Sequence record: MW250785
Source: Escherichia phage UPEC03
Direction: 5' to 3' (one strand)
DNA length: 64,000 bases
This document shows positions 1 through 64,000 of this stretch, one piece after another (within the stretch, counting starts at the first letter, position 1; every line of letters starts with the position of its first letter). The notes under the pieces are model-generated. The model worked only from the letters and a program-made list of their open reading frames with translations. It made no database searches and had not been told where the DNA came from. The translations under genes and the position numbers were made by a program.

Positions 1-1218
1 AAGGATAAAGACGAGAAGAAATTCAGCAAGAAAGTATTGTCTTTGCTGGGTGCAATCAAGGATAATACATCCGGTCTTCTGGCTCGCTTTATCGGTTATT
101 CTCTCGAAGCGCTGGCGAAGTTTGCAAAATGGACTCTGATTATCGGTAGTATCGTATTTGCGATCGACGTACTGAGTAAGGTTGTTCAGAAGTGGTTCCA
201 GGATATTCTTGCAGAGGGTGAAGCCTCGAAAGATTTGTTTGGTTCATACTTCGGGAATATCAAAACCCTTGCTGAGAAAATCAACGAAGGTCTGCAAAAC
301 TTTGATATGAGTAATTTGGGCGAATCGCTGAAAAACTTGTTCCTTGAACCGTTTAAGGTTCTGGGCGATACCATCAAAACCGCAATCACGGAAGGTATCG
401 GTAATCTGATTTACGCTCTGGGTGAATATACCGGATCTGAAACAATTACCAACGCCGGACGCGGAATGAAAGTATCAGCACTGCGCGACAAACAAAAATA
501 CGGTCTTGAAATTGATCCCGATGACCTGATTCTGCTGAAACAGCAGGAGATCCAGGATCAGAATGATAAAGTGGTTGAGGCACGTTCTAAGGTTGTCGAA
601 CAGGTTAAGGCTACCCAGGGCGCATTCTCATATAGTTTCGGACAGCAAACAGACGCACAGAAAGCATTGTCTAAGCAATTGGAACAGATGCGCGATCGTG
701 TGGCTATTGAAGAAAAGATCACCGAAGAGAAGAAGAAAGAACTGAAAGCATTGCAGGAAAACCCCGCACTGTTACAGGCTGAGGTTGATAAAGAGAATAC
801 CGCTAATCGTAAGCGCGTGGACGAAACCAAACAGATCGAAGCCGCGCAAGCGAAAGCGAAACCTAAAGCGGATAATGAATTCGATCAGGGCGATGAAATC
901 CTGAACAAAGACAATCTGACGGGCAACGATAAAAAGGTAATGGAAAAACTCATAGAATCGCTTGAAGAGAAAAACAACTCCAAGAAACTTGACGAAGACG
1001 ATAGCGAACGATTCCGCTCAATGCTTGACCAGTGGCAGAACAAGATCGCCGCAGTACCGGAAAGCAGTGCAAGTATTGACAAGCAACCGGAAGCAGTGAA
1101 AGCCCCTGTTCAGCCTACAACGCCTAACAGCGTTCAGGTCAACAACAAAACAGTAAACAACACGGTTCAGCATTCAGTACAACGAACTGACCGTAAATCA
1201 TTGATTGCATTAGCTTAA
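1..1218 (+). CDS. Baseplate hub / tail-associated protein, T4 gp29-like, 5'-partial (continues upstream of window)
   Basis: Frame is open from nt 1 (listed start at 37 is only a TTG); K/E/Q-rich coiled-coil-like sequence; sits directly upstream of gp48- and gp54-like genes as in T4 order 29-48-54. Confidence 0.5.
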   Translation, partial: KDKDEKKFSKKVLSLLGAIKDNTSGLLARFIGYSLEALAKFAKWTLIIGSIVFAIDVLSKVVQKWFQDILAEGEASKDLFGSYFGNIKTLAEKINEGLQNFDMSNLGESLKNLFLEPFKVLGDTIKTAITEGIGNLIYALGEYTGSETITNAGRGMKVSALRDKQKYGLEIDPDDLILLKQQEIQDQNDKVVEARSKVVEQVKATQGAFSYSFGQQTDAQKALSKQLEQMRDRVAIEEKITEEKKKELKALQENPALLQAEVDKENTANRKRVDETKQIEAAQAKAKPKADNEFDQGDEILNKDNLTGNDKKVMEKLIESLEEKNNSKKLDEDDSERFRSMLDQWQNKIAAVPESSASIDKQPEAVKAPVQPTTPNSVQVNNKTVNNTVQHSVQRTDRKSLIALA

Positions 1219-1229
1219 AGGAAATTTAA

Positions 1230-2315
1230 ATGAAAATTACAGTATTGCAAGACACTGTACAATCATTTGCTGAAATCAAAAATGCTGGCATCCCCTCTGG
1301 GGGTGCTGCAACAACTAAAAACGCGTTGACTCAACCGATCGTAACAGCGGAATTTCCTTCCCAACGTGCAGCAGGTATTGATAACGCTTATAATGCATCA
1401 AGCCTGTATAATAACGGCTTGCTGTTCACAGCATATGATTTCACGGGTGGACTTGCACCAGGCAGTAAAGACAACTACCGCTCATTACGTCAGGCAGCAC
1501 AGAACGCGCAACAGATCCTTAGTGCCAACACTGGGAACGTTCGATACAAACAGGTTTTGAATACCCGTACTATGGGTACACTTAACCCCATTTGTCAAAT
1601 ACTTTTACCGCGAAGCCTGAACGATAACGAAGTGAACTCACACCGTTATCAGGATGCAACCGATAGTATTGTTGCTAAAGGTTTATCCCGTGCGGTATCA
1701 AACGTTATCTGGGGCGCTGTAGAATCCGTTTCTGGTGGTATTCTGGCAGACCGTAGGGAAGCAATCGACATCGGTACGAAAGCAGCGTTTCAAGGCTCTG
1801 ATAAGCGCACAAAGATGTATTACAATACATTCGTTATCGAAAGCCGTTATGACCTGCTGGAACTGATTAAAATCTATTACCTGTTCACGGTGCTGGGTTA
1901 TGGTACTACTTCTGGCGGTACTCCAGCAGAATTAGCCGGACTGGTTAAACAAGCGTATAATTCCAGCGCTTCGAAGGTTGCAAACGTTTTTGCACCATCA
2001 ACAAACCAGACGACAGCAAGCGATTTCAACGGCAGCATCGGGGATCAGATTGTTGACTTCGTATCGAACGTTGAAGTTATTAAATCGCCTCCTGTGTGGT
2101 TTATTCGTGACTTCCAGACAGGTGACAGTTTGCGGTTCCCTCATTCCACGTTCGGGCCAGCAGGTATTACCAGCGTTCGTTTCGGGCGTACAATGGACAA
2201 CATTGTAAATACGTTGAGAGAATCACCGAACACCCCGATCGCAGTTGAAATCGAAATTCAGTTTATGGAACTGATCGATATGCGTCAGGATTCGATTTTT
2301 GATACGCAGTATTAA
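1230..2315 (+). CDS. 48: Baseplate tail tube cap protein (T4 gp48-like)
   Basis: 361 aa (T4 gp48 is of similar size); ATG shortly after previous stop; synteny 29-48-54. Confidence 0.55.
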   Translation: MKITVLQDTVQSFAEIKNAGIPSGGAATTKNALTQPIVTAEFPSQRAAGIDNAYNASSLYNNGLLFTAYDFTGGLAPGSKDNYRSLRQAAQNAQQILSANTGNVRYKQVLNTRTMGTLNPICQILLPRSLNDNEVNSHRYQDATDSIVAKGLSRAVSNVIWGAVESVSGGILADRREAIDIGTKAAFQGSDKRTKMYYNTFVIESRYDLLELIKIYYLFTVLGYGTTSGGTPAELAGLVKQAYNSSASKVANVFAPSTNQTTASDFNGSIGDQIVDFVSNVEVIKSPPVWFIRDFQTGDSLRFPHSTFGPAGITSVRFGRTMDNIVNTLRESPNTPIAVEIEIQFMELIDMRQDSIFDTQY

Positions 2316-2324
2316 GGGGGAACA

Positions 2325-3188
2325 ATGTTCTATAGCGTAGATGAATTTTTGTCAGGAATGGCAAATAGAGACTTTCAGCGAAGCAACCTGTTTAGTGTTG
2401 TATTCGCAACCAGTCCTGCATCACGCATTCTCGACAGCACGATCGGGAGTATCCGCGATACTTTAATAGATGGTACTATGAGTTCCATTAACGCGAATAA
2501 CCCGAACGAGTTCATGAACGCTATTACAGGGGGCGTAAGCAAGCTATTCAGCTATACAGTTGATAAAGCTATTATGTCCCTGAACAAAACAGGTTTCAGT
2601 AAAATCATGGGGGCGTTAAGCCCTCGTTTAATTACTTCCCTGTTTGGTGATAGTGTTTACGGACAGATGCTAACAGAATTCCGTGACAAAATGATGTATA
2701 ATATGGGGTTGAGCATCGTTGGTGTTCAGTTGCCTGGCAAAACGCTGGGTTATGAATACGTGTATAATGGCGGTGTACCCCAGATCCGATTCACCCGACC
2801 GGAGAATGGAGAATTATCACTAACGTTCCGTGTGGATTCAGAAGCGCGTAACCTGAAAGTATTCAACGAATGGTTATCGGCTATTCGCGATGATATTACA
2901 GGCCAGTTCGCATTCATTGATGAAGTATCAAGCGCGATCCAGGTAAACTTACACAATCGCGATGGTGTCCCGCACAGCACGTATGTATTCCAGAAGTGTT
3001 TGCCTGTTAAAGTCAGCAACCCAGAACTGAGTTATGAAAGCAATAACGAAATCTGGACATTCACTGTTGACTTTGCATATAAAACAGGCTGGCTTGTCGA
3101 AGCAGATAAAGAAGGTTGGGACGGATTCAAACAATCACTTATCGAAGGGGCAGCAATTGCCGTTCGTGGTGTGGTTACAGGACAATAA
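2325..3188 (+). CDS. 54: Baseplate tail tube initiator (T4 gp54-like)
   Basis: 287 aa, tightly coupled downstream of gp48-like gene; assignment by synteny and size only. Confidence 0.5.
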   Translation: MFYSVDEFLSGMANRDFQRSNLFSVVFATSPASRILDSTIGSIRDTLIDGTMSSINANNPNEFMNAITGGVSKLFSYTVDKAIMSLNKTGFSKIMGALSPRLITSLFGDSVYGQMLTEFRDKMMYNMGLSIVGVQLPGKTLGYEYVYNGGVPQIRFTRPENGELSLTFRVDSEARNLKVFNEWLSAIRDDITGQFAFIDEVSSAIQVNLHNRDGVPHSTYVFQKCLPVKVSNPELSYESNNEIWTFTVDFAYKTGWLVEADKEGWDGFKQSLIEGAAIAVRGVVTGQ

Positions 3189-3206
3189 GGGGCGAAAGCC
3201 CCTTTT
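3187..3206 (+). terminator. GC-rich hairpin with GAAA loop and short T-run, directly followed by SD GAGG
   Basis: AAGGGGC-GAAA-GCCCCTTTT; the identical ~25-nt element recurs at 61439-61463 upstream of gp13. Confidence 0.4.
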
Positions 3207-3215
3207 GAGGTTAAA

Positions 3216-3959
3216 ATGATTGACATAATCCGCGTAAAACTCCCAGGTGGAGTGAAGCGATTCCCTATGTTTACCGTGCGCGATCAATTGAGTTTCTTAC
3301 TCACAAGCGCGGACATGGAAGGGAAGACGCTCACAGAACAGCAAGAAATGCTGGATGAAATTTTAGATATTCTGTATCCGGGTTATTCCCGCACCGAACA
3401 GGAAAACATTTTCACTAAGGTGTATTGTGTATCGTTCGGTAAGAACGCAATCAAGATCCGAATCAAAGGCAGCAGCGGACAATCAGAAGCATTCATGCAT
3501 GTAACTGATTACGTTTTGCAAAATGAATATGCCCTTGATGATTCGCTTACTCTGGGATTCAAATTCCCGAAACATCGTAACAACAGTGAACAATTATTCC
3601 TTGAATGTATCCAGTATGTCAAGCAGGACGGCGAAAGATACGAATGGAATGCATTAGACGAGGATACAAAGAACGCGATCCTGGATCTGGTGTCTATTGA
3701 AGATATGGAAAATATCGTTAAACTGTTACGCAAGTCCTGTCATGTTACCGTGCGTGATATTGAGTTCAGCGACTTATTGACACTGTACAAAATCCTGTTC
3801 AACAAATCAGAACTGAATGAGTTCTTCAAAACCAACTATTTGTTAAATAAGAATACCGTACAGATTGAACCTATAATGAATGGAAGCCCGATGGAACGTT
3901 CAATTTACGTTGCATTGCTGGCAGAAGACTTGAAACGAAAAGAGAATGCAAATGCGTAA
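3216..3959 (+). CDS. Putative baseplate hub assembly protein (T4 gp51-like by size and position)
   Basis: 247 aa; ATG at 3216 preceded by GAGG; lies between gp54-like and gp25; no motif recognised, synteny and size only. Confidence 0.35.
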   Translation: MIDIIRVKLPGGVKRFPMFTVRDQLSFLLTSADMEGKTLTEQQEMLDEILDILYPGYSRTEQENIFTKVYCVSFGKNAIKIRIKGSSGQSEAFMHVTDYVLQNEYALDDSLTLGFKFPKHRNNSEQLFLECIQYVKQDGERYEWNALDEDTKNAILDLVSIEDMENIVKLLRKSCHVTVRDIEFSDLLTLYKILFNKSELNEFFKTNYLLNKNTVQIEPIMNGSPMERSIYVALLAEDLKRKENANA

Positions 3960-4509
3960 ACATACCCCCCGACATATCCCAAAATATAATGTGACTTATC
4001 GCCCGTTAACCATTGGCGATCTTGATGATACGGATAACTTCATCATTGAAGGTGATGTGTTCAGGCATCAGCGCGATTATGTTTACATTATGGCTCTGTT
4101 CGACAGTATCAACAAAGAGACTGTAGATCTCCAAATCAAATGCCCTGAATGCGGGGAACTGATTAAGTTTGTGCTCAACCGTCATCATATCATGGTGGAT
4201 GAATACGAAGAAAAGCTGTATGGCAATGAGATCAAGATTTCAGTTGAACCACGTCGCACCGGAAAGGAAGAGTTACCCGAACTGATTAAGTTTGTTGTCA
4301 TCGACGGTGAACAAATCTTATGGGATGACTGTAAAGAGTCAGAGAAAGAAGCCGTTCTGGATAGTATCGACTATCCGGTCTTTAAATCAATAAATAGCGC
4401 CCTGGATAAGCCAGCAATCGTTGCAAACATTCCGGTAAGGTGTTCGTGTGGCTACGAGCATATCGTTGCACTGAGAGGCTTAGAGGCGTTTCTAAAGGTG
4501 GTTGGATAA
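3946..4509 (+). CDS. Putative baseplate hub subunit (T4 gp26-like by size and position); Cys-rich
   Basis: 187 aa, overlaps upstream gene by 14 nt and gp25 start region; CPECG...CSCG cysteine pairs; assignment by synteny only. Confidence 0.35.
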   Translation: MQMRKHTPRHIPKYNVTYRPLTIGDLDDTDNFIIEGDVFRHQRDYVYIMALFDSINKETVDLQIKCPECGELIKFVLNRHHIMVDEYEEKLYGNEIKISVEPRRTGKEELPELIKFVVIDGEQILWDDCKESEKEAVLDSIDYPVFKSINSALDKPAIVANIPVRCSCGYEHIVALRGLEAFLKVVG

Positions 4510-4510
4510 A

Positions 4511-4903
4511 ATGGGTGTTAACCTTCGCTTACTGTATAGCGATATCGATCCCAACTTAACAAAAGACTGGAACAATGACGTAACCGCCTCGAAAGGGGCG
4601 GCAGCGGTAAAGAATAGTCTGATCGGTATCGTAACAACACAAAAAGGCACACGGCCTTTCGATAGCAACTTTGGTTGTGAGATCGGGGAACAGATTTTCG
4701 AGAACATGAACCCGCTAACAGCGGAAGCAGTAAGGACTTCGATTGTCTCCGCGATCCGCACATACGAACCCCGTGTTTACAATCTGGATGTTGAAGTGAT
4801 TCCGCAGTATGACGAAAACGCAATCACCGTGACGATTTACTACAGCATCATTGATGAACCGGAAGAAGTAGAAAGAATCAAACTCCAGCTATCATCCTCA
4901 TAA
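4511..4903 (+). CDS. 25: Baseplate wedge subunit gp25 (GPW/gp25 family)
   Basis: 130 aa from ATG at 4511 (SD AGGTGG upstream; the listed 4502 start is TTG); size and sequence character typical of T4 gp25. Confidence 0.75.
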   Translation: MGVNLRLLYSDIDPNLTKDWNNDVTASKGAAAVKNSLIGIVTTQKGTRPFDSNFGCEIGEQIFENMNPLTAEAVRTSIVSAIRTYEPRVYNLDVEVIPQYDENAITVTIYYSIIDEPEEVERIKLQLSSS

Positions 4904-4905
4904 CA

Positions 4906-4930
4906 AAAAGCCCCTTTCGGGGCTTTTCTT
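4906..4930. terminator. Bidirectional intrinsic terminator between convergent gp25 (+) and minus-strand block
   Basis: AAAAGCCCC-TTTC-GGGGCTTTTCTT; A-run before and T-run after the stem. Confidence 0.55.
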
Positions 4931-5426
4931 ATTCCATCACGATCCAGCCCATTAGCTGTTGATATCGCAATTCGAACGGGGTGATGAAAGAGCGGTTATT
5001 GATAACCTTCGTCCCGTTGTAGGACTTAATCACTTCTTCACCACGAAGTACATATTCGTATACTTCGTCCATAGTGTCGTAACGCACTTCTTCGACTTCG
5101 AAGCAGAAGTTGGAATATTCAATCATCCCGATCTTGTTCGCGTAACGACGTTCGATACAACCCTGTTTTTCAATCTGAGTAATCGCAGTATCAATGAACT
5201 GCGCAAGTGCTTGCATGAAATTACCACATTCGACTTCACGGCCCCCGCTTGAGATAGCCAGGTAAACGCGGTTCAATCCATCATTACCGATGTAGCCGAT
5301 GCAATCGCCACCGATATTAACAGCCCACACTTTACCCATTGGCCCCATACCCATTCTGTTCTCACTACGAGAAACACCTTTCAGTAACAGTGCCATGATA
5401 CCGCCGCGAACGTAATTCATTTTCAT
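4929..5426 (-). CDS. Hypothetical protein (165 aa)
   Basis: ORF with ATG start, last gene of the minus-strand block; Gly-rich motifs but no family recognised. Confidence 0.5.
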   Translation of the reverse strand: MKMNYVRGGIMALLLKGVSRSENRMGMGPMGKVWAVNIGGDCIGYIGNDGLNRVYLAISSGGREVECGNFMQALAQFIDTAITQIEKQGCIERRYANKIGMIEYSNFCFEVEEVRYDTMDEVYEYVLRGEEVIKSYNGTKVINNRSFITPFELRYQQLMGWIVME

Positions 5427-5436
5427 GATAAGCCCC

Positions 5437-5667
5437 TTATTTTTTCAGGTTGATTAACCAAGATGGTTGGGTTTCTAAACTAACCGCTTTCCAAGCATAT
5501 GCAACACTATAACCGGAATACGTCTGACATACAACAGCATTTTCATTTAAATATTTCACTTTGTGATTTGCCTCTTGTTCATCCAGGGCAGCACACACGA
5601 TATTCTTTTCATACACCCCGCCGTTTGGCTGGATAATGGTTTCTTCAATCAGATAAACGCTGTTCAT
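5437..5667 (-). CDS. Hypothetical protein (76 aa)
   Basis: ORF coupled (4-nt overlap) to upstream gene. Confidence 0.45.
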   Translation of the reverse strand: MNSVYLIEETIIQPNGGVYEKNIVCAALDEQEANHKVKYLNENAVVCQTYSGYSVAYAWKAVSLETQPSWLINLKK

Positions 5668-5879
5668 GCTAATTCCTTCTCGATTGCTTCGATGATGTGG
5701 AGAACGTAACCGTTCAGTTCTTTTGCTTTATCAGCGGCTTCAACCATACCGTAACGAGGAACTTCTAAAACGTTCGCACCTTCGAGCAGGTTGCTTTCGA
5801 TGTCTACGATTACGTAGCTCTCACCGATTACTGCGCCTTTTCTCCAGTCTTTTACGAACTTCATCATTTTAGCTTTCAT
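5664..5879 (-). CDS. Hypothetical protein (71 aa)
   Basis: Listed ORF starts with GTG inside the upstream hairpin; ATG at 5879 with AAGGA SD is the likely start. Confidence 0.5.
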   Translation of the reverse strand: MKAKMMKFVKDWRKGAVIGESYVIVDIESNLLEGANVLEVPRYGMVEAADKAKELNGYVLHIIEAIEKELA

Positions 5880-5958
5880 GTTCTCGTTCCTTTTGGCTGT
5901 TCCGTTTCGATATGTGTAATATAACAAAGCCCTCACCGAGAGGCAAGGGCTTTTTTGA
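5880..5958 (-). promoter_or_regulatory. Terminator-promoter-leader module (copy 1 of 6)
   Basis: Minus strand reads AAAAAAGCCC-TTGCCT-N17-TATATTA-CACATATCGAAAC: hairpin with embedded -35-like TTGCNN, extended -10-like TGTTATATT, conserved leader. Confidence 0.45.
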
Positions 5959-5959
5959 T

Positions 5960-6250
5960 TTAATGCATAAAAGATTTGACGTACTTCACGATTTCTTCAC
6001 GACACATATCGACCGGAGTATCCTCTGCAATAGCAGCATGACAGAAGATTTCACCATCCAGCCAGAACGATAGCATGTACTGAATATCCCGACCTTCGTT
6101 TTCTTTCTGGTGTTTCTTGATGCGATCAAATGCATCATCCATACTTTCGGTAGCTGTAAGCATTTCAGATTCACCCGCTACAGCAGCCATTTCCCCAGCT
6201 TCATCACTGAATTCGCTTTCCAGTTCTTCCCAGTATACTATCGTTATCAT
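5960..6250 (-). CDS. Hypothetical acidic protein (96 aa)
   Basis: ATG start; E/D-rich. Confidence 0.5.
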   Translation of the reverse strand: MITIVYWEELESEFSDEAGEMAAVAGESEMLTATESMDDAFDRIKKHQKENEGRDIQYMLSFWLDGEIFCHAAIAEDTPVDMCREEIVKYVKSFMH

Positions 6251-6383
6251 GGATTACCCCAAACAGATTTTACATTTACAGAGAGGACATTCCGCCTCTT
6301 TAACGCGCAAGCGCTTTGTTGCTGTTCGCTTCGCTGTGTTGTGATCATACACATGCAAACAGCGATAACAGATCACCAATCGT

Positions 6384-6857
6384 TTAGCCGTCATAACCAC
6401 CACCGCAACGAACATCACCTTCAATGAACAGTTCGCGGTTATCTCTCAGGAGATTGTATTTCTTTTCGAGTTCCGGCCCGAATGCGTCCGCGTCGTCATA
6501 CCAGTCATAGTTATAACTTCCGGTTTCCTCGTCGTATTCCGGTTCGTCGCCGCACTCATTGAAGTGAACGATTTTAACATCATCCAGATTCAGTTCTTTC
6601 AGCTTGTCCCAGATGCGGGTTATTTCGACGCTATTACATCCGAACGCTTCCAGTGTGATTGTACCGTCATCATGTACTTGAGGAACACCCCAGCGCGGAC
6701 GATGATGAATTTCGGTGATCATATCCATCAGCGATTCAACGTTTGACTCACCGTAAATCTTTGCAACTTCCTGTTCTTTACCAGGGCGGACAAGTCCTAT
6801 CCCGATAATGAAACTACTGCTTGAGCTATTGCTCACGAACCCAGAACGGATCTTCAT
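6384..6857 (-). CDS. Hypothetical protein, conserved-N-terminus family (MKIRSGFVSNSSSSSFI...), acidic/aromatic C-terminus
   Basis: N-terminal 17 aa identical to ORF 10292-10804 with only synonymous codon differences; C-terminus D/E/Y/W-rich. Confidence 0.55.
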   Translation of the reverse strand: MKIRSGFVSNSSSSSFIIGIGLVRPGKEQEVAKIYGESNVESLMDMITEIHHRPRWGVPQVHDDGTITLEAFGCNSVEITRIWDKLKELNLDDVKIVHFNECGDEPEYDEETGSYNYDWYDDADAFGPELEKKYNLLRDNRELFIEGDVRCGGGYDG

Positions 6858-7045
6858 CGCCTTGCCTCGTATTTCGCGTTATCTGCGATTTTCTCATGAT
6901 ACAGGTTGTATGACAACACCAGCGGGATACAAGCTACTATAAGCCCGATGATAGCCAGTTGATATTCGCGTTTATCGAACGCCATGAATGTAATCGTAGC
7001 GCCCAGAATAAACACACCTAACGCAATGATGAAGAATAATGTCAT
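6854..7045 (-). CDS. Small membrane protein (two predicted TM helices)
   Basis: 63 aa, two hydrophobic stretches; 4-nt overlaps with both neighbours. Confidence 0.45.
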   Translation of the reverse strand: MTLFFIIALGVFILGATITFMAFDKREYQLAIIGLIVACIPLVLSYNLYHEKIADNAKYEARR

Positions 7046-7668
7046 TTTGGCAGGGTATCCATTTCACGAGATTTTGCTTTCAGGATGTCAATCACAGTAG
7101 TCATCGCCTGTTCTACATCACCATCATAGTGAACCAGGAATGTTTTGTGAAGTCCCATGATCAGACGATTGATGATATAAGCCATTTCTGACGGTAACAG
7201 TTTACCATTCTGGCGATCGTACTTTCCAAACAAGCGGTAGAGTTCTGCGCTGTTGCCTGGCTTCTCAATGCTGAAATTATGCATCCCAGACAGAATACCA
7301 TCCAGATACAGAACAGTTTTGTTATCACTACGCAGGTGTCCGCCGACCTTGTAGTAGTTGCTGAATACATACGGTTTTTCGCGGATATCTTCGATATCGA
7401 AATCACCATGATCTTCGATGTTGCCAACATGGGCGAAGAAATGATGATCTTCCAGTTCGAGAAGGATTGCACCCTTTTTGTATGGGAATCCGACTAAATC
7501 GATCTGCCAGCCATTTTCACCGACAAAGACATCATCGACAACCACGAAATCCGGCAGCATAGGCGCGTATGCGTGGTTCTTTTCGTTGTTTTCACGATAG
7601 GCTTGTGGTTCGGACAGATACAGGATATCGCCTTTTACAACTTCACCCCAGAATACGTTACGTGACAT
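7042..7668 (-). CDS. Hypothetical protein (208 aa)
   Basis: ATG at 7668 preceded by GAGGA; the listed start at 7707 lies within the upstream terminator hairpin. Confidence 0.5.
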   Translation of the reverse strand: MSRNVFWGEVVKGDILYLSEPQAYRENNEKNHAYAPMLPDFVVVDDVFVGENGWQIDLVGFPYKKGAILLELEDHHFFAHVGNIEDHGDFDIEDIREKPYVFSNYYKVGGHLRSDNKTVLYLDGILSGMHNFSIEKPGNSAELYRLFGKYDRQNGKLLPSEMAYIINRLIMGLHKTFLVHYDGDVEQAMTTVIDILKAKSREMDTLPK

Positions 7669-7709
7669 ATTATTTTCCTCAATATGCCCCCTTTCGGGGG
7701 CGGTCATTG

Positions 7710-9956
7710 TTAGATTTTGACTTCTTTTTCTTCCAGGACGATTTCACATTCGAATGATGTGGTTTCCCAGACTTTCCAGAAATCGGATGGAATATTATCT
7801 TCTTTCGGAAGAATATCTTTTGCAGCGATAGAAACTTTGGTTTCTTCGAAGTCCAGATCCGCGAACCATGCATGGGCTACTACAACACCGTACATTACGC
7901 GACTTAAACGGGCATTCAGTTTACGGACTTCCTGAATCGTTGCCTTTGTCTGCTTATCAAGATACTCGACTACCTGATCTTTGTCAAGCGCATCCAGTTC
8001 AGATTTCACCTGATCGTAAGCCCACAGGATAATCAGGTCGCCGTTGTTCAGTTTCTTCTTACCTTCGTCACGTTTCGCGACGGTAGCCGCTACAGCAGGA
8101 AGGGAGGAAACACCCTTGACTTTCACGTTCAGTTCTTTCGACATGTAAACATCAGTCGATTCTGTGCGCTCAACCTTCGGAGAGAACCCGTAATCACGAA
8201 TATCCTGTTCAGACAGCCATTCACCCGCTGCATCACCAAAGCGCTGTTTCAGCCCTTCTGCGTTGCGCAGTCCGATCGCGTTGTCACGGAAGAACTTCAT
8301 AACCTTCTGACGGCCTTTCAGGATTTCCAGACGCACGTTATCAGTCACGAACTCTTTACCGCTTAACCCGCGAGTCATGCCACGGTTAACCAGAGGCAGA
8401 GAGGTAAAGTCTACCAGTACCGACATACGGTCATCACCGATTTTTTCCAGCGGCTTGATAGTCAGGCCAGAAGCGCGAAGGTTTTTCAGTGTCGGAATAT
8501 CAGTTTCCAGCGGCAGAACTTTCACGTTCACGATACCATCTTTAACGATGGTGAAGTTACGCACCTGCTTAGTTTCGATTTTTTCCGGCAGACCGAATTC
8601 TTTCTGTTTGCTTTCTGGGATAGTCACATACCCTTCCAGATCCGTGTTGATGGAAATGTTAGGACGGGAACTGTTACCCACCAGATGTTTAACCGATACT
8701 TTGGTTGTGGTCTGGGTAAATTTCGGTGTCCAGACTTCATGCGCTACCATTTGCGCCGCCAGTGCTTTACGTTCTTCTGGGATTGCAGCGTTTGCGATCT
8801 GTTCGGTCAGTTGATCCAGTGTATCATCTTCTTTCTGTACAGTCTGACGGCCTGTGCGGTTATACGCCCAGTGCTCAGAAGACAGGTCGATCACTGTGTC
8901 AGTTTGTGCCAGCAGTTCGAGCGCATCAACCAGAGTGAACGCGTTTTCGTCTGGAACCATGTTGTAATCAATACCATCAACGAAACGCTGTGATGGATCT
9001 ACAACAGCCTGTGCAATCAGGTCTTTCGCGTTGGAGTAGTCCTGTTTGGTAAAGCAGTTGTCATACGCCTTGATCAGACGGACATCACCCAGCTTTTGAA
9101 GCACTTTCCATGCCAGATCAGGGTTCATTGTGTGCAGTGCATGATAAAGCACGACATACAGAACTTGCTGTTCGCTGGCGATGTTCGGATCGAATCCGTC
9201 AACATCATTAATCGCGTTTTCACCCAGCGCCCAGATGTTTTTGATGTGTTCTGGAACTAGCACAACACCGTTTGCAGCGTTCAGGACATACACGCACCCT
9301 TCGTCCAGGTAGATCGCATGGGTAGCATCAGCAACTTTGACTTCGATACGCGCGGAAGTCTGCGCGGTGATGATTTCGTTAAATGCTGGTTCGTATGCGT
9401 CGAAACCTTCAACGAATTTGTGCAATGCGTTGGTTGCTTCTGCCATTTTTTCCAGCAGAGGACGGTTTACATAATAACCGTATTCCAGGAACGCGATACT
9501 GTTGAAAGTCAGTGGCAGAACCGCACACGCTTTCAGAATATCATCGGTACGCCAGCAGTTATCATAACCATCAGTCAGGAAGATCAGGCTGTTCAGGTTG
9601 CCGTTTTCAGATTGCAGATCGGTAGCGATTTCCGCAGCCAGATTCAACGGCTCAACAAAGCCAGTACAACCCGTAGGTTTCAGGTAACGGTCGATAGCCG
9701 CGCAGATGTTAGACAGGTCAGAGACATTGCTAACCTTCTCACCACGGAACACCGTGCCGTAATCGCCTTTGCTGGAGAAGTACAGGATCGAAACGGTGTC
9801 ATCCTGTTTAACCAGACTCGCCAGATTTGCTTTCAGGTGTTTACGGATCTTAGGCAGTTCGTTGTACATTGAACCGGATACGTCACACACGAAAACGTGG
9901 TTTGTCGGGGTTGGCTTCGATACAGCGTTTTTGAATTCGATATTTGTGATTGACAT
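7710..9956 (-). CDS. von Willebrand factor A (vWA) domain protein, 748 aa (CobT-like?)
   Basis: N-terminal MIDAS-like motif VFVCDVSGSM (DxSxS) and downstream FLTDGYDN; ATG start; followed by GC hairpin at about 7685-7705. Confidence 0.7.
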   Translation of the reverse strand: MSITNIEFKNAVSKPTPTNHVFVCDVSGSMYNELPKIRKHLKANLASLVKQDDTVSILYFSSKGDYGTVFRGEKVSNVSDLSNICAAIDRYLKPTGCTGFVEPLNLAAEIATDLQSENGNLNSLIFLTDGYDNCWRTDDILKACAVLPLTFNSIAFLEYGYYVNRPLLEKMAEATNALHKFVEGFDAYEPAFNEIITAQTSARIEVKVADATHAIYLDEGCVYVLNAANGVVLVPEHIKNIWALGENAINDVDGFDPNIASEQQVLYVVLYHALHTMNPDLAWKVLQKLGDVRLIKAYDNCFTKQDYSNAKDLIAQAVVDPSQRFVDGIDYNMVPDENAFTLVDALELLAQTDTVIDLSSEHWAYNRTGRQTVQKEDDTLDQLTEQIANAAIPEERKALAAQMVAHEVWTPKFTQTTTKVSVKHLVGNSSRPNISINTDLEGYVTIPESKQKEFGLPEKIETKQVRNFTIVKDGIVNVKVLPLETDIPTLKNLRASGLTIKPLEKIGDDRMSVLVDFTSLPLVNRGMTRGLSGKEFVTDNVRLEILKGRQKVMKFFRDNAIGLRNAEGLKQRFGDAAGEWLSEQDIRDYGFSPKVERTESTDVYMSKELNVKVKGVSSLPAVAATVAKRDEGKKKLNNGDLIILWAYDQVKSELDALDKDQVVEYLDKQTKATIQEVRKLNARLSRVMYGVVVAHAWFADLDFEETKVSIAAKDILPKEDNIPSDFWKVWETTSFECEIVLEEKEVKI

Positions 9957-10292
9957 TTAAATTTTCTCGTATTTGAATTTTTCTAAAATTTCGTTAACTT
10001 TATTGCTTACTGCTTCGACTGTACGATCACACCCGAACTTACGCGCCAGGAGTTCAACGTATTCATCCATCGTAGTGAGTTTGGATTCTGCAACGTCAAA
10101 CGCAAGCGCATACATTACTGGATTCAATACTCGAACGATTTGGAGAGTATACTCGTTCAGTTCAAAACGTTCAAGATATTTTCGCAGAGAAAATACATCA
10201 AACGGTGCGGGGCGATCCTGGCTAAAGGGGATCGACTCCCCTAATGCATAGCGAGGCATAACAACACAGACTTCGGTTTTTAACTTATCCAT
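9957..10292 (-). CDS. Hypothetical protein (111 aa)
   Basis: ORF immediately upstream of the vWA gene, adjacent stop/start. Confidence 0.45.
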   Translation of the reverse strand: MDKLKTEVCVVMPRYALGESIPFSQDRPAPFDVFSLRKYLERFELNEYTLQIVRVLNPVMYALAFDVAESKLTTMDEYVELLARKFGCDRTVEAVSNKVNEILEKFKYEKI

Positions 10293-10804
10293 CAGTGATG
10301 ACTCTTTGATGTGTGTTCAAGGTTACGGAAGATGTTTCCATGTTCCAGTTGAGTTCCGATCGGGCCGCATTCATCGGAGTACGTGAATTCATAGATAAAC
10401 ACGCCGTCCTGATTGCCATACTTCGTGTTGTACTCTTCATACAACCACATTTTGATCAGAGCGTCTTTCTCTTCTGTGTCCAGATCGTACCAGTCTCGCC
10501 CGTCATACGCAAGCGCAATTTGAGGGTTTGAACGGTAGCGGGTTTCTGCGCTTTCTTCGGTTTCCCAGTCATAGCGTTTATCGTCGTAGAACGATTCAAA
10601 GCTATTACCCAGATGACCGCCTAAGTCACGGTGAACATGATTGACCACTTCTTCCGCTGTTAACGGAGGATTGTAGTAACCGCAGTTCGGAACGCAATCA
10701 CCCATCATTTCGCGCAGGTTGTCGATATTAGTCGGATCTTTCGGGAACCGGACGATGAAACTACTTGATGAACTGTTGCTCACAAAACCAGAACGGATTT
10801 TCAT
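10292..10804 (-). CDS. Hypothetical protein, conserved-N-terminus family (MKIRSGFVSNSSSSSFI...)
   Basis: Paralog of 6384-6857 in the first 17 aa; divergent acidic/aromatic C-terminus. Confidence 0.55.
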   Translation of the reverse strand: MKIRSGFVSNSSSSSFIVRFPKDPTNIDNLREMMGDCVPNCGYYNPPLTAEEVVNHVHRDLGGHLGNSFESFYDDKRYDWETEESAETRYRSNPQIALAYDGRDWYDLDTEEKDALIKMWLYEEYNTKYGNQDGVFIYEFTYSDECGPIGTQLEHGNIFRNLEHTSKSHH

Positions 10805-11034
10805 TTTACATCCTCAAATTGTAAGTTTTCTTTGGTTGCGTTCGCAATGGCTTTTTCGTTGCTCAGTGTTACTATGCGCAGACGTTCTCCAGTAAAGCCG
10901 TCGCATTCAGTGATACTTACCCAGTCAAAAGGTTTAGCCATTTCAATCGCACGTTCCAGCGATACGGTAGAACCGACCAAATCACTAAATGTATAGTAAT
11001 CTTCGCTTAAACTTTCAACAGTATAAATTTTCAC
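10801..11034 (-). CDS. Hypothetical protein (77 aa)
   Basis: Coupled small ORF (4-nt overlap). Confidence 0.4.
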   Translation of the reverse strand: MKIYTVESLSEDYYTFSDLVGSTVSLERAIEMAKPFDWVSITECDGFTGERLRIVTLSNEKAIANATKENLQFEDVK

Positions 11035-11273
11035 GATACTTTACCTTTTGTTTCAGATTTCAGGACGATGTTACTGTAAGGATCTTTTGCTACCAGTTCC
11101 CACAGGTCGCCAGGATGTTCCCCGCTACGGTAGACGGATGAACGGATGATTTCGTTAAACTTGCTCAGGGCTTCGTCTATGTCGTCATACCCGCATTTGA
11201 GAGGCTTACGGTTGCAACGAATGAAGAACATTTCGTTGGTATTCTCCCAGCGTTCGGCGTTTTTAACCTTCAT
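11031..11273 (-). CDS. Hypothetical protein (80 aa)
   Basis: Coupled small ORF. Confidence 0.4.
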   Translation of the reverse strand: MKVKNAERWENTNEMFFIRCNRKPLKCGYDDIDEALSKFNEIIRSSVYRSGEHPGDLWELVAKDPYSNIVLKSETKGKVS

Positions 11274-11542
11274 ACCGCCTCCATTTTACCAATGACTTCT
11301 TCGTATGTCACAGGGTTAGGTTCATAGCCGTTAGCGCCTATTGTATCGCCTACTCTGTTTCCTACTAAAGAAGCAACCGCAACTTTCTTGCCGTCTTTCC
11401 ACGCAGTGAAATGCAGATTATCCGCAACATACGGGAAGGTTTCGTGATTGTTCACCGCGTCGATGCAGTCCATAACGGTATCAGACGCGCAGATCAGATT
11501 ACCAGGTTCATAATCAACCAAACATTCAACAGTGTAAATCAT
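11270..11542 (-). CDS. Hypothetical protein (90 aa)
   Basis: ATG preceded by GAGGA and an upstream hairpin (11553-11575). Confidence 0.45.
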   Translation of the reverse strand: MIYTVECLVDYEPGNLICASDTVMDCIDAVNNHETFPYVADNLHFTAWKDGKKVAVASLVGNRVGDTIGANGYEPNPVTYEEVIGKMEAV

Positions 11543-11584
11543 AATAATTTCCTCACGAAAAAGCCCCTTTCGGGGCTTGATTAA

Positions 11585-11863
11585 TCAGTGTCCGAACACA
11601 CCACGAATAGACTCTGCGAACGCGTACAGTTCAGGGTTTTTCGCTTTCACTGTTTCGATTTGTTCCAGGATGTAATCTGGTTTGTATTTCGCACCGAACC
11701 AGCAGTAAGAGAAAGAACGATCCCACATGAACACGTTGTAGTATTCACCGTTACGCACTTCAACCATCACGTAACCTGGATTAGAACCCAGCGGGTAATC
11801 TTTCAGTAGATTAAATTTCGCACCAGCGCCAGTACATCCGTTAAACAGGTCATTAAAAGTCAT
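11585..11863 (-). CDS. Hypothetical protein (92 aa)
   Basis: ORF with ATG start. Confidence 0.45.
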   Translation of the reverse strand: MTFNDLFNGCTGAGAKFNLLKDYPLGSNPGYVMVEVRNGEYYNVFMWDRSFSYCWFGAKYKPDYILEQIETVKAKNPELYAFAESIRGVFGH

Positions 11864-11916
11864 GGTATGTTCCTTTTCAGTTTCGTTTCGGTAAAGCTAA
11901 TGTATCACTATCCTGG

Positions 11917-12453
11917 TCAGTATGCAATGTTTAATTTTGCAAATTTACCAAAATGTTTTATCGCTTCCCGATCGTATGCTTTTGCAGCCTCGTATTCGTC
12001 ACGATAGGAACCGATATGTTTAACCTTGCCGTCAATCTTTATCTGTGCAATGTAACGTATTCCAGTAGGTTGATCACGTACACATACACCCTTGAATCGA
12101 CTGGTTGCTACTCTTCGTTTAGTCCGGTTCTGACAGTTTCGGGATTGATCCGCTTCACGCAAGTTATCAATCCCGTCGCCAGCCTCAACACCATTTTTAT
12201 GATCAATCACATCAGGCAGTTTTCCGGTTGCAACGTAGTAGATGATTCGATGACGTAGATATCCTTTGCTTTTGAAATAAACGCGGGTATATCCTCCTTT
12301 AATCTTCGAACCTACTTCCTTTCCGATCAAGTCAGAACGTTTGTGTGACGTTCGTATAATTGTCCCCGTTTGTATATCAACAGAAACAGTTTTAAGGAAT
12401 TCGTCAATTCCTTTCTGTTCTTCTTCGATTGTTCTTAGTCCGTTGTGTGACAT
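11917..12453 (-). CDS. HNH endonuclease with C-terminal AP2-like DNA-binding domain (homing-endonuclease-like)
   Basis: HNH-type motif ...VIDHKNGVEAGDGIDNLREA...; AP2-like FKGVCVRDQPTGIRYIAQIKIDGKVKHIGSYRDEYEAAKAYD; paralog at 26069-26593; overlaps Dcm stop by 19 nt. Confidence 0.75.
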   Translation of the reverse strand: MSHNGLRTIEEEQKGIDEFLKTVSVDIQTGTIIRTSHKRSDLIGKEVGSKIKGGYTRVYFKSKGYLRHRIIYYVATGKLPDVIDHKNGVEAGDGIDNLREADQSRNCQNRTKRRVATSRFKGVCVRDQPTGIRYIAQIKIDGKVKHIGSYRDEYEAAKAYDREAIKHFGKFAKLNIAY

Positions 12454-13358
12454 AACACCTTCTTGATTTGTTTTGCTATAGCCTCGATTACTGGTATTGA
12501 AACAGAATTACCTGCTTGTTTATACGCTTGCATCTTGCTTTTGTTGATAATAAACGAATCTGGGAAACCCTGCAAACGAAAACACTCACGGGGAGTAAGT
12601 CTTCGGGGGTTCTTTCCTTCCTGCAATACCAGACATTGAACACCATCTTTATAGTAATTTGCAGTGATAGTCCCAGTGTGCGTAGAATCGCTTGTGACGG
12701 CCTGATAACCGAAACCCTTACCGTTTGCCTTATTTCGTTCCTTACGCTCTCTAAAGCCCTTCCATGCGTTATCTGACAGGGTGAACGAATCATCAGCATC
12801 TTCGAGGATGTCGCCTACGCGTGTAGGGGTACGCGGGGGAACCGGAAACGAAAAGAATACATCATCCAGGAAGCAGACAATAAACACGCGTTCCCGTCTT
12901 TGGGGTAGTCCGAAATCCTTTGTGTTCAGGCGTTGATAGAATACGTTATATCCTTCGGCCTCCAGAAGCCCGTAAATCGTTTTAAACGTCTTCCCCTTGT
13001 CATGGGTTAGCAGTTCAGGCACGTTCTCAAAGAACAACACACGGGGCTTTTTAGCGCGTATAATGCGGAGGATTTCGAAGAACACCGTACCGCGTACATC
13101 ATCAAAGCCCAGTTTCAATCCGGCTTTACTGAACGCCTGACACGGGAACCCCGCGAGCAGGATATCATGATCAGGTACTTTGTTTTCATCAATGGCGAAT
13201 AGATCACCCTGTAGGTTATCATCGCCCCAGTTTTCGATATATGTTTGCTGTGCGAACTTGTCGATTTCAGACGTTAAAAGGCATTCGACACCGCCGAACG
13301 CCTTATCAAATCCTAATCGAACCCCGCCCACACCAGCGCAGAGGTCAATTATTTTCAT
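12435..13358 (-). CDS. DNA (cytosine-5)-methyltransferase, Dcm-type
   Basis: Motif I DLCAGVGG, motif IV GFPCQAFS, ENV motif FFENVPEL; 307 aa. Confidence 0.85.
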   Translation of the reverse strand: MKIIDLCAGVGGVRLGFDKAFGGVECLLTSEIDKFAQQTYIENWGDDNLQGDLFAIDENKVPDHDILLAGFPCQAFSKAGLKLGFDDVRGTVFFEILRIIRAKKPRVLFFENVPELLTHDKGKTFKTIYGLLEAEGYNVFYQRLNTKDFGLPQRRERVFIVCFLDDVFFSFPVPPRTPTRVGDILEDADDSFTLSDNAWKGFRERKERNKANGKGFGYQAVTSDSTHTGTITANYYKDGVQCLVLQEGKNPRRLTPRECFRLQGFPDSFIINKSKMQAYKQAGNSVSIPVIEAIAKQIKKVLCHTTD

Positions 13359-13624
13359 ACGTCAAAATCAATCTCGTCGATTTTGTATGAGTTTTCGTCA
13401 ATGTCCGCCCATAGGGTTACATTAACGTGTTTGCTATCTTCGTACAACTGGCGACCATCAATCCCGCCCGTGTAATTGCTTTCGGTACGTTCAGTAACTT
13501 CCAGTCGGAGGCTATCGCGCATGATCTGAACAACAGCCTGTTCCAGTGTAACTGCGTCTGGGTTTTTGGTATCGCCCAGTACAACATCTTTAACGTTCAA
13601 AATAATATCAGTCATTAGTGCCAC
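13355..13624 (-). CDS. Hypothetical protein (89 aa)
   Basis: Coupled ORF between nucleotidyltransferase and Dcm genes. Confidence 0.4.
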   Translation of the reverse strand: MALMTDIILNVKDVVLGDTKNPDAVTLEQAVVQIMRDSLRLEVTERTESNYTGGIDGRQLYEDSKHVNVTLWADIDENSYKIDEIDFDV

Positions 13625-13857
13625 TCCGTTTTAATACCATGTCGGTATGCGTCAATCCCCAGCGGGGTAATCAGCAACCATGCTTTCGAATTATCGTGAT
13701 AGCCCGTTACCCTTCGAGCGTAACCTTTTTGAATCAGGGCATCACGCCCTGATTTGCTGGGTACGTCATCGAAATCTAAGTCTAGCACCTTAGTTGCATA
13801 TCCGTAAAGTTTATACAGAACATCAATTTCAGCGCCGGACAATTTAGGATACATCAT
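13615..13857 (-). CDS. Hypothetical protein (80 aa)
   Basis: Coupled ORF, overlaps both neighbours by a few nt. Confidence 0.4.
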   Translation of the reverse strand: MMYPKLSGAEIDVLYKLYGYATKVLDLDFDDVPSKSGRDALIQKGYARRVTGYHDNSKAWLLITPLGIDAYRHGIKTEWH

Positions 13858-14855
13858 TTGTAATACCCCACAACATGATCGCGGTATACGCGTTCGATGA
13901 AATCGTTCCAGAATTCGCGGTCAACTTCTTTCGGATATGTTGAAATCGCTGCAAGCCGTTCGACTTCGCCCATGACTTCTTCCAGCTTTTCCTGTACGGT
14001 TGCGAACGGTACGCCGCCAGCTTTAACCAGTTTCAGGAATGCGCTATCAGGCAGAGGATAAACGATATCACCATCTTTGTAAATCTGGATCAACTGCATA
14101 CCACCGCGCAACGCGTGACTTAAAGCCTTCCAGTCGATGCCGTTGTTGGCTTCTGCTTGTCGTGCGCGTTCTCCGTATTCATCCCAGAGTTTGTACACTG
14201 ACTTACGCATTTCATCGGCTTTGATCGTGAACTGGAATTTACGCCCCAGCACTTCATAGAAGTCCTGACAACCAGATTTCATTGTCGTGTCGGTAACGAA
14301 TCGGCAGAACTCGTTTGTAGGGAAACGATTCTTGATGTCAGACACTTTCACTTCACGCGTATAGCGTTTCATATCTGGTGTGAATTCCTGAATACCACCG
14401 ATCGTTTCGGTTTCTTTCAGTACATCGACAACTTCGCGCAGTGCAGCCAGTCGGGAACCTTTCACACCATATTTTGCGGCTTGCTTGCGAACATAACCGA
14501 ACAGGCCAGTTAGTTCAGTGGTGTAAAAACGCCAGCGGTTAGCGCGGATATACTGCCAGATTTCAGAGTTAGCGATCAGCTTGTCATCCGAAGCGTGAAG
14601 CATATCGAGCGCTACGGTATCACCATCACACGCAAGGCTGATAAACTTAGTCAGACTATACAACTGACGATCAACGTCGTCTACGGTGTTTTTAGAGCTT
14701 TTATCGCCCGTGCTGGTGTCGATAGACTTCTTCGCAGTGCCTAACAGGATTTCGCGAGGATGAGGGAGATAGATCCCTTTGTAGTCTTTATCGCTTGTTG
14801 GTGTTTCCAGTCCGTAAAGATGGGATCCAAAAATCATTTCAGTAATCATTTTCAT
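13854..14855 (-). CDS. Pol-beta superfamily nucleotidyltransferase-domain protein, function unknown
   Basis: N-terminal GSHLYGLETPTSDKDYKGIY matches the G[GS]x9-13Dx[DE] NTase signature; ATG at 14855 (listed 14870 start is TTG) overlaps HNH stop as TAATG. Confidence 0.6.
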   Translation of the reverse strand: MKMITEMIFGSHLYGLETPTSDKDYKGIYLPHPREILLGTAKKSIDTSTGDKSSKNTVDDVDRQLYSLTKFISLACDGDTVALDMLHASDDKLIANSEIWQYIRANRWRFYTTELTGLFGYVRKQAAKYGVKGSRLAALREVVDVLKETETIGGIQEFTPDMKRYTREVKVSDIKNRFPTNEFCRFVTDTTMKSGCQDFYEVLGRKFQFTIKADEMRKSVYKLWDEYGERARQAEANNGIDWKALSHALRGGMQLIQIYKDGDIVYPLPDSAFLKLVKAGGVPFATVQEKLEEVMGEVERLAAISTYPKEVDREFWNDFIERVYRDHVVGYYK

Positions 14856-15613
14856 TATACAAATCTCCAATAAAACCCTTTATGAGTTTTTCTTTTACCG
14901 TTACAGCATGAACTTACATGCCCTTTGTTATACCCCATTTCAACGGCTTCCACAATACCACCATTTAAAATAGTTTCTCTTTCTGTTTTGATACATTTCA
15001 TAATCAAAGGTTTTATCAATTCCGTCTTCTTTTGTGAAATATTAGCTAATGCAATTACATTTCTGATATCAGATTCACTCATTAAATCAGAAATCTTCTT
15101 TCTTAACCATACATAGCCTTGACTTTTGGCAAGTTTGCCGGAGCAACATTCATGAATATGACTAGGGTTAAATCCACGCAATTTCATTTCTTGCCGACCG
15201 CCTAATATGATAATCTCGTCTCCTGTTTCAAGGTTGAATCCGACAACTGGAATTATTTGCCGTTCCGACATTTTCTTTCTCGCTTCTTTCGTGAATATTG
15301 TAAGAGATTTTAATTTTCTCGCGTCGCTCATTTGCGAAGATGTCGTTTTGTATTTCTTAGTATTATGAGACATACGGAAAAAAGCATATCTCATTTTATC
15401 ACCAGCATACTTAGCAAGTAGATGATGAGCAAGATAATGCTCTTTATATGTTAAATATACTAAATTTTCGGGTTCATCAGTACCACCTAATGACTTAGCA
15501 ACGATATGGTGTATATCATAACCGCGCTTTCTATACTTTTTCGAGTAACCTTTAGGTATATCTCTTCTTTTTGCCAATGTAATTAGTTGGTCGTAAATAC
15601 GCTTATAGTTCAT
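14855..15613 (-). CDS. HNH homing endonuclease-like protein
   Basis: GYDIHHIVAKSLGGTDEPENLVYLTYKEHYLAHH HNH motif; ATG at 15613 with AAAGGAGAG SD (listed start is GTG). Confidence 0.75.
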   Translation of the reverse strand: MNYKRIYDQLITLAKRRDIPKGYSKKYRKRGYDIHHIVAKSLGGTDEPENLVYLTYKEHYLAHHLLAKYAGDKMRYAFFRMSHNTKKYKTTSSQMSDARKLKSLTIFTKEARKKMSERQIIPVVGFNLETGDEIIILGGRQEMKLRGFNPSHIHECCSGKLAKSQGYVWLRKKISDLMSESDIRNVIALANISQKKTELIKPLIMKCIKTERETILNGGIVEAVEMGYNKGHVSSCCNGKRKTHKGFYWRFV

Positions 15614-15743
15614 ACACTCTCCTTTAGGCGTATTTATCACTTAAAATCCGAACACGGTTTCCATAATCATTTTCATCAGAATTCAACCTTTAATGTTTTT
15701 GCGATCCCGCGCAATTCCGCGGTAGTAATAACAGGGATCATAA

Positions 15744-16016
15744 TCATTTCCTCACAGTTTCAAATTCTTCGTCAGATTTCCAGTACACGTTAAAGTTACG
15801 GCAATCGTGGTCGGAAGTCAACGTATATTTTTCTTTTGTTTTCTCGTCGGTGATCACCATCGTTTCATTCTCGATCGAGTCCACACCATAGACGAATACT
15901 TTATCACCGCGTTTATTCAGGAACGCTTCACCTGTTTCAACCAACTGCCAGCAGTTGACGGGTAAACCACCCGCACAGATCGGACGGTTTACGAGGCAGT
16001 AAGGACGTTTAATCAT
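15744..16016 (-). CDS. Hypothetical protein (90 aa)
   Basis: ORF with ATG start. Confidence 0.4.
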   Translation of the reverse strand: MIKRPYCLVNRPICAGGLPVNCWQLVETGEAFLNKRGDKVFVYGVDSIENETMVITDEKTKEKYTLTSDHDCRNFNVYWKSDEEFETVRK

Positions 16017-16207
16017 TTAAATTCTTCCATTGCATAGGAAGTAAGATCTTTGAAATACCTTGCGGTGTTGCCTTCTGGGTTGTTTGTAATCTCCATCAGG
16101 ATAACAGCACCATCAACTCCTGCTTTCTTAGCCATGAATGAAATGGCTTCGGTAGCAATAATCGTTGCTTTCATAACATCAGCTTTAGAAACGTTGATCG
16201 TATTCAT
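16013..16207 (-). CDS. Hypothetical protein (64 aa)
   Basis: First gene downstream of module copy 2. Confidence 0.4.
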   Translation of the reverse strand: MNTINVSKADVMKATIIATEAISFMAKKAGVDGAVILMEITNNPEGNTARYFKDLTSYAMEEFK

Positions 16208-16285
16208 TTTTCTTCCTTTTCATTATTCATGCGGTATGTGTATATAATACAAAAGCCCTCACGCGAACGCAAGGGCTTTTTTAAT
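16208..16285 (-). promoter_or_regulatory. Terminator-promoter-leader module (copy 2 of 6)
   Basis: Minus strand AAAAAAGCCC-TTGCGT-N17-TATTAT after NatV stop; hairpin 16251-16282. Confidence 0.45.
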
Positions 16286-16291
16286 CTTTTA

Positions 16292-17348
16292 TCAGAGTCC
16301 CGTGAAAGCTACAACGATTTGATAGTGGTCATCGAAGAATTCCCCTTGTCGTTGTACGACCTCATGTAAGGGCATCCAGAACGCCTCTAACGCATCGTCA
16401 GAACCGCCCATAATGCGGGGCAGACTACCATCATTGTTAGGCTCTAACTTGATGTACTGCGCCACAGTCGGTTTTGAGAAGTGTACGGAACGCTTCGGAT
16501 GATCGAACAACATCGAATTGCGGATTGAACCACGGATAACCTTTTCAGGAACCTTGATCCGTACCTCTTCGAGCAGTTCGCGGATCGCACAATCCAGGAA
16601 CGTTTCATTTGCGTTTTTGTGTCCGCCGGGAAGGGCTAACGCGTCTTTACCTGGGGCGAACTTACGACGAATTACCAGCAGGTGATTGTTGCACACAACC
16701 ACACTATCACCCGTGCAACAGTTTAGCGCGTCGGGGTATGGGTAGTTTTTGAATTTCTCCAATTCGCTTTCCCATTTCTCGTATTCGTAGAATAAACGCC
16801 AGAACGTGTCTTCCATCATCCATTTGTCGATATAATCAACGGTTGCTTGAGGAACAAAGCGCAACAGTTTCTTATCCCACCCGTTTTTATGGTTAAAGAT
16901 AATCGGACGCAGATCGGTTGCTGATAGATCCTTGCCGTTAATCTGGACAGGTGGAACTGGTACGTGTGTCCATCCGAACGCTTTAAGCCAGTATGAACCT
17001 GCATCTTTTTCGTAACCGTAGATAGCGATTTTGTCGCCTTTGGTTTCCCTGATAGCAGTACGAACAGAGGTTTTCCATTTCTCTTCGTTGTAAAGATAAT
17101 CTGGAATGTGCTCAAACTGAACACGAACAACATCTTCGATCGGGAAGTTAGCGTTTAACCATGAGAAGATCATGGTTTGACGCTCACGCGCCGTCAGCGG
17201 GTTTAAAACGTTAGGGTAAGCATATGCTGAACCCAGAAGGATGTAAACGATCTTTGCTTCTCCGAGTGCTTTACGCACCATTGCTGCATGACCATTATGG
17301 AAGGGTTGGAATCTGCCAATTACGACAGCTTTATCAAATTGTTTCATA
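16292..17348 (-). CDS. natV: Bifunctional NMN adenylyltransferase / Nudix hydrolase (NatV-like)
   Basis: N-terminal cytidylyltransferase motif GRFQPFHNGH; C-terminal Nudix box GGHKNANETFLDCAIRELLEEV; ATG at 17348 with GGAG SD (listed start is GTG). Confidence 0.8.
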
Positions 17349-17520
17349 ACGTGCTCCACGTTTAAAGGTTAATCATAAAACAGACGCAATCACCAATACA
17401 CCAAGAAAACCGCCAATAAAGCCGAAGAATAGCGAAATGAAGATAGTAAGGATGATCTGTTTTATGTTCATTGTAGTATTCTCGTTCGGAGAAAGCCCCC
17501 GCTCTGGGGGCTTTAAACCC

Positions 17521-18447
17521 TTATTTACGAGAATCGAAAATCACTTTACCAGCGTAATCAGAACCCATGACAGTTTGAGGTACACCGCCCTGATATTTTT
17601 CCGCGATGGTCTGCTGAACATCAAGTTCTTTCCAGCGAATCATTTCTGGTGTAATGGTACGCTGCAACACGGCGTTCGCTTCGGCTTCTTTCTTAGCCGC
17701 ATACAGACGGGCATCAGCATCACGCTCGTTAGCCTGTGCAGCATTGCTACGGGCTTCTTTATCGGCAATTGCCTGAACAACTGCCTGTTGAGCGATTTGC
17801 TCTTTACGTGCCAGTTCTGCTTTCTCTGCGTTCACCTGTTCTTCACGAATTTTCGTGTTTTCAACCTGCTTCTTGATCGCTTCCGGCAGGTCGATATCCT
17901 GCAAGAATACCTGTTTCACGGTGTAACCGTAAGGGCGGGCATACTCTTCAACTTCCTGCTGGATCGCGATCTGTAGCTGGCTTTGAACTTCTGCATTATA
18001 CAGATCCTGTGCTTTCGGTACAGATTTACCGAACTCACGGACAGTTGACAGAAGTTTTTCAGTCACATATTTATCCAGCGCCTGATCCTGACTACCCGCA
18101 TTGATACGGTTGATCGGGGCTTTGCTACCATCGAACTGTAACATCACGGTCATATCCACAGTGGATTTGAATTTATCCTGGGACGGAACCTGCAATTTGT
18201 CAAACTTCATTGCGATGTCTTTGGTGTTGAACACCTCGAAATCAGCCAGTGGATTTACCAGGTGGAAACCAGGCAGAACAGGCTTCGGTGAAACTTTACC
18301 CATGAAGGTTTGAGTTTTTACCGTACCATCCTGAACGATAGTGTACGAGTTCGGAACCAGCCACAGAGCGGCGATTACGCCCAGAGCGATCAGTGTGGTT
18401 TTCTTCGGGTTGTTTACGATAGTGTTTAAGTTCATCATTATTTCCAT
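17521..18447 (-). CDS. SPFH / Band 7 (prohibitin, HflC/K-like) membrane protein
   Basis: N-terminal TM segment LIALGVIAALWLV, SPFH-like core, A/E/K/Q-rich coiled-coil C-terminus. Confidence 0.7.
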   Translation of the reverse strand: MEIMMNLNTIVNNPKKTTLIALGVIAALWLVPNSYTIVQDGTVKTQTFMGKVSPKPVLPGFHLVNPLADFEVFNTKDIAMKFDKLQVPSQDKFKSTVDMTVMLQFDGSKAPINRINAGSQDQALDKYVTEKLLSTVREFGKSVPKAQDLYNAEVQSQLQIAIQQEVEEYARPYGYTVKQVFLQDIDLPEAIKKQVENTKIREEQVNAEKAELARKEQIAQQAVVQAIADKEARSNAAQANERDADARLYAAKKEAEANAVLQRTITPEMIRWKELDVQQTIAEKYQGGVPQTVMGSDYAGKVIFDSRK

Positions 18448-18508
18448 TGGGTTTATGTTTCAATTCGATAGTTATTCTATCATCACTTTTTCGCTTGTCA
18501 AACTCTTT

Positions 18509-18898
18509 TTAAGAAAGTTTTGTCAGCTTGTAAATCGTTTGATAGCACAAGCCTTTGATCTCGTCCAGGACGTTCTTCAATGAACTATCTACTGAATCAT
18601 AGATTTCGTTGGCTTCATCGGCTATTTTACGGAGATACGCGACCGTGTCAAGCACATTTTCTGTTTTTAATACGGGTTTGTATCGACCAGTAATGCCTAT
18701 ATGGATTTCGGTGAATTTATCAACCAAATCCTGCATATCTTCGTAAAACCCTTCAAATGCTTTATGCTGTGAATATGAACCAGTCGCAAAATGTGCGCTG
18801 TGCATATAGGTTACAGACATTAAGCAAGTGCCAATAAAGGCATCAATTTTACTCGCGGTATCGCGTTCTGTTACTTCGTTAAACGTCTGCATCTTCAT
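18509..18898 (-). CDS. Ferritin/Dps-like protein (tentative)
   Basis: HSAHFATGSYSQHKAFEGFYEDMQD resembles the Dps ferroxidase-site helix (two His 12 residues apart, then FE..YE..D); shorter than typical Dps. Confidence 0.4.
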   Translation of the reverse strand: MKMQTFNEVTERDTASKIDAFIGTCLMSVTYMHSAHFATGSYSQHKAFEGFYEDMQDLVDKFTEIHIGITGRYKPVLKTENVLDTVAYLRKIADEANEIYDSVDSSLKNVLDEIKGLCYQTIYKLTKLS

Positions 18899-18901
18899 CC
18901 C

Positions 18902-19186
18902 TTATGAACGATGAATAGCGGCGAATTCACTTGCAACCCGTAGCCCTAAACGTTTACATTCGGGTTCGGATTTACATTGCTTCTGCTGCCATTTTCGTTC
19001 CATGTAATTATAGAATAGTTCACTGATATTTACGCTGGGAGGGATGGTGTCAAGATATACCTGTAGCGCCGCATTGATATAGTAATCGAACTCTTTGGCG
19101 ACTACTGACCTATCATCAGCATGTGATGACGGAGACAAGATTAACAAACCAAACATCAGCGCTTTAGATATGCGTTTAATGTTCAT
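18902..19186 (-). CDS. Periplasmic lysis-inhibition protein, rI-like antiholin (tentative)
   Basis: 94 aa from ATG at 19186; signal/SAR-like N-terminus LLILSPSSHA; C-terminal two-Cys region; resemblance to T4 RI is from memory; located near tk. Confidence 0.45.
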   Translation of the reverse strand: MNIKRISKALMFGLLILSPSSHADDRSVVAKEFDYYINAALQVYLDTIPPSVNISELFYNYMERKWQQKQCKSEPECKRLGLRVASEFAAIHRS

Positions 19187-19236
19187 AAGCAATTCTCTAC
19201 GTGCTTACGGATCAACAATAGATCCGTTCCTGTATA

Positions 19237-19244
19237 TATTTATA
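19237..19244 (-). promoter_or_regulatory. Candidate T4-type late promoter (TATAAATA on minus strand)
   Basis: Exact TATAAATA about 50 nt upstream of the rI-like ATG, just downstream of a terminator. Confidence 0.35.
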
Positions 19245-19272
19245 GCAAAAAAGGGGCGATTCGCCCCTTATG
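19245..19272 (-). terminator. Intrinsic terminator (minus-strand orientation)
   Basis: GGGGCGAATCGCCCC followed by a T-run on the minus strand, after the stop of gene 19294-19686. Confidence 0.5.
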
Positions 19273-19293
19273 TAAAATTAGTCTAAAAATACA

Positions 19294-19686
19294 TCAAGTT
19301 ATCTCATACCAGCATAAGCTACGCTCAAAAGCGCGGATCTTATTTGCGTTCTCGATATTTTCATCCCATCCAATCACGCCAGCTTTCATCCGGCGTAACT
19401 CCTGACGCATTTTAGCGCGTACTTTCGAATCAATCTTTTTGACTGCGATTGAAAGCATCGCGGAGATATCACGATGAGCTTTGTTACCGTCGCGATTCAG
19501 GTTTTTATCGAACCGGATATATGCACAACCTGATTTGTGTTTCCAGTTGGTTGAGTACCAACGAATACCATCAGGGCTTTCTCCGTGCTGTGCATAATAC
19601 TGTGAAAATGCTTTTGTCTCTTCGATTTGTTCGATAGAGGACTTATCACGGACTGGAACATATTTCTTACGGTAAGTACGGCTCAT
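19294..19686 (-). CDS. Hypothetical basic protein (130 aa)
   Basis: ORF with ATG start between tk and rI-like gene. Confidence 0.45.
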   Translation of the reverse strand: MSRTYRKKYVPVRDKSSIEQIEETKAFSQYYAQHGESPDGIRWYSTNWKHKSGCAYIRFDKNLNRDGNKAHRDISAMLSIAVKKIDSKVRAKMRQELRRMKAGVIGWDENIENANKIRAFERSLCWYEIT

Positions 19687-19716
19687 AGTGTTCTCCTTTG
19701 TTTGTCTGAATACACC

Positions 19717-20301
19717 TTAACAGTTCAGACCAACATTATCAAGAAGTTTTTCGTGATAATGTTTGCGACAGAGCGAAACGTATTTGTCTTCGGCTCCGAT
19801 CTCAACCTGCGCCCCTTCGGTTACGAAGTTGCCTTGTGCGTCGATACGTGCAACCGTAGTTGCTTTACGCCCACAGTGACACATTCCGCGCAGTTCTCGG
19901 ATCTCGTCTGCCCAGGCCAGCAACCAGTAAGAACCCTCGAACAGATTCAACTGAAAATCAGTACGCAGACCGTAAGCCATTACAGGGATTTCGAGTTCAT
20001 CAACAACGCGACATAGATCGAAAACGTTTTTCTTCGAAAGGAATTGCGCCTCGTCAACGAAGATGCAAGCAATTTTATTCCGGCGCTGAATGTCCCAGAA
20101 CAGATCCATATCAGGCGCAATCAATTCACACTTTTCGTTCAGCCCGATACGCGAACTCACTGTGTTTGATGTGCGGGTGTCGATTGCTGGCTTATAGATT
20201 ACAACTCGCATACCGCGCTCTTTGTAATTGTGCGCGTCCGTCAATAGTCGCGCACTTTTGCCAGCGTTCATGGATGCATAGTGATAATACAATTTAGCCA
20301 T
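19717..20301 (-). CDS. tk: Thymidine kinase
   Basis: MAKLYYHYASMNAGKSARLL (P-loop), VDEAQFL, C-terminal zinc ribbon CHCGRKAT...CRKHY; ATG at 20301 with GGAG SD; the listed ORF carries a 39-codon upstream extension. Confidence 0.9.
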   Translation of the reverse strand: MAKLYYHYASMNAGKSARLLTDAHNYKERGMRVVIYKPAIDTRTSNTVSSRIGLNEKCELIAPDMDLFWDIQRRNKIACIFVDEAQFLSKKNVFDLCRVVDELEIPVMAYGLRTDFQLNLFEGSYWLLAWADEIRELRGMCHCGRKATTVARIDAQGNFVTEGAQVEIGAEDKYVSLCRKHYHEKLLDNVGLNC

Positions 20302-20575
20302 TGACACGCTCCACAAACTTAATATGATTCTGGAATTTGCCCTCACCTTCATGGTTTTTGCATGTTTTGTTTGAACAGTATATCCACCAATCCCACTCGT
20401 CGTAAGGGGGTTTGTCAATGTTCATGACGCAAATCAAAGGAAAATGACAATCCCGACAACGAACTTTTTCTATAATGTGTGCGTTAGCCAATTGAAAACC
20501 ATCCTTTACCCATGAGTTTTTCATTATGTCGCGCAAGATGCTCTTTGATTTCCGGTATCTGGATAGCAATATCAT
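20294..20575 (-). CDS. Hypothetical Cys-rich protein (start uncertain)
   Basis: Overlaps tk start by 8 nt and the upstream ORF by about 90 nt; CRDCHF...CSNKTC cysteines. Confidence 0.35.
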   Translation of the reverse strand: MILLSRYRKSKSILRDIMKNSWVKDGFQLANAHIIEKVRCRDCHFPLICVMNIDKPPYDEWDWWIYCSNKTCKNHEGEGKFQNHIKFVERVNG

Positions 20576-20699
20576 ACTCTTCTTTCGTCATAGTATGATT
20601 TGCGCAACCCATACACCCGCACACCTGCGCGTTACACCAACGGAGTGTTCCGTATGTCGCAATCACCTTCATTGCTTTAGCTTTGATTTTGTCAGTCAT
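20484..20699 (-). CDS. Hypothetical Cys-rich protein (71 aa)
   Basis: CNAQVCGCMGCANH cluster; overlaps downstream ORF in another frame. Confidence 0.35.
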   Translation of the reverse strand: MTDKIKAKAMKVIATYGTLRWCNAQVCGCMGCANHTMTKEEYDIAIQIPEIKEHLARHNEKLMGKGWFSIG

Positions 20700-20904
20700 G
20701 ATTAGCTCGCTCCACCGCTACCGCATCACGAACAGCATCGGTGATTTCATTTTCAACGAAATCCAGGATATCCGCTGTAATATCGTCGATACAGGATTGA
20801 TTGTAGTTACGTGAATCAGGATCATCATCTTCGGCATAATCCTGATACGCTTCGCCCAGTTGTTTCAGCTTGTGTTTTAACAGCTTTTGTTCTTGCGGTC
20901 TCAT
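20692..20904 (-). CDS. Hypothetical acidic protein (70 aa)
   Basis: Coupled ORF downstream of macrodomain gene. Confidence 0.4.
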   Translation of the reverse strand: MRPQEQKLLKHKLKQLGEAYQDYAEDDDPDSRNYNQSCIDDITADILDFVENEITDAVRDAVAVERANHD

Positions 20905-21398
20905 GATAAATCCGCCTTATGTGGATCAACCGATGGATCGAAGTGAACAACGATGATTGGATAATCACCCGTACACTCGTCGATAATGGCGCTAATACGC
21001 AACCAATCGCCACCAGCAAGCCCCGCACCGATAAGAGGGGTAATGATAGGCAATTTTTCAGGAAACGCACTGGCGCGTTCTACGGCGCTCACAAAGCATG
21101 ATCGGATTGCGTCATAATCCACTTGCGGGCCAGTACCCCAGAATTTAAACTGAGTGTAGGCATTGAAGACAATCTGACCTTCTTCCGTCATGTAGATGGA
21201 GTTAGTGCCTAACTTACGCTGGTCTCCTTTCATCGTCAATGCATCAATTTTGAACGCACCAGGGATTTTGTGCTTCACTTCTTTAGCAATACCCGCACCC
21301 ATGTTGCAATAACAGTTACACCCATGAATCAAGTGTACTTTTCGTTTCAGGAACAACTCTACAGCGTTCCCTTTGATTTCTTTAATAATCATTTTCAT
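20901..21398 (-). CDS. Macrodomain protein, TARG1/DarG-like (putative ADP-ribosyl hydrolase)
   Basis: HLIHGCNCYCNMGAGIA and PLIGAGLAGGDW resemble the TARG1 (C6orf130)/DarG macrodomain motifs; ATG at 21398. Confidence 0.65.
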   Translation of the reverse strand: MKMIIKEIKGNAVELFLKRKVHLIHGCNCYCNMGAGIAKEVKHKIPGAFKIDALTMKGDQRKLGTNSIYMTEEGQIVFNAYTQFKFWGTGPQVDYDAIRSCFVSAVERASAFPEKLPIITPLIGAGLAGGDWLRISAIIDECTGDYPIIVVHFDPSVDPHKADLS

Positions 21399-21622
21399 CA
21401 CCTGTATAGTGGCGGTAAGCCAGCACAGCCAGCCCCGCGATCACAACAATAACACACATTAAGATATAACCTGTGTTCATTTAAATTGGTCATCCCATCT
21501 TTGCCACGCTTCCAACTCGTCATCATATACAGGGAACGAGCTTTCGTTTGGCTTTTTAACGTAATACCAGATAATGATTGCAGCAGCAATCACACACCCA
21601 TAAAAGATCACTAATCCCAACA

Positions 21623-21943
21623 TCAGTATAATCCTATACCAGCGTTATATTCTTCAACCAGGTAAGTACGGAGTTTTTCACAACGTTCCTTATTTGGCGC
21701 TTTGGTGCAGAGGTTCATCATCGGTTCAGACTGCAAAAACTCACGCTGTTTAACCAGCTTCTGACGCTTGAAGAGGTGCGCATTTTCTTCGCCCCATACA
21801 TAAGCCGCGTCCAGTTGTTCAGCGATTACCTGTTCACATACCGCAACGTCTTTAATGTCACGATTATTGCAGAGTTCAGCCAGTCGATCATCAGCATGAG
21901 CAAAGCCAGCAAACAGAGTGAGTAACAGCGCAAGTTTTTTCAT
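21623..21943 (-). CDS. Secreted/periplasmic Cys-containing protein (106 aa)
   Basis: Signal peptide MKKLALLLTLFAGFAHA; four Cys in the mature part. Confidence 0.5.
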   Translation of the reverse strand: MKKLALLLTLFAGFAHADDRLAELCNNRDIKDVAVCEQVIAEQLDAAYVWGEENAHLFKRQKLVKQREFLQSEPMMNLCTKAPNKERCEKLRTYLVEEYNAGIGLY

Positions 21944-21952
21944 CGTTTTACC

Positions 21953-22564
21953 TTAGTATGAATCGTTTTCGATAGGGGTATAATAATGGGTTTCGCAGAC
22001 ATAAGCAAGCACTGATCGCAAACTATCGCTTTCAAATTCTGGCTTTTGATTGAGTTCCAGACTCCAGCCAGTGAAGCACATCCAGCGTTCTTCTGCAACG
22101 TCAAAGGCTAACCAATACATGTTGAACTGTGAACATGTATGTTCGAAGATGTCGAATAGTAGTTTACCGCCGATCGGTTTCACATATGGTTTCACGCGTT
22201 GAAGCGATTTCAGGACTGTTTCGAGGTTACTGCGATCCTCATTCATCGCGATACGAAGAATATGCTGATTGGTTTCTGGGTTGTATCCATCAATCCCCAA
22301 CCCCATATCCTGGAAGAACTTAGTCGCATCATGGAAAATCTCTCGTCCGCTGTTCGGGGAATTGATGTAAAACTTAATGCGTTGTTTTGGAGTCATCGCG
22401 CGGACACGGGAAGCGGTTTTGTGATCGATCTCTTCTTTGATGTCTTTGCGAGCGTTCAGAAGTTTATTCAGCTTTTCCTGGTAAGGTTTCATTACCGCCC
22501 TGATCTCGTCGATACGTTCATCAACGATCGCTAACTGCTGTTCCGGTGTCAGTTTAGTTTCCAT
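21953..22564 (-). CDS. Hypothetical protein (203 aa)
   Basis: ORF with ATG start. Confidence 0.5.
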   Translation of the reverse strand: METKLTPEQQLAIVDERIDEIRAVMKPYQEKLNKLLNARKDIKEEIDHKTASRVRAMTPKQRIKFYINSPNSGREIFHDATKFFQDMGLGIDGYNPETNQHILRIAMNEDRSNLETVLKSLQRVKPYVKPIGGKLLFDIFEHTCSQFNMYWLAFDVAEERWMCFTGWSLELNQKPEFESDSLRSVLAYVCETHYYTPIENDSY

Positions 22565-22565
22565 G

Positions 22566-22970
22566 TTAAGCCCCTACGCACACAAAGCGATCTTCAATTG
22601 CATCATTAACACATTCGTAAATGCTAACGTCATTCGGGACGTGCTTACGAATACCCACTTTCACGATATCCATGATCTCTTTGTTGCTGCCCCACACGTT
22701 CAGGTTGAAGTAAACACCGCCGCTATGAATTGTGCTGTTGCCAACATCAAGATACGTATCTTGACTTTCGCAGATAAACAGTTTGCGTTTTTCTTCTCCG
22801 TATGCGAAGTAGATACTGAACGATTCCATACGATGACGATCGACCGTGATGGTTTCCACTTTAACCTTTGGATCTTTGTTCAGTTCATCTAACACACCCT
22901 GAATGATGTGCAGCATGTTCGGCTTGATGATAGTCGGATGACTGGTGATAACTCGATGTGATGTGCTCAT
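22566..22970 (-). CDS. Hypothetical protein (134 aa)
   Basis: First gene after module copy 3. Confidence 0.5.
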   Translation of the reverse strand: MSTSHRVITSHPTIIKPNMLHIIQGVLDELNKDPKVKVETITVDRHRMESFSIYFAYGEEKRKLFICESQDTYLDVGNSTIHSGGVYFNLNVWGSNKEIMDIVKVGIRKHVPNDVSIYECVNDAIEDRFVCVGA

Positions 22971-23037
22971 AATTTAATCCTCAATAGTTGGTACACACAT
23001 AATAAAAAAGCCCCTGCGAAAATGCAAGGGCTTTTTA
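22971..23037 (-). promoter_or_regulatory. Terminator-promoter module (copy 3 of 6, variant -10)
   Basis: Minus strand AAAAAGCCC-TTGCAT-N17-TATTAT; hairpin 23005-23036. Confidence 0.4.
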
Positions 23038-23685
23038 TCAGATAATGCGTTTTTCTTCTAACAGCTTCGCGGTATGGTTAACCATGCGAGCATAATCACG
23101 GGCTTCTTTCTTTGAATACTTGAACCCCGCGTTGTAACTCGCCAGCGCCTTTTTCAAGTCGCCTTTGTGGTAATCAAGCCAGTATTCCAGTTCGTGAAGT
23201 GCGTACTTGGAACCACCCCGAAGGGTTTCGAGCTTATTGATTACTACGCGTTTGGAATATGATTTATCCATTCGTGCGGACGCGCTACGGGCTGTTACTT
23301 GAAAACAACCATAAGCATGATGATTCTTTTTGCCTTTCCCTACGTTCTCACATGCGCGAGACTCGATCCAGGCAATAGCCGCTAAATGATATCCCAAACG
23401 TTTCGATGTTTCCGATTCAACTGGCTTTGCAGTTTTGAGATCGTATTCGTTACCGATCCTGAAAGCGTACTCCAAAACCTTTTTCTGCTTTGGTGTAATA
23501 TCATCCAATTCCTTAACATAGCTGAGGGCATTGGCTGGCGCTTTCTTCATTACTGTTGCTTGTTGTAGCGGTAAAGTTGACTTCACAGAAGGGAGTGTTT
23601 GGATAAACTCTCCTAACGGATCAGTCGCCGCGTTGCCAGAAAAAGAGCATAAGAAAATGCTGGCAGCAAAGATAATTTTCTTCAT
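23038..23685 (-). CDS. Lytic transglycosylase (SLT domain) with signal peptide
   Basis: MKKIIFAASIFLCSFSGNA signal; SLT motifs AIAWIESR, YGCFQV, YNAG; ATG at 23685 (listed start is TTG). Confidence 0.75.
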   Translation of the reverse strand: MKKIIFAASIFLCSFSGNAATDPLGEFIQTLPSVKSTLPLQQATVMKKAPANALSYVKELDDITPKQKKVLEYAFRIGNEYDLKTAKPVESETSKRLGYHLAAIAWIESRACENVGKGKKNHHAYGCFQVTARSASARMDKSYSKRVVINKLETLRGGSKYALHELEYWLDYHKGDLKKALASYNAGFKYSKKEARDYARMVNHTAKLLEEKRII

Positions 23686-23736
23686 TGTAATACCTATTTG
23701 TAACAAGAGAGGGCTATGATACCCTCGTCTTATTAT

Positions 23737-24306
23737 TTATGCAACGATTTTACGCTGTTTTGCTTCGGTCAGCTTTTTCTCGATGAATTCAGCAATGTTA
23801 TAGTTTGAAATTGACGCAATCGGATCGTACAGCGCTATGATTTCATCAAACGATACCCGAACCACATGTTTAAAGTAAACGCTCCAGCTTGTCGTAAAGA
23901 TTTCGCTGTGATCAAATCCACAATTAGGACTGAACAAGGCGCGGTATTGGTATCCGCTGTATTTGGTCAGACGGCTTGTGCTGTGCGCGTTACTGGTGAT
24001 GAGGAATTTCCCTGTGTGAGTCTCAACCACGAAGAAATAACCCAGACGTTCTTTGTTGTCCAGCATCGTTTCAAACTTACGATTGTTTTCTTCGCGCTCA
24101 ACACGGGTTTCGATCATCTTCCAGACCTGTTCATATTCAGGCCAATCATGCTCGACAACAACCCCTTTTATGGGTTCTTTGCCTTGCTCTTTACGATAGC
24201 GATCAATTTTATTCACTACCGCAGAGAGAAGCAGTTTGTCGCTATCACTTAACGCCGCATCAATATCCGCATATTTAAGCACTGCATAACGTTCTTCGCG
24301 TTTCAT
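23737..24306 (-). CDS. Hypothetical protein (189 aa)
   Basis: ORF with ATG start. Confidence 0.5.
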   Translation of the reverse strand: MKREERYAVLKYADIDAALSDSDKLLLSAVVNKIDRYRKEQGKEPIKGVVVEHDWPEYEQVWKMIETRVEREENNRKFETMLDNKERLGYFFVVETHTGKFLITSNAHSTSRLTKYSGYQYRALFSPNCGFDHSEIFTTSWSVYFKHVVRVSFDEIIALYDPIASISNYNIAEFIEKKLTEAKQRKIVA

Positions 24307-24473
24307 ACTACTACATCCTTATCACAGACTGGACACCGGATCACACGATACACATCACGACCGCCAGTGTAATCAGTAGATACCTTTTCTTTGACATCCT
24401 GCGCAGTGTATGACAGAACAGCACCACAACGACAGGCAGTTTGTTTTGGGGTAATGCTTACAACTTGAACCAT
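24303..24473 (-). CDS. Small zinc-ribbon protein (56 aa, not in ORF track)
   Basis: MVQVVSITPKQTACRCG...CPVCDK; ATGA overlap with downstream gene start at 24306. Confidence 0.35.
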   Translation of the reverse strand: MVQVVSITPKQTACRCGAVLSYTAQDVKEKVSTDYTGGRDVYRVIRCPVCDKDVVV

Positions 24474-24480
24474 AATAACC

Positions 24481-24675
24481 TCACAAAAATAGTTTCACTT
24501 CGCTACCGCATTTCGGGCAGACGATATGTTTTTTCACGATGTAATCAGCAGCACGGAAGAAACCGTTGTAGAACACTTCGTTTTTCTTCTGTACATCAGA
24601 CAATTCATACTCTAACCCACTTTTGCAGTTAGCGCAAACGGTAATTAGCTTTGGACTAACAATAACGCTGATCAT
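24481..24675 (-). CDS. Small zinc-ribbon protein (64 aa)
   Basis: CANCKSG...CPKCGSE; ATG at 24675 with GAGGT SD just after a hairpin. Confidence 0.4.
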   Translation of the reverse strand: MISVIVSPKLITVCANCKSGLEYELSDVQKKNEVFYNGFFRAADYIVKKHIVCPKCGSEVKLFL

Positions 24676-24677
24676 GT

Positions 24678-24706
24678 ATACCTCACGAAAAAGGGGGCCG
24701 AAGCCC
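24678..24706 (-). terminator. GC-rich hairpin after PhoH
   Basis: AAGGGGGC-CGAA-GCCCCCTT, T-run on minus strand. Confidence 0.45.
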
Positions 24707-24712
24707 CCTTGA

Positions 24713-26059
24713 TTAAAAGTTCTCTTCGACGAATGCAGCCAGTCGCCCACGATATACGGTATCCAGGATCACATGACTTGAATGACCGTACTCTTTAAGT
24801 TTTTCAACCGCATACACAAAGCCGTTGTTAACAGCAGTGTTGCGCGGGTTGTCAATCTGTTTAATGTTCCCGCATAGTATCAGAAGGGTGTTCTCACCGC
24901 AACGGGAAATGATGGATTTGATTTCGTGATTGCTCAAGTTTTGACATTCATCAACAATCAGAACCGAACCTTTACCCGGATCAGGATGCCCGATTGAGCG
25001 CCCACGGAAGTAATACAGGCTAGGGAACTGGACAACGTTTTTCTCCAGCAGCCCTTCTACGTATTTGTCAACTTCCGGTTGATCCTTAAACAGAATGTTC
25101 AGGCTCGTAATACATGGTTCTACAGCAGGACGCAGTTTTTCGCCAAGAGTACCAGGTAAGAACCCGATTTCGCCCGACAGAGGGCTATCTGCCTTGACAT
25201 ACATCAGGTTTGCGAAGTGTCCCGCGTTTACCATGTGCATTGCACCAGCAACAGCCAGCATGGTTTTACCTGAACCCGCCGCGCCCATGATGGTCACAAC
25301 GTCATTGTTTTTGTCCAGAATAGCATCAACGAATGACGCTTGCAGAGCATCGCGAGGCTGAATTGTTTTCATCAGCTTACGCTTTAACGCCTGTTCGTGC
25401 TTAATAGGCAACACTTCAAGCTGAAACTCTCCAGCATTCACCACACGCCCTACAATCTCACCACACGATAGAATGTATTGGTTAGGGTAGAAATCCGCGT
25501 CAGGAAGCGATGAATACGTTATAACGGCAACAGGCCCGACATACTCCAGGACTTCAACAGTTTCCCAGAACAGAGGCAGGTCGATATAACCTGAATACAA
25601 CACATCACTATCTTTCAGCGAGTCATCGCCAGTGTATTGAAGAACCGAACAACCTTTAGACATCGCGATCAACAGCATGTTAATGTCACGAGTCACCAGA
25701 GTTGCGCCCTGCTGAATACAAGTTGCAATGATCCGCGCATCCTGTTTATCCAGAGGGAATTCTTCGGTGCCGTCATAATCGACGATTTTCAGTGTTACGC
25801 TTTCCGGTACTGCTGGGTTCGATAAGTTTAACGAAACCCCTGTTTGGGTAATTGCTTCATAATTTTGTCCCAGGATTGCTTTGGACAAAAGCCGGATCGC
25901 CAGTCGTGCTTCATGAGCGGTTCGCTCTTTGCTTTTCAGGTGATCCAGTTCTTCCATCGTTGCAGCGGTGATAATGATTTCGCTGTCAGGTTCGATGTAA
26001 GAATAGATTGAATATGGGTTACTAATCAAAACATTGGTGTCTAATACGTATTTTGACAT
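24713..26059 (-). CDS. phoH: PhoH-like ATPase with N-terminal PIN domain
   Basis: N-terminal YVLDTNVLI (PIN-like); Walker A GAAGSGKT; Walker B LIVDEC. Confidence 0.8.
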   Translation of the reverse strand: MSKYVLDTNVLISNPYSIYSYIEPDSEIIITAATMEELDHLKSKERTAHEARLAIRLLSKAILGQNYEAITQTGVSLNLSNPAVPESVTLKIVDYDGTEEFPLDKQDARIIATCIQQGATLVTRDINMLLIAMSKGCSVLQYTGDDSLKDSDVLYSGYIDLPLFWETVEVLEYVGPVAVITYSSLPDADFYPNQYILSCGEIVGRVVNAGEFQLEVLPIKHEQALKRKLMKTIQPRDALQASFVDAILDKNNDVVTIMGAAGSGKTMLAVAGAMHMVNAGHFANLMYVKADSPLSGEIGFLPGTLGEKLRPAVEPCITSLNILFKDQPEVDKYVEGLLEKNVVQFPSLYYFRGRSIGHPDPGKGSVLIVDECQNLSNHEIKSIISRCGENTLLILCGNIKQIDNPRNTAVNNGFVYAVEKLKEYGHSSHVILDTVYRGRLAAFVEENF

Positions 26060-26068
26060 ACATTAACC

Positions 26069-26593
26069 TTATGTGGTTTCGTTAAAAAATGTGCCGAAAA
26101 CCTCTTTCGCTTTCCGGTCATAAACGGCTTTTGCTTCTTCTGGAGTGGTATAATACCCCAAAAATTTTCTTTTTCCATCTATGTTTATCTGCGCTTTATA
26201 CTTCCCATTTGCTTTGTGATAAGAAACACCTTTCAACCCCGTACTGCTGTTTGAATTACATTTCTTTTTCATCGCGTTTTGTTGGTTCGTCGCTTTCTGT
26301 AGATTTCTTGCTGTATCTCCATTTTCAACACCATACACATGATCTACGATAGGAGGAAGATAACCATTCTCAACGTAAAACACTATTCGGTGTCGCAAAT
26401 ACATAGAACCTTTAAAATGAATTTGGGAATACTCGTTCTTGCTTCCGGCTTCACTTCCAGGAGACATAGGGCCGCGCTGAATTTTCCAATACACTTTTCC
26501 CGTAGATGTATCAACATCTACATAACTCAGAAGAGACTCAATCCCTTGAATCTCTTCCTGTATGGTTCTTGATGAATAACCATGACTTTTCAT
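26069..26593 (-). CDS. HNH endonuclease with AP2-like domain (paralog of 11917-12453)
   Basis: MKSHGYSSRTIQEEIQGIESLL... parallels the other HNH-AP2 protein; AP2-like LKGVSYHKANGKYKAQINIDGKRKFLGYY; ATG at 26593 overlaps upstream stop by 1 nt. Confidence 0.7.
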   Translation of the reverse strand: MKSHGYSSRTIQEEIQGIESLLSYVDVDTSTGKVYWKIQRGPMSPGSEAGSKNEYSQIHFKGSMYLRHRIVFYVENGYLPPIVDHVYGVENGDTARNLQKATNQQNAMKKKCNSNSSTGLKGVSYHKANGKYKAQINIDGKRKFLGYYTTPEEAKAVYDRKAKEVFGTFFNETT

Positions 26594-27063
26594 TACATAC
26601 CCAAACGGATAATATGGATATATGGGAACGGGTGAAGATGACTTGAACGCATACACAAGGTCAGTGTTTTTGCCAGTTCAAACCGTTCGTCGATCGTCAT
26701 GTCGCATTCATCGAAAATCAGGTTGATTGCCTGATACTTGATCGTTTGTCCACGGAAAATGGTATTCAGATCTTGACGTTTCGACAGAATGAAAGACGAA
26801 TCAGCGCCCTTATCCATTCCATGTTCTGCCGCAGCACAAATACCCATTTGCTTTGTCGGCGCAACGTAGATATTCAGTGTCCCTTTCGACTGCTTGATGA
26901 TATCGAAAGCCGCTTTGGTTTTACCCGACATCCGGCCCATATCCAGCGCAGTTTCGAAAATAGACACACCGCCGCATTCTTGCCCCCAACGCCCATCAAT
27001 GATTCGCGCAAGGTGCAGGTTACGTGACTGCTTTACAGCGTCAACATAGAATTGTGAAATCAT
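26593..27063 (-). CDS. Hypothetical P-loop-like protein (156 aa)
   Basis: Deviant Walker A-like GRMSGKT and Walker B-like LIFDECD; directly upstream of the HNH gene. Confidence 0.4.
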   Translation of the reverse strand: MISQFYVDAVKQSRNLHLARIIDGRWGQECGGVSIFETALDMGRMSGKTKAAFDIIKQSKGTLNIYVAPTKQMGICAAAEHGMDKGADSSFILSKRQDLNTIFRGQTIKYQAINLIFDECDMTIDERFELAKTLTLCMRSSHLHPFPYIHIIRLGM

Positions 27064-27072
27064 GTTGTCGCC

Positions 27073-27468
27073 TTATGCAAGTTCAACGTGTGGTGCGTCG
27101 ATAAATTTCGTTTCAATAGGAAGATTTGGATCGTTCTTCCAGTTGATACCGTAACGCAGTTTTACACCCTGTTCACCAGCGGCTTGTTTCACTGCATTCA
27201 GGACAGGCAACCACACTTTCGGGTTAGTCTGCCAGCCAGCAGGGAGAACGCTAGGATACAGATCCACAGCATCACCAGTGATGTGTTTTGAGTTCATGGT
27301 CTGGGAAACACCCTTGCGGACGTTCTCGCGCTGTTGCTCTACGGTGCGCAGACCTTCGCGTACACCAAAATCAACAGGCGAGAGTTCCAAAGCACGTTTT
27401 ACCACCTTAACCAGTTCCGGCTTCACGCCTTGCAGGTTGTTCAGGCTTTTCTGACTAAATTTAAACAT
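27073..27468 (-). CDS. Endolysin, L-alanyl-D-glutamate peptidase (M15 family, T5 Lys-like)
   Basis: SKHITGDAVDL (SxHxxGxAxD) and C-terminal DAPHVELA; overall pattern resembles T5 endolysin; AGAGG SD. Confidence 0.8.
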   Translation of the reverse strand: MFKFSQKSLNNLQGVKPELVKVVKRALELSPVDFGVREGLRTVEQQRENVRKGVSQTMNSKHITGDAVDLYPSVLPAGWQTNPKVWLPVLNAVKQAAGEQGVKLRYGINWKNDPNLPIETKFIDAPHVELA

Positions 27469-27535
27469 ACATACCTCTTTATGAAAATACCCTATGGGCT
27501 ACACAGGGTATTTACGGTTTAAGAGGCGCAACGTT

Positions 27536-27961
27536 TTACATGTAACCCCAAATTGCATCTTCCGCGCGATCGCGTTTCCAGCGAATCGTCATTTCAACAC
27601 TCTCCTGTTTGTCATCAGGAGGAAGTTTATCATTATTGATTTGTTCAATATATGCTTGCGCATCTGCTTCGCTACGGAACAACGCATGGAAATTATAATG
27701 GTTGCGCCCAGTTACGTTACGATCATCCAGAGAGAATTGACCTTTATTTTCCCAATCATCATACACAGTGATTCCGTTAACAAACAGCCCCAGCCCACGA
27801 TGTTCACGCGGGAAGCCAGTGATGATATGTTTTCGACCCATCTGTGCCTTTTCACCAGTGATACTGATTACTTCGTACAGGATTGCGCCAGGTTTGATAT
27901 CTTTCAGGACAGCACGTTTTTCAAAAGCGTTCATAATGTATTCCTCACAATTAGTTTTCAT
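27536..27961 (-). CDS. Hypothetical protein (141 aa; start may be internal ATG)
   Basis: ORF with ATG start. Confidence 0.45.
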   Translation of the reverse strand: MKTNCEEYIMNAFEKRAVLKDIKPGAILYEVISITGEKAQMGRKHIITGFPREHRGLGLFVNGITVYDDWENKGQFSLDDRNVTGRNHYNFHALFRSEADAQAYIEQINNDKLPPDDKQESVEMTIRWKRDRAEDAIWGYM

Positions 27962-27989
27962 ATACAGATTACCACAATCTGTTTTGATG

Positions 27990-28310
27990 TCAACAAGGTC
28001 TATCGTTTTTATTTGGGAAAGTTAACTGGAACAGGCGATCGTGTAATCCCTCGATCCGCTCATACGCTTGTTTCAGGATCGTCTTATCTTCTGGGTTCGT
28101 TGTCTCGATACAGATCAGTTCGTCCGAGTCGATAGCGATCACATCATCCATCAGTGAAGCGAATACGTTCACGTCAGGGTGAGTCAATTCCTTTATCTCC
28201 GCTTCCATCCCGTCATGCTGGGATAACAGTTCGATGATATCGCGCTGTAGATCTCCCTGGTACGGGAATCCGGTTTGAAGATGGTTAATAATTCTTTCTG
28301 CTTTGGTCAT
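27990..28310 (-). CDS. Hypothetical acidic protein (106 aa)
   Basis: ATG preceded by AGGTG and a hairpin (28325-28345). Confidence 0.45.
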   Translation of the reverse strand: MTKAERIINHLQTGFPYQGDLQRDIIELLSQHDGMEAEIKELTHPDVNVFASLMDDVIAIDSDELICIETTNPEDKTILKQAYERIEGLHDRLFQLTFPNKNDRPC

Positions 28311-28347
28311 ATTTCACCTACAAAAAAAGCCCCTTTCGGGGCTGGGA

Positions 28348-28611
28348 TTAAATGTCTTTGCACTGGCAAACACCGTATTTGGTGAAAGGCTTGTCACCGC
28401 TCAGGTAAGACCAGAAATCGCAAGCCTGTTCAGCGGTTTCGAAGATTACAGCATCATAGAAGCCGTGTTCTTCGTTACCATCTTTATTGAGGAACACAGG
28501 AAGCCAGCTTTGCGGTTTGAAGCAGTCAGTAACAACTACCCAACCTTCTTTCGCTTTCATTGCTTCTTTGTTCGCTTCAACCATTTCCAGCATTTCGTTC
28601 AGTAAGTTCAT
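28348..28611 (-). CDS. Hypothetical protein (87 aa)
   Basis: ORF with ATG start. Confidence 0.45.
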   Translation of the reverse strand: MNLLNEMLEMVEANKEAMKAKEGWVVVTDCFKPQSWLPVFLNKDGNEEHGFYDAVIFETAEQACDFWSYLSGDKPFTKYGVCQCKDI

Positions 28612-28683
28612 TTCAATCCCCTTGTTTATCTGTTTCGTTGTCTACGAGAGAGATATTATCACAACGGGGATTAGTGTCAACAG

Positions 28684-28947
28684 TTATTCGAAACGAATTG
28701 TGCTATTTTTGAAAAACATTCCAGAGCACACAGATCCTTTGATCTGCTTGCCGTTCACACCAGTTGCTTCGAATCCGGTTGAGTATGTGTCTTTTTCAGA
28801 ACATGCAAACCACTTGTAACCCGTGAACTGGATGTTCGTATAACCCTGTGCTTCCAGGATACGCTGTGCCTCTTTCTCGTCAGTACAGCTTGACTGCAAG
28901 AACACAACAACGACAACCATCAAAATACACACAACAATTTTCCACAT
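28684..28947 (-). CDS. Small secreted/lipoprotein-like protein (87 aa)
   Basis: Hydrophobic N-terminus IVVCILMVVVVVFLQSSC with a lipobox-like Cys. Confidence 0.45.
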   Translation of the reverse strand: MWKIVVCILMVVVVVFLQSSCTDEKEAQRILEAQGYTNIQFTGYKWFACSEKDTYSTGFEATGVNGKQIKGSVCSGMFFKNSTIRFE

Positions 28948-28950
28948 AAT

Positions 28951-29379
28951 TTATACTCTTTTAAGGTTAGTTTTGCTGGCTTCGATCCAGCTTACTTGGT
29001 TAGATCCAATATCACCCAGACATACAGTTGTATGACTAAATGTGTTCGGTAAAGAAACACCATCAGGAGATAACAACAAATCATGTACACTTACGCTGGT
29101 TGCATACAAATAACCACCGGACGTATACAGTGTTTTTATGAAATCATATGAATCGTTGGGCCACTTGAAACGGTATTTCTGGTTCCAGAGTTCAACTTCA
29201 TGCACATCATATTCATCGAACAGGGGATCGTTGCCCTTTGTCGCTTCGTAAAGCGCACCGCGCCATTCAACTAAATCCGCTTCGATATCACTTACACAAA
29301 ACTCTTCTTTTGCGCTCAGTTTATCAAGCATCATTTCAATAGTGCGGATAGCCATGCTTAATTCACGATCGAGTTTCAT
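28951..29379 (-). CDS. Hypothetical protein (142 aa)
   Basis: Internal ATG at 29379 gives an ATGA overlap with the upstream gene. Confidence 0.45.
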   Translation of the reverse strand: MKLDRELSMAIRTIEMMLDKLSAKEEFCVSDIEADLVEWRGALYEATKGNDPLFDEYDVHEVELWNQKYRFKWPNDSYDFIKTLYTSGGYLYATSVSVHDLLLSPDGVSLPNTFSHTTVCLGDIGSNQVSWIEASKTNLKRV

Positions 29380-29738
29380 ACAATACCCTCTTCTTCGAGC
29401 ACTTCCCAGATCAGGCGATCCAGGTGCATCAGGTTCCACATAACGGAGTCATACGAACCCAGCGAGCGGGAGTAAATCACTCCCCATGAACGATAAGCCT
29501 TTTGGAATGATTCAGCACTGTTTTCATCGTGCGGCATATCGTCACCCGAAGCGATCAGCAGTTTCAGAACCATCAGGCTATTGAGTGCCTTTGGTGTGAA
29601 TTCCTGTTCGCTTAACTTCATCGCGTAGCGTTCGATGATCGCGATTGACTTCGGATCTTTAATACGCCCATCTGTACGGCGCGTTTTAAACGCTCTCATT
29701 AATTCATCAACTACGGCGGTACACTTCATATGCTTCAT
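29376..29738 (-). CDS. Hypothetical protein (about 120 aa)
   Basis: Start placed at internal ATG (29738 or 29729); still overlaps upstream gene by 23-32 nt. Confidence 0.4.
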   Translation of the reverse strand: MKHMKCTAVVDELMRAFKTRRTDGRIKDPKSIAIIERYAMKLSEQEFTPKALNSLMVLKLLIASGDDMPHDENSAESFQKAYRSWGVIYSRSLGSYDSVMWNLMHLDRLIWEVLEEEGIV

Positions 29739-30084
29739 CCTTTTCCTGTACAGACATCCGATTATAGCGGATCTCTTCGCGCTGTTCAACTTCTCTCACT
29801 GCTTCGGCTTTCTTTTCAGCGGTGAGTATGTGATGTACTACAGCGTTTCGGATTTCCCAGAGATATTCAATCATCTGCATATCTTCAACGGTGTGGTAGC
29901 CTTTCATATCACATTCAAATACAATTTCATCGCGTTCTGCCATTGCCACCTGTGCGGTAGAAGGACAAATAACCATTCCAGAGTATTTTTCAATCAACGA
30001 TTCCAGTGTACGCGGTTTTGCTGGAATGTCAATAGATACCGGAACCATTCGCATCGTTGAATCATTATGGGATTGGTAAATCAT
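29707..30084 (-). CDS. Hypothetical protein (125 aa)
   Basis: ORF coupled to upstream gene. Confidence 0.45.
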   Translation of the reverse strand: MIYQSHNDSTMRMVPVSIDIPAKPRTLESLIEKYSGMVICPSTAQVAMAERDEIVFECDMKGYHTVEDMQMIEYLWEIRNAVVHHILTAEKKAEAVREVEQREEIRYNRMSVQEKDEAYEVYRRS

Positions 30085-30377
30085 CAGAATGTGATCTCCG
30101 CAAACTGCATTCTACGCTCAATCGCATGGATAGCGTTATCACGCTGTTCTTTGTTTTCATATCCAGCCCAGGTAATCGGAGTTGAACAGATCAGGTGAAA
30201 AGTGATTGCTGGGTGTCTCTTCCCTTCAACAACGATTGTTGCATCATCTTCGATCCAGGTTACGTGATCCAGATTCACCGGATAGTTTCTTACGGTAACA
30301 GTTTCACCAACCATAGGCGACACGTCCAGAATATCACGATCACGAACGTATGATTTAATACGAGATACGATTAACAT
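30084..30377 (-). CDS. Hypothetical protein (97 aa)
   Basis: 1-nt overlap with the upstream large gene. Confidence 0.45.
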   Translation of the reverse strand: MLIVSRIKSYVRDRDILDVSPMVGETVTVRNYPVNLDHVTWIEDDATIVVEGKRHPAITFHLICSTPITWAGYENKEQRDNAIHAIERRMQFAEITF

Positions 30378-31531
30378 TATTTCAACTCCACTGCATATAC
30401 ATCGGTTTCAGGGGCTTTGTGTACGCGCATATCTTTACCACATACCGCATAAGCCGGACAGTTACGGCAACCGTTATGATCCTTGTTGCCCGTCAGTTCT
30501 TTACGGAACTGTTTTGTTTTCGGGTGTTCCCAGATATCCTTCACAAAATCTTCGGCTTCCAGAACATCCAGACCTTCTTCCCAGCCACCTTCAACCCAAC
30601 GTTCGGTAAACGAGCAAGGGAAGAACTGACCACGTTCATTAATGTAAGAGCTAAACATCGTCGCTTCACAGTCTTCGGCGTATTGCTTGTACTGTTCGAA
30701 GTTCGGGTGTCCCTCCATCGCTTCAACGAAAGCGGGGGCTGAACAGCTATCGAATCCAAATCCTACACCAGAATCGAGGCAATATTCAACAAGTTTTTTA
30801 TATTGTTCGCGGGTAACGGTGTCCCAGTTCTTACCGCGTCCTTTTTGTTTCAGTCCCAGGAACACGATCGCGTTGACTTGTTTCAGGCGCGGATCATTCT
30901 TCACGGCATCAACCACGTTAAACGCATCATCATAGGTTTTCGAGCTAACCATGAAGTGAAGGTTGATTTGCTGTTGTCCGGCTTCTGTCAGGTTCGCTAC
31001 TGAGTCGAAAGCGACATCAAAACCAGCGTGTTTATAAACCGATACCGCAACAGCCCCAGCAACCGCCGCTAAACGCGCTGCAACGTCTTTTGATACGTCA
31101 GCAATGGTAAGGTTCGGTACAATGCCTTTAGAACGCGCATACGCCATCATATCGAACATATCAGGGTTTGTTTGCCCCTGTGCATCAGCACCGAGTGCGC
31201 ATTGAGTCAGCCAGGGCATTTTGTCGATGATTTTTTTGAAGTTGGCAAGATCCATGTTGAACCCGTTAGGGTTATTGGACTTGTAGCAGAACCCGCAGAG
31301 TTTACCAGCGGGACCATTACATTTGGTAGTGATCTCAACATCCAAGATTTCTGGGAATGGGGCATAGGTAGGATCAGTTTCGAACGATGTTCCCCAGCGA
31401 GCAAACTCACCAGTTTTAACGTTGAAATTGTAGTTGTACCAATTAGAGCGAGCGAAGCGCATATTACCCTGCTGGTAAATCATTAGCGAAGGGGCTTTCA
31501 TTACAGTCTGTGCGCGGTCAATAATATCCAT
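30377..31531 (-). CDS. Cys-rich protein, radical-SAM/SPASM-like (tentative; non-canonical Cx7CxFC)
   Basis: N-terminal CNGPAGKLCGFCY (aromatic residue before the third Cys); C-terminal CRNCPAYAVCG cluster; 384 aa. Confidence 0.4.
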   Translation of the reverse strand: MDIIDRAQTVMKAPSLMIYQQGNMRFARSNWYNYNFNVKTGEFARWGTSFETDPTYAPFPEILDVEITTKCNGPAGKLCGFCYKSNNPNGFNMDLANFKKIIDKMPWLTQCALGADAQGQTNPDMFDMMAYARSKGIVPNLTIADVSKDVAARLAAVAGAVAVSVYKHAGFDVAFDSVANLTEAGQQQINLHFMVSSKTYDDAFNVVDAVKNDPRLKQVNAIVFLGLKQKGRGKNWDTVTREQYKKLVEYCLDSGVGFGFDSCSAPAFVEAMEGHPNFEQYKQYAEDCEATMFSSYINERGQFFPCSFTERWVEGGWEEGLDVLEAEDFVKDIWEHPKTKQFRKELTGNKDHNGCRNCPAYAVCGKDMRVHKAPETDVYAVELK

Positions 31532-31542
31532 GTATATAGTTC

Positions 31543-31749
31543 TCAGAATTTAATGTGGGATTGGAAAACAGCACGAGCAAGTGTTTCGCTATCGAACGGG
31601 ATTGATGTTCCCTGGTCTTTGCTGTCAATGTTAACGCGCCAGAACTCACTAGACCCGTTTTTGGTGGAGTAATGCATCAGCGTTACCGTCTTATTCTTTT
31701 CCAGGAAGGTGCGTTTATCAATCTCTGTTTTTATTTCGTGCTGCATCAT
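31543..31749 (-). CDS. Hypothetical protein (68 aa)
   Basis: Coupled small ORF; weak similarity to ORF 32073-32273. Confidence 0.4.
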   Translation of the reverse strand: MMQHEIKTEIDKRTFLEKNKTVTLMHYSTKNGSSEFWRVNIDSKDQGTSIPFDSETLARAVFQSHIKF

Positions 31750-32006
31750 TTTACACTCCGTTTCAGTTTACGTTCGTCAGCCAGTTCTTTTTTGTACGTT
31801 TTGATGTACTTCCCGTTAAGGATGCGAAGCTGTTGGAAAACTTTGTTGCACAAAGCACGTTTTGCTTTGTATTCCTGCGTATTACGGATTGATTCGACCG
31901 TCATACCCATTTCGTTTTTAGGGTACGCGCTCAACTCCCTGCCGATCTCTCTGTGCCAGTTGCTTAACTGATCACGCTGTGCTTTGTACTCTTCAAAAGT
32001 TAACAT
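31746..32006 (-). CDS. Hypothetical basic protein (86 aa)
   Basis: Coupled small ORF. Confidence 0.4.
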   Translation of the reverse strand: MLTFEEYKAQRDQLSNWHREIGRELSAYPKNEMGMTVESIRNTQEYKAKRALCNKVFQQLRILNGKYIKTYKKELADERKLKRSVK

Positions 32007-32072
32007 AACAATCTCCGGTTTCGTTTCTATGTGTGTAAGGTATCATTACCCTACACACAACGCAAGCGATTT

Positions 32073-32273
32073 TTATTTTCCGTAAAGAACACAATATTCT
32101 TTATATTTTTCACGGGCTTTTTCTTCATTACTAAAGGAAACTCCCATTCCAAAATCAGAACCTTCGAACGTAACATCCCACGATTCATACCCATCTTCCG
32201 AATAATAGGAAAGTGTTATTTTACGATCTTCAAGAACAAGTTGTTCAACAACAATATCAATTTCAGTAGTCAT
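32073..32273 (-). CDS. Hypothetical protein (66 aa)
   Basis: ATG overlaps upstream small ORF stop (ATGA). Confidence 0.4.
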   Translation of the reverse strand: MTTEIDIVVEQLVLEDRKITLSYYSEDGYESWDVTFEGSDFGMGVSFSNEEKAREKYKEYCVLYGK

Positions 32274-32416
32274 AGTTCATTTCCATAATCTTTTGCTGCA
32301 TCTTCGGGGGTTGCGTCCAGTCGGTAAAGCTCAACGGCTAACGGACTGGGTTTGATTTCGCGGTTCAGGATCTCACTGATACCGCGAAGGAATTCGATAT
32401 AAGGACGGAATCTCAT
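32270..32416 (-). CDS. Small ORF (48 aa, not in ORF track)
   Basis: MRFRPYIEFLRGISEILNREIK...; ATGA overlaps at both ends link it into the coupled chain. Confidence 0.35.
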   Translation of the reverse strand: MRFRPYIEFLRGISEILNREIKPSPLAVELYRLDATPEDAAKDYGNEL

Positions 32417-32664
32417 TTGATACGTACCGCGTTAAAAGCCTGGTTGCGCAGTTCATAAGCCTGTTCAAGCTGTTCTGTAGTGAACAGAGGACTATCGGTG
32501 TTAGTGGTGAAACTGCAAATGGTTTTGTTGTCGGCGTTAACTTCTTCAACAACGATTTCATAACCCCAGATCCCGCTGTACTCACATTTCACGTTACGGT
32601 ACTTGATGTAAACCGCAGCAACATCTTCTTTTTTGTAGTTCCGGCTTTTGTAGATGATTTCCAT
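32413..32664 (-). CDS. Hypothetical protein (84 aa)
   Basis: ATG at 32664 with AAGGAGGA SD; the listed ORF extends upstream through the conserved leader. Confidence 0.5.
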   Translation of the reverse strand: MEIIYKSRNYKKEDVAAVYIKYRNVKCEYSGIWGYEIVVEEVNADNKTICSFTTNTDSPLFTTEQLEQAYELRNQAFNAVRIK

Positions 32665-32730
32665 GATATCCTCCTTCGTTTCGATGTGTGTAATATAACA
32701 AAACCCCTCACCATAGACAAGGGGTTTCTT
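32665..32730 (-). promoter_or_regulatory. Terminator-promoter-leader module (copy 4 of 6)
   Basis: Minus strand AAACCCC-TTGTCT-N17-TATATTA-CACACATCGAAACGAAGGAGG-ATG. Confidence 0.5.
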
Positions 32731-32746
32731 TAACAAAAAGTGCTAT

Positions 32747-33349
32747 TTAATAGTATCCAGGATCTTTGAAGTGTGCTTTCATATATCGCAGAATTTCACG
32801 CAACATCTGGGTTTGCTCATGTCCACACTGTGAAGCCATATCGATCATGACGCGAGTCATTTCGACGTTCTCCAAGCTGGTTATACGCTGTTTTAAGGCT
32901 TTGTTTTCCTCTTCCAACTCAACCATACGGTCATATGCTTTGATGCGCTCCAAAGGCATATCAGGGCGCTGTTTGAGGACACGGGCGCGTGACACTTCGC
33001 ATTCGTGATTTGCTTTCCAGTGATCACGTTCACCAGCAATTTTATCATTCTCCTGGTGTAGACGTACAATCTCTTTAAGGAGGCGTTCAGTGGTATCGGG
33101 ATCAAACGAAACCATGTATTGCATCAGGGATTGCAACCACAGATCCTCTTGTACCGCCTGTAACGCTTTAGGCCCAATAATGGTAAACTCGCGTTTCTTC
33201 ATGTTGCTACCGCAACCGTAGTTAACGTTACCCGCAATCGAACCTGGTTGATTAGTACCATCCCATTTGTCACCGATAACAGGTTTTACTTGCTGAATAG
33301 CACGATTCAGCATTTCGAATTCTTCATCTAAAATCATTTCATATCCCAT
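32747..33349 (-). CDS. Hypothetical protein with coiled-coil region (200 aa)
   Basis: ORF with ATG start. Confidence 0.5.
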   Translation of the reverse strand: MGYEMILDEEFEMLNRAIQQVKPVIGDKWDGTNQPGSIAGNVNYGCGSNMKKREFTIIGPKALQAVQEDLWLQSLMQYMVSFDPDTTERLLKEIVRLHQENDKIAGERDHWKANHECEVSRARVLKQRPDMPLERIKAYDRMVELEEENKALKQRITSLENVEMTRVMIDMASQCGHEQTQMLREILRYMKAHFKDPGYY

Positions 33350-33738
33350 AATTCATATTGTGAGCGAAGGATAGCGTAAAGGCTACCGATATGGATTGTG
33401 TCTACCGGACACTGGAAAAGATCCCCGCGCATCATGTTAAACTCGATATCGTTACGTTCAACATAGTTACCGATCATTGATGTCCAACCCATCACCAGGT
33501 TATAACCATCTTCTGATAACCCATAAGCCAGCCTAACCATGATACAACGCTTATCAGCCAGTTCTACGCGCATATGGGTACTGGTATGAGTGACCTTGTT
33601 CGGGAATCTGCGAAACATTTTAGTAAGGAGTTTGGCGGTTTCAATATTGAACGCCAGTTCTTGATCCTTACTGGTCTGGTTGTCATGACGGCGATTCAGA
33701 TACTTTTCCATTTTTGGGTTGAGATTCACATGTTGCAT
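33334..33738 (-). CDS. Hypothetical protein (134 aa)
   Basis: ORF with ATG start. Confidence 0.45.
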   Translation of the reverse strand: MQHVNLNPKMEKYLNRRHDNQTSKDQELAFNIETAKLLTKMFRRFPNKVTHTSTHMRVELADKRCIMVRLAYGLSEDGYNLVMGWTSMIGNYVERNDIEFNMMRGDLFQCPVDTIHIGSLYAILRSQYELWDMK

Positions 33739-33944
33739 AATATATTCCTCACAGGTTTAAAGCGTTCTTTTCCGGTTCCATTACATGAACTGCATTTCGG
33801 AGATCGGTCGCTATCATATCGCCCAGATCCATTACATGCAACACATTTCCGTAATTTCCAGCCATACACGAACCGCATATAATCGGTTCGTGCGGCCTTG
33901 CGTTCGTGGAAGTTCATACTTTGTTGTAAACCTGAACAACCCAC
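33726..33944 (-). CDS. Small DnaJ-type zinc-finger protein (CxxCxGxG x2)
   Basis: CVACNGSG and CSSCNGTG repeats. Confidence 0.45.
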   Translation of the reverse strand: MGCSGLQQSMNFHERKAARTDYMRFVYGWKLRKCVACNGSGRYDSDRSPKCSSCNGTGKERFKPVRNILCNM

Positions 33945-34117
33945 ATTTCGATGTTCGGTGAGTAAGTAACGTTCACCATCGGCATAGTGCGGTATTTGTA
34001 TGCGGCTTTGTACGCATCGAGTTCAGTCGGAACACAGAAAGAGAAACCGTTGTCATAACGTTCTGCGTTAGAAACTTCACAACCAACTACAGAAGCAATG
34101 TTTTTGTTCATGTTCAT
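33914..34117 (-). CDS. Hypothetical protein (67 aa)
   Basis: ATG at 34117 downstream of module copy 5; the listed ORF extends through the leader. Confidence 0.45.
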   Translation of the reverse strand: MNMNKNIASVVGCEVSNAERYDNGFSFCVPTELDAYKAAYKYRTMPMVNVTYSPNIEMWVVQVYNKV

Positions 34118-34119
34118 GA

Positions 34120-34195
34120 TGTTTTCCTTTCTCTGTTTCGTTTCGATGTGTGTAATATAACAAAGCCCCTGCATTGCTGCAAGGGCTTTTTTCAC
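34120..34195 (-). promoter_or_regulatory. Terminator-promoter-leader module (copy 5 of 6)
   Basis: Minus strand AAAAAAGCCC-TTGCAG-N17-TATATTA-CACACATCGAAAC. Confidence 0.5.
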
Positions 34196-34196
34196 T

Positions 34197-34505
34197 TTAA
34201 TCGAATTTTTCTGGCAACTGGTCTACAAGTGCTTGAGTTTGATGAAGTTCTTCACTCAATTTATCACGATAATGAACCAATTCGCGGGTTCTTGATGCGG
34301 AATAGCTAATGAGTTTATCAGCGGTAGCGGTGTAACCGTAACCAGCACACGCGATTTCCAGTTTTGCGTTATCGCCGTTAGGTACGCGGATATGAGCATA
34401 CGCCAGCAAGTTTTTAACCGCTTGCAACAGTTCATGATCTTCTTTGCCGATGATAAACTGGTTTGGTTCTGCTGAATCCATATACAGTTCTTCGTCTTTG
34501 TTCAT
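34197..34505 (-). CDS. Hypothetical protein (102 aa)
   Basis: ORF with ATG start. Confidence 0.45.
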   Translation of the reverse strand: MNKDEELYMDSAEPNQFIIGKEDHELLQAVKNLLAYAHIRVPNGDNAKLEIACAGYGYTATADKLISYSASRTRELVHYRDKLSEELHQTQALVDQLPEKFD

Positions 34506-35035
34506 TTTGCAGCCTTATACATTTCCAGGACGCGGTTCATGTGATCTTGAGATTGAGGCACACCCGCGAAGTTCAGTTTGATGAAGAATTCCAGACGATC
34601 CTTTTTGGTGCATTCATCCAGCCCCAGGGCAGGTAATGAAATGTTTTCAAAGGCTCGTTGTTCGTGTCGTGGTATTTCGTCCCAGAACAAACGGGAACCG
34701 TCCGGCATAGGAATCCCAATTTCACCTTCGTAGACTTTGATAATCGTCGTCAGGCGTTGTTTGCCGTCGATCACTTCTACCCAATGGGTTTCGTTGAACT
34801 GACTATCAACCGCGATCGCAATGATACCGCAAGGGAAACCACTGATCAGGGTAGTCAGAAACGCATCTTGCTCTTTCTGCGTCCACACATAGGGGCGCTG
34901 GTAAGATGGATTCAGATCCAGATCTTTATTCTTCCACCAATGCAGATAACTCCCAACCATGATCGCGTGATCGCGACTGCGAAAAGTTAACTGATCGCGG
35001 ATACGGTTATGAACCGGAATATCATCTTTAGACAT
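34502..35035 (-). CDS. DUF262 / ParB-like (GmrSD N-terminal-type) domain protein
   Basis: YQRPYVWTQKEQDAFLTTLISGFPCGIIAI and VIDGKQRLTTI (DGQQR-like) signatures; 177 aa, no nuclease domain attached. Confidence 0.65.
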   Translation of the reverse strand: MSKDDIPVHNRIRDQLTFRSRDHAIMVGSYLHWWKNKDLDLNPSYQRPYVWTQKEQDAFLTTLISGFPCGIIAIAVDSQFNETHWVEVIDGKQRLTTIIKVYEGEIGIPMPDGSRLFWDEIPRHEQRAFENISLPALGLDECTKKDRLEFFIKLNFAGVPQSQDHMNRVLEMYKAAK

Positions 35036-35357
35036 GATTCACCACCCAGCCCAACAAACCAGTATTGATAGCCGCAACGGTAAGGCAAATCACCGCCAAC
35101 ACCCGCGCGTTATGAACTTTGGTTTTCAGTTCTGCGATCTCCTGATCATTTTCACTTTCGAACTCTTCACGGGTTCCATAGTAACCAGGATCAGCAGCGG
35201 TTGCCGGACGAACTGCATCTTTTTCAACGATGGTTGCATAACCGCTCGTTACTTTCGTTGCTCCGTACCAGTCACCGCGATCGTTATTGATGATCAGGTG
35301 ATCACCCTTCGCGTTATGCTTCGACTTACCAATGACAACTACACGTTCACCATTCAT
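35028..35357 (-). CDS. Hypothetical protein with C-terminal TM helix (109 aa)
   Basis: C-terminal LAVICLTVAAINTGLLGWVV. Confidence 0.45.
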   Translation of the reverse strand: MNGERVVVIGKSKHNAKGDHLIINNDRGDWYGATKVTSGYATIVEKDAVRPATAADPGYYGTREEFESENDQEIAELKTKVHNARVLAVICLTVAAINTGLLGWVVNHV

Positions 35358-35364
35358 AATATAA

Positions 35365-35625
35365 TCACTCTTTCACGTTTTGTTGTAAGAACTCTAACAG
35401 CTTTCCTTCGGCCTGTAAAGCATAAAGTTTATTCAGCTTTGCGATATTTTCAAAGTCTGATTTTTCGCTGAACGACCAGACCCCATCATCGGAAACCAGC
35501 GCACCGATTGATACGCCAGTTTCAGGATCACGCGTCAACGCCAGCCCCAGGGGATGCAGGATATCTTTATTGATTTTCCAAATCAGCCCCAATTGAGATA
35601 AGGTGTTGAAATCAACGTGACTCAT
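35365..35625 (-). CDS. Hypothetical protein (86 aa)
   Basis: ORF with ATG start. Confidence 0.4.
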   Translation of the reverse strand: MSHVDFNTLSQLGLIWKINKDILHPLGLALTRDPETGVSIGALVSDDGVWSFSEKSDFENIAKLNKLYALQAEGKLLEFLQQNVKE

Positions 35626-36008
35626 TTAGGCAATGCCCCGAAAGACAGCAGCCCCATACGATGATCGTTATCTGATTCACCAGTGCTGAATTCAAATTCT
35701 TCACCGCTGATACTGATAGCGCGGAAACCGTCTTTCAGGTATGGCAACAGATACAGAGGGATCAGCATCATGTTTGAATCGTCGCTCCACTTACGGAAGC
35801 CCAGATTTTTCATTTCTTCCAGCGTCAAATCATTCGGATCGACGGGTTCGAAATCAGGGGAAGCGTAAAGGCGTCCAGGCAGATCGCGAATATTTTTCAC
35901 GGTGAATGAATCACCCCAGGACTGATACACGGTAGGTTCAGCGGCGCGGGTTGCGGTAGCCAGGAGGATCATTTGACAGATTTGAAAAGTTGTTGCTTTT
36001 GGTTTCAT
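35622..36008 (-). CDS. Secreted protein (128 aa)
   Basis: Signal-peptide-like N-terminus ICQMILLATATRAA. Confidence 0.45.
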   Translation of the reverse strand: MKPKATTFQICQMILLATATRAAEPTVYQSWGDSFTVKNIRDLPGRLYASPDFEPVDPNDLTLEEMKNLGFRKWSDDSNMMLIPLYLLPYLKDGFRAISISGEEFEFSTGESDNDHRMGLLSFGALPK

Positions 36009-36418
36009 GATGTATATCCCACAAGTTTAGTCAGTAAATTCCCCATAGTCTTACGCGCATGATCGCGGATCTGGCTATACGGAACATATTTGAAGTCATC
36101 CATTTCAGTAATGGTTCGACCATTTTTAACGAAGGTTGAAGCACAAACACATTTTTCTGCTTCGGGGTAATTATTACCCACATATACGAATAACACAAGC
36201 TCTTTTTTACTCGTATAATCAATCAGACCCAGGCTCAACAGTTCGTGTTGTTCAACTACAACGCCCGTTTCCTCGAAGCATTCACGGATAGCAGCATTGA
36301 TCGGGGATTCGCCTTTTTCGATATGCCCCTTTGGGATGTCCCAATGAGGCGTTTCGGTTGCGTGGCCCATTAAAACGCTGCCGTTATTCAGGAAGAGAAT
36401 ACCAGCAGACCGTTCCAT
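36005..36418 (-). CDS. Nudix hydrolase
   Basis: Nudix box GHIEKGESPINAAIRECFEETGV. Confidence 0.75.
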   Translation of the reverse strand: MERSAGILFLNNGSVLMGHATETPHWDIPKGHIEKGESPINAAIRECFEETGVVVEQHELLSLGLIDYTSKKELVLFVYVGNNYPEAEKCVCASTFVKNGRTITEMDDFKYVPYSQIRDHARKTMGNLLTKLVGYTS

Positions 36419-36663
36419 TACTGTGCTCCGAACTTACGATCGTATGCTGCCAGCGCTTTATCTGCTGCATCAACTGCCTGAGTGTGTTTGTTAGCGGATT
36501 TCTCGCTGAACACTTCGCGGTAAATGGCAACCCAGAGGGATCGGCGGGTCTGTTCGCTTTCTTCATTGACGCGAGAAGCCGCAAAAGCGTTATGTTCTTT
36601 GATCAGTTGTGCGAATTCAGCATCATGATCAATGGTTTGTTGTTGAATAGCTGTAGAAGTCAT
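36418..36663 (-). CDS. Hypothetical protein (81 aa)
   Basis: Coupled ORF. Confidence 0.4.
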   Translation of the reverse strand: MTSTAIQQQTIDHDAEFAQLIKEHNAFAASRVNEESEQTRRSLWVAIYREVFSEKSANKHTQAVDAADKALAAYDRKFGAQ

Positions 36664-36938
36664 AATTCACCTATTTCTTTCAGTTCAGTTTTGAGTTTTT
36701 CGAGAGTCGATTGGTACTGAATGCCGTTTTCTGGATTTGGCAGACGGGCATAATACAGCGTACCAGTTTTGTTGATGTCTGACAACACCTCTTGATCGAG
36801 GGTAGCCGGATCGATGCCAAAAGCCATTTTAAACATGGTTTCCGCGTCTGGGGCGAATCCGTGAGAGAATGCAAACCCCAGCTTTTTATCAAACTGCATC
36901 AGGGATACTTTGTTACCCATTGATATCTTATTCCCCAT
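36660..36938 (-). CDS. Hypothetical protein (about 90 aa; start uncertain)
   Basis: Internal ATG chosen to limit overlap with the upstream gene. Confidence 0.4.
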   Translation of the reverse strand: MGNKISMGNKVSLMQFDKKLGFAFSHGFAPDAETMFKMAFGIDPATLDQEVLSDINKTGTLYYARLPNPENGIQYQSTLEKLKTELKEIGEL

Positions 36939-37224
36939 AATGTTCTTCGTAATCCTCGCATTCTGGGAGATAGGTTTCGCAGAACATACACAGCGTGAAG
37001 AATGTAGGCTGGCGAATTCCGATATTATCGGGTAAGTACATCCAGAACGTGTTAGCAAACACGATGAACGTTTTCAGGTTTTCAACGGTTACGGTACTGA
37101 CACCATCATAACCGGATTGAGCAATTGCGCGTTCCAGGGGAACAGGGTATTGCTCGCAGTAATCGACGTAATGATCGCTTGTTACAAGCGCATTAGCCGC
37201 TTTTACGAGATCGGTAATTTTCAT
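36928..37224 (-). CDS. Hypothetical protein (98 aa)
   Basis: ORF with ATG start. Confidence 0.4.
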   Translation of the reverse strand: MKITDLVKAANALVTSDHYVDYCEQYPVPLERAIAQSGYDGVSTVTVENLKTFIVFANTFWMYLPDNIGIRQPTFFTLCMFCETYLPECEDYEEHYGE

Positions 37225-37487
37225 TCAATATATCCCCAACGAATTTTTACGTTATCTTCTGACGCCGGACTTGTAGGAGTTGGGTATGGATAACTTTGCG
37301 CTTCCCACAGATAAACAATGGCGTGTTTTGTCAATTCTTCGATAACTTCATCGAAAGTACCGACACTGGTTTGTAAAGGCAACGAGAAAGGTTTATCGTT
37401 GGTTTCTACTTGAGCGATTGGCCCATCTACCAAGATAACACGAACCGTTGTGTGCTCAGACATATGAGCATAGATTTTGTTTTTCAT
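37221..37487 (-). CDS. Hypothetical protein (88 aa)
   Basis: Coupled ORF. Confidence 0.4.
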   Translation of the reverse strand: MKNKIYAHMSEHTTVRVILVDGPIAQVETNDKPFSLPLQTSVGTFDEVIEELTKHAIVYLWEAQSYPYPTPTSPASEDNVKIRWGYIE

Positions 37488-37822
37488 GCGGGTACATATT
37501 CCACTTTGACAGGTTTTGCAATAAGGCGTTCTTTGGTGAAGCCTTGCCCGTTACAGATATCACAAGTAACGTTGAAGTCTTCCATCTGATCAACCCAGCC
37601 AGAATCCGGTAAGCCAGAAGGATACGTGTTAACACGCACAACTTCGAACCCTTTACCATCGCATTTCGGGCATTTGTGCGGGTACTGGGATTTAACCATA
37701 CTCAGCAGTTGCCCCAGCGTTGTTGAACGATCGAAGCGTTCGACCAGTGCCATTACATCAGCAATACGAATCGAACCAGCATCAATAACGGTATACAGGT
37801 TTTTCGGTACATTTGAGCGCAT
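37484..37822 (-). CDS. Small DnaJ-type zinc-finger protein (CxxCxGxG x2)
   Basis: CPKCDGKG and CDICNGQG; ATG at 37822 (listed ORF has an implausible Cys/Ser-rich extension). Confidence 0.45.
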   Translation of the reverse strand: MRSNVPKNLYTVIDAGSIRIADVMALVERFDRSTTLGQLLSMVKSQYPHKCPKCDGKGFEVVRVNTYPSGLPDSGWVDQMEDFNVTCDICNGQGFTKERLIAKPVKVEYVPA

Positions 37823-38062
37823 AGTATATTTCTCACTTAAAAATTTTTTTGATGAAAGAGAGGAACAATCCACCACCGAACATGATCCAGTATCCCGCGC
37901 CGTCACCGTTAAACAGGACATACACAGCGACACCATAGCAAAAGATTTCCGCGATATTCAGTAAGTTTCTCATAACTCCCTCCTTTGTCTACACCAGGTA
38001 TTTTACCAGAAAGTAGATTACTGTCAACAACAAAGTTTTATCAACCCACTTATCACCAGTCA

Positions 38063-38203
38063 TTAGTAATCCCCTACAGGTTGAGAAGATGCAACGCTCA
38101 GTATACGGAAAGAGCATTCATTCCATTTGCAATAAGTTTTCGCACAGTGAACAGTGCCTTTCATTACAAACCCGTTTGAGAACACCAGCCAGTAAAGTTT
38201 CAT
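38063..38203 (-). CDS. Small hypothetical protein (46 aa)
   Basis: ATG at 38203 with AAAGGAGG SD downstream of module copy 6. Confidence 0.35.
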   Translation of the reverse strand: MKLYWLVFSNGFVMKGTVHCAKTYCKWNECSFRILSVASSQPVGDY

Positions 38204-38268
38204 GATTGCCTCCTTTGTTTCGACACCCCTAATATAACAAAAGCCCCTGCACGAATGCAAGGGCTTTT
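38204..38268 (-). promoter_or_regulatory. Terminator-promoter-leader module (copy 6 of 6)
   Basis: Minus strand AAAAAAGCCC-TTGCAT-N17/18-TATATTA-GGGGTGTCGAAAC. Confidence 0.45.
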
Positions 38269-38269
38269 T

Positions 38270-38827
38270 TCAAATATTTTTCAACATGTGTAGTTGAGGC
38301 GGACAATCTTTTGAAGCAATCAGGCGATCCAGGCGTGACATAACGCGTCTGTAGCCGTCATACTCGAACTTGATTTTAGGTGCGATGTAATTAACATGGA
38401 TCGCGTTTCGCGTGTTCAGGCTCAATGTATACTCAGGGATAACGGTTCGGAATCGTACAGCAATCACTGGCTTTTCGTGAGCAATAGAATCATCCATGTT
38501 TTCAAACATCTGGACGGTGAACGCACAGGCAAACACTTTGCCATTGATCCGGCGATATGCAATGACTTCCTGCATACCTTCGTTTTTCGCTTTCACCGCG
38601 TAATGCAGAACGTTACACGAATAATGTTTAGCGAGACTATTAAGAATTTCACTGTAGATCGCAAAGTCTTTTTTGACTGACGCGGAACGATCCAGGAATC
38701 GGTCTGCGATGTGATCTGTAGTCATTGAAACCTTTGTCACATACCAATCACTTAACGCTTTACTGAAATTTTGGTTAACTTCTCTGCGTAAGTTATTGAT
38801 AACATACATCAATCGTGCTCTGTTCAT
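38270..38827 (-). CDS. Hypothetical protein (185 aa)
   Basis: ORF with ATG start. Confidence 0.5.
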   Translation of the reverse strand: MNRARLMYVINNLRREVNQNFSKALSDWYVTKVSMTTDHIADRFLDRSASVKKDFAIYSEILNSLAKHYSCNVLHYAVKAKNEGMQEVIAYRRINGKVFACAFTVQMFENMDDSIAHEKPVIAVRFRTVIPEYTLSLNTRNAIHVNYIAPKIKFEYDGYRRVMSRLDRLIASKDCPPQLHMLKNI

Positions 38828-38830
38828 AAA

Positions 38831-39454
38831 TCACCCATTATGTTTGAAGTATTCGATCTGACGCAGACGTTTTTCTGCTGCCTCTTTCGAATCATATTCA
38901 CCAAGTTCTTTCGTGCGATCATGGTTCAGCACAACCCACTTATCGCCGCGATGTTCGATGTGCTCCGTGATGTCTTCAACTTTCTTATCAAGATCCAGCG
39001 GTTCAGCATCTTCCTCGATAATAGTCAAATCTACGGGCAGTGTCAACAGTCTTTTAACTCCGCTGATATCTTCGATGCGGGAATCATATGCGAGCGTTAC
39101 GTGTGGTTTGTAATCGTCATAATCGTATGTTGCTCCAGCATCCATTGCATCTTTGAAGCGGCTATGGAGATAATCAGATTCCAGAACGCCCACGATCGTA
39201 TTACCGTATTTCGTTTCCCACTTCTCCACGTCAACCAGTCGGGCAGGTTCAGAGATACCGGAGGCAGGGAACAGATCAACCGTCTTACGGCTATACACAA
39301 TCGTTGTATGCAGTTTTGCAGCGGAAACAGGATTCTCTACACCCAGAAGTTTTTGCACCTTCGCGAGCGCTTCACAGGAAGCCTGATCGAACTTCGCACA
39401 CATATAGATCCCCGGATCAACTACGGGTTTCGCTACTTCAATAAAACTTTTCAT
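38831..39454 (-). CDS. 2H phosphoesterase-like protein, candidate Acb1 (anti-CBASS) homolog with C-terminal extension
   Basis: Two H-x-T motifs (LHTTIVYS, PHVTLAYD) typical of the 2H/LigT fold; next to gp57A-like and gp1 genes, as 57B is next to gene 1 in T4. Confidence 0.5.
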   Translation of the reverse strand: MKSFIEVAKPVVDPGIYMCAKFDQASCEALAKVQKLLGVENPVSAAKLHTTIVYSRKTVDLFPASGISEPARLVDVEKWETKYGNTIVGVLESDYLHSRFKDAMDAGATYDYDDYKPHVTLAYDSRIEDISGVKRLLTLPVDLTIIEEDAEPLDLDKKVEDITEHIEHRGDKWVVLNHDRTKELGEYDSKEAAEKRLRQIEYFKHNG

Positions 39455-39512
39455 GTGTACTCCAAATGAAAAAGGGGCTTTCGCCCCCAGTGGTTAAACG
39501 CCTAAGCGTTAA

Positions 39513-39779
39513 TTATGCTTTTGATGCATCAATCGCTTCATTATCACCAGCGATTTCTACTGTTGCTGGCAGAAGTGCTTTGATCGCGCCGATCAGGGCA
39601 TCAGGGGATACACCCTGCGAACCGTCGATTTCCAGAAGACCGCAAATCTGGCCTACGAGTTGACGGTGATTTGCCAGTTCTTGTTCTTTACCCTGAATGA
39701 TTTCGTTCAGGTCGAATACACGGGCTTTCAGGATCAGGACATCGTTTTGAAGCTGTTGGGTTTGGTTTTGTTCAGTCAT
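39513..39779 (-). CDS. Tail fibre assembly chaperone gp57A-like
   Basis: 88-aa coiled-coil protein (...DVLILKARVFDL...IGAIKALL...); resemblance to T4 gp57A is from memory; adjacent to gene 1. Confidence 0.45.
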   Translation of the reverse strand: MTEQNQTQQLQNDVLILKARVFDLNEIIQGKEQELANHRQLVGQICGLLEIDGSQGVSPDALIGAIKALLPATVEIAGDNEAIDASKA

Positions 39780-39782
39780 TGT

Positions 39783-40451
39783 TTACACTCTTAAAAGATT
39801 GAATACATTAAGCACGTTGCGTTTCAAATCGTCTAACGTACCATTATTTAGGATTGTATAATCACTCAAGCCAGGTGTCAAACCTTTCTCCGTTGAATGA
39901 TTATCTTCAATACCAGTTTCACGTTCAAGGAACACAAAGCGAGTCCCGAACTTGCTCAGGTATTTATATTCGTGCGGTTGACGCACATCGGTAATGATAA
40001 AGTGATCCGCGTAGGATTTCAACATTTTTTGAAGCGCAATTGAAGTCCAGATAGACGGATCTACTTTACAAACAATATCAGTCCCGAACACCTGCATCAA
40101 ACGGCGAATCGTCCAGGGCTGGGTGTTTTCTTCGCAAATTTTATGAGCGATAACATCTGCGTTACTCATGAAGAACCCGCGAGAACTTAATTTTTTGATA
40201 CCGCTAGAAAACAGCGTGTATGCATCGTTATTGGACATCACCAGCGGGGCTTCACGATCACCCTCATAGAATGGGTTCTTCGCTGCCAGCGCTCGCAATT
40301 GCGTGTTATCGTGATGTTCCATAGAACGTTTCAGGATAGCTTTGATTTCGTCGGCTAACGCGATAACTTCAACATTGCGGAAGTTATGCACAACCATTTG
40401 AGCAACGGTATCTTTACCCGTTCGCTTTTTACCACAAATACCATAAATCAT
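39783..40451 (-). CDS. 1: Deoxynucleoside monophosphate kinase
   Basis: P-loop GICGKKRTGKDT; IRRLMQVFGTD, TDVRQPHE and HSTEKGL parallel T4 gp1 motifs. Confidence 0.85.
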   Translation of the reverse strand: MIYGICGKKRTGKDTVAQMVVHNFRNVEVIALADEIKAILKRSMEHHDNTQLRALAAKNPFYEGDREAPLVMSNNDAYTLFSSGIKKLSSRGFFMSNADVIAHKICEENTQPWTIRRLMQVFGTDIVCKVDPSIWTSIALQKMLKSYADHFIITDVRQPHEYKYLSKFGTRFVFLERETGIEDNHSTEKGLTPGLSDYTILNNGTLDDLKRNVLNVFNLLRV

Positions 40452-40999
40452 TTTTGCGTTTTCCGTGGAGTAGGCACGATCACCCGTCCGTCGATCTCAA
40501 TTTCCATGTGAGCGAAGTTGAACATCGTCATACAGGATACGGCTTCATCCGAATCATTGGTATACATAAGCTCAAGCTCTCCGAGGTTGGAGGGCCAAGC
40601 GCCATAGAAGCGAAATGTCGCTACAGTTTTTGACTGCGAGTTATCCAGGATATGCAAAGCCATTGCCTGTTGTGGTTCACTCCAACGCACGGAATCGAAG
40701 GTGTTAAAATCGACAGTACCGAGCATCCAAAGGTAAACCCCAAGATACGATCGCAGTTCTTCATCAACAGCAAAACGAATAGTCAGTGGATCGAACTCCA
40801 TTGCAGATCCTGGGATCTTCCCTCGAATCATTGGGTTCAGTGGGACATCCGTAATTGGAATGTTGATAGAAGGTAGTGTAACACCCTGAACTTGTAGTTT
40901 CAACCCTTTTACATAATCATTGTCAGGAATATCTAACATGAAGTTAGTAGGTGAAATCTGGTTCAGGATCATAGCAGTTGTATTCATGATGATCTCCAT
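40448..40999 (-). CDS. Tail completion / sheath stabiliser protein (gp3-like)
   Basis: 183 aa; 4-nt overlap with gene 1; T4 order 1-3-2-4. Confidence 0.45.
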   Translation of the reverse strand: MEIIMNTTAMILNQISPTNFMLDIPDNDYVKGLKLQVQGVTLPSINIPITDVPLNPMIRGKIPGSAMEFDPLTIRFAVDEELRSYLGVYLWMLGTVDFNTFDSVRWSEPQQAMALHILDNSQSKTVATFRFYGAWPSNLGELELMYTNDSDEAVSCMTMFNFAHMEIEIDGRVIVPTPRKTQK

Positions 41000-41025
41000 T
41001 TTATAGATATTTAGATCAAGACCGT

Positions 41026-41184
41026 GAGCGAAGCGAACACACGAACGAAGTGAGTGTTATGTACGATGTACTGTTTATAATATTTATATTTTATATATAG
41101 AGAAAACAGTACATTTCCGTATACTTTTTATACAATCGTTAACTATCCGTCTTCGCTTCGCTTGACGGAACTCGCTTCGCTCGC
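41026..41184. promoter_or_regulatory. Divergent intergenic region with nested inverted repeats
   Basis: GAGCGAAGCGAAC (41026-41038) vs TCGCTTCGC (41153-41161, 41172-41180); inner ATGTACTGTTT (41066-41076) vs AAACAGTACAT (41104-41114) around an AT-rich core holding minus-strand TATAAATA (41081-41088). Confidence 0.4.
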
Positions 41185-41210
41185 GATCTAATTTTTAGTT
41201 GATCTATTCA

Positions 41211-41217
41211 ATAAATA
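41211..41217 (+). promoter_or_regulatory. Candidate late promoter (ATAAATA) for gene 41256-42041
   Basis: caATAAATAgg about 39 nt upstream of the ATG; an overlapping sigma70-like TTGATC-N17-TATCAT is also present. Confidence 0.35.
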
Positions 41218-41255
41218 GGTATATCATACCTATACTTTCAAAAGAGATTGAAAAC

Positions 41256-42041
41256 ATGAAATCATTCAAAGAACTACTTTCTGAATCTGTTCAGAACAAA
41301 AAATTTGCTAAGACCGTTGATCTGGTTGACCGTGGTAACGCTGCAAAAGGTCAGATCGGTTTCCTGCATTTTGCACATGGTGCTGATTACGATGTGTATG
41401 CGCCGGACTCCCACGATCTCGCTTACTTCGGTAAAGGTGTTGTCCGCCTGAAAGGTAAAACCACTGGTAAGACTCAGGCAGCGTATATTGACTGGGCGAA
41501 AGGCACTGTTTCATTCTACAGCGGTGATCCTGCTGACGATCTGAAATTTGACAAGCCACTGAAATTCAAAGGCGCTTCCCTGTACAAAGAAGCCGAAGAA
41601 AACCTGGATCTGTACAATCAGTTGGCGGAAGATTTCGAGATTGATCTGCCTCTGGATGAAGCATTGGTGAAAGGAAAGGTGTACAAGCTCCCAAGTAACG
41701 ATATGTGCTTGCTGTATACCGGACGTACCAAAACCAAAGAAACAGGTGAATACGCCGTGTTTACGGTTGTAGATGCCTCTGGTAAGCCTCGTCTGGTATC
41801 GGGTAAACGCTTTACCCAGGAATACAAAGGTGATGTTCTGTCTAAACTGGTTCTAGCTGAATCAGAAGATTTGAACGAAGCCGCTAAAGATATTCGCGAA
41901 AAAGTTATTGCGGTGTTGGTGAAACGTGGGTTTAACGAAAAAGACGCAGAAAAGATGGTTGATAAAAACCTGAAAGATGCGATGAAGGTTCGACCTGGCG
42001 CAACCCCTGGCAAACTCGCGGAAATCGTGAGTATCCTGTAA
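41256..42041 (+). CDS. Hypothetical late protein (261 aa)
   Basis: ATG at 41256 (listed start at 41199 is TTG); visibly optimised codons (CGT, CTG, GGT, AAC); own promoter and strong terminator; inserted between gp3-like and gp2-like genes on the opposite strand. Confidence 0.6.
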   Translation: MKSFKELLSESVQNKKFAKTVDLVDRGNAAKGQIGFLHFAHGADYDVYAPDSHDLAYFGKGVVRLKGKTTGKTQAAYIDWAKGTVSFYSGDPADDLKFDKPLKFKGASLYKEAEENLDLYNQLAEDFEIDLPLDEALVKGKVYKLPSNDMCLLYTGRTKTKETGEYAVFTVVDASGKPRLVSGKRFTQEYKGDVLSKLVLAESEDLNEAAKDIREKVIAVLVKRGFNEKDAEKMVDKNLKDAMKVRPGATPGKLAEIVSIL

Positions 42042-42045
42042 AAAT

Positions 42046-42078
42046 AAAGCCCCTTCCTTTCGGTTGGGGCTTTTTTGT
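42046..42078. terminator. Intrinsic terminator between convergent genes
   Basis: AAAGCCCC-TTCCTTTCGGTT-GGGGCTTTTTTGTT. Confidence 0.6.
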
Positions 42079-42932
42079 TAATATCTGTTCCAAACTTTCT
42101 TCGCGCTGTATGGTTTTCCTTTGGACTGGAAAGCCTGTGTAGGCAACCAAACTGCTTTCGCCCAATCTTTTGGGGCGATCTCTGCAAGTGGTGAACGTAG
42201 ATGGGCTGGCAGATAGGCTTTGATCATTTGATCAGCCCCGCGCATTCCCTTCACGTTGTTCCAGTTGATTTTCAGTCTGGTTTTGTTAGAAAGTCGATCT
42301 GTTGATCCGTAGCCACGTTTCAGGAGTTCTTCTAAAAACTCTTGACGTGCTCGCGGTGGCGCATAGTGCAAGTTCAGCCCGTAAAGAACCAAGTTACCCG
42401 CTTTCGAACGTCCTGAACCCAGGAAAATGATCAGCGGGAACCGATCCCAGTATGGCAGGGTGTCTTTGTATTTCGCATCGTAGATGAACGTATACAAACG
42501 ACCCGTTGCTGGTTTCGCAACCCTGTGCGTCTTAATGCTGGTTTTGATGAAATCACCAAACCAATCGGTCGAATCTTTCTGACGTTTCGCAGCGGTTACA
42601 CCAACAGTCATTTTCTTCAAACTGTTGCGGAAATCGTTTACGATATCAACCGCGTGTTTTTTGCGATAATCATTACGTTTGCGTCGGGCTTCGGTTTCTG
42701 CTTTACGGCGTTCGATTTCATCATCAATCTGCTGCTTATAGCGGTGCATAGACTTTGTGAACGTTGCGTATGCAATCCCGTTTTCGTCCGCGAACTTTTT
42801 GGCTGTCATGCCTTTTAATTTTGCGCGTCGGAATTTGATACCAAGTTCAACCCATTCACCCAGCTTTCGCTTCGGTGGTGGTTTTGGCTTGTCTTCTTCT
42901 GCGATGATCTCGAACTCAAAAATAAAACTCAT
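42078..42932 (-). CDS. DNA end protector protein (gp2-like)
   Basis: 284-aa basic protein; strong SD GGAGGG; minus-strand AATAAATA late-promoter-like motif about 20 nt upstream (42951-42957); synteny 4-2-3-1. Confidence 0.45.
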   Translation of the reverse strand: MSFIFEFEIIAEEDKPKPPPKRKLGEWVELGIKFRRAKLKGMTAKKFADENGIAYATFTKSMHRYKQQIDDEIERRKAETEARRKRNDYRKKHAVDIVNDFRNSLKKMTVGVTAAKRQKDSTDWFGDFIKTSIKTHRVAKPATGRLYTFIYDAKYKDTLPYWDRFPLIIFLGSGRSKAGNLVLYGLNLHYAPPRARQEFLEELLKRGYGSTDRLSNKTRLKINWNNVKGMRGADQMIKAYLPAHLRSPLAEIAPKDWAKAVWLPTQAFQSKGKPYSAKKVWNRY

Positions 42933-42953
42933 AATTCCCTCCGTTTAGGGTAT

Positions 42954-43421
42954 TTATTGCCCTTTCCATCCGAACACACGTTTCAATGTGTCCTCTGTGA
43001 TGATCTTGAACTCCCAGCCCTTTTGTTTTGCTGCTGCATTCGCGGCTTTCCATTTGTCAATGTTTACTGCATACGTATACAGTGCATCAACGAATTTCTT
43101 TTTGTTGTGAACGTTGTTGTTCGCTGGCTTAGGTGGGGGCAACGTTTCTTTCATCGGTTTGACTTCCCAAAGGTAGGTCACTCCATTATCCATTTCGACA
43201 TAGAAATCCATGAAGTAACGCCGTCGCTTTCCGTCTGCGTTGCTGAAATAAGGGATCACAACGCATTCTGAATTCCACCTCTTTACGTGGGGATTTCGGT
43301 CTAACCAATTCATTATATATTTTTCCCATGAAGAACGATATGTTATTTTTCTGGGATCTCCTTTATACTTTTCTATCTGTTGTGGCATAAAGGAACCTTT
43401 GTATGTCTGTCTTCCAGTCAT
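42954..43421 (-). CDS. Head completion protein (gp4-like)
   Basis: 155 aa (T4 gp4 about 150 aa); position between gp2-like gene and the 53/5 block. Confidence 0.45.
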   Translation of the reverse strand: MTGRQTYKGSFMPQQIEKYKGDPRKITYRSSWEKYIMNWLDRNPHVKRWNSECVVIPYFSNADGKRRRYFMDFYVEMDNGVTYLWEVKPMKETLPPPKPANNNVHNKKKFVDALYTYAVNIDKWKAANAAAKQKGWEFKIITEDTLKRVFGWKGQ

Positions 43422-44089
43422 TATTTCACCTTACAATTATCAAAATGCCACCTATACATTGCTCTGGGGTTTCCTTCTTTTCCGCAATGTGGACATATTA
43501 CAGGTTTCGTGTTTTTAGCTGAGTCGCGCATCTTTTGTTTTGCTTCTTCGCTAATAATTCTTCCTGTTAACGAAGCGCTAAGGTTATCTCTATGCTCTTT
43601 AGAACGGTTTGACGCAACTCTACTCATTTTTTGTTTGAATTCATCACTTCTCTTTATTCCGGTCATCCCTTCGGAAATACTTTTCTTGTGTGCTTCTGAT
43701 AGCGGTTTCCCTTTTATTGATTCTCGTCTTTTTCGTTTCCAATCATCGCTACGTGGTGGGTGTTTAGTCCCTATAGAATTGATTCGATTTTGTTCGGCTA
43801 CTTTCTCTCTGATCCATCCGTAAGTTCGAGAAGTCATTCTTCCAGAATGAAATCTTGATGCCATTGACATCATCTTACACGCGTATATAAGTTTTCCGTT
43901 TGTTGGGTACATTTTGACGAGTAGTTGATGGGCGAGATAGTGTTCTTCGGCAGTGAGACAAACGATATTTTCGGGTTCGTCCATTCCTCCCATACACCGA
44001 GGGATGATGTGATGGTTTTCTGAATACCCGCTTATAGTTCTTGATTGTGCTCTTTTGATAAGAAGTTCATAGTGTTTGCGGTAATTCAT
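43421..44089 (-). CDS. HNH homing endonuclease-like protein with basic repeats and C-terminal zinc ribbon
   Basis: HHIIPRCMGGMDEPENIVCLTAEEHYLAHQ; C-terminal CPHCG...C; AT-rich; sits between gp4-like and gp53. Confidence 0.75.
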   Translation of the reverse strand: MNYRKHYELLIKRAQSRTISGYSENHHIIPRCMGGMDEPENIVCLTAEEHYLAHQLLVKMYPTNGKLIYACKMMSMASRFHSGRMTSRTYGWIREKVAEQNRINSIGTKHPPRSDDWKRKRRESIKGKPLSEAHKKSISEGMTGIKRSDEFKQKMSRVASNRSKEHRDNLSASLTGRIISEEAKQKMRDSAKNTKPVICPHCGKEGNPRAMYRWHFDNCKVK

Positions 44090-44098
44090 GCGTATTCC

Positions 44099-44105
44099 CT
44101 AAATA
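44099..44105 (+). promoter_or_regulatory. Candidate late promoter (CTAAATA) for gp53-gp5 operon
   Basis: ccCTAAATAgt about 32 nt upstream of the gp53 GTG, with AGGAGA SD between. Confidence 0.4.
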
Positions 44106-44136
44106 GTAGTAATATTCATATTTAGGAGAAGCCATC

Positions 44137-44691
44137 GTGTTGTTCTCATTCTTTCCACCAGTTGATTACAAAGGCACACCAACTACTGATATCTACCGCG
44201 ATTATCGTTTTTACTTTAACCGCGTGATCAGGAATTATAAGCCGCGTACATATCAACTGACAGGTTCATTAAGACCCGAACAATTAGCGGAAACGCTATA
44301 CGGAAACCAGCAATACTACTGGGTTATCCTGATGCTTAACGATAATTACGATCCGTTTTACGGATGGATTACCGATCAGGAAACGGCTTATCAATGCGCT
44401 ATCCAGCGTTATTCAAAAGCAGGTGGTGAACAGGTTCTTTATCATATGGATGGTAAGGGCAACCGTTATTACAATTTGGTTGAAGACCCTACGAATCCCG
44501 GTCATTGGTATGACAAAGGCGATAAGAACATGCGTTATTTGCAGTACCAGGGAACATTAGTCCCTGTAGATATTTATGAAGATGCGGTGCTTCAAAATGA
44601 AGCAAAACGAACCATCAAGATTATTAACCCCTCTGATATTCAATCATTTGTAAGTGATTATATCAAGGAAATGGAAAAGGCAAACCTATGA
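44137..44691 (+). CDS. 53: Baseplate wedge subunit gp53-like
   Basis: 184 aa, GTG start with AGGAGA SD; overlaps gp5 start (ATGA). Confidence 0.6.
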   Translation: MLFSFFPPVDYKGTPTTDIYRDYRFYFNRVIRNYKPRTYQLTGSLRPEQLAETLYGNQQYYWVILMLNDNYDPFYGWITDQETAYQCAIQRYSKAGGEQVLYHMDGKGNRYYNLVEDPTNPGHWYDKGDKNMRYLQYQGTLVPVDIYEDAVLQNEAKRTIKIINPSDIQSFVSDYIKEMEKANL

Positions 44692-46454
44692 AATACGGTG
44701 GAAATAAATACTCCCCTTTCTTTGAGGGGGTGGTCGAAGAAGTCGATGATCCTCGTCTATTGGGGCGTGTTCAGGTGCGTGTATTCGGTGAGCATCCGGC
44801 ACAGAAACAAAAATCTGAAACTATCGGTATTCCGGTTGAGGAATTGCCGTGGATGATGCCTATTCAGGATATTCGCAGCGCCGCTATTTCTGGTGTTGGT
44901 TTTTCCCCGACTGGTATCACGCGCGGTAGTTTCGTTATCGGTTACTGGCGCGATAAATGGCACCAGGACGGCGTTATACTGGGAACCTTTGCGGGTGAGT
45001 ACCGAGAGAAGCCGGACACCCAGAAAGGCTTCTGTGACCCGTTTGGTGAGTATCCTCGTTATGTAGGTAACGATGTCAACGTACTGGCTCGCGGTGGCGC
45101 AGAGGGGCGCGGTTCTTCAAGCGTGATTATTCGTGATGCTAACAGTTCGTTAGCTGTCAATCCAGATGATCGCCCACTTGACGAGATCCCAGAAGATAAC
45201 CGACCTGATACTGGTGGGTTTACGATAGAAAAAATGATCCGTGGTGATGAAGGTATTAGATTGACGTGGTATTATGATGTTAAAGGTTATACCATCGGGA
45301 TCGGGCACTTTTTCTTAACCGCACCACAAGGAACAGACCCAGCAGTTGTTAACGCTGCGTTATCTAAACAAATTGGCAGAACGGTTACTGGTGTTCCTGG
45401 ATCAATCACTGCTGATGAAGCGAGTGTTTTATTTCAGCAGGATTTAGCTAAAGTTCATAACGATATTCAGAATAATAGCAAAGTTCGCGAAGTGTATGTG
45501 ACGTTAAACCGTCCTCGTCAAATGGCTATTGAAAATATGTGCTTCCAGATGGGTGTTGGTGGTGTCGCCAAATTTACGAATGCTCTGGCTGCTATGAAGC
45601 GTCAGGACTGGCAAACCGCTTACAACGAACTGCGAAACTCTACATGGGCTAACCAGACGCCAGGACGTTCTTCACGCGTATCTAAAATCGTTCTGACGGG
45701 CAACCTTGAATCATACGGTGTTCAGGTTCCAGATCCAGAAGGGCGTTCATTGAGTGCTGCTTATAATGCGGTGGTTCTGCAAGCAAGCAACCCAGAAGAT
45801 CCTTTTGTTCCTGGTGATACCCGCGTAATGTTCGAGGAACCTAAATCGGCATACGCTGCTGCATATCCATACAACATGGTATTCGAATCCCGTTCTGGAC
45901 ACATTCAGGAATTCGACGACACCCCAGGCTTTGAGCGTTACAACCGCGTTCACCCAGCAGGATCATACGAAGAAATTCGTCCTGATGGAACCCGTGTTGT
46001 TAAAATCGTTGGTGATGATTATCAAATCGTCATGCAAGGCCGTAAATTAAACGTCAAGGGTAATTTGCAGGTTGTTATCGAGGGTGATGCGTTCATTTAC
46101 AATATGGGTAACGTTCAACAGACCGTTGATGGTAACGTGACCGAGTTCGTGCGCGGTAACGTGAATCAAACCGTTGAAGGTGAATATTTGGGGCTGATTA
46201 AAGGCAACGCAGAATTAACCGTTGAAAAAGATGCAACCGTAAACGTGAATCAGAATTTAATGGCTAACGTTAAACAGAATGCAACCGTTGCCGTAACTGA
46301 GGATGCAACAATTACCGCAAAAAATGCTCTGATTGATATTGAGCAAGATTTGGATATTGGCGCACGTAATATCAACATACGAGCATCGAATAATACTTTC
46401 ATTGATTCCGGCGCACTGACTAAGATCACTGGCGGAACAGTCCAGGTAGGTTAA
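44688..46454 (+). CDS. 5: Baseplate hub subunit and tail lysozyme gp5
   Basis: Central T4-lysozyme-like domain (DEGIRLTWYYDVKGYTIGIGH, MCFQMGVGGVAKFTNAL, WANQTPGRSSRV); C-terminal beta-helix repeats (VxGNxxxxV). Confidence 0.9.
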   Translation: MKYGGNKYSPFFEGVVEEVDDPRLLGRVQVRVFGEHPAQKQKSETIGIPVEELPWMMPIQDIRSAAISGVGFSPTGITRGSFVIGYWRDKWHQDGVILGTFAGEYREKPDTQKGFCDPFGEYPRYVGNDVNVLARGGAEGRGSSSVIIRDANSSLAVNPDDRPLDEIPEDNRPDTGGFTIEKMIRGDEGIRLTWYYDVKGYTIGIGHFFLTAPQGTDPAVVNAALSKQIGRTVTGVPGSITADEASVLFQQDLAKVHNDIQNNSKVREVYVTLNRPRQMAIENMCFQMGVGGVAKFTNALAAMKRQDWQTAYNELRNSTWANQTPGRSSRVSKIVLTGNLESYGVQVPDPEGRSLSAAYNAVVLQASNPEDPFVPGDTRVMFEEPKSAYAAAYPYNMVFESRSGHIQEFDDTPGFERYNRVHPAGSYEEIRPDGTRVVKIVGDDYQIVMQGRKLNVKGNLQVVIEGDAFIYNMGNVQQTVDGNVTEFVRGNVNQTVEGEYLGLIKGNAELTVEKDATVNVNQNLMANVKQNATVAVTEDATITAKNALIDIEQDLDIGARNINIRASNNTFIDSGALTKITGGTVQVG

Positions 46455-46456
46455 TC

Positions 46457-48547
46457 ATGATCATGGATTACGAAACCATCATTGATGGGATTATGCAAAA
46501 TTTTCAGCATCCTTGCGATGCTGAGATCCCCGCTGGATATTACCGACGCGTTATCTGGCAGGGACACACAGAAAATTACCCCGCTGTTGGGGTAGAATGG
46601 GCGACCGAAATCATCCCGATCGGAACTCACCTGTATACGAGTTCCCCTTTCGGGCAGAAAAGCGATCCGCTTCCGGTGGTGAACTCTCCAAACGTACCCA
46701 CAAACCCAGATGGAAGCCCTGGAGTTTCTACTGATATTCTGGTTACGAAGATTGGTTATTATTTCGCCAGTCAAGCGGATATTGATGCCTATATCACATC
46801 GATCGGGGCTACGAAGCTCGCGGGCAATGACTGGTACGGGGCTGATTTGTCAAAAGCGAATCTGTTCAAGAACCCTGGCGAACTCGCAATGTACAAGGCG
46901 GAAAACTCCGGTGGTTACTTGCTAACTTCCGGCCCCCGTTGCGATCAGCGAATCCGACAGGTATACAATCAGACTACAGGCGCATTTACCAGCATTGATT
47001 ATTACTGGAATGGCAATCGTATTGCTTACATGAAACACGACGAATCCCCAGCGCACCAGTGCAAGTATACAGGGATGTCAGTAAACACGAACGCAGATAC
47101 CAGTATTCCTCCGGTTCCTCCGGCTCTCCCGTCAACGTATGGGGCGCTACCGAGTGAGATCTCTTTGTTGCGTTCTGCTCGTTCTGGACTGGGTTGTATT
47201 CCGGCGACCGTAGGCTTTGCATACACTAACATTAGTGATGCTATGTTGTCCGCATGGAACGAGACTCGTAAAACGTTCAAGCTGGCTTTTGATATGCTGA
47301 CGGGTACGATTAAGAACGGTACGGGCATTGCGACGATGTTTGACGGGCTTTCGATCGGGATGGAAGAAATCACAGCGGGTGCTCTGGCATTGTCACAGCA
47401 AGCATGGCAAACCGCAATGAAGGTATTCCGACAGATCATTAGCTCTGCGTTTAACATCGTGGGCGGGGCGTGGGATTTGATCAAGAATTTCCTCCCGACT
47501 GTTGCGATCATGGGTGTTGCGATCAACATTTACGATCTGGTGTTTGGTGATAGTTCGGTTCAATCCCTGAAAGATTCTTTCCAGTCTCTGATTGATTCCG
47601 GCGCACAGACGTATGAAAGCGTCATAAACGCAATATACGGGGCTATAGGCAGTTCTTACAACTACGCCGTTGAATACGTCAAGGCTGGCGCTCGCGACCT
47701 TGTAGACGCGTGTAGCGCGTTATTTGACTGGTGTTTGACTATGTTCCAAAATGGTTGCGTTGCTTTGGTGGATTTGTACGGGCGTATGATGCAGATCTGG
47801 TCAATGCCTCCTGAAACACCAAACCCGCTTTGGTCTGCGGTGTTGGCTATCCGTAACATCATGCGGCAGATTAAACCACTTGATGTGATTCTGGGCGGTA
47901 ACTTCCCAGGGTTTACAGCAATGGATCTGTATCAGCAAGCACAGGTCAAGGTTAAAGCAGTTATCGATGCATCATATGCGCAGATCTCCGCATTGTATGA
48001 ACAGGCGCAAGAAGTTTACAAAACCTTGACTTCTCAGACTCAGGAAAGGGATTCGATTAAACGTAAGTTCGACCAGTACCTTAACTGGATGTGGGAACCT
48101 GTAACTGAAATGGCTACCGCTGCTTATCAGGCTTCACTCGATGCAGCAAACGCGGCTATTGCAGCGACTAAGGCAACATATGAGGGCATCAAGGCGCAGA
48201 TCGCATTGTTGCAGGATGGATTGAAAGACACCTACAGCATGGCGATGGATGAACTCAAGAAACTTCCTGTAATGGCTCAGATTAACCAGTTCTTAGGTTA
48301 CTGTGGGGTTGCATTCGATGACCTGTTAAAAACGTATGACAACGCACTGACGGGCGCTAAATCGCTATACAAAGACTTTGTTGACAGTTCCAGATCGTTT
48401 AAGGATACATGCAAAGTAATATATAACCAGATTTGTACGCTTGCCCTAAGTAAAGTGACTCAATATGTTAACAAGCTATTGTCTCTGATTGGACTTGCGA
48501 TCACTTTCGGTTCGATTAGTGTTTGCGTCCCTATGGTTCAATACTAA
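46457..48547 (+). CDS. Hypothetical 696-aa protein between gp5 and gp6 with hydrophobic helices
   Basis: ATG 2 nt after gp5 stop; hydrophobic segments (NFLPTVAIMGVAINIYDLVF; C-terminal LLSLIGLAITFGSISVCVPMV) and long helical A/Q-rich region; no PAAR motif seen. Confidence 0.6.
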   Translation: MIMDYETIIDGIMQNFQHPCDAEIPAGYYRRVIWQGHTENYPAVGVEWATEIIPIGTHLYTSSPFGQKSDPLPVVNSPNVPTNPDGSPGVSTDILVTKIGYYFASQADIDAYITSIGATKLAGNDWYGADLSKANLFKNPGELAMYKAENSGGYLLTSGPRCDQRIRQVYNQTTGAFTSIDYYWNGNRIAYMKHDESPAHQCKYTGMSVNTNADTSIPPVPPALPSTYGALPSEISLLRSARSGLGCIPATVGFAYTNISDAMLSAWNETRKTFKLAFDMLTGTIKNGTGIATMFDGLSIGMEEITAGALALSQQAWQTAMKVFRQIISSAFNIVGGAWDLIKNFLPTVAIMGVAINIYDLVFGDSSVQSLKDSFQSLIDSGAQTYESVINAIYGAIGSSYNYAVEYVKAGARDLVDACSALFDWCLTMFQNGCVALVDLYGRMMQIWSMPPETPNPLWSAVLAIRNIMRQIKPLDVILGGNFPGFTAMDLYQQAQVKVKAVIDASYAQISALYEQAQEVYKTLTSQTQERDSIKRKFDQYLNWMWEPVTEMATAAYQASLDAANAAIAATKATYEGIKAQIALLQDGLKDTYSMAMDELKKLPVMAQINQFLGYCGVAFDDLLKTYDNALTGAKSLYKDFVDSSRSFKDTCKVIYNQICTLALSKVTQYVNKLLSLIGLAITFGSISVCVPMVQY

Positions 48548-48551
48548 ATAC
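48545..48551 (+). promoter_or_regulatory. Candidate late promoter (CTAAATA) upstream of gp6
   Basis: aCTAAATAcc about 20 nt upstream of the gp6 ATG. Confidence 0.3.
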
Positions 48552-48570
48552 CCGATAAAGAGGGGTAATA

Positions 48571-50481
48571 ATGGCTACTTTAAAGAAACAAATTAATCAG
48601 ATCCCCGATATTTTTGTCGGGGCTACTTTCGAAGAAATCAAAGCGGACTTAATTAACTGGCTCCGTGGACAAGAAGAATTCAAAGACTACGATTTTTCAG
48701 GCTCGCGTATGAACGTGCTTGTGGATCTGCTGGGTTATGCTACTCTGTACATTCAACAGATGGGTAACACTGCACTGTTCGAATCGTTTATTCGTACTGC
48801 GGCGCTTCGTAGCTCTGTTGTGCAACACGCTCAAGATTTGGGCTATATGCCGGATTCCCGTACTGCTGCAAGCACTGCGATCATGGTTACTGCTAAAAAC
48901 CCACTGAACCCGACATCGATCCGTATTCCGCGCGGTACGAAATTCATCGGTACAGTAAAACAGACAAACAGTTTCCCGTTCGTCGTATCTGATGACGTGG
49001 TTATCGTTCGTGACAAAGACAACAACTATGTTTCTATGCTGAACATCGTTCAGGGGCGTTTAGTACGTACCGAAGTCATCTTCGACGGCTCTACTATCCT
49101 GATTCGAGATCCAAACATCGATCGTAGTCAGGTTCGCGTTACTGTTAACGGCGCACAATGGGATGACTGGACGAATGAAAGTATCGTAAACGCCACGGGC
49201 GCATCAACAATTTTCTATATGCGTGAAACTGTGGACGGACACACCGAAGTTTACTTTGGTGAAGGTGAAACAAGCCAACAAGTCGCGGGTGGTGCTCTGA
49301 CTGCTGATTATATCGGTGGTCTGAAACCAGCAAACGGATCAACTATCGTTATTGAATATATTTCGACGAACGGAGAAGATGCTAACGGTGCTGAAAACTT
49401 TGTTTACGTGGATACGCTGACAAACATTAGCATTACCAGCATCACCGAAAACCCTACAGATTCCTCTGATTATGTCGGTGCTGATGGTGGTGGCGAACCG
49501 GAGAATATTGAACGTATTCGTGAACTGGCTCCGATCATGCGTGAGACACAGCGACGTTGCGTTACTGCATCGGATTATGAATCGTTCTTGTCACACCGTT
49601 TCGGTTCTGTTATTCAGGCGGTTCAGTGTTTTACCGATAGCGAGAAACCTGGTTATGCATTCATTTCCGTTAAGCCTAAATCTGGTTTACGGTTGACTTC
49701 TGTACAAAAAGAAGACATGCAAAACTATCTTGCGAAGTATAATCTTGCGACGATCACGCCGTCTATTCTCGACCCGAACTACTTGTATATTGTACAAAGC
49801 ATCAAAGTAACGTATGATATCAGCAAACTCGTTGAGTCGGAAGAATGGTTGCGCGGTCAGGTAATCACAGCGATTGATAATTACTATACTGATAACGTTG
49901 AAATTTTCAACAAATCATTCAGTAAGTCCAAAATGTTAACCTATGTTGATAATGCGGACGTGTCGATCATTGGTTCCTCTGCTACGATTAGCCTGTTGCG
50001 TGAACTGGACAACTACTACAGCGCCCCAATGTCAGGTATTCACTTCCTGAACCAAGTAGCGCCGCGCAGTATTGTTTCGAACGGTTTCAAGTACACAAAC
50101 GCCGCTGGTGATTCGTATAACGTTCGTTATGCGTCAACCGCTGCCAACAGTTCTGGACGGGCAAAAATCGTGATTGGGCCTTTCAAAAACGGCGATATCG
50201 CTATTACTGCGTATACAGGAACCGATTTTAATAAATACCCAGGAGTCACGGATCGTACTAAATATTACGAAGTCGGATATGCGGAACACTACACTGATTT
50301 CATTAGTTTCGATCTGGGTGTGCTTAACGTCCCTGCTGAACGCTTTAGCGCTGCATACATCGAACTGACAGCAACACCGTTAGAAGAAACTATTTTCACC
50401 CGCGATGGTTCCTTGATTGTATTTGAAAACGATCTACGTCCTCAATATACAACGCTGACGATGAACCCGATCAGTCAATAA
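48571..50481 (+). CDS. 6: Baseplate wedge subunit gp6
   Basis: N-terminal IPDIFVGATFEEIKADLINWLRGQEEFKDYDFSGSRMNVLVDLLGYATLYIQQ closely parallels T4 gp6; 636 aa. Confidence 0.85.
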   Translation: MATLKKQINQIPDIFVGATFEEIKADLINWLRGQEEFKDYDFSGSRMNVLVDLLGYATLYIQQMGNTALFESFIRTAALRSSVVQHAQDLGYMPDSRTAASTAIMVTAKNPLNPTSIRIPRGTKFIGTVKQTNSFPFVVSDDVVIVRDKDNNYVSMLNIVQGRLVRTEVIFDGSTILIRDPNIDRSQVRVTVNGAQWDDWTNESIVNATGASTIFYMRETVDGHTEVYFGEGETSQQVAGGALTADYIGGLKPANGSTIVIEYISTNGEDANGAENFVYVDTLTNISITSITENPTDSSDYVGADGGGEPENIERIRELAPIMRETQRRCVTASDYESFLSHRFGSVIQAVQCFTDSEKPGYAFISVKPKSGLRLTSVQKEDMQNYLAKYNLATITPSILDPNYLYIVQSIKVTYDISKLVESEEWLRGQVITAIDNYYTDNVEIFNKSFSKSKMLTYVDNADVSIIGSSATISLLRELDNYYSAPMSGIHFLNQVAPRSIVSNGFKYTNAAGDSYNVRYASTAANSSGRAKIVIGPFKNGDIAITAYTGTDFNKYPGVTDRTKYYEVGYAEHYTDFISFDLGVLNVPAERFSAAYIELTATPLEETIFTRDGSLIVFENDLRPQYTTLTMNPISQ

Positions 50482-50485
50482 TTTC

Positions 50486-50517
50486 AACCCCTGTCATCCG
50501 GCAGGGGTTTTTTGTTT
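50486..50517 (+). terminator. Intrinsic terminator after gp6
   Basis: AACCCCTG-TCATCCGG-CAGGGGTTTTTTGTTT. Confidence 0.6.
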
Positions 50518-50518
50518 G

Positions 50519-50525
50519 CTAAATA
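50519..50525 (+). promoter_or_regulatory. Candidate late promoter (CTAAATA) upstream of gp7
   Basis: gCTAAATAtg about 36 nt upstream of the gp7 ATG, immediately after the terminator. Confidence 0.35.
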
Positions 50526-50561
50526 TGGGATATAAGTAAAACGCAAATTTGGAGAAACATA

Positions 50562-53500
50562 ATGATTAAAGCGCCGTCAATTACCAGTTTGCGCGTTGAT
50601 AAACTGGCTGCTAACTTCGTATATTTGAAGTGGGATAGCGTAGGCATGGATTTCTACTACGTGGTAGAAATGGCTGAAACTCGCGGTGCGGGTGGTGCTG
50701 TGGTTCCAGATGATGAACTTACCTGGTTTCAATTAGGTTACGCATATCAGAACGAATGGTTTTCTTCTGACGTACAGCCCAACAGCTATTACAAATATCG
50801 CGTCATGGTTACGCATAAAGGCTTTGACCCGTCTGACTGGGTTTATACAGAGGAACTCTGGACATTCGATCTCAACGCATACACATATTCGACTATGCGT
50901 GAATTCACACCAAGTGATGCATTCATAAACGAAAAATTTTCAAAGAATAACAGAAACTACGTGAATTTTGATTCTGATGTGGTAATGGCGGCTCTGATGA
51001 AAGAAGACTTTGTGTTTTCTCCATTATACACCGACGTTTCACAAATCAGTGATAAAATCCTTACTCAAGAAAACTATCATGAGATCCAGGATCATATCGA
51101 ACACGTTTGTAACGACATTAACAGAACTTTCCTGGTAGCGTCAAACGGTTTGCTTTATCTGTTTGAACGTTTTCAGAACATGGCGAAGGTATCAAACGAC
51201 AAAGGGCAAACATGGCATTACTACAAGGCGTTTAACGACCGCGTAGGAAACCCTGTATCGCGCTCTGTTGCGTATCAAAGCCGAAACACAACCTATGTAC
51301 TGGGTTACGATCGTATCTTCTACGGGCGCACCTCAACAGATATTCGCTGGTCTGCGGACGATGTGCGATTCTCTGCTGATGATGTTACGTTTGCCAAACT
51401 GGGGAACCAGACGGGCTTAGATTTCGATGTAGACTCATACAACACGTTTGCTAAATTGCCTGGTAACGTGGCGAAATATGCCGAAGCAATGGCCTGTTCT
51501 GATGGCTGGCTCTATGTTGCTGCTAAAAACGTCATGCGTCGTATCGCTCTGAAACAGACACCGATCGATACGAACCCAAGTTCACCAACGTTCGGGGAAA
51601 AGATTTTCGATACTGTTAGCTATACAATCGTACCTGGTAATGATAAGATTGTTGTTAAGAAAATGGATGTTATGGACGGCATTCTGTACGCGCTTGTAAC
51701 GGGTGAGGTGAAAACTGCTCTGTTAGATCCAACAAAACCTGCTAACGTTAAATCGTCTACTGCATCCGGTGTGTATCAGTGGCAAGAAGACACTAAAACT
51801 TTTGTACGCCTGTACGGGAACACGGAAAAAGAACGTTTCTTCATTGAACATCAATACACCAATATGTCAACAAACGGTACAGAAATTTTCATTTCTGTTG
51901 CAAACTACAAGTATCCTGGAACTTTACCAGATCCAGAACTGGTGGTGGAAAACCCAGCGTTGGTTGATGCGGTGAAATATGATCTGCGTCCTGGCTATAC
52001 CTCCAGCCTTGCGATCAACTTCACGACGATTCGCGCACACATCGACGATCCTACTGTGTGGAAATTTGGTGCTCAGGAATACTACAACGAGGCAAACTAT
52101 AGTTGGTTCTTCCGCGATTCTGTTCGCACATGGATTACCAATGATAACCGCCCTCTGGTGGTGTACCCGAAAATAACGTATACGCTAGTTACTGATAGTG
52201 CTGGCACGTCATCATCGCTTCGTGTTAACCGTGAAGTGTGGGATCGTGGTAATGTGAAAATCTATATCAACAACATCAAGTTTACTGGTTTTACCAAGTA
52301 CACTAACGGTGTGTTACTGTATAAGAGTTCAGGCGAAATCATCGGATTTTATGAGTTGAGTTATCGCGCCCGTGACAGTTTAACGATTTTCTGGAAACCA
52401 GACAATACTTTGTTGATTGCTAATCTGATTCAGCAGGAACGAGAAAAACCATATACGCCAGATCTGTCTCCTGGTTTGATTGACCCAGATTTAAGCCATA
52501 TGATTACGCGCTTTGCGCCTCAAAGCTATCTGGAACAGCAATATTTCGAGAAGTTCGGGGAATATTATTTGCAGTTCGTTTCATTGGGTGAAAATACCTA
52601 TTATAACAAACTGTTGAACCTGATCAGGAACAAATATCCTCGCGAACCAAACAGCGTTGAATATCTCTGGTCGGAAGTAAACCGCCGTAATATCTACCTG
52701 GATAAATCGAAACGTGATCAGGTTGTTCGGTTCTTCGAATCCCGTGCGAGTGACTTCTATTCGTCAAAGGGTATCGAAACCAGTTACAAATTCCTGTTCA
52801 AAATGCTGTATAACGAAGATGTTACCGTTGAAATCGAAAGTTCAAACACTCTCGAATATGATATTTTGGTATCGTCAACGAATATCAGCCAGGATATTGT
52901 AGGCCGGACGATTTACACACCAACAGCAAGAGCTAACGTGACGTATATCGAACGCAACTATGAAAACGGACAATTACGCTGGTCAATGACTCTGCATAAC
53001 GTGATAGGAAACTTCCTTGAAGGTCAGGTTGTCAAGTCAGAAAAAACTAACTTTACTGGAATGGTTCTGCGTGGTGTTCGTGGTAAACAAATGGCGAATA
53101 ACTCGATCGACTACTTCAACCGTGGACGTTCGTACTATGTGATGAAAATTCGTTCGAATCTACCAGCATCCCGTTATAAGGATGATGTTCTGCGATTCGT
53201 TCACCCTGTAGGCTTCGGTTTTATTGGAATCACGATGTTGACTGTTTTCATTAACTCTGGTTTGTCTATGACGCATAGCGAAACGATTATTGATATTCTT
53301 CGAAATTATCGCTATGACAGTGGTTATCCGAAGTATTGGCCTGATCGTGTAGCCCGTCTTGATGGTAACGGAAATCAGACATTCGACCTCGTAACAGGAG
53401 AAGCATTATATGATGCACATCCTAAAGCCGGACAGCTTTTTGATGTTCCTCCTGAATATGATGTTGATGAACAACCGCTGAATGGTGTTTTACCTTCTGC

Positions 53501-53645
53501 GCGTCGATTTGATCAAAGTCCACTGTTCGATAGCTCTGCGGTTAAATACTCTCAGTTCCGTAACTTAGTGGAAAAACGATTGAAAGATGACGCTGGTAAT
53601 CCACGCGATCCAAATCCACCGTCACAAAGAAAGGTAGGAAAATAA
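50562..53645 (+). CDS. 7: Baseplate wedge initiator gp7
   Basis: 1027 aa (T4 gp7 is of similar size); position between gp6 and gp8. Confidence 0.7.
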   Translation: MIKAPSITSLRVDKLAANFVYLKWDSVGMDFYYVVEMAETRGAGGAVVPDDELTWFQLGYAYQNEWFSSDVQPNSYYKYRVMVTHKGFDPSDWVYTEELWTFDLNAYTYSTMREFTPSDAFINEKFSKNNRNYVNFDSDVVMAALMKEDFVFSPLYTDVSQISDKILTQENYHEIQDHIEHVCNDINRTFLVASNGLLYLFERFQNMAKVSNDKGQTWHYYKAFNDRVGNPVSRSVAYQSRNTTYVLGYDRIFYGRTSTDIRWSADDVRFSADDVTFAKLGNQTGLDFDVDSYNTFAKLPGNVAKYAEAMACSDGWLYVAAKNVMRRIALKQTPIDTNPSSPTFGEKIFDTVSYTIVPGNDKIVVKKMDVMDGILYALVTGEVKTALLDPTKPANVKSSTASGVYQWQEDTKTFVRLYGNTEKERFFIEHQYTNMSTNGTEIFISVANYKYPGTLPDPELVVENPALVDAVKYDLRPGYTSSLAINFTTIRAHIDDPTVWKFGAQEYYNEANYSWFFRDSVRTWITNDNRPLVVYPKITYTLVTDSAGTSSSLRVNREVWDRGNVKIYINNIKFTGFTKYTNGVLLYKSSGEIIGFYELSYRARDSLTIFWKPDNTLLIANLIQQEREKPYTPDLSPGLIDPDLSHMITRFAPQSYLEQQYFEKFGEYYLQFVSLGENTYYNKLLNLIRNKYPREPNSVEYLWSEVNRRNIYLDKSKRDQVVRFFESRASDFYSSKGIETSYKFLFKMLYNEDVTVEIESSNTLEYDILVSSTNISQDIVGRTIYTPTARANVTYIERNYENGQLRWSMTLHNVIGNFLEGQVVKSEKTNFTGMVLRGVRGKQMANNSIDYFNRGRSYYVMKIRSNLPASRYKDDVLRFVHPVGFGFIGITMLTVFINSGLSMTHSETIIDILRNYRYDSGYPKYWPDRVARLDGNGNQTFDLVTGEALYDAHPKAGQLFDVPPEYDVDEQPLNGVLPSARRFDQSPLFDSSAVKYSQFRNLVEKRLKDDAGNPRDPNPPSQRKVGK

Positions 53646-54638
53646 ATGGCTCAACAAAACATTTACCGTGCGGTTGTAACTGGTAAGTTCCGCACGGAAA
53701 ACATGATGAACTTTCGCGAAATGATCGGGGATGCCTCCGATCATAACTCGATTTATATGTCGATCGGGAGAACTGAACAATGGGCGGATAATGAATCCGA
53801 CCCAGAATTCGCGCCCCCTTATCCTAACGATGATACAGATGGTATTGTCGATATGTGGACGCATATGATCGGGATGACTAAAGTTCCTGGCGAAATGATT
53901 GATGCGATCGTTCCCCGTAAAGACTGGGGCGATACACGATATCCGAACCCTAAAATCTTTTACGTTAATGATATTGTGGTTGTCAACTCCGCTCCTTATA
54001 ACCGTACTGACTACGGTAAAGGATGGATGGTATATCGCGTTGCTGACGTTCCTGATATCGGTTCTTGCTCTATCTCCAGCATCACGGGGAAAGTTGAATG
54101 TGTGCGTATTGGTGGCGTTTGGACACCTACACACGAATCGATCGAACCTCCACGCGGAGAAGCGAACGGTATTGATATGGGCGACGGTTATATCTGGGAA
54201 TATCTCTACACGATTCCACCAGATGTTGTGATCAACCGTTGCACAAACGAACATATCGTTGTTCCGTTCCCGAATGAACTCGAAGAAGATCCGGTTCGCT
54301 GGGGTTACGACAACGTAATCAAATGGTATCCAGATATGTATGATTTGGTTTACCGAATGAAGGTTCACTCAATGCGATTCCGTGCGTATATGGATTCGTT
54401 GTTCTTCCCGCAAGCCTCTTTACCTGGGAACCGTGGATTCCGTCAAGTAAGCGTTATTGTAAACCCGCTACTTAAAAAGGCGCAACCCTCAGACCCAGAA
54501 GTAAAAGCAACAGGCCAGTATTACACACGGAATCAACTTGAACTGGATTCAGGACAAATGATCTATATGGAAAACCGTCAACCGATTATTCGTTCTCCTG
54601 ATCAGACCGAAGAAGTCAGTATTATTTTCGAATTCTAA
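53646..54638 (+). CDS. 8: Baseplate wedge subunit gp8
   Basis: IYRAVVTGKFRTENMMNF...FAPPYPNDDTDGIVDMWTHMIGMTKV parallels T4 gp8; 330 aa. Confidence 0.8.
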   Translation: MAQQNIYRAVVTGKFRTENMMNFREMIGDASDHNSIYMSIGRTEQWADNESDPEFAPPYPNDDTDGIVDMWTHMIGMTKVPGEMIDAIVPRKDWGDTRYPNPKIFYVNDIVVVNSAPYNRTDYGKGWMVYRVADVPDIGSCSISSITGKVECVRIGGVWTPTHESIEPPRGEANGIDMGDGYIWEYLYTIPPDVVINRCTNEHIVVPFPNELEEDPVRWGYDNVIKWYPDMYDLVYRMKVHSMRFRAYMDSLFFPQASLPGNRGFRQVSVIVNPLLKKAQPSDPEVKATGQYYTRNQLELDSGQMIYMENRQPIIRSPDQTEEVSIIFEF

Positions 54639-54648
54639 GGAAACCATA

Positions 54649-55512
54649 ATGGCATATCAAACAGGTAAAAAATTGATTGACGTGGGGCAGATCGGCAACC
54701 CGTCAACTGGTGATCCGCTGTATGACGGCGGTGTTAAATTAAACGAAATGGTAACGAACATATACAACGCATTTGGTGATGTTCGTCTGCTTAGTGCTAA
54801 TAATGGCGTTGGTACAATGTTGCTTCACGCGACTGGTTATTATCAAAAGCTGCCTCGCACATATTATTCAGGGAACCCGATCGAATTGGGTTCTTTGCAT
54901 GATATGGATACTTCTACAGGGCCGATTACAGTTGTTCTCCCTACGGGTAAGTTAGGTGAAGGATGCTATTTCATAAATAGTAACGGTAGCGTTTCTGTTG
55001 ATCGCCCTATTGTTTTCCGTCCTCAAGTTGGCGATGGAATTACGGGAGTACAGGATCAGCTTTACGTGACCTCCCCGTATACCCGCGTTATGCTGTGGTG
55101 TACGAAGAAAGAGGGTTCAGTAACTACATGGGATTATTCAGTAGAATCAATGTTCGGTTCTAAAACAATGCCCGTTGACGCTACCAAACTAATTTTGAAA
55201 GCATCATCTACCGCAATACCGTTATTTGGTTACAGTGAGTTCAGCGGCGCGAAACTTCTCGTGTATGCTGAAAATATGAGAGGTACAGTCACTAAAATGG
55301 CTGAAATTCTGTTAGGCGTGGATCGTGTCGCTCGAAATGTGTATTCAACTGAATATGCAGTATTGAAAAACAGCGACGATGATATGTACACGCTAAACTT
55401 CACTGTTGGCGCTGGTGATGTGGTATATGCTAACGTTCAATCCAAACTCGAAGATCGTATTAAGTTTACGATTAAAGCGATTGACACCATTAAATCAGGG
55501 ATCGCAGCATGA
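54649..55512 (+). CDS. 9: Baseplate wedge / long tail fibre attachment protein gp9
   Basis: KKLIDVGQIGNPSTGDPLYDGGVKLNEMVTNIYNAFGD...HATGYYQK parallels T4 gp9; 287 aa. Confidence 0.8.
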   Translation: MAYQTGKKLIDVGQIGNPSTGDPLYDGGVKLNEMVTNIYNAFGDVRLLSANNGVGTMLLHATGYYQKLPRTYYSGNPIELGSLHDMDTSTGPITVVLPTGKLGEGCYFINSNGSVSVDRPIVFRPQVGDGITGVQDQLYVTSPYTRVMLWCTKKEGSVTTWDYSVESMFGSKTMPVDATKLILKASSTAIPLFGYSEFSGAKLLVYAENMRGTVTKMAEILLGVDRVARNVYSTEYAVLKNSDDDMYTLNFTVGAGDVVYANVQSKLEDRIKFTIKAIDTIKSGIAA

Positions 55513-57326
55513 AACAAGAAATTATTATTGGTAACGTGGTTGATGACGGCGCTGGCGATTACTTACGCCGTGGTGGTCAAAAGACAAACGCGAACTTTAC
55601 CGAACTTTACAACAAGCTGGGTGATGGGGAAATCCCTCACCCAGCGGGTGCATGGAAAACGCATTCAGCCCCTACGCTATCCCCTATTTTCGGTGATTCG
55701 TGGGCGCTGAATACAAGTAACAACCGTATTACTGTAAACCTCCCTAAAGGCGGCGTAAGCGATTATAACAAGGTTATTCGTCTACGTGACGTATGGAGTA
55801 AATGGGCTACCAACAACGTGCGTCTGATTCCTGCAAGCGGAGACACCATTAAAGGTTCCCCGACTTACAAAGAATTGTACAAAGATTTCATGGATGTTGA
55901 ATTGGTTTATTGTTCTCCTGGTCGCTGGGAATATGTCGAAAACAAACAGATCGACAAAATCACTACTTCGGATCTTGCAACCGTATCAAAAGAAACGTAT
56001 ATCGCTACACAGGGACAGACAGACTTTCCTAACGTATTTGGCCCTAATAACTCGTATAACGTCCGTGCTTTGGAAGTTTACTATCGCGGTAACTTGCTGT
56101 ACATCGACGACAAAAACGGCTTTGTAGAGGCAAACAGTGATTACGGTTCGCCTGGTGCTAGCGCCGGACAACTGGTAGATCTGGATGGGGTGAATATTCG
56201 CCTCAAACGTCCGTGTAACGCTGGTGACACGCTTCAATTCGTTACCTATCTGGATGGTATTGCCGCATGGCGTTCGACGTATGAGGCGCATACTATGCGC
56301 GTATACAACACAGGCGACACCGAACAGGTTAGTGTTCCTGGCGAAATCTGGGTTGGTGACTTGTCAACCAAACGCGAATTCACCAATGCCGAGTTCGGGA
56401 TCAGTCCTCGTATTCTGGTAAACCCTAACTCGTTTGAACTGCTGCTTAACGGTCGTCAACTGGTTAAAGCTGGTGATGCGGATCTCCCGACCTTTACGTG
56501 CGAAGGGGCACAAGGTTACGATGAATCAAGCTGTTTGGCTAACTCCGGTGCGTGGGTTCCCTCTGGACAGGACTACAGCCTAATTTTCGTTGATTCTATT
56601 GTAACTGGTATCAAATTCGCTCAACCTCTGGAAACTCGCGATGTCGTAACAATTCGTTGGTTCAACAATGATATCGGTACGGTGATGGAATGGGACGGTG
56701 TAGGCGGTATTAAAGAACATACTGATAAGATTTATCTGAACAACGAAGAAGAAGTTGTTCTGGTGAATCAGATTGAATATACCGATTACAACAACCCGAC
56801 ACAGAAAACCGCTCGAAAAGTAGCCGATACCTTTACTGGTCGTCTGCTGGATCTGCAAGCGTTCTTTGATGTGATTCACCCGATTGGGACAATCTACGAA
56901 AACGCACACAACGACGCGAACCCAGGCGATTATATGGGCTTTGGTATCTGGACACGTTATGCCGAAGGAATGTTCCTTGCTGGCTGGACTACCGATGAAG
57001 CCGATAGTGATTTTGGTCTGAATAATAACGATCTGGATGGTTCCGGTCAACCAACTCATACTTCTGGTGGCACTGGTGGCGAACGTGGTTACGAAATCAA
57101 ACCGATCAACGTTCCTCAAATTCAGTCAACCGATAAGGTTCTGATTAAAGACGCGAACGGGATCATTATTATCGGGGGCTGTCAGGTTGATCCTGATGCG
57201 AAGGGGCCAGGTTACACTAAATACCGCGAGGATGTAATTAAAGTAAATCAGGGTAACACTACCCCCGATAAACTTAGAACGCTCCCGCCATATATTACTG
57301 TTCATCGCTGGATAAGGGTAGCATAA
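55509..57326 (+). CDS. 10: Baseplate wedge / short tail fibre attachment protein gp10
   Basis: MKQEIIIGNVVDDGAGDYLRRGG...ELVYCSPGRWEYVENKQIDKIT...YITVHRWIRVA closely parallels T4 gp10; 605 aa. Confidence 0.9.
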   Translation: MKQEIIIGNVVDDGAGDYLRRGGQKTNANFTELYNKLGDGEIPHPAGAWKTHSAPTLSPIFGDSWALNTSNNRITVNLPKGGVSDYNKVIRLRDVWSKWATNNVRLIPASGDTIKGSPTYKELYKDFMDVELVYCSPGRWEYVENKQIDKITTSDLATVSKETYIATQGQTDFPNVFGPNNSYNVRALEVYYRGNLLYIDDKNGFVEANSDYGSPGASAGQLVDLDGVNIRLKRPCNAGDTLQFVTYLDGIAAWRSTYEAHTMRVYNTGDTEQVSVPGEIWVGDLSTKREFTNAEFGISPRILVNPNSFELLLNGRQLVKAGDADLPTFTCEGAQGYDESSCLANSGAWVPSGQDYSLIFVDSIVTGIKFAQPLETRDVVTIRWFNNDIGTVMEWDGVGGIKEHTDKIYLNNEEEVVLVNQIEYTDYNNPTQKTARKVADTFTGRLLDLQAFFDVIHPIGTIYENAHNDANPGDYMGFGIWTRYAEGMFLAGWTTDEADSDFGLNNNDLDGSGQPTHTSGGTGGERGYEIKPINVPQIQSTDKVLIKDANGIIIIGGCQVDPDAKGPGYTKYREDVIKVNQGNTTPDKLRTLPPYITVHRWIRVA

Positions 57327-57991
57327 TGAAACAACAATTTATTTCCAAAACAAGGGAGGGGGCGAAAGTCCCTTCCCGCGAAGCAGATTTTTTACAATAT
57401 GAAATGGGTACGAAAGACCCTTTGATTGGTGGTAAACGTACTATCGGCGGCGCTAACGTCGATCAGCTTCGCAAAGGGGTTGATTATCCTAACGTACAAT
57501 CAGCAATCGACGATCTATATTCTTTATCTCAGCAGATCCCGATTAACGGGGTGATTATGATGACCGAAGATAGTCCGCCGTCTGCTGTTCAGCAAGTAGA
57601 AACAATTAAGTTTGGCGGTGCGGTATTAAACCCAGACCCGGATCAGACAAAAGCAACTATTCACGTATACGGATTCCCATTTGTATTCGATAATACAACT
57701 AACGCATCAAGTGTGTGTGAAGAAGTATATAACACCTTTAACGATTTTGTTACCCATGAAAAATATTTCGATTTGGTGACTCGTAAAGGGCTTAACGGGG
57801 AAATGCTGGAAGTTCGTTTTATTGATGCAGTTCCGCATCCGGTAACTAATAAAACAGAAAACGGTATTTCTATGGTCGGTACGATCGACGTTCAGGCTAA
57901 ATCTGGTTATGGCACATGGTCGAAATTGGGTGAAGTTGATTTGGCAGTCACACCAACAATTCCGATCTACTATTTCCAGCGTATTGCATAA
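57326..57991 (+). CDS. 11: Baseplate wedge subunit gp11
   Basis: 221 aa (T4 gp11 is of similar size); position between gp10 and gp12. Confidence 0.65.
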   Translation: MKQQFISKTREGAKVPSREADFLQYEMGTKDPLIGGKRTIGGANVDQLRKGVDYPNVQSAIDDLYSLSQQIPINGVIMMTEDSPPSAVQQVETIKFGGAVLNPDPDQTKATIHVYGFPFVFDNTTNASSVCEEVYNTFNDFVTHEKYFDLVTRKGLNGEMLEVRFIDAVPHPVTNKTENGISMVGTIDVQAKSGYGTWSKLGEVDLAVTPTIPIYYFQRIA

Positions 57992-58000
57992 GGATAACAA

Positions 58001-59392
58001 ATGAGTAACAACACAATTAACCACGTAAGCGATGCGTCCGTTTACGTGACTTTTGATCCTACGGGTACGCAATGGCCTAGCACGTATAAAAACGTCCAAC
58101 AGGCTCTTTCTGTTATCGGTAGTTGGGCGCGTACTGATGTTGGCTTGCCTGTTGCTGCTCCTGGCTTCCGTGGTATAGCCGCTATCGCGACACAGGCGCA
58201 AATTGACGCTGGTACTGATAACACAACGATTGTTACCCCTGCATTGCTGCAATATCGTTTACAGAACCCTCATGCGTCACAAATCGTATGGGGGTACACT
58301 CGCTATGCAACTGATGCTGAATCGGTAACTGTTTCGAACGATCTGGTAACTATTACCCCTCGTTCGTTGAATTACGTGTTCAATAACAGAAAATCAACAG
58401 AAACCGTGTGGGGTTCTGCTAAACTGTCAACTACTGCTCAGGCAACGTCCGGCACTGATGACACAACCGCAATGACTCCGCTTAAAGTTAAACAGGCGAT
58501 CTCTGCTCTGGTTCCGGTACAATCCAACGCAACAGAAAGTTCGTTTGGTTTGGTTCAGTTGGCTACCGTCGCAGAAGTCCGCGCAGGTACAATCCGTGAT
58601 GGATTTGCGATTTCACCATACACGTTTATTCGTCTGACTGCAAGCGAAAGCGATTTAGGTTTACTCCGCATCGCTACCCAGGCAGAAGTAAACGCGGGTA
58701 CTGATAATACCAAAGTGATCACCCCGCAAAAACTTGCGGCTGTTAAGGGTTCCGGCTCTGCTTTCGGTATGGTTAAATTATCAACAGAAATCAATACTGG
58801 ATTAGCAAACACCGCGTTATCTGCTGGTGCAAACGTTGTTCCGAGTAACCGAAACAGTGCGATCACTGGCGGTGCATTGTATCAGGGTTCAATTACTGCT
58901 GACAATAAATACCAGACAAAGACTGATGTTGACGCAAATATCCCGATCGGATGCATGATGCTTGCTGCATTCAACTCCGATGCAGGAAACCTGTTTATCT
59001 GTAACGGTCGCTCATTAAGCACGACAACTTACGCAGATCTGTTTGCCCGTATCGGGTACACGTATGGTGGTTCAGGCGGTACTTTCAACCTCCCAGATAT
59101 GCGCGGTGTTGCTGCTCGCGGATTTGATGCTGGACGTGGTTTAGACCCAGGTCGCGGGTTTGGTACTTACCAGGAAGATATGTATGAATCTCACGGACAT
59201 GATCTGGAATTGATTTATAACAATGGTGGTAACATTCCAAGAAGTCAAGCGATTTACGAACTGAAAGGCGCAGAAAAGAATGACCAACGAGTTATTCATT
59301 TCGACAACCGCTATACCCGTGCGCTTCCTAATGGCGGCACAGAAACACGAATGAAAAACGTTGCGGTCAACTATGTAATTCGAGTACGATAA
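58001..59392 (+). CDS. 12: Short tail fibre protein gp12
   Basis: 463 aa; repetitive A/T/G-rich shaft; C-terminal NLPDMRGVAARG and HGH motif as in the gp12 receptor-binding domain. Confidence 0.7.
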   Translation: MSNNTINHVSDASVYVTFDPTGTQWPSTYKNVQQALSVIGSWARTDVGLPVAAPGFRGIAAIATQAQIDAGTDNTTIVTPALLQYRLQNPHASQIVWGYTRYATDAESVTVSNDLVTITPRSLNYVFNNRKSTETVWGSAKLSTTAQATSGTDDTTAMTPLKVKQAISALVPVQSNATESSFGLVQLATVAEVRAGTIRDGFAISPYTFIRLTASESDLGLLRIATQAEVNAGTDNTKVITPQKLAAVKGSGSAFGMVKLSTEINTGLANTALSAGANVVPSNRNSAITGGALYQGSITADNKYQTKTDVDANIPIGCMMLAAFNSDAGNLFICNGRSLSTTTYADLFARIGYTYGGSGGTFNLPDMRGVAARGFDAGRGLDPGRGFGTYQEDMYESHGHDLELIYNNGGNIPRSQAIYELKGAEKNDQRVIHFDNRYTRALPNGGTETRMKNVAVNYVIRVR

Positions 59393-59403
59393 AGGGGTTA
59401 TCC

Positions 59404-61434
59404 ATGATTTCAAAACTTAACCCGTTACCTAAGATCCCGTTTGTTGATGGAGTCCCTACGGACTCCACGCAAACAAAGATCCAATGGATTATTAACGGCG
59501 AAACTCTCAATGGTGCAAACACCAAAACCACTAATGAGGGTTCATTAAACAGAAGCGGTGTTATGGTTCAACAGAACGCCGTGCAACTGGAACAAAACAC
59601 AACTACACAGACATCGAAGATCAACGAAGTCATTGATCAGGTTAACCTCATTAGTGAAAACCTTGCCGCAATCTCTGATGAAAGTGTAATTGAAAAACTG
59701 GATCAGGTTGTTTCTGATGTAGCAGTTCTTAAAGTCGATATGACTGGTGTTCAGAGTACCTTAGCAGGTCAAGTGCTCAAAGTACAGGACATTGAAAAAG
59801 AAATTGGTGTATGGGATTCGACAACCGATCCTAAACACCGCACGATCCGTAAAGATATCATTTTCCTGAAAGGTGAAATGGGCGCGTATCCGGGCTTTAA
59901 CGAAAACGGTGATGTAGATCCTTCGTCTACTGGCTCCGGCATGAAATACAAAATCATGACGAACGCACAGGCTATTTCTATTCACGAAGGGCGTATTACC
60001 CGCCTCGAAGATGATTGGGCTAACTCAGACGTAGGACATCTAACCGATGAAGTGACCGATCTGCGTAACGAAATGGGGCCGAAACATTTGGCAACCTTCG
60101 AATCCGTATACGTGCGCTTAAATGGCATTGGGACGCGTTTAACTGGTATCGATAACGAACTGACAAGCATCAACCAGTATATCGGTCGTAGCGGTTCTGG
60201 TGGCACTGGTAGCATCGTTAACCGTATGAGTGTAGCAGAACAGAACATCGTTACTCTACAAACTCAGGTAAACGATCCTGTTGTTGGTGTTCTTCCTCGC
60301 GTGATCCTGCTCGAAAGTTCTGTTGGTAACTCTCAGGTTCCTGGCAGTATCCGTTATGATATCAGTACCATGAAGCGTGACATTGGCGATCTTAGTATGA
60401 TTGTTGGTGAATCAAGCGACGATGGACTGCGCGGAGAAATGGCGCAGGTATTGACGGATATCGGTACTGACGTACAGCCAACGAGCATAAAAGGCCGTAT
60501 TCTGAACCTGGAAAACACCCAGCGTGACGATCATCAATCACTCGTTGATGTTACTGCAATTGTTGGTAATACATCGTCTGGTCTGGTAGCTGCTAATATC
60601 GCGATGGGTAAAGCCGTCTACGGTGATGCAGCAAGTTCCGATCCGTTCCTGAAAGACGGTATTCAGAAAACTGCTCGCGATAGTAAAGCTGCAATCGGCG
60701 TGAACACTACTGGTTCTGAAACTGGTTTGTATAAACTGATTTCCGATCTGACTGCTCGCGTTGCTGCTCTTGAAGGTGGTTCTGGTGGTGATCTCGCGGC
60801 CCGTGTTACCGATCTGGAAAACAACAAAGCATCACATGATGACGTTGCGGCGGCTCTGGTTCCATATATCACAGAAGTTGAAGCAGACGCGAAATATGTT
60901 GCAAAAACTGTTCCTCTGGTGTTCGATCAGAACATTTCTGGAAACAGTAATTACACCGAAGGAAACACAATTTCGTTCAGCGTAGTTGTTTCAGGTGGCG
61001 CTACCCCTTACACTTACCAGTGGAAGAAAGATAACGTCAACGTAGGAACTGATAGCGCAACATTCTCTAAAGCTGGGGCAACCTCTGCTGATGATGGTGT
61101 GTACAAAGTTGTCGTGACTGACGCGGAAAATACTGTAATTACTTCCAACGAAGTGACTGTTACCGTTTATCCGGCGCTGACACTAAGCACTGATATTGCT
61201 GACGTTACTGTAACTACTGGTGATCCATTAACGCTTCATGTTGTGGCAACTGGTGGTAAAGCTCCATACGCGTATCAGTGGAATAAAGACGGTTCTGATT
61301 TGACTGGTGAAACTACAGATACTCTGACAGTAGCAACGGCGGCAAGCGAAAACGCTGGCGTGTACTTTGTTTCTGTTCTGGATGACCTGGGTAATTCCAT
61401 CGAATCAACTCACGCAACCGTTACGGTTCAATAA
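59404..61434 (+). CDS. wac: Fibritin (wac, neck whiskers) with two C-terminal Ig-like domains
   Basis: N-terminus LPKIPFVDGVPTDSTQTKIQWIINGETLNGANT parallels T4 fibritin; long coiled-coil; C-terminal tandem repeats GGATPYTYQWKKDNVNV / GGKAPYAYQWNKDGSDL. Confidence 0.75.
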   Translation: MISKLNPLPKIPFVDGVPTDSTQTKIQWIINGETLNGANTKTTNEGSLNRSGVMVQQNAVQLEQNTTTQTSKINEVIDQVNLISENLAAISDESVIEKLDQVVSDVAVLKVDMTGVQSTLAGQVLKVQDIEKEIGVWDSTTDPKHRTIRKDIIFLKGEMGAYPGFNENGDVDPSSTGSGMKYKIMTNAQAISIHEGRITRLEDDWANSDVGHLTDEVTDLRNEMGPKHLATFESVYVRLNGIGTRLTGIDNELTSINQYIGRSGSGGTGSIVNRMSVAEQNIVTLQTQVNDPVVGVLPRVILLESSVGNSQVPGSIRYDISTMKRDIGDLSMIVGESSDDGLRGEMAQVLTDIGTDVQPTSIKGRILNLENTQRDDHQSLVDVTAIVGNTSSGLVAANIAMGKAVYGDAASSDPFLKDGIQKTARDSKAAIGVNTTGSETGLYKLISDLTARVAALEGGSGGDLAARVTDLENNKASHDDVAAALVPYITEVEADAKYVAKTVPLVFDQNISGNSNYTEGNTISFSVVVSGGATPYTYQWKKDNVNVGTDSATFSKAGATSADDGVYKVVVTDAENTVITSNEVTVTVYPALTLSTDIADVTVTTGDPLTLHVVATGGKAPYAYQWNKDGSDLTGETTDTLTVATAASENAGVYFVSVLDDLGNSIESTHATVTVQ

Positions 61435-61439
61435 TTAAT

Positions 61440-61459
61440 AAGGGGCGAAAGCCCCTTTT
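61440..61459 (+). terminator. GC-rich GAAA-loop hairpin with T-run, followed by SD (repeat of element at 3187-3206)
   Basis: AAGGGGC-GAAA-GCCCCTTTTGAGG identical to 3187-3210. Confidence 0.4.
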
Positions 61460-61468
61460 GAGGATCAT

Positions 61469-62392
61469 ATGATTACTAACAACCCTGAACAACTGAAAGA
61501 TGAAATTCTTCGTCGTCTGGGCGCACCAATCATCAAAATCGAAATCACACAAGACCAGATTTATGACTGTATTCAACGTGCTCTCGATTTATACGCAGAA
61601 TATCATTACAACGGTACGAACAAAAGTTATATTATTCTGACACTGGGCGAAGATAACCCACGTAACGTTTTCGATTTGAGCAAAGAGCATATTTTCGCGA
61701 TCACAAAAGTATTGCGTACAAACATGGGTTCACTGACCACGATGGACGGTACAGCGGTTTATCCGTGGTTTACCGATTTCCTGATGGGGCTTACTGGTGG
61801 TTCTCTGGGCGGTCGCTGTGCATCAAGCGTGTACGGTATGAACGCATACGGGGCTGATATGGGTTACTTTACCCAGATGATGTCTTATCAGCGCTCAATG
61901 CAAGATCTGCTGGCTCCGCTGCCTGATTACTGGTTCAACGATGATACTGGTCAGTTCTGCGCGTGGGGGCAGGTGAACAACGGCGATATTCTTGTTCTCG
62001 AAGCGATGGTTCGTTCCTTCGTTGATGTTCCTAGCTCCGTAGGAAGCATCGCAGGATACGCTACGGCGGGTTCTAACGCAGTGGAAGACCAATCCATAGC
62101 CGACATCTACGATAACCCTTACAACAGCGTTGTGGGCGGTGTACGCGCGGGACAGGGTTCAACTGTTACGGGCGGAACGTCCGCATATAACAACCGCTGG
62201 GTAAAAGACTACTCTACAGCGCTGGTGAAAGAGATCAACGGACAAATTCTGGCTAAATTCCAGGGGATGCAATTGCCTGGCGGTGTTTCTCCAGATGGTA
62301 CGCGATTAATTCAGGAAGCAGAAACCAAACTGCAAAGTCTGCGCGATGAACTGATTTCGATGTCTGACGCAGTACCGATCATTATGGTGTAG
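61469..62392 (+). CDS. 13: Neck protein gp13
   Basis: 307 aa (T4 gp13 is of similar size); follows wac. Confidence 0.6.
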   Translation: MITNNPEQLKDEILRRLGAPIIKIEITQDQIYDCIQRALDLYAEYHYNGTNKSYIILTLGEDNPRNVFDLSKEHIFAITKVLRTNMGSLTTMDGTAVYPWFTDFLMGLTGGSLGGRCASSVYGMNAYGADMGYFTQMMSYQRSMQDLLAPLPDYWFNDDTGQFCAWGQVNNGDILVLEAMVRSFVDVPSSVGSIAGYATAGSNAVEDQSIADIYDNPYNSVVGGVRAGQGSTVTGGTSAYNNRWVKDYSTALVKEINGQILAKFQGMQLPGGVSPDGTRLIQEAETKLQSLRDELISMSDAVPIIMV

Positions 62393-62400
62393 GGGGAATA

Positions 62401-63147
62401 ATGCAAAACTGGGATGAAAGTTTATTCGCTCAGTTGTCTACGGGGGAAGGGGTTGATCGCAACTTAAAGGATCAGGTCACTAACCCGTATGTAAACTGGT
62501 ACAAATACAACCCGACACAACAGCTACACGATTCACTGACAGCAGAATCAATCCAGATGAAATCGCCTGATATGTATTACGTCCGGCGCGACTTCGTGAA
62601 TATTGATAAGATCCTGGGCGAAGACCGAGAATCCAAATTTACGAAGTCATGGAAAATTGCTGCATATATTGAATCGTATGCCAACTATGAAGGACAACGA
62701 GATTTCTTTAGTAAATTTGGTCTGAGTTCAAACGATGAAATGACGCTGGTAATTAACCCTCGTTTGTTCGCACATCAAACTGATGGTGGTATTCCTGTTC
62801 TGGGGGATCTGGTTTATTTCCCTATGGACAATAGCCTGTTTGAAATTACGTGGGTAGAAGCCGATCCGTTCTATCAGTTCGGTGATCGTCCTCAACGCAA
62901 AATCAACCTTGCGAAATTCATCTACACAGGTGAAGAACTGGCTCCTGAATTGCAGCGAAATGAAGGAATCCACATTGAACCTGATGCAGAACTGGATCTC
63001 GAACCGATTCGAAATCTTGACGGGCTGGCTGATATTAACATTGAACAGTACGAAGAAGACAAAGAATTTGAAAGAGAAGGTGATGAATTCATCGAATCTT
63101 TTGATGTTGTCAACGGACGCGGTTCACCGTTTGCAAGTCTGCCATAA
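62401..63147 (+). CDS. 14: Neck protein gp14
   Basis: 248 aa (T4 gp14 about 256 aa); follows gp13. Confidence 0.6.
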   Translation: MQNWDESLFAQLSTGEGVDRNLKDQVTNPYVNWYKYNPTQQLHDSLTAESIQMKSPDMYYVRRDFVNIDKILGEDRESKFTKSWKIAAYIESYANYEGQRDFFSKFGLSSNDEMTLVINPRLFAHQTDGGIPVLGDLVYFPMDNSLFEITWVEADPFYQFGDRPQRKINLAKFIYTGEELAPELQRNEGIHIEPDAELDLEPIRNLDGLADINIEQYEEDKEFEREGDEFIESFDVVNGRGSPFASLP

Positions 63148-63150
63148 ATA
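63144..63150 (+). promoter_or_regulatory. Candidate late promoter (ATAAATA)
   Basis: cATAAATAcg overlapping the gp14 stop, upstream of ORF 63157-63930. Confidence 0.3.
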
Positions 63151-63156
63151 CGTTAT

Positions 63157-63930
63157 ATGGGTATAGGCGGAAGTCTATACCCTCTTCGAAGAGGATTTTA
63201 TGATATGGTTGCAAAAATCTCTATAGAACAAAGAGAACATCAATTAAAAGAACGTTGTGCGGAATTAGAACTATCTTTTGATGGATGGGTAGACCAATCA
63301 GCGATCACAAAATATTCAAAGTTTTATGTTGTTTGCAGTAAAGGACATAGAACAGAAAAACAGATCAAACCATTTGTCAACAAAAGTCGTCCAAACGGAT
63401 GTTATTTGTGTTCCCCTAAGATGAAAATATCAAAGGAAAACAGAATCAAGGAAATCAAAACTCTTACAGATTCAATTGGATATACATTCATAGATTTCGT
63501 TGGGGTGTATAAAGATGCACACACAAAAATATCAATGGTTTGCGATAAAGGCCATAATTGGGATGTAAGTATAGTTGCTTTTCTCAATCAAGGTCATCGC
63601 TGTAAAAAATGCGCAACGTCTGGGTTCAATCCGAACAAACCAGCATACGTATACGTACAATCACTATCTGGAAAATTTCTGAAATTTGGGATAACCAACA
63701 GAACACCAAAGAAAAGAATGTGTGCGCAATCAAATAAATCCGTTTATAAACACGAACTGGTTTATCAAAAATTATTCGATAAAGGTATTGATGCAATGAG
63801 TATTGAACAGAAGATCAAACAATCTCTTATTTGTGGCGTAGTTGATAAATCAGATATGATGGATGGATATACAGAAACAACAGATATATCCAATTACGAT
63901 AAACTGTTGAATATTATAGAAGGAGTATAA
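63157..63930 (+). CDS. AT-rich zinc-finger protein, possible homing endonuclease (GIY-YIG-like motif in C-terminal half)
   Basis: CSKGH...CYLCS and CDKGHNW...CKKCATSG pairs; KPAYVYVQSLSGKFLKFGITNRTPKKR resembles GIY...YIG...R; codon usage unlike flanking neck genes; start may be internal ATG at 63205. Confidence 0.4.
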   Translation: MGIGGSLYPLRRGFYDMVAKISIEQREHQLKERCAELELSFDGWVDQSAITKYSKFYVVCSKGHRTEKQIKPFVNKSRPNGCYLCSPKMKISKENRIKEIKTLTDSIGYTFIDFVGVYKDAHTKISMVCDKGHNWDVSIVAFLNQGHRCKKCATSGFNPNKPAYVYVQSLSGKFLKFGITNRTPKKRMCAQSNKSVYKHELVYQKLFDKGIDAMSIEQKIKQSLICGVVDKSDMMDGYTETTDISNYDKLLNIIEGV

Positions 63931-64000
63931 AATTGTTTGGATACTGGTATAATAGTTCGCTGCGTAACTACATTGTTCTTATGGGACAATTGTTTAACCA

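Follow-up and report, generated by a model that had tools for sequence, protein, structure and literature searches.

Between the vs and tk.4 genes of Escherichia phage UPEC03 (MW250785) lie two very small open reading frames, designated here sORF-B (48 amino acids) and sORF-A (32 amino acids), and the available evidence supports the conclusion that both are genuine, conserved protein-coding genes, whose translation we infer from the way in which their sequences have changed. The case is weaker for sORF-A than for sORF-B, since sORF-A offers fewer informative sites and its Shine–Dalgarno (SD) sequence is weak. We lean towards an explanation of the locus as a whole in which the two ORFs form a coding, translationally coupled and co-transcribed pair specifying small inner-membrane proteins that probably modulate a larger membrane protein.

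Layout of the locus and its gene junctions

The window, that is, the whole 64,000-nucleotide stretch of DNA that was analysed, comes from a T4-like phage of the RB43/GAP161 group. The 1.7 kb surrounding the pair shares 99.8% identity with Klebsiella phage vB_KpnM_Fraggle_ER53 and 98.4% with Cronobacter phage GAP161, and 59 related records belong to phages of Enterobacter, Cronobacter, Citrobacter, Klebsiella and Escherichia (Pseudotevenvirus, Straboviridae). Reading along the minus strand, the gene order is a 203-amino acid ORF (22564..21953), vs (21623..21943), sORF-B (21477..21623, 48 codons plus stop), sORF-A (21382..21480, 32 codons plus stop), tk.4 (~20901..21392), several small soluble ORFs and tk. 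The 106-amino acid vs product belongs to the ‘valyl-tRNA synthetase modifier’ family (phrog_1256, E = 9e-23), its homologues carrying a precomputed match to PF26829 (ValRS_modifier), whilst the tk.4 product matches both Pfam Macro (E = 3e-6) and phrog_335 (E = 2e-60). The first-pass annotation had described the two small ORFs as lying between a macrodomain gene and a gene for a periplasmic protein, and this description holds on both sides, the N-terminus of the vs product (MKKLALLLTLFAGFAHA/DD) being signal-peptide-like when judged by eye. The peptides that it quoted for ORFs of about 32 and 49 codons are exact, the 49 codons being those for 48 amino acids plus the stop. Its interval for the pair, 21402-21612, falls inside the true span, the limits of which are slightly wider (21382-21623, minus strand).

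The pair sits within a run of packed or overlapping genes, all on the same strand, that extends from a 134-amino acid ORF at 22970 through vs, sORF-B, sORF-A and tk.4 to tk. A search of the minus strand near the pair identified no sigma-70-like, MotA-box-like or late (TATAAATA) promoter, and there are no Rfam matches anywhere in the 64-kb window. Because the only strong minus-strand terminator nearby (23036..23005) lies upstream of the gene run, sORF-B and sORF-A are probably co-transcribed with vs and tk.4, and everything downstream of the terminator, from the 134-amino acid ORF to tk, may constitute one transcription unit.

The junctions between these genes are tight. The TGA stop codon of vs (21625..21623) shares a base with the ATG of sORF-B (21623..21621) to give TGATG, and the sORF-B stop codon (TGA, 21479..21477) overlaps the sORF-A start codon (ATG, 21480..21478) in an ATGA at 21477..21480. 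The ATGA noted at first pass can thus be read directly from the sequence; it is a predicted translational-coupling junction, and junctions of the same type are found in RB16, RB43, Miller, EcRAM-01 and the IMG/VR contig L012. The sORF-B start region (21621..21635, minus strand) contains an SD-like AGGA (21635..21632) separated from the ATG by an 8-nt spacer, with a calculated SD/anti-SD duplex energy (−4.0 kcal/mol) similar to that for vs (−3.9 kcal/mol). The SD of sORF-A itself is a GGGA located 13 nt 5′ of the ATG. Further downstream, the tk.4 start region (21390..21403, minus strand) comprises an SD (AGGTGA, 21403..21398), a 5-nt spacer and an ATG at 21392, all embedded in the final codons of sORF-A (ACA GGT GAT GAA AAT GAT TAT TAA). 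Annotation of the tk.4 start varies among GenBank records. Initiation at 21392 would produce a protein beginning MIIKEIKG, as do the RB43 and CfP1 homologues (T4 Tk.4 begins MIVKYIKG), and we regard this ATG as the most plausible tk.4 start; if it is used, sORF-A and tk.4 overlap by 11 nt. With this arrangement, translation could be passed from gene to gene by way of the overlapping stop and start codons.

Evidence that the two small ORFs are genes

To analyse coding potential, the homologous interval was gathered from 13 further isolate records, six IMG/VR contigs and five metagenomic contigs. Ratios of non-synonymous to synonymous change (dN/dS) were calculated by the Nei–Gojobori method, summed over pairs, and any excess of variable sites at codon position 3 was evaluated by a binomial test. 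In the sORF-B frame itself dN/dS is 0.11, as against 1.41 and 2.19 in the other two, and position 3 accounts for 36 of 58 variable sites (P = 7e-6). The corresponding figures for sORF-A are 0.26 as against 0.97 and 0.50, position 3 here accounting for 21 of 40 (P = 0.01). The neighbouring genes behave in the same manner: dN/dS in vs is 0.07 (other frames 2.56 and 1.65; 39 of 52 variable sites at position 3) and in tk.4 0.13 (other frames 1.90 and 1.61; 82 of 128). Conservation of the sORF-A tail is at least partly attributable to the tk.4 ribosome-binding site and start codon embedded there. When codons 1-24 alone are considered, that is, those located 5′ of the tk.4 signals, dN/dS is 0.25 and position 3 accounts for 17 of 33 variable sites. 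The length of sORF-A is 32 codons in all seven distinct DNA versions, the ORF is intact in 44 phage records, and nearly all differences among the 11 protein variants of its database cluster are conservative I/V/A swaps within the predicted transmembrane (TM) helix.

Family membership and existing annotation tell the same story. The sORF-B protein matches phrog_10683 across residues 1-48 of a 48-position profile (E = 1e-36) and the sORF-A protein matches phrog_34526 across residues 1-32 of a 32-position profile (E = 8e-27), with the divergent EcRAM-01 copy of sORF-A also matching the latter (E = 6.6e-18). Exact copies of both proteins, labelled hypothetical, are deposited in NCBI and UniRef (AFC22245.1, AOG16274.1 and others). 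sORF-A is an annotated CDS in Fraggle_ER53, EC-F2, PF-CE2, phi5 and EcRAM-01 and is omitted in GAP161, leE and Maroon, whereas sORF-B is annotated throughout. GenBank entries for sORF-B include the hypothetical proteins GAP161_135, RB16p136 and RB43ORF149c; CPT_Margaery145 and CPT_Margaery146 are further hypothetical proteins of phrog_10683/phrog_34526. Our search of the literature found neither Ribo-seq nor proteomics on these genes, no expression data for the genus, and no mention of the locus tags or PHROG identifiers concerned.

As the first-pass annotation pointed out, a mechanical ORF finder lists neither of these ORFs here and reports instead an out-of-frame ORF of 63 amino acids (21398..21589, minus strand) with a TTG start. 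Were this the true gene, sORF-B and sORF-A would be chance frames. The 63-amino acid ORF is the longest in the interval and its frame is open in all of the relatives examined. That frame, however, is the +1 frame of sORF-B, where the dN/dS of 1.41 reveals no coding constraint, and the +2 frame of sORF-A, where the value of 0.50 denotes less constraint than in the sORF-A frame itself. The sequence of the 63-amino acid ORF is also poorly conserved across clades, it has no significant PHROG match (best E = 0.026), it lacks a hydrophobic segment (Hessa energy +10.0) or any other recognisable domain, and it is annotated in none of the records examined. We consider it extremely improbable that this ORF is the gene, and reject it on the substitution pattern and the absence of a family match. 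Own-frame constraint, PHROG families and GenBank CDS annotations agree in identifying the two small ORFs as the genes instead, as had been proposed, and the annotation question is thereby settled for this interval.

Predicted membrane proteins, the sORF-B family and its partners

The sORF-B protein (MLGLVIFYGCVIAAAIIIWYYVKKPNESSFPVYDDELEAWQRWDDQFK) consists of an N-terminal TM helix (approximately residues 2-22), a pair of lysines, a linker and a C-terminal acidic/aromatic helix, whilst the sORF-A protein (MNTGYILMCVIVVIAGLAVLAYRHYTGDENDY) has one TM helix (approximately residues 5-21) followed by R23/H24 and an acidic tail. Each contains a single 17-residue window of negative summed Hessa insertion energy, at best −2.7 kcal/mol in sORF-B (residues 2-18) and −3.2 kcal/mol in sORF-A (residues 5-21), bearing out the earlier proposal of one TM helix apiece at the level of prediction. 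ORFs of 22-75 amino acids with this degree of hydrophobicity are rare: there are only six in all six frames of the window. Four of these are located in gaps between long ORFs, each of the four on the minus (coding) strand, and two of the four are sORF-A and sORF-B. An adjacent pair of such ORFs exceeds chance expectation. An AF2 model of sORF-B comprises a helix at residues 2-23 (pLDDT ~86), a disordered linker of low confidence and a second helix at residues 36-47 (pLDDT ~56-64), with a pTM of 0.36. As the N-terminus is nearly absent or uncharged and basic residues follow directly after the helix, the positive-inside rule predicts an N-out/C-in topology for both proteins.

Profile searches reveal sORF-B to be a member of a very small but defined family. 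The protein is encoded in all Pseudotevenvirus clades, and distant members are found in the IMG/VR contig L012 (with a GTG start that overlaps the vs stop codon), in metagenomic contigs L024 and L030, in Pantoea phage Phynn and in Pectobacterium phage POP12, where an unannotated ORF of 55 amino acids is preceded by a GAGGT SD. Members share a common design of N-terminal TM helix, K/R cluster, variable linker and motif-bearing acidic helix, to which the UPEC03 protein conforms. Every member has a 17-residue window of negative energy and in none does a charge precede the helix, the K/R cluster instead coming directly after it (KK in UPEC03, RWRKMERDRKK in L012, HRRR in POP12). A conserved motif is found within the acidic helix: in UPEC03 this is Y33-x-D35-E36-L37-x-x-W40, with Y-x-D-E-[LI]-x-x-W as the family form. 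In an alignment of 17 sequences with identities down to 19-30%, Y33, D35 and E36 are invariant and I6 nearly so, and no fewer than 90% of the sequences retain L37 and W40.

When 1.84 billion representative proteins are searched by profile, the family amounts to four clusters at 50% identity; a word-index search of 5.8 billion proteins gives 16 clusters at 90% identity, all of them phage-like. Use of the POP12-type and L012-type proteins as tblastn queries against isolate phages produced no new members. The breadth of the family may still be underestimated, because ORFs of this kind are missed by gene callers; the POP12 copy is missing from the databases. Searches of Pfam, NCBIfam and the PDB (the last by profile search) found no significant match to a characterised protein, the best being KCNE2 at chance level (E = 1.3), and PADLOC profiles for anti-phage defence and exclusion gave no match at E values up to 1.

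In all seven arrangement types seen, sORF-B adjoins a single-TM ORF of about 26-32 amino acids. In the GAP161 clade this partner is sORF-A. In RB16, RB43, Miller, CfP1 and the contigs L028 and L029 it is a different ORF, sORF-C, which encodes the 31-amino acid peptide MSIGLQFALLIGAVILMGLVIGIGYKMGNKE and has a dN/dS of 0.23 in its own frame (other frames 0.85 and 2.13; 18 of 36 variable sites at position 3). EcRAM-01, L026 and L027 carry sORF-B, sORF-C and sORF-A in that order, which is probably the fuller cassette. Two further types, in which sORF-B is followed by a peptide of 27 or 26 amino acids, are found in L012, L030 and L024; in Phynn the accompanying peptide has ~31 amino acids, and in POP12 a 32-amino acid ORF precedes sORF-B, each of the two having a strong SD of its own (GAGGA and GAGGT). 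sORF-C is absent from the GAP161-type phages and sORF-A from RB16, RB43 and Miller, and therefore neither of these tiny partners is indispensable on its own.

Several observations bear on how the partners are related. The L012 27-amino acid peptide occupies the same slot and register as sORF-A and shares its helix core (IVV[LI]xGLA[IV]L), with a similar core in L024. Against shuffles that keep TM residues in the TM block, the similarity of the L012 peptide to sORF-A has a p of ~0.002 and that of L012 to L024 a p of ~0.003. Both sORF-A (E = 0.004) and sORF-C (E = 3e-6) touch phrog_16377, and the two ORFs have DNA strings in common, such as GCTGTT...GGGGCTGG; similarity between the sORF-A and sORF-C proteins is non-significant under a null that keeps TM residues in the TM block. 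Paralogy of sORF-A and sORF-C is possible on these sequences.

Slopekvirus KP15 lacks sORF-B and has two different tiny TM ORFs, both unannotated, at the same location. Taken with the arrangements above, this makes the position downstream of vs, as far as gene layout and predicted helices reveal, a recurrent home for genes encoding tiny membrane peptides in this T4-like branch. In phage T4 there is no small ORF between vs and tk.4, the two genes overlapping directly. Several reference records leave out tiny TM genes of the slot: two ORFs are missing from the annotation of each of KP15 and POP12, and sORF-C from that of RB16, RB43 and CfP1.

Possible modes of action and relation to known systems

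What might such proteins do? By analogy with known small membrane proteins, sORF-B and sORF-A are most likely small accessory proteins of the inner membrane that bind to a larger partner. Each would be a single-pass protein of the inner membrane with its N-terminus outside and its C-terminus inside. sORF-B would tether its acidic/aromatic Y-x-D-E-L-x-x-W helix to the cytoplasmic face of the membrane, whilst sORF-A would amount to little beyond a TM helix. A larger host or phage membrane protein might be bound through the TM helix (and, for sORF-B, also through the tail motif) and its activity modulated in consequence. Since sORF-B is found beside a second TM peptide of ~26-32 amino acids in every lineage read, sORF-B and its tiny partner probably act as one module, with the partner helix probably associating with sORF-B.

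A more specific proposal, and one that we think unlikely to be correct as it stands, is that sORF-B together with sORF-A and/or sORF-C forms a module whose tail helix captures or inhibits a particular host factor at the inner membrane. Such a two- or three-component module would be limited to the Pseudotevenvirus, Phynn-like and POP12-like branch of the T4-like phages; a protease, a transporter or a defence effector bound to the membrane might serve as the target, and host specificity would be adjusted by the variable partner peptides. If true, this would represent a new kind of phage device for host takeover or anti-defence.

There are two other explanations for the peptides. In one, sORF-A (and perhaps sORF-C elsewhere) is mainly a coupling or spacer ORF that delivers ribosomes to tk.4, with a peptide that is nearly or wholly functionless. 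The gene junctions lend this some appeal: the tk.4 SD and ATG lie within the last eight codons of sORF-A, the ATGA and overlap junctions are conserved, and the SD of sORF-A is weak. The A and C slots, moreover, are interchangeable or dispensable between clades, and T4 couples vs straight to tk.4 with no ORF between. A pure spacer, however, would not be expected to retain a hydrophobic helix, yet constraint on sORF-A persists upstream of the tk.4 signals and its amino acid changes are mostly conservative, hydrophobic for hydrophobic. L012 and L024 likewise retain 26-27-amino acid TM peptides with a core like that of sORF-A in the same slot, and sORF-C is kept in RB16 and Miller despite there being no tk.4 in these phages. 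As an account of sORF-A in its entirety, then, a spacer role seems rather improbable, whilst a coupling or leader role for its tail is plausible. The other explanation likens the peptides to holins, pinholins or type I toxins that would depolarise the inner membrane or render it permeable and thereby time lysis or shut off the host, and a single TM helix with a short charged C-terminus does indeed resemble toxins of the TisB, Hok and Ldr type and small holins. The surroundings speak against this, however: the pair is located in the tk–vs accessory region with no late promoter nearby, there is no endolysin or spanin among its neighbours (vs and tk.4), and the lysis-control gene of the relatives (Antiholin family) is found elsewhere. 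What is conserved in sORF-B is the soluble tail motif rather than the helix, searches of PHROG, Pfam and NCBIfam gave no match to a holin or toxin family, and early depolarisation would be expected to harm a T4-like infection. We therefore view membrane damage as a distinctly doubtful function for the pair, and retain as our preferred reading that of accessory proteins binding a larger membrane protein.

The pair is already catalogued as hypothetical in NCBI, UniRef and PHROGs, and phage small membrane proteins are, as a general kind, well known. phrog_10683 and phrog_34526 contain the same proteins as sORF-B and sORF-A, respectively, in entries that give neither a function nor a description of motif or module. 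What is added here is the frame-specific evidence that the ORFs are genes, the tail motif, the module of sORF-B plus partner, the distant unannotated members and the contrast with T4. A defined, motif-bearing family and a recurrent arrangement of sORF-B with a tiny partner join the small membrane proteins of phages, most of which are uncharacterised, and if the tail motif binds a host factor it would offer a way into a new function in host takeover or exclusion.

Amongst T4 proteins, Imm, Sp and RI are small, non-essential and membrane or periplasmic in location, Imm having two TM helices and Sp and RI being secreted or SAR proteins of ~83-97 amino acids. sORF-B and sORF-A resemble these as small proteins of a T4-type phage, and the pair adjoins Vs, with its signal-peptide-like N-terminus; in T4, however, neither has a counterpart between vs and tk.4, and no homology of either to Imm, Sp or RI was detected. 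TisB, Hok, Ldr and the pinholins likewise combine a single hydrophobic helix with a charged end in a short peptide, but the antisense-RNA or lysis-cassette context of these systems is lacking at the UPEC03 locus. An architectural parallel is offered by AcrZ, in which an N-terminal TM helix is followed by a cytoplasmic C-terminal segment. The small membrane proteins of bacteria include AcrZ (49 amino acids), MgrB (47), MgtS (31), MgtR (30) and KdpF (29), and known small single-pass membrane regulators and subunits act by binding a larger membrane protein (PMC12648545). Like these five proteins, sORF-B (48 amino acids) and sORF-A (32 amino acids) are no longer than about 50 amino acids and have one predicted TM helix; unlike them, they are phage-encoded, occur as a coupled pair or triplet and share no sequence similarity with them, so that the likeness to proteins of the AcrZ kind is one of architecture and presumed mode of action only.

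The gene run and its flanking genes

The minus-strand run that includes vs, the macrodomain gene tk.4 and, between them, the single-TM ORFs sORF-B (48 aa, 21477..21623) and sORF-A (32 aa, 21382..21480) begins with a 134-aa ORF, just upstream of which lies a strong intrinsic terminator (23005..23036, minus strand) comprising a 13-bp stem with 6 GC pairs and a following T-run. No recognisable promoter was found downstream of this terminator.

The vs homologue (21623..21943, minus strand) carries the name 'valyl-tRNA synthetase modifier' (Pfam PF26829 ValRS_modifier). The encoded protein has four cysteines and its N-terminus appears, by inspection, to be signal-peptide-like (MKKLALLLTLFAGFAHA/DD), as does that of T4 Vs (MTKILVLCIGLISFSASASA/DT, again by inspection), which is encoded at L020 3887..4234 on the minus strand. 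A secreted location for Vs would fit poorly with the role that its name implies.

The start of tk.4 is ambiguous, being placed differently by the ORF finder (GTG, 21401), the GAP161 annotation (ATG, 21398) and the EC-F2 and phi5 annotations (ATG, 21392), all on the minus strand within 21392..21401. Of these, 21392 is favoured by its Shine-Dalgarno (SD) spacing and by the N-termini of the homologues (MIIKEIKG; in T4, MIVKYIKG). RB43 (L004) carries tk.4 in two pieces, encoding 30 aa (RB43ORF148c, 1436..1528) and 132 aa (RB43ORF147c, 1530..1928), apparently the result of a frameshift in the macrodomain gene or of a sequencing error.

sORF-C and a three-gene cassette

A further 31-aa single-TM ORF, sORF-C (MSIGLQFALLIGAVILMGLVIGIGYKMGNKE), is found in RB16 (L003 1344..1439), RB43 (L004 1344..1439) and CfP1 (L018, about 1044..1139), where the reference records leave it unannotated; it is annotated in Miller and EcRAM-01. 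The ORF is conserved, with a dN/dS (Nei-Gojobori, summed over pairs) of 0.23. The CfP1 record places a 'terminator' within it.

In three genomes or contigs, sORF-B, sORF-C and sORF-A follow one another directly, with stop and start codons overlapping at every joint (EcRAM-01, L006 1201..1534; L026 879..1227; L027 1013..1343). This arrangement probably represents the cassette in a fuller state; GAP161-type phages would then have lost sORF-C, and RB16-type phages sORF-A.

Evidence on linkage comes from Pantoea phage Phynn (L022/L025), in which an insertion between vs and the sORF-B homologue comprises a gene for a YadA-anchor 'adhesin' together with several further ORFs; sORF-B is therefore tied more closely to its tiny partner and tk.4 than to vs. 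A partial ORF directly upstream of sORF-B in contig L024 (2..538) may resemble the gene inserted in Phynn.

In Citrobacter phage IME-CF2 (L019 901..1119), 1 nt is missing close to the end of sORF-B, which joins this ORF to an out-of-frame stretch; the fusion is annotated as a 72-aa CDS, and sORF-C remains intact in its own frame. Either the sequence is in error at this point or the frameshift is natural.

Other small hydrophobic ORFs and variant slots

On the coding (minus) strand of the window, intergenic gaps hold two more small ORFs with hydrophobic products. One encodes 63 aa and has two hydrophobic segments (6854..7045; phrog_7160, of unknown function); the other is a 32-aa single-TM ORF (MNIKQIILTIFISLFFGFIGGFLGVLVIASVL, 17373..17471) for which no PHROG match was found.

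Between vs and tk.4, Pectobacterium phage POP12 (L023) has two unannotated small TM ORFs (1337..1435 and 1442..1609), both with strong SDs (GAGGA and GAGGT), encoding a 32-aa peptide and a 55-aa distant sORF-B homologue with a very acidic tail; their order is the reverse of that in the window. The Klebsiella phage KP15 (Slopekvirus; L010/L021) also has two single-TM ORFs of ~38 aa each in the same slot after vs (L010 2824..2940 and about 2933..3049), neither annotated in its record and the second matching phrog_26862; these differ from the window's pair, and KP15 lacks sORF-B.

Follow-up and report, generated by a model that had tools for sequence, protein, structure and literature searches.

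A lone RecA-like domain is normally completed at its active site by a second domain or by a neighbouring subunit. The large terminase of phage T4 (gp17; PDB 2O0H/3EZK), a protein of about 600 aa, has an ATPase with a subdomain II and a nuclease domain. SF2 helicases (DExD/H-box, Snf2 and UvsW/RadD-type) contain two tandem RecA-like domains with motifs I-VI, and in the F1-ATPase alpha subunit the RecA-type core is flanked by barrel and helical domains and assembles into a ring. A different arrangement is described in mycobacteria, where PhoH2 is co-transcribed with, and bound by, the upstream-encoded PhoAT (PMC4826407).

The window, i.e. the whole 64,000-nucleotide stretch of Escherichia phage UPEC03 analysed here (sequence record MW250785), encodes a 156-aa protein (hereafter the ORF) that we compared with these systems. 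It shares with gp17 the pattern T..[ND]h[SG]RxxGKT, an RG dipeptide and hDEC, but it has neither the nuclease domain nor ATPase subdomain II, is 156 aa long instead of about 600, and separates RG from D by 14 residues where gp17 has 10. Compared to SF2 helicases, the smallest of which are about three times its size, it has one domain, without the second RecA domain and motifs IV-VI; no Q-motif was identified in it and it stops at the position of motif III. With F1-ATPase alpha, a profile of the ORF is in register with GDRQTGKT...YVAIGQK over the P-loop, the helix and the next strand, and F1 subunits are among the Foldseek matches of the ORF model, but the flanking barrel and helical domains are absent and there is no sign of ring assembly. 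On balance we regard the ORF as probably a complete, expressed-looking accessory gene, encoding a minimal stand-alone ASCE/RecA-like P-loop domain.

The gene and the adjoining HNH-AP2 element

The ORF is a conserved gene of RB16/GAP161/KP15-type T4-like phages (Pseudotevenvirus, Slopekvirus and a few relatives). Over the surrounding 1.6 kb the DNA shares 98-99% identity with GAP161/RB16-type phages of Klebsiella, Cronobacter and Enterobacter (Straboviridae, Pseudotevenvirus), and in parts about 90% with KP15-type Slopekvirus phages. The features of the locus and of the protein are given in Table 1.

Table 1. Features of the locus (window coordinates) and elements of the protein (residue numbers).
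Feature	Position	Strand	Residues	Remarks
g100-like protein	27536-27961	minus		
Endolysin, M15 L-alanyl-D-glutamate peptidase type	27073-27468	minus		Upstream neighbour; stop 9 nt before the ATG of the ORF
ORF	26593-27063	minus	156 aa	17.6 kDa, pI 8.7; phrog_2586; predicted single RecA-like P-loop domain
GRMSGKT	26917-26937	minus	43-49	Deviant Walker A / P-loop; between strand 34-40 and helix 48-58 (model)
R104-G105	26749-26754	minus	104-105	Conserved; loop preceding the Walker B strand
LIFDECD	26701-26721	minus	115-121	Walker B-like, DExD-type; end of predicted strand 112-118
YIHIIRLGM	26596-26622	minus	148-156	C-terminal strand; H150 and G155 invariant; protein end
HNH-AP2 homing endonuclease gene	26069-26593	minus	174 aa	Free-standing; HNH_3 and AP2 (Pfam); phrog_99 'HNH endonuclease', E 1e-55
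PIN-PhoH (PhoH2-type)	24713-26059	minus		Conserved downstream neighbour
Two small zinc-ribbon ORFs, 189-aa protein, Vs.1-like transglycosylase		minus		After PIN-PhoH
Model helix			2-22	
Model strand			34-40	
Model helix			48-58	Begins at K48
Model strand			63-68	
Model helix			71-80	
Model strand			90-94	
Model strand			112-118	Ends at D118
Model helix			124-137	
Model strand			148-154	

The start codon of the HNH-AP2 gene (ATG at 26593-26591) overlaps the TAA stop codon of the ORF by one base (TAATG). A longer, GTG-initiated frame of the HNH gene (26656) is unsupported: the KP15 DNA upstream of the ATG is unrelated, and identity begins at GGGTATGTAATG. A preliminary description of this DNA had placed the ORF directly upstream of an HNH insertion, and the presence or absence of the HNH gene among close relatives shows that it is indeed an insertion. 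It sits in the intergenic spacer between the ORF and PhoH, not inside the ORF.

The same description considered that the ORF could be the remnant of a gene disrupted by this insertion, i.e. the truncated 5' part of a larger gene. The overlap of the two codons is in keeping with such an event, as is the fact that the protein ends where a helicase motif III or a fifth strand is expected; moreover, cases of genes split by an HNH-AP2 gene are known from other phages. Nevertheless, HNH-less relatives from four lineages carry a gene of the same length with the same C-terminal ...IHIIRLGM end. In the HNH-less Citrobacter phage Margaery a 471-nt gene at the same place encodes 156 aa, 97% identical to the ORF and with the same ...PYIHIIRLGM-TAA end, and the two phages share 95-100% DNA identity across endolysin and ORF, TAAT still included, before diverging exactly there. 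The other HNH-less orthologs have 155 aa in Miller, 152 aa in RB16 and in Slopekvirus phi1_146007, and 159 aa in Yersinia phage JC221. What follows the HNH gene is the beginning of PIN-PhoH and not more of the ORF. Pairwise dN/dS of the ORF is 0.09-0.27, and neither 5.8 billion protein clusters nor 1.84 billion representatives contain a longer or multi-domain relative, the latter set having no distant one either. The comparison of orthologous loci that the preliminary description proposed thus returned full-length orthologs of the same size, which is the outcome it had named as contradicting its idea. Because such orthologs exist in HNH-less genomes, the ORF as a fragment or pseudogene produced by homing-endonuclease insertion is refuted, and we give a split larger gene practically no credence.

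The HNH gene is found in 85 phage records, always as a single copy, compared to 171 for the ORF. Its identity is 99.4-100% within 22 GAP161-type phages and about 94.7% in 63 KP15-type phages, while the ORF proteins beside it are only about 42% identical between these two groups. The element therefore moved laterally into the same site. At the DNA level the window and KP15 are about 95% identical over the stretch that starts with TAATG, takes in the HNH gene and reaches ~60 nt into PhoH, as against about 50-60% in the ORF and about 75% in the remainder of PhoH; these first ~60 nt thus travel with the HNH cassette. The presence of the HNH gene is also discordant with the phylogeny of the ORF: Fraggle has an identical HNH gene and an ORF at 88%, and Margaery lacks the HNH gene with an ORF at 97%.

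Relative to Margaery, the first ~850 nt of the window PhoH are only about 80% identical, before identity returns to 95-100%. This drop looks like a one-sided co-conversion tract. The HNH-AP2 gene was inserted immediately past the stop codon of the ORF, leaving the ORF untouched, and replaced a short intergenic hairpin that normally lies between the ORF and PIN-PhoH. The hairpin of the HNH-less relatives has no match in Rfam and no second copy in the window. The locus offers a clean natural case in which two phage genera have a free-standing HNH-AP2 gene at one and the same intergenic site, flanked on only one side by a co-conversion-like tract.

Motifs, conservation and predicted fold

Reading the sequence confirmed the length of 156 aa and both motifs exactly as first described. 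The canonical pattern [AG]x4GK[ST] finds no match in the protein, the first Gly being shifted by one residue, and the strict Walker B pattern with four hydrophobic residues is not matched either, since three hydrophobics precede DE and N114 intervenes. The cautious wording of the preliminary description ("P-loop-like", "deviant") was therefore fair. The local sequence resembles helicase motifs I (GKT), Ia (YVAPT), the Ib position (RG) and II (DECD).

To what extent chance could produce such motifs was estimated on 200,000 shuffles of the 156-aa protein. GK[ST] occurs in 9% of them and a hydrophobic-x3-D[DE] motif (h3D[DE]) in 8.4%; both together, in the correct order and spacing, occur in 0.2%, and RxxGK[ST] together with the second motif in 0.014%. 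These frequencies are those of one ORF, in a window that holds about 86 long ORFs, so that a chance origin of the pair is unlikely, though not absurd. Conservation is a stronger argument than the shuffles: chance is rejected because K48 and D118 are invariant, and R44 and E119 nearly so, among relatives reaching down to 29% identity.

In the family alignment (29-99% identity) M1, Y6, T38, L40, G43, K48, G105, D118, H150 and G155 are invariant, and D41, R44, R104, I116, E119, C120 and I152 are conserved in at least 90% of members. The most conserved positions thus include the Walker A Lys, the Walker B Asp and, nearly, the catalytic Glu, as well as the RG dipeptide and the C-terminal strand (hH.IRhG). 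T/S49 is nearly invariant and most members have the full GK[ST] and DE set. Disparities nevertheless appear at some of these positions. G47 is replaced by Gln throughout the Slopekvirus (KP15) clade, which reads GR(E/R)TQKT with Gln in place of the Gly before the Lys, and in which R153 is also changed, to Ser; G47 is Cys in one distant member (P0032), and E119 is replaced in two members (by G and by D).

The ORF matches over its full length a phage family of unknown function, phrog_2586 (E 2e-38; residues 1-155 align with profile positions 3-166 of 166). Among 5.8 billion protein clusters 29 relatives of 150-160 aa were found, and 1.84 billion representatives, searched exhaustively with a profile, gave nine clusters, all of 150-164 aa. 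By tblastn the ORF is full-length in 170 of its 171 phage records; a search started from the most divergent member gave virtually the same set, with one or two changes (Pantoea phage Phynn being gained). Two IMG/VR contigs encode the identical protein. Between the window and KP15 the protein is 42% identical, whereas the endolysins share 94%, the g100-like proteins 85% and the PhoH proteins 80%. The ORF thus diverges much faster than all its neighbours, by a factor put at three. Such fast divergence is typical of accessory, host-interaction genes.

An AlphaFold2 model of the protein was built on the family alignment, which is shallow (22 sequences), and has a pLDDT of 80.3 and a pTM of 0.80. 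In it GKT lies where a strand passes through a loop into a helix, and a strand ends at DE; this predicted layout of elements is that of P-loop geometry. The model has about five strands in one domain, with no strand beyond the position of motif III. The domain would begin with an N-terminal helix and a strand, followed by the P-loop (GRxSGKT), a helix, a strand carrying the motif Ia-like YVAPT, a helix and a strand; then would come the RG loop, the Walker B strand (LIFDECD), a helix, the final strand and the C-terminus. The C-terminal strand (aa 148-156) appears to take the place of the strand that bears helicase motif III, the terminase C-motif or sensor 1. The ORF would thus correspond to domain 1 of an SF2 helicase, or to the ATPase core of a terminase, cut at the position of motif III.

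The list of structural neighbours comprises Fft3 (listed value 10.5), Aquarius/cwf11 and T4 UvsW (both 10.2), RadD and ZorD (both 10.1), HsdR (9.5) and the T4 gp17 terminase ATPase (8.6), and likewise RIG-I and DEAD-box proteins. Foldseek also found these classes and added SF1 helicases and F1-ATPase, with weak E-values in the PDB (at least 1.4e-3). In BFVD, the model of a Slopekvirus ortholog superposes on that of the ORF at TM 0.88-0.91, and matches at TM 0.5-0.67 are uncharacterised phage proteins of 143-183 aa (T5-like PR1, CGG4-1, Mendera, JSF10, phiAS5 and phiRSL1).

For the ASCE class, the predicted structure provides the three-layer alpha/beta fold and the similarity to known members. 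The Walker B motif is found as LIFDE at the end of strand 112-118, with D118 invariant and E119 conserved in at least 90% of members, two having G or D. For Walker A, GK[ST] is present with an invariant K48 in a predicted strand-loop-helix, with the first Gly shifted and G47 replaced by Q or C in some members. We therefore describe the ORF as a predicted ASCE/RecA-like P-loop domain of the helicase/terminase type.

Relationship to helicases and terminases

Neither the window protein nor divergent members of its family scored above threshold in Pfam, NCBIfam or PADLOC. Pfam DEAD, with a cut-off of 26 bits, was approached below threshold by the window protein (E 0.2) and best by another of the 22 members (E 0.0072); four of the 22 have weak matches to the DEAD family, and a few have sub-threshold matches to AAA_14 and ATPase_2. 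In a profile search of the PDB the only match was the P-loop of F1-alpha, in register and insignificant (E 0.68). Two independent GenBank annotators labelled orthologs 'DNA helicase' and 'terminase large subunit'.

As a helicase, the ORF gives no significant match to a helicase model (DEAD, ResIII or SNF2). Two tandem RecA-like domains with motifs I-VI were not found: a single domain is predicted and no relative exceeds 164 aa. No Helicase_C-type protein or second helicase domain is encoded by the neighbouring genes. BLASTP likewise showed no relationship between the ORF and the ATPase domain of the adjacent PhoH.

The likeness to a terminase had been proposed from the RxxGKT spacing, and it holds at the level of motifs against T4 gp17 (PDB 3EZK). 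The deviant Walker A with Arg (xRxxGK[ST]) and the hDE Walker B are both found, as GRMSGKT and LIFDEC in the ORF and as SRQLGKT and YIDEC in gp17. Residues 141-298 of gp17, identical to PDB 3EZK, read TVCNLSRQLGKT ... AVRGNSFAMIYIDEC in these stretches, and their counterpart in the ORF reads TALDMGRMSGKT ... FRGQTIKYQAINLIFDEC. A literature search for the gp17 Walker A string returned nothing; the motif was confirmed on the PDB sequences. R104-G105 falls at the position of gp17 R245-G246 and of helicase motif Ib, and could serve as an arginine finger or as a contact to nucleic acid. Beyond the motifs, hhalign of the ORF family with gp17 residues 141-298 aligned 16 columns, in the P-loop only, with a probability of 6%. 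No fusion of the ATPase to an RNase H-like nuclease and no Pfam or PHROG terminase match were found, and the real terminase of this phage is presumably a separate gene, as in T4-like genomes generally. Since the defining second domain is absent, the ORF is not a member of the helicase family or of the terminase family.

Possible activity and partners

The preliminary description also suggested a small ATPase. The fold and the conservation of the motifs support this part, but the lack of a match to any curated family, the missing second RecA domain and the variants at G47 and E119 do not. Judging from the model, the ORF likely has a P-loop fold and binds nucleotide; for an active NTPase the chances appear roughly even. 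A nucleoside triphosphate would most likely be bound via K48 and T49 and Mg2+ via D118, with E119 as the probable catalytic base. As the ORF has no second RecA domain, efficient hydrolysis would need self-association or a partner supplying an arginine; R44, R104 and R153 are candidates.

The changes at G47 (to Q or C) and at E119 are as compatible with a site that only binds, or has degenerated, as with an enzyme. They are among the observations that could make of the ORF a degenerate P-loop pseudo-ATPase without hydrolysis, serving as adaptor, regulator or decoy for a nucleic-acid enzyme of the host or the phage, its divergence reflecting an arms race. The single domain without an obvious arginine-finger domain in cis in the model, the absence of sequence membership in any ATPase family and a divergence far above that of the neighbours are in line with this. 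However, the invariance of K48 and D118 and the near invariance of T/S49, R44 and E119 are hard to explain without a nucleotide/Mg2+ site, and most members keep the whole motif set; we hold a pseudo-ATPase to be rather unlikely, if worth keeping in mind. A small nucleotide or nucleoside kinase of the kinase-GTPase class, acting in nucleotide metabolism, is very improbable: a size of about 150 aa is typical of small P-loop kinases and a cobinamide kinase is found far down the Foldseek list (rank 44), but the acidic DE pair of the Walker B strand and the order in which the neighbours rank (helicases, terminase, F1/RecA-like) point to ASCE, and no kinase family is matched.

The downstream gene raises another possibility, that the ORF is a dedicated partner of PIN-PhoH, comparable by its position to PhoAT, or an additional RecA-like module for the PhoH helicase. 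Like phoAT, the ORF is a small gene immediately upstream of PIN-PhoH and apparently co-transcribed with it, a likeness of position only. The window has no terminator-like site between the endolysin, the ORF, the HNH gene and PhoH, and annotated relatives have terminators upstream of the endolysin and after PhoH; co-transcription is therefore plausible. Moreover, the ORF adjoins PIN-PhoH in Pseudotevenvirus, Slopekvirus, Yersinia phage JC221 and two metagenomic lineages whose ORF identity is only 32%, and the reported binding of PhoH2 by PhoAT offers a precedent (PMC4826407). Against these observations, gene order is generally conserved in T4-like phages, which makes adjacency weak evidence, and the linkage is broken in Pectobacterium phage POP12, which keeps the ORF without an adjoining PhoH. 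Full-length PIN-PhoH is found in 337 phage records compared to 171 for the ORF, about half being without it, and most phage PIN-PhoH genes are not accompanied by the ORF: jumbo, Lactococcus and T5-like phages have PhoH with neither the ORF nor any neighbour of ~150-180 aa, and in the two PIN-PhoH phages inspected (phAPEC6 and Lactococcus AM1) the upstream genes are unrelated. The two genes also form natural mosaics (ORF 75% and PhoH 96% in Miller, 97% and 89% in Margaery), and in half of the genomes the 0.5-kb HNH gene separates them. The case for a dedicated partnership is weak, and we consider it improbable.

The BFVD matches to phage proteins of 143-183 aa and the three-fold faster divergence lead to a broader conjecture, that the ORF family is the tip of an unrecognised class of ~150-aa 'half-helicases' in large phages, for which we see little likelihood. 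It is similarly doubtful that these would be single RecA-like modules, active only by self-assembly or by docking on an ATPase or nuclease such as PIN-PhoH, and we would put no greater trust in the idea that their fast divergence reflects a role in host takeover or counter-defence.

We thus return to a minimal stand-alone P-loop domain as the preferred reading. For annotation, the gene is to be corrected to an intact one, not debris of an HNH insertion, and 'P-loop (RecA-like) domain protein' is a more fitting label than the 'hypothetical', 'DNA helicase' or 'terminase large subunit' of GenBank. If the model is right, this narrow phage family has a minimal version of a very well-known fold, which would not surprise a specialist. 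It is nonetheless unusual that a conserved 17-kDa protein corresponds to only the first half of a helicase or terminase motor, keeping the catalytic Lys, Asp and Glu while evolving much faster than its neighbours. The ORF is worth better annotation and perhaps a biochemical look, and its protein would be a compact system in which to see how a RecA-like domain on its own manages ATP hydrolysis or does without it.

Divergence of the P-loop-like ORF

Between the window and KP15 (Slopekvirus) the 156-aa P-loop-like ORF (window 26593-27063) retains only 42% protein identity, against 94% for the endolysin, 85% for the g100-like protein and 80% for PhoH. The same disparity appears with the more distant locus L019 (32% for the ORF, 67% for PhoH). 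Over the three relatives' loci compared (L002 of KP15, L005 and L019), the ORF diverges far faster than the adjacent genes. Relaxed constraint outside the motifs is one possible cause, an arms-race role another.

Members of the Slopekvirus clade have Gln in place of the Gly of the GKT motif (aa 47), and Ser in place of Arg153, a near-invariant residue where the last strand ends. The two changes occur together (KP15, L002 3194-3652; family members P0028 and P0031) and, because they are confined to this single clade, count as one evolutionary event.

The junction between the ORF and PIN-PhoH

In relatives devoid of the HNH gene the stop of the ORF is separated from the start of PhoH by a hairpin of about 35 nt, GCAGTACGCGGGGTGCGAATCCGCGTACCCYGC, aligned between Margaery (L001), Miller (L008), RB16 (L009) and loci L006, L005 and L019. 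The predicted RNA fold (-25 kcal/mol, z -3) has a stem of 9 bp and a loop of 7 nt, GUGCGAA. The hairpin's conservation across lineages exceeds that of the ORF. The HNH cassette takes the place of the hairpin in the window; no second copy was found within the window, and the hairpin had no match in Rfam. The hairpin may serve as the homing site, or else as an element in RNA processing or regulation.

Relative to Margaery, which lacks the HNH gene, the first ~850 nt of PhoH in the window are only ~80% identical, while the flanks are 95–100% identical. Relative to KP15, the first ~60 nt of PhoH are ~95% identical and the remainder ~75%. The PhoH N-terminus itself exists in two forms, MSKYVLDTN and MKYVLDTN. 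From these sequence comparisons, the 5' tract of PhoH looks like a one-sided co-conversion, which would have been carried along with the homing endonuclease gene.

Between the 189-aa gene and Vs.1, RB16 has a second HNH gene that shares 44% identity with that of the window. In this locus (L015) the Vs.1 match is broken into two overlapping pieces, suggesting an insertion-associated rearrangement or a frameshift.

Coordinates of the features discussed
Feature	Location	Strand	Remarks
ORF aa 47	window 26923-26925
ORF aa 153	window 26605-26607
Hairpin	Margaery (L001) 2658-2711		equivalent window site 26060-26592
5' part of PIN-PhoH, divergent tract	window 25200-26059
RB16 second HNH gene and Vs.1 region	L015 6908-7429 and 7465-8083
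213-aa ORF	window 27494-28135	+
SPASM-domain protein, 384 aa	window 30377-31531	-	Pfam E 3.4e-5
RB43 ortholog	NC_007023.1 88971-89407		BFVD Q56BP0, 130 aa
Annotated orthologs	PP889462.1 135684-136142; PQ187642.1 86910-87362		GenBank

Annotation and possible wider relatives of the ORF

On the opposite strand, the 213-aa ORF overlaps the g100-like gene and those that follow it; this antisense frame is almost certainly spurious. A SPASM iron-sulfur domain protein, presumably a radical-SAM-type enzyme, is encoded in the same block of small uncharacterised genes.

In the older RB43 record (NC_007023.1) the ortholog match falls into two pieces, and the annotation gives a 130-aa protein; the copy in the other RB43 record (HE981739) is full-length. 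The split is probably due to a frameshift or sequencing error. GenBank labels for the orthologs are inconsistent: "DNA helicase" and "terminase large subunit" (PP889462.1, PQ187642.1) both over-interpret one single P-loop domain.

A similar predicted fold was recovered from BFVD in uncharacterised proteins of 143–183 aa (TM 0.5–0.67, E 1e-5 to 1e-3) from phages Providencia PR1, Salmonella CGG4-1, Stenotrophomonas Mendera, Vibrio JSF10, Aeromonas phiAS5 and Ralstonia phiRSL1. Judging from these models, they may represent a broader group of stand-alone mini RecA-like proteins.

What the first reader, a model, noticed from the sequence alone, without database searches (positions are those of the whole stretch)
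27073..27468. Endolysin is an M15 L-Ala-D-Glu peptidase, with a separate signal-peptide lytic transglycosylase
T4 uses a lysozyme-fold endolysin (gene e); here the best lysis-enzyme candidate is T5-Lys-like (SKHITGDAVDL). A secreted SLT-domain protein at 23038-23685 adds a second peptidoglycan enzyme. No holin or spanin was recognised in the window.
Basis: partly seen in the sequence, partly recalled or inferred. Interest (0 to 1): 0.4.

Follow-up and report, generated by a model that had tools for sequence, protein, structure and literature searches.

The report
Known M15 endolysin of RB43-like phage
This T4-type phage of the RB43 group bursts its host with a small zinc peptidase that cuts the cell wall's peptide stems instead of with a T4-style lysozyme; this swap is real but already described and tested in close relatives, and the "second" secreted wall enzyme is a gene that T4 has too.

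Summary
27073-27468 (-) is a 131-aa ORF with the M15_C zinc and catalytic residues (H62, D69, D124, H127, W110). It matches the solved T5 and RB49-type L-Ala-D-Glu peptidases over its full length (E about 1e-24). It is 93% identical to the KP27 endolysin, whose L-Ala/D-Glu cleavage was shown by mass spectrometry, and about 86% identical to EndoRB43.

The window comes from a Pseudotevenvirus (RB43/RB16/GAP161 group). In two complete genomes of that genus, the only T4 e-type lysozyme sequence is the gp5 tail-spike domain. Holin T and the i-/o-spanins lie outside the window, as in T4. The RI antiholin lies inside it.

The replacement of e by an M15 peptidase in RB16/RB43/RB49/KP27 is published, so the finding is ordinary.

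One addition I did not find published: the endolysin leader carries a late-promoter-like TAAATACCC inside a hairpin, plus an upstream anti-Shine-Dalgarno. This is the same logic as T4 gene e. It recurs with different sequences in five genera, but the support is only suggestive.

The parts
27073..27468 (-). Endolysin gene: a 131-aa, single-domain M15_C zinc L-alanyl-D-glutamate peptidase. Zn ligands H62, D69 and H127; catalytic D124; conserved W110. No signal peptide or transmembrane segment.
   Evidence: ORF. PDB homologs 2mxz, 8q2g, 23ri and 5opz at E 1e-21 to 1e-25. PHROG 465. Residue roles from PMC10487532. Identity of 93.1% to KP27, 86% to RB43 (partial) and 46% to T5, and a 19-residue hydropathy maximum of 0.6.
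27474..27479 (-). Shine-Dalgarno sequence AAGAGG, 5 nt upstream of the endolysin ATG.
   Evidence: Read from the sequence. It pairs with the upstream GCCUCUU in the predicted fold.
27506..27515 (-). Candidate late (gp55-type) promoter GTAAATACCC. The transcript start is inferred near 27503.
   Evidence: TAAATACCC occurs 4 times in the window against 0.42 expected, and no shuffle reached 4. Two other copies sit just upstream of the gp2 and gp6 starts. TAAATA precedes gene starts in 12 of 34 cases, against 41 of 552 for permuted hexamers, p 1e-5. The motif is invariant in 10 relatives. The -13 to -6 rule for the late promoter is from PMC1524935.
27485..27513 (-). Inner 12-bp hairpin (AAAUACCCUGUG / CAUAGGGUAUUU) followed by a U-rich stretch. 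Its 5' arm overlaps the candidate promoter. The equivalent hairpin is annotated as a terminator in the KP27 and CfP1 records.
   Evidence: Fold. 98% of cells paired across the 10-sequence alignment. 'Terminator' features in the records.
27521..27536 (-). Anti-SD GCCUCUU (27527-27521) and AAACGU (27536-27531). In transcripts reading through from upstream, these pair with the SD and with AUGUUU of the start codon.
   Evidence: Minimum free energy -27.3 kcal/mol, z -4.87, 0 of 200 shuffles as stable. TIR unpaired probability 0.30 in the long transcript against 0.61 in the late transcript. This is an inferred function.
23038..23685 (-). Vs.1 ortholog: a Sec-signal-peptide protein with an SLT/GH23 lytic transglycosylase domain. 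E108-S109, G126..Q129 and S183-Y184-N185-x-G187 are invariant.
23005..23036 (-). Strong intrinsic terminator directly after the SLT stop codon.
   Evidence: 13-bp stem with 6 GC pairs followed by a T-run. Fold.
18902..19186 (-). RI antiholin (lysis-inhibition protein). It belongs to the same lysis system and has a canonical TATAAATA at 19244-19237.
   Evidence: ORF. T4 rI tblastn E 1e-8. Pfam Antiholin E 7e-26 on the ortholog in the relative. TATAAATA.
45219..45716 (+). T4 e-type (GH24) lysozyme domain inside the gp5 baseplate spike (gp5 ORF 44688-46454). This is an entry enzyme, not the endolysin.
   Evidence: tblastn with T4 e: 43.5% identity, E 2e-35, and the only hit. ORF.

Best explanation
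The ORF at 27073-27468 (-) is the phage's only endolysin. [quoted passage not shown]

Proposed mechanism:
1. The enzyme has no export signal, so it accumulates in the cytoplasm late in infection.
2. It reaches the wall only when the T-type holin (encoded next to gp38, outside the window) opens the inner membrane. The timing of that step is set by the RI antiholin at 18902-19186.
3. The i-/o-spanin pair (next to pseT, outside the window) then disrupts the outer membrane.

In T4 terms, this is a non-orthologous replacement of gene e inside the same nudE...vs.1 interval, with the rest of the T4 lysis machinery unchanged.

Expression is probably restricted to late times by a gp55-type promoter (GTAAATACCC) embedded in a leader hairpin. 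Transcripts that read in from upstream are terminated, or have the SD and AUG paired to an anti-SD. Transcripts that start at the late promoter lack those 5' elements.

Status of each step:
- Shown here: homology, intact active site, absence of e, presence of the partner genes.
- Shown by others on proteins 86-93% identical: muralytic activity and bond specificity.
- Inferred: holin dependence and the leader mechanism.

The SLT protein (Vs.1 ortholog) is a separate, Sec-exported periplasmic lytic transglycosylase. It is conserved across T4-type phages and its role is unknown. It is probably accessory wall remodelling, not the lysis enzyme.
For: Family and active site:
- establish the homology.
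- H62/D69/H127/D124/W110 align with EndoT5 H66/D73/H133/D130/W114.

Activity in near-identical proteins:
- KP27 endolysin, 93.1% identical: turbidity assays and MS/MS of the M1 muropeptide.
- EndoRB43 hydrolyses GMTP at L-Ala-D-Glu and lacks Ca regulation.
- GAP161's copy already appears in the published M15_C alignment.

No e gene:
-.
- Uzan & Miller 2010 list RB16, RB43 and RB49 as having 'no apparent gene e'.

Partner genes in complete genomes of the genus:
- Phage_holin_T, E 1.3e-51.
- Antiholin, E 7e-26.
- An i-spanin with an N-terminal TM segment and an o-spanin with the lipobox LVGC.
- All are 99-100% conserved in EcL22g.

No hydrophobic segment in the enzyme.

Synteny: rI.-1, rI, tk, tk.4, vs and vs.1 lie downstream and nudE lies upstream, as around T4 e.

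Leader. Different hairpins that place TAAATA in the 5' arm and the SD/AUG in the 3' arm occur in Krischvirus MIZ4, Gualtarvirus MP1 and Bragavirus PM2. The T4 e precedent is, and the T4 leader was refolded.
Against: - No experiment was done on this exact protein.
- Pfam's M15_4 model scores below its gathering cut-off, and NCBIfam has no match.
- The window's own genome outside the 64 kb was not available. Absence of e and presence of the holin and spanins are read from two relatives that are about 97% identical to the window over most aligned segments (a few segments are as low as 88-93%).
- Leader mechanism: the 10-sequence alignment shows no double-sided compensatory change.
- Leader mechanism: shuffling the upstream part occludes the TIR equally well in 11% of trials.
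- Leader mechanism: two ordinary late genes show similar long-versus-late differences.
- Leader mechanism: PM2's TIR is not more open in the modelled late transcript.
- The terminator scan did not flag the inner hairpin.
Confidence: 0.9

Rival explanations
1. The Sec-exported SLT protein (23038-23685) is a second, holin-independent endolysin. It would share or back up the lysis function, as secreted or SAR endolysins do in other phages.
For: - It has a signal peptide and an intact SLT catalytic motif set.
- The lytic transglycosylase fold is confidently predicted.
- A CATAAATA motif lies 54 nt upstream, so late expression is possible.
- Nolan et al. suggested 'some role in cell lysis' for vs.1.
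Against: - It is the ortholog of T4 vs.1, and T4 keeps e as well.
- From established T4 genetics (my own knowledge, not a tool result), e-defective T4 fails to lyse although vs.1 is present.
- vs.1 is conserved regardless of which endolysin type a T4-like phage carries.
- There is no membrane tether or SAR-type regulation, so an efficient exported muralytic enzyme would act before assembly is complete.
- T4 vs.1 has no TAAATA within 110 nt upstream.
Confidence: 0.07
2. The ORF is a VanY-type D-Ala-D-Ala carboxypeptidase, as several GenBank records and the Pfam family name say, and not an L-Ala-D-Glu endopeptidase.
For: - The only Pfam match is Peptidase_M15_4, described as 'D-alanyl-D-alanine carboxypeptidase'.
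- The CfP1 and MP1 records carry VanY notes.
Against: - KP27 endolysin (93.1% identical) was shown to cut L-Ala/D-Glu and to have no D,D-carboxypeptidase activity.
- T5, RB43 and RB49 enzymes all cut L-Ala-D-Glu.
- The Pfam score is below the cut-off.
Confidence: 0.02
3. The leader hairpin upstream of the endolysin is only an intrinsic terminator for the upstream early gene. The SD/anti-SD pairing and the embedded TAAATA are incidental.
For: - KP27 and CfP1 annotators called the hairpin a terminator.
- No compensatory covariation was found.
- In the shuffle control, 11% of trials occluded the TIR as well.
- The strong MFE z-score is driven largely by the inner hairpin.
Against: - A perfect 7-nt complement to the SD lies upstream and is kept in Slopekvirus, where homology of the upstream gene ends exactly there.
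- JC221 has a different anti-SD (ACACCUU) matched to a changed SD (GAGGUGU).
- Three other genera build unrelated hairpins that bury the SD and/or AUG, with TAAATA in the 5' arm.
- TAAATACCC is shared with the gp2 and gp6 promoter regions.
Confidence: 0.4

Closest known systems
KP27/KP15 endolysin (Slopekvirus; Maciejewska et al. 2017, PMC5219037) and EndoRB43 (Pseudotevenvirus RB43; Mikoulinskaia et al.)
   Same: Same length (131 aa), at 93.1% and about 86% identity. Same catalytic residues, same genomic neighbourhood and same leader. These are T4-type myoviruses with a T holin, RI antiholin and spanins scattered around the genome.
   Different: Only 9 substitutions against KP27, none at the catalytic or Zn positions. 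In the window an extra 156-aa ORF separates the endolysin from the HNH-AP2 endonuclease, which in KP27 is directly adjacent.
EndoT5 (phage T5 Lys; PDB 2MXZ/8P3A), the founding L-alanoyl-D-glutamate peptidase of MEROPS M15_C
   Same: Same fold family and the same Zn triad and catalytic Asp. The alignment covers the full length at E 2e-24. The SKHITGDA motif is identical.
   Different: 46% identity. EndoT5 has a Ca2+-binding regulatory loop (GADWNASGDYHD). Here that loop reads GINWKNDPNLPIE, as in EndoRB43, which is reported to lack Ca regulation.
T4 gene e lysozyme (GH24 muramidase) and its translational control (McPheeters 1986, as reviewed in PMC3014915)
   Same: Same role, same holin/antiholin/spanin partners and the same genome interval between nudE and vs.1. 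Apparently the same regulatory idea: a late promoter lies inside the 5' part of an RNA structure that blocks the ribosome-binding site on early read-through transcripts.
   Different: Unrelated fold and chemistry: a peptidase against a glycosidase. Here the SD is paired to a separate upstream anti-SD and the promoter-bearing hairpin is a distinct inner stem. In T4 one stem does both jobs.
T4 Vs.1 (NP_049725), a conserved SLT-domain ORF of T4-type phages (Nolan et al. 2006, PMC1524935)
   Same: Signal peptide, the ES / GxxQ / SYNxG motifs and a position next to vs. Conserved in all T4-like genomes examined.
   Different: 32% identity. The window protein has about 35 extra residues between the signal peptide and the domain. 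It is separated from vs by two extra ORFs, and it is a hairpin-flanked unit with a TAAATA motif upstream that T4 lacks.

Membership tests
MEROPS M15_C / T5-Lys-type L-alanoyl-D-glutamate peptidases | Zn-binding H-x6-D ... H triad plus a catalytic Asp three residues before the last His (EndoT5 H66, D73, H133, D130) | tested here: met
   H62-x6-D69 and D124-x2-H127 align with the T5 residues in the phmmer and pairwise alignments. Residue roles are from PMC10487532.
MEROPS M15_C / T5-Lys-type L-alanoyl-D-glutamate peptidases | Full-length sequence homology to members with solved structures | tested here: met
   2mxz E 2.1e-24 (residues 2-130), 23ri E 1.3e-25, 8q2g E 7.5e-25, ChiX 5opz E 1.6e-21. 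PHROG 465 E 3.5e-56.
MEROPS M15_C / T5-Lys-type L-alanoyl-D-glutamate peptidases | Conserved solvent-exposed Trp next to the active site (T5 W114, RB43 W110, RB49 W109) | tested here: met
   W110 in GINW aligns with T5 GADW.
MEROPS M15_C / T5-Lys-type L-alanoyl-D-glutamate peptidases | Curated Pfam model (Peptidase_M15_4 / VanY) reaches its gathering score | tested here: not met
   19.7 bits against a 25-bit cut-off, E 0.0013. The short generic model is weak for this subfamily. The other sequence criteria are met, so I do not treat this as exclusion.
MEROPS M15_C / T5-Lys-type L-alanoyl-D-glutamate peptidases | [quoted passage not shown] | not testable with these tools
   Shown for KP27 (93.1% identical) and for RB43, RB49 and T5. 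Inferred for this protein.
Canonical (holin-dependent, cytoplasmic) endolysin | No signal peptide, SAR or TM segment; a holin is encoded by the phage | tested here: met
   19-residue hydropathy maximum 0.6, with a polar N-terminus. Phage_holin_T at E 1.3e-51 in complete genomes of the genus. Actual dependence on the holin was not tested.
T4 e-type (GH24) endolysin | A stand-alone T4-lysozyme-fold gene | tested here: not met
   tblastn with T4 e hits only the gp5 domain, in the window and in two complete relatives. RB16 and RB43 are listed as lacking e.
SLT / GH23 family-1 lytic transglycosylases (for ORF 23038-23685) | Catalytic Glu in an E-S motif, plus the G-x-x-Q and (A/S)-Y-N-x-G motifs | tested here: met
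   E108-S109, G126..Q129 and S183-Y184-N185-A-G187. E108, Q129, S183, Y184, N185 and G187 are invariant in 20 homologs including T4 Vs.1. Pfam SLT is above its cut-off, and 20 of 20 members match.
SLT / GH23 family-1 lytic transglycosylases (for ORF 23038-23685) | Lysozyme-like alpha-helical SLT fold | tested here: met
SLT / GH23 family-1 lytic transglycosylases (for ORF 23038-23685) | Formation of 1,6-anhydro-MurNAc products | not testable with these tools
   No biochemical study of any Vs.1 homolog was found in the searched library.
T4 gene-e-type leader control (late promoter inside an RBS-occluding RNA structure) | Late promoter located in or before the 5' strand of a structure that pairs the SD/AUG, so that late transcripts lack the inhibitory strand | tested here: inconclusive
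   The geometry is met, and the motif is enriched and conserved. There is no compensatory covariation, and the shuffle control gives 0.11. No transcript mapping is available.

The most novel reading that the evidence does not exclude
The temporal switch known from T4 gene e is attached here to a completely unrelated endolysin gene. In that switch, a gp55-type late promoter is buried in the 5' part of a leader structure that terminates early read-through transcripts or hides their ribosome-binding site. The same switch recurs, built from different sequences, upstream of the M15 endolysins of at least five Straboviridae genera: Pseudotevenvirus, Slopekvirus, Krischvirus, Gualtarvirus and Bragavirus.

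On this reading, selection preserves or repeatedly re-creates the 'silent until late' leader whichever enzyme is plugged in. The published survey skipped these phages because they have no gene e.
Probability: 0.45. Interest if true: 0.35.

Novelty: already known. Interest (0 to 1): 0.15.

Why it matters
As stated, the finding adds nothing new. M15 L,D-peptidase endolysins of RB43, RB49, KP15/KP27 and GAP161 are published, purified and structurally characterised. They are already used as thermostable 'enzybiotic' candidates.

Its practical value is for annotation:
- It confirms which gene is the endolysin.
- It shows that the neighbouring 'putative endolysin' label on the g100-like ORF in several Cronobacter phage records has no support.
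- It shows that the SLT protein should be called a Vs.1 ortholog, not a lysis enzyme.

Two side points could matter more:
1. The endolysin module of T4-type phages can be swapped while its regulatory leader logic and all partner proteins stay. This is a clean example of modular replacement under a constant control scheme.
2. Vs.1 is a Sec-exported lytic transglycosylase conserved in T4-type phages for which no function has been reported. That question is tractable in T4 itself.

Tried and rejected
- I first labelled the phage a Karamvirus from memory. The record taxonomy shows Pseudotevenvirus, so I corrected it.
- Pfam and NCBIfam naming of the M15 ORF led nowhere: Pfam is sub-threshold and NCBIfam has no match.
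- Sequence searches of the SLT protein and its family profile against PDB found nothing.
The fold had to be tested with a model instead.
- Exact TATAAATA is not enriched in the window: 3 found against 2.5 expected. I therefore dropped the strict T4 consensus as the late motif here in favour of TAAATA(CCC).
- Covariation analysis of the leader gave no double-sided changes. This is partly because the SD region is misaligned by one column in KP27, Earwig and JC221.
- The accessibility comparison with other late genes, and the shuffle control, were only weakly discriminating.
- The terminator/promoter scan did not flag the leader hairpin or a sigma-70 promoter for the endolysin.
- I looked for support for the 'putative endolysin' label on 27536-27961. 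The only match is Pfam Phage_g100, with no PDB match.
- Literature searches for a function of vs.1, or for a description of the RB43-type endolysin leader, returned nothing relevant.
Full report
**What is at the coordinates**

The ORF listing returns one ORF at exactly 27073..27468 on the minus strand. It has an ATG start and encodes 131 aa: MFKFSQKSLNNLQGVKPELV...NSKHITGDAVDL...FIDAPHVELA. A Shine-Dalgarno AAGAGG lies 5 nt before the ATG. Relatives annotate the same start.

**Where the window comes from**

Megablast of 26000-29000 finds 150 phage records. The best hits are at 98-99% identity: Enterobacter phages EC-F2 and Entb_46, Cronobacter phages JC03 and GAP161, and Klebsiella phage phi1_146010. 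The records' taxonomy lines place these, together with RB16, RB43 and CfP1, in Straboviridae, genus Pseudotevenvirus. The window is therefore a T4-type myovirus of the RB43 group. It corresponds to about 113.6-178.0 kb of the phi1_146010 record.

**The M15 ORF is a member of the T5-Lys family**

- phmmer against all PDB chain sequences gives full-length matches. These are the T5 endolysin (2mxz/8p3a, E 2.1e-24, query residues 2-130), 23ri and 8q2g (E about 1e-25), and Serratia ChiX (E 1.6e-21).
- The 23ri and 8q2g sequence is that of the RB49-type enzyme of Krischvirus MIZ4.
- PHROG 465 'endolysin' matches at E 3.5e-56.
- Mikoulinskaia et al. 2023 define the strictly conserved residues of this subfamily as the Zn ligands H66, D73 and H133, the catalytic D130 and W114 (EndoT5 numbering). 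In the alignments these correspond to H62, D69, H127, D124 and W110 here.
- That paper's Figure 1 alignment already includes the GAP161 protein. GAP161 is 98.4% identical to the window in DNA across this region.
- Pfam's Peptidase_M15_4 model is the one criterion not met: 19.7 bits against a 25-bit cut-off. NCBIfam has no model that matches.

**Activity is known from near-identical proteins**

The protein is 93.1% identical (122 of 131) to the KP27 endolysin and 86% identical to the available 117 residues of EndoRB43. It is 46% identical to T5 Lys.

Maciejewska et al. purified the KP27 enzyme and showed lysis of permeabilised Gram-negative cells. By UPLC-MS/MS they showed that it produces GlcNAc-MurNAc-L-Ala, so it is an L-Ala/D-Glu endopeptidase and not the VanY-type D,D-carboxypeptidase that the domain name suggests. 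EndoRB43, EndoRB49 and EndoT5 all cleave a synthetic disaccharide-tetrapeptide at L-Ala-D-Glu. EndoRB43 and EndoRB49 lack the Ca2+ regulation of EndoT5. The T5 Ca-binding loop sequence is not conserved here. Specificity and Ca independence are inferred for this protein, not shown.

**Is there an e lysozyme as well?**

That hit is at 45219-45716, 43.5% identity, E 2e-35, and lies inside the 588-aa gp5 ORF at 44688-46454.

In the complete phi1_146010 genome, fetched in four pieces, the only hit is again gp5. The same holds for the complete EcL22g genome, which is about 97% identical to the window over most aligned segments. Uzan & Miller 2010 independently list RB16, RB43 and RB49 among T4-type phages 'with no apparent gene e'. 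The M15 peptidase is therefore the only candidate endolysin.

The rest of this particular phage's genome was not available, so absence of e is shown for close relatives only.

**The rest of the lysis system**

In phi1_146010:
- The holin lies just after the gp38 adhesin (49407-50051). It matches Pfam Phage_holin_T at E 1.3e-51.
- Two adjacent 'Rz-like spanin' genes lie just before pseT (99167-99807). One has an N-terminal transmembrane segment. The other has the lipoprotein signal MKIATLALVLGVLLVGC.
- All are 99-100% conserved in EcL22g.

Inside the window is the RI antiholin at 18902-19186 (-). The T4 rI tblastn gives E 1e-8, and Pfam Antiholin scores E 7e-26 on the ortholog. One of the window's three exact TATAAATA motifs precedes it.

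The endolysin itself has no hydrophobic stretch: its 19-residue Kyte-Doolittle maximum is 0.6. The most economical model is therefore the T4 pathway with a different enzyme: cytoplasmic endolysin, T holin, RI-mediated lysis inhibition, and a two-component spanin. KP15 and KP27 were described in exactly these terms.

**Position in the genome**

tblastn of the T4 proteins encoded between mobD and segB places homologs of rI.-1, rI, tk, tk.4 and vs.1 at 18.5-23.5 kb, and nudE at 36.07-36.41 kb. All are on the minus strand, in the T4 order. vs is identified by PHROG 1256 at 21623-21943.

T4 e lies between nudE and vs.1, and so does the M15 gene. The immediate neighbours differ: a Phage_g100-like ORF, phrog_2586, and an AP2-HNH homing endonuclease. 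This is a non-orthologous replacement within the same variable interval, not a precise ORF swap.

**The SLT protein**

It is real and probably active.
- Pfam SLT is above its cut-off for it and for all 20 family members tested.
- The alignment of 18 database homologs plus T4 Vs.1 has E108 invariant and S109 nearly invariant (the catalytic E-S motif). G126 and Q129, and S183-Y184-N185-x-G187, are also invariant.
- Sequence searches against PDB found nothing, so I modelled it.
- The AlphaFold2 model has mean pLDDT 80.4, mostly 90 or more across the domain. Only the signal peptide and a linker are disordered.
- Foldseek's top hits are the same enzymes, with weak E-values.
- The N-terminus has a Sec-type signal and a GNA|A cleavage site. 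It is not a lipobox, and the Cys is not conserved.

However, it is the ortholog of T4 vs.1: 32% identity, E 1e-19, and adjacent to vs apart from two inserted ORFs. T4 Vs.1 also matches SLT and begins with the signal peptide MRKALLAGLLAISMMAHS. Nolan et al. 2006 reported vs.1 with an SLT match in 6 of 6 T4-like genomes.

So this is not an extra enzyme peculiar to this phage. T4 needs e for lysis despite having vs.1 (classical genetics, from my own knowledge), so it is unlikely to be an endolysin. I found no functional study of it. The gene is bracketed by a hairpin upstream and a strong terminator at 23036-23005. A CATAAATA motif lies 54 nt upstream of it, and T4 lacks that motif. Its time of expression is open.

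**An addition: the endolysin leader**

The 67-nt spacer before the ATG reads (minus strand):

...UAAAACGUUGC**GCCUCUU**AAACCG**UAAAUACCC**UGUGUAGCCCAUAGGGUAUUUUCAUA**AAGAGG**UAUGU**AUG**

Folded as RNA, 27540-27450 gives -27.3 kcal/mol, with z -4.87 and no shuffle out of 200 as stable. The fold has three parts:
- an inner 12-bp hairpin;
- a 7-bp helix pairing GCCUCUU with the SD (AAGAGGU);
- a helix pairing AAACGU with AUGUUU.

TAAATACCC occurs four times in the window against 0.42 expected. Two other copies lie just upstream of the gp2 and gp6 starts. More generally, TAAATA is followed within 12-60 nt by an SD plus a long ORF in 12 of 34 cases, against 41 of 552 for permuted hexamers (Fisher p 1e-5). 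The genes concerned include gp2, gp3, gp53, gp6, gp7 and rI. Nolan et al. place the late motif at -13 to -6 and note that its first T is poorly conserved outside T4. That puts the late start near 27503, inside the inner hairpin and downstream of both anti-SD strands.

The modelled unpaired probability of the ribosome-binding region rises from 0.30 in the read-through RNA to 0.61 in the late RNA. This is the arrangement established for T4 gene e (review; the T4 leader was refolded).

Conservation of the leader:
- It is conserved in RB16, RB43, CfP1, Taquito, EcRAM-01 and in Slopekvirus. In Slopekvirus, homology with the upstream gene stops exactly at the anti-SD.
- JC221 has a different anti-SD (ACACCUU) matched to a changed SD (GAGGUGU).
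- Krischvirus MIZ4, Gualtarvirus MP1 and Bragavirus PM2 have unrelated hairpins, with TAAATA in the 5' arm and the SD and/or AUG in the 3' arm.

Caveats:
- The alignment shows no two-sided compensatory change.
- A shuffle of the upstream part occludes the site as well in 11% of trials, and two ordinary late genes show similar differences.
- PM2's modelled late RNA is not more open.
- Annotators of KP27 and CfP1 called the inner hairpin simply a terminator.

I rate the T4-e-like switch at a little under even odds. I did not find it described, but the library is not exhaustive.

**Verdict**

The subject is already known: it is a routinely annotated, biochemically and structurally characterised endolysin family in this very genus. 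Interest is low. The leader logic and the unexplained, universally conserved Vs.1 transglycosylase are the only threads worth pulling.

Noticed in passing
window 18509-19244 (-): The RI antiholin (18902-19186) and the rI.-1 homolog (18509-18898) are present. One of only three exact TATAAATA motifs in the window lies at 19244-19237, just upstream of rI.
   Followed up: partly
window 44688-46454 (+), domain 45219-45716: The gp5 baseplate spike carries the only T4 e-type lysozyme domain in the window (43.5% identity to T4 e). The phage therefore has three peptidoglycan-active domains: gp5 GH24, the Vs.1 SLT domain and the M15 peptidase.
   Followed up: partly
window 27536-27961 (-): The ORF directly upstream of the endolysin (141 aa, Pfam Phage_g100, E 5e-25) is labelled 'putative endolysin' in several Cronobacter phage records (Cronuts, leB, Banach). 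I found no support: no enzyme-family match and no PDB homolog. It is probably an annotation carried over from its neighbour.
   Followed up: partly
window 26593-27063 (-): A 156-aa ORF (phrog_2586, unknown function) starts 9 nt after the endolysin stop codon. It has Walker A-like (GRMSGKT) and Walker B-like (LIFDE) motifs. It is absent between the endolysin and the homing endonuclease in KP27.
   Followed up: no
window 26069-26593 (-) and 43514-44089 (-): Two free-standing homing-endonuclease genes are present. One is an AP2+HNH_3 gene two genes downstream of the endolysin. The other is a mobD-like HNH gene (E 2e-23 to T4 MobD) in a 43422-44138 segment that has no counterpart in phi1_146010 or EcL22g. 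The second has a TAAATA motif 35 nt upstream.
   Followed up: partly
window 23005-23036 and 23709-23744 (-): The SLT/Vs.1 gene is an isolated unit. A CATAAATA motif is followed by the hairpin GAGGGTATCATAGCCCTC 54 nt upstream, and a 13-bp terminator lies right after the stop codon. T4 vs.1 has no TAAATA within 110 nt upstream. This phage may express the gene late, unlike T4.
   Followed up: partly
whole window: Exact TATAAATA is not enriched (3 found against 2.5 expected). TAAATA, especially TAAATACCC, marks the starts of late genes (gp2, gp3, gp53, gp6, gp7, rI and the endolysin). The late-promoter motif of this genus is thus the shorter form.
   Followed up: yes
window 17521-18447 (-), 20901-21401 (-), 24713-26059 (-): Other accessory genes in the same minus-strand block: an SPFH/Band-7 membrane protein (called 'lipoprotein' in one relative), a macro-domain/A1pp protein (tk.4 homolog), and a PIN-PhoH fusion ATPase.
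   Followed up: no
window 21623-21943 (-): The vs (valyl-tRNA synthetase modifier) homolog begins MKKLALLLTLFAGFAHADD, which looks like a Sec signal peptide. That is odd for a protein said to modify a cytoplasmic synthetase.
   Followed up: no
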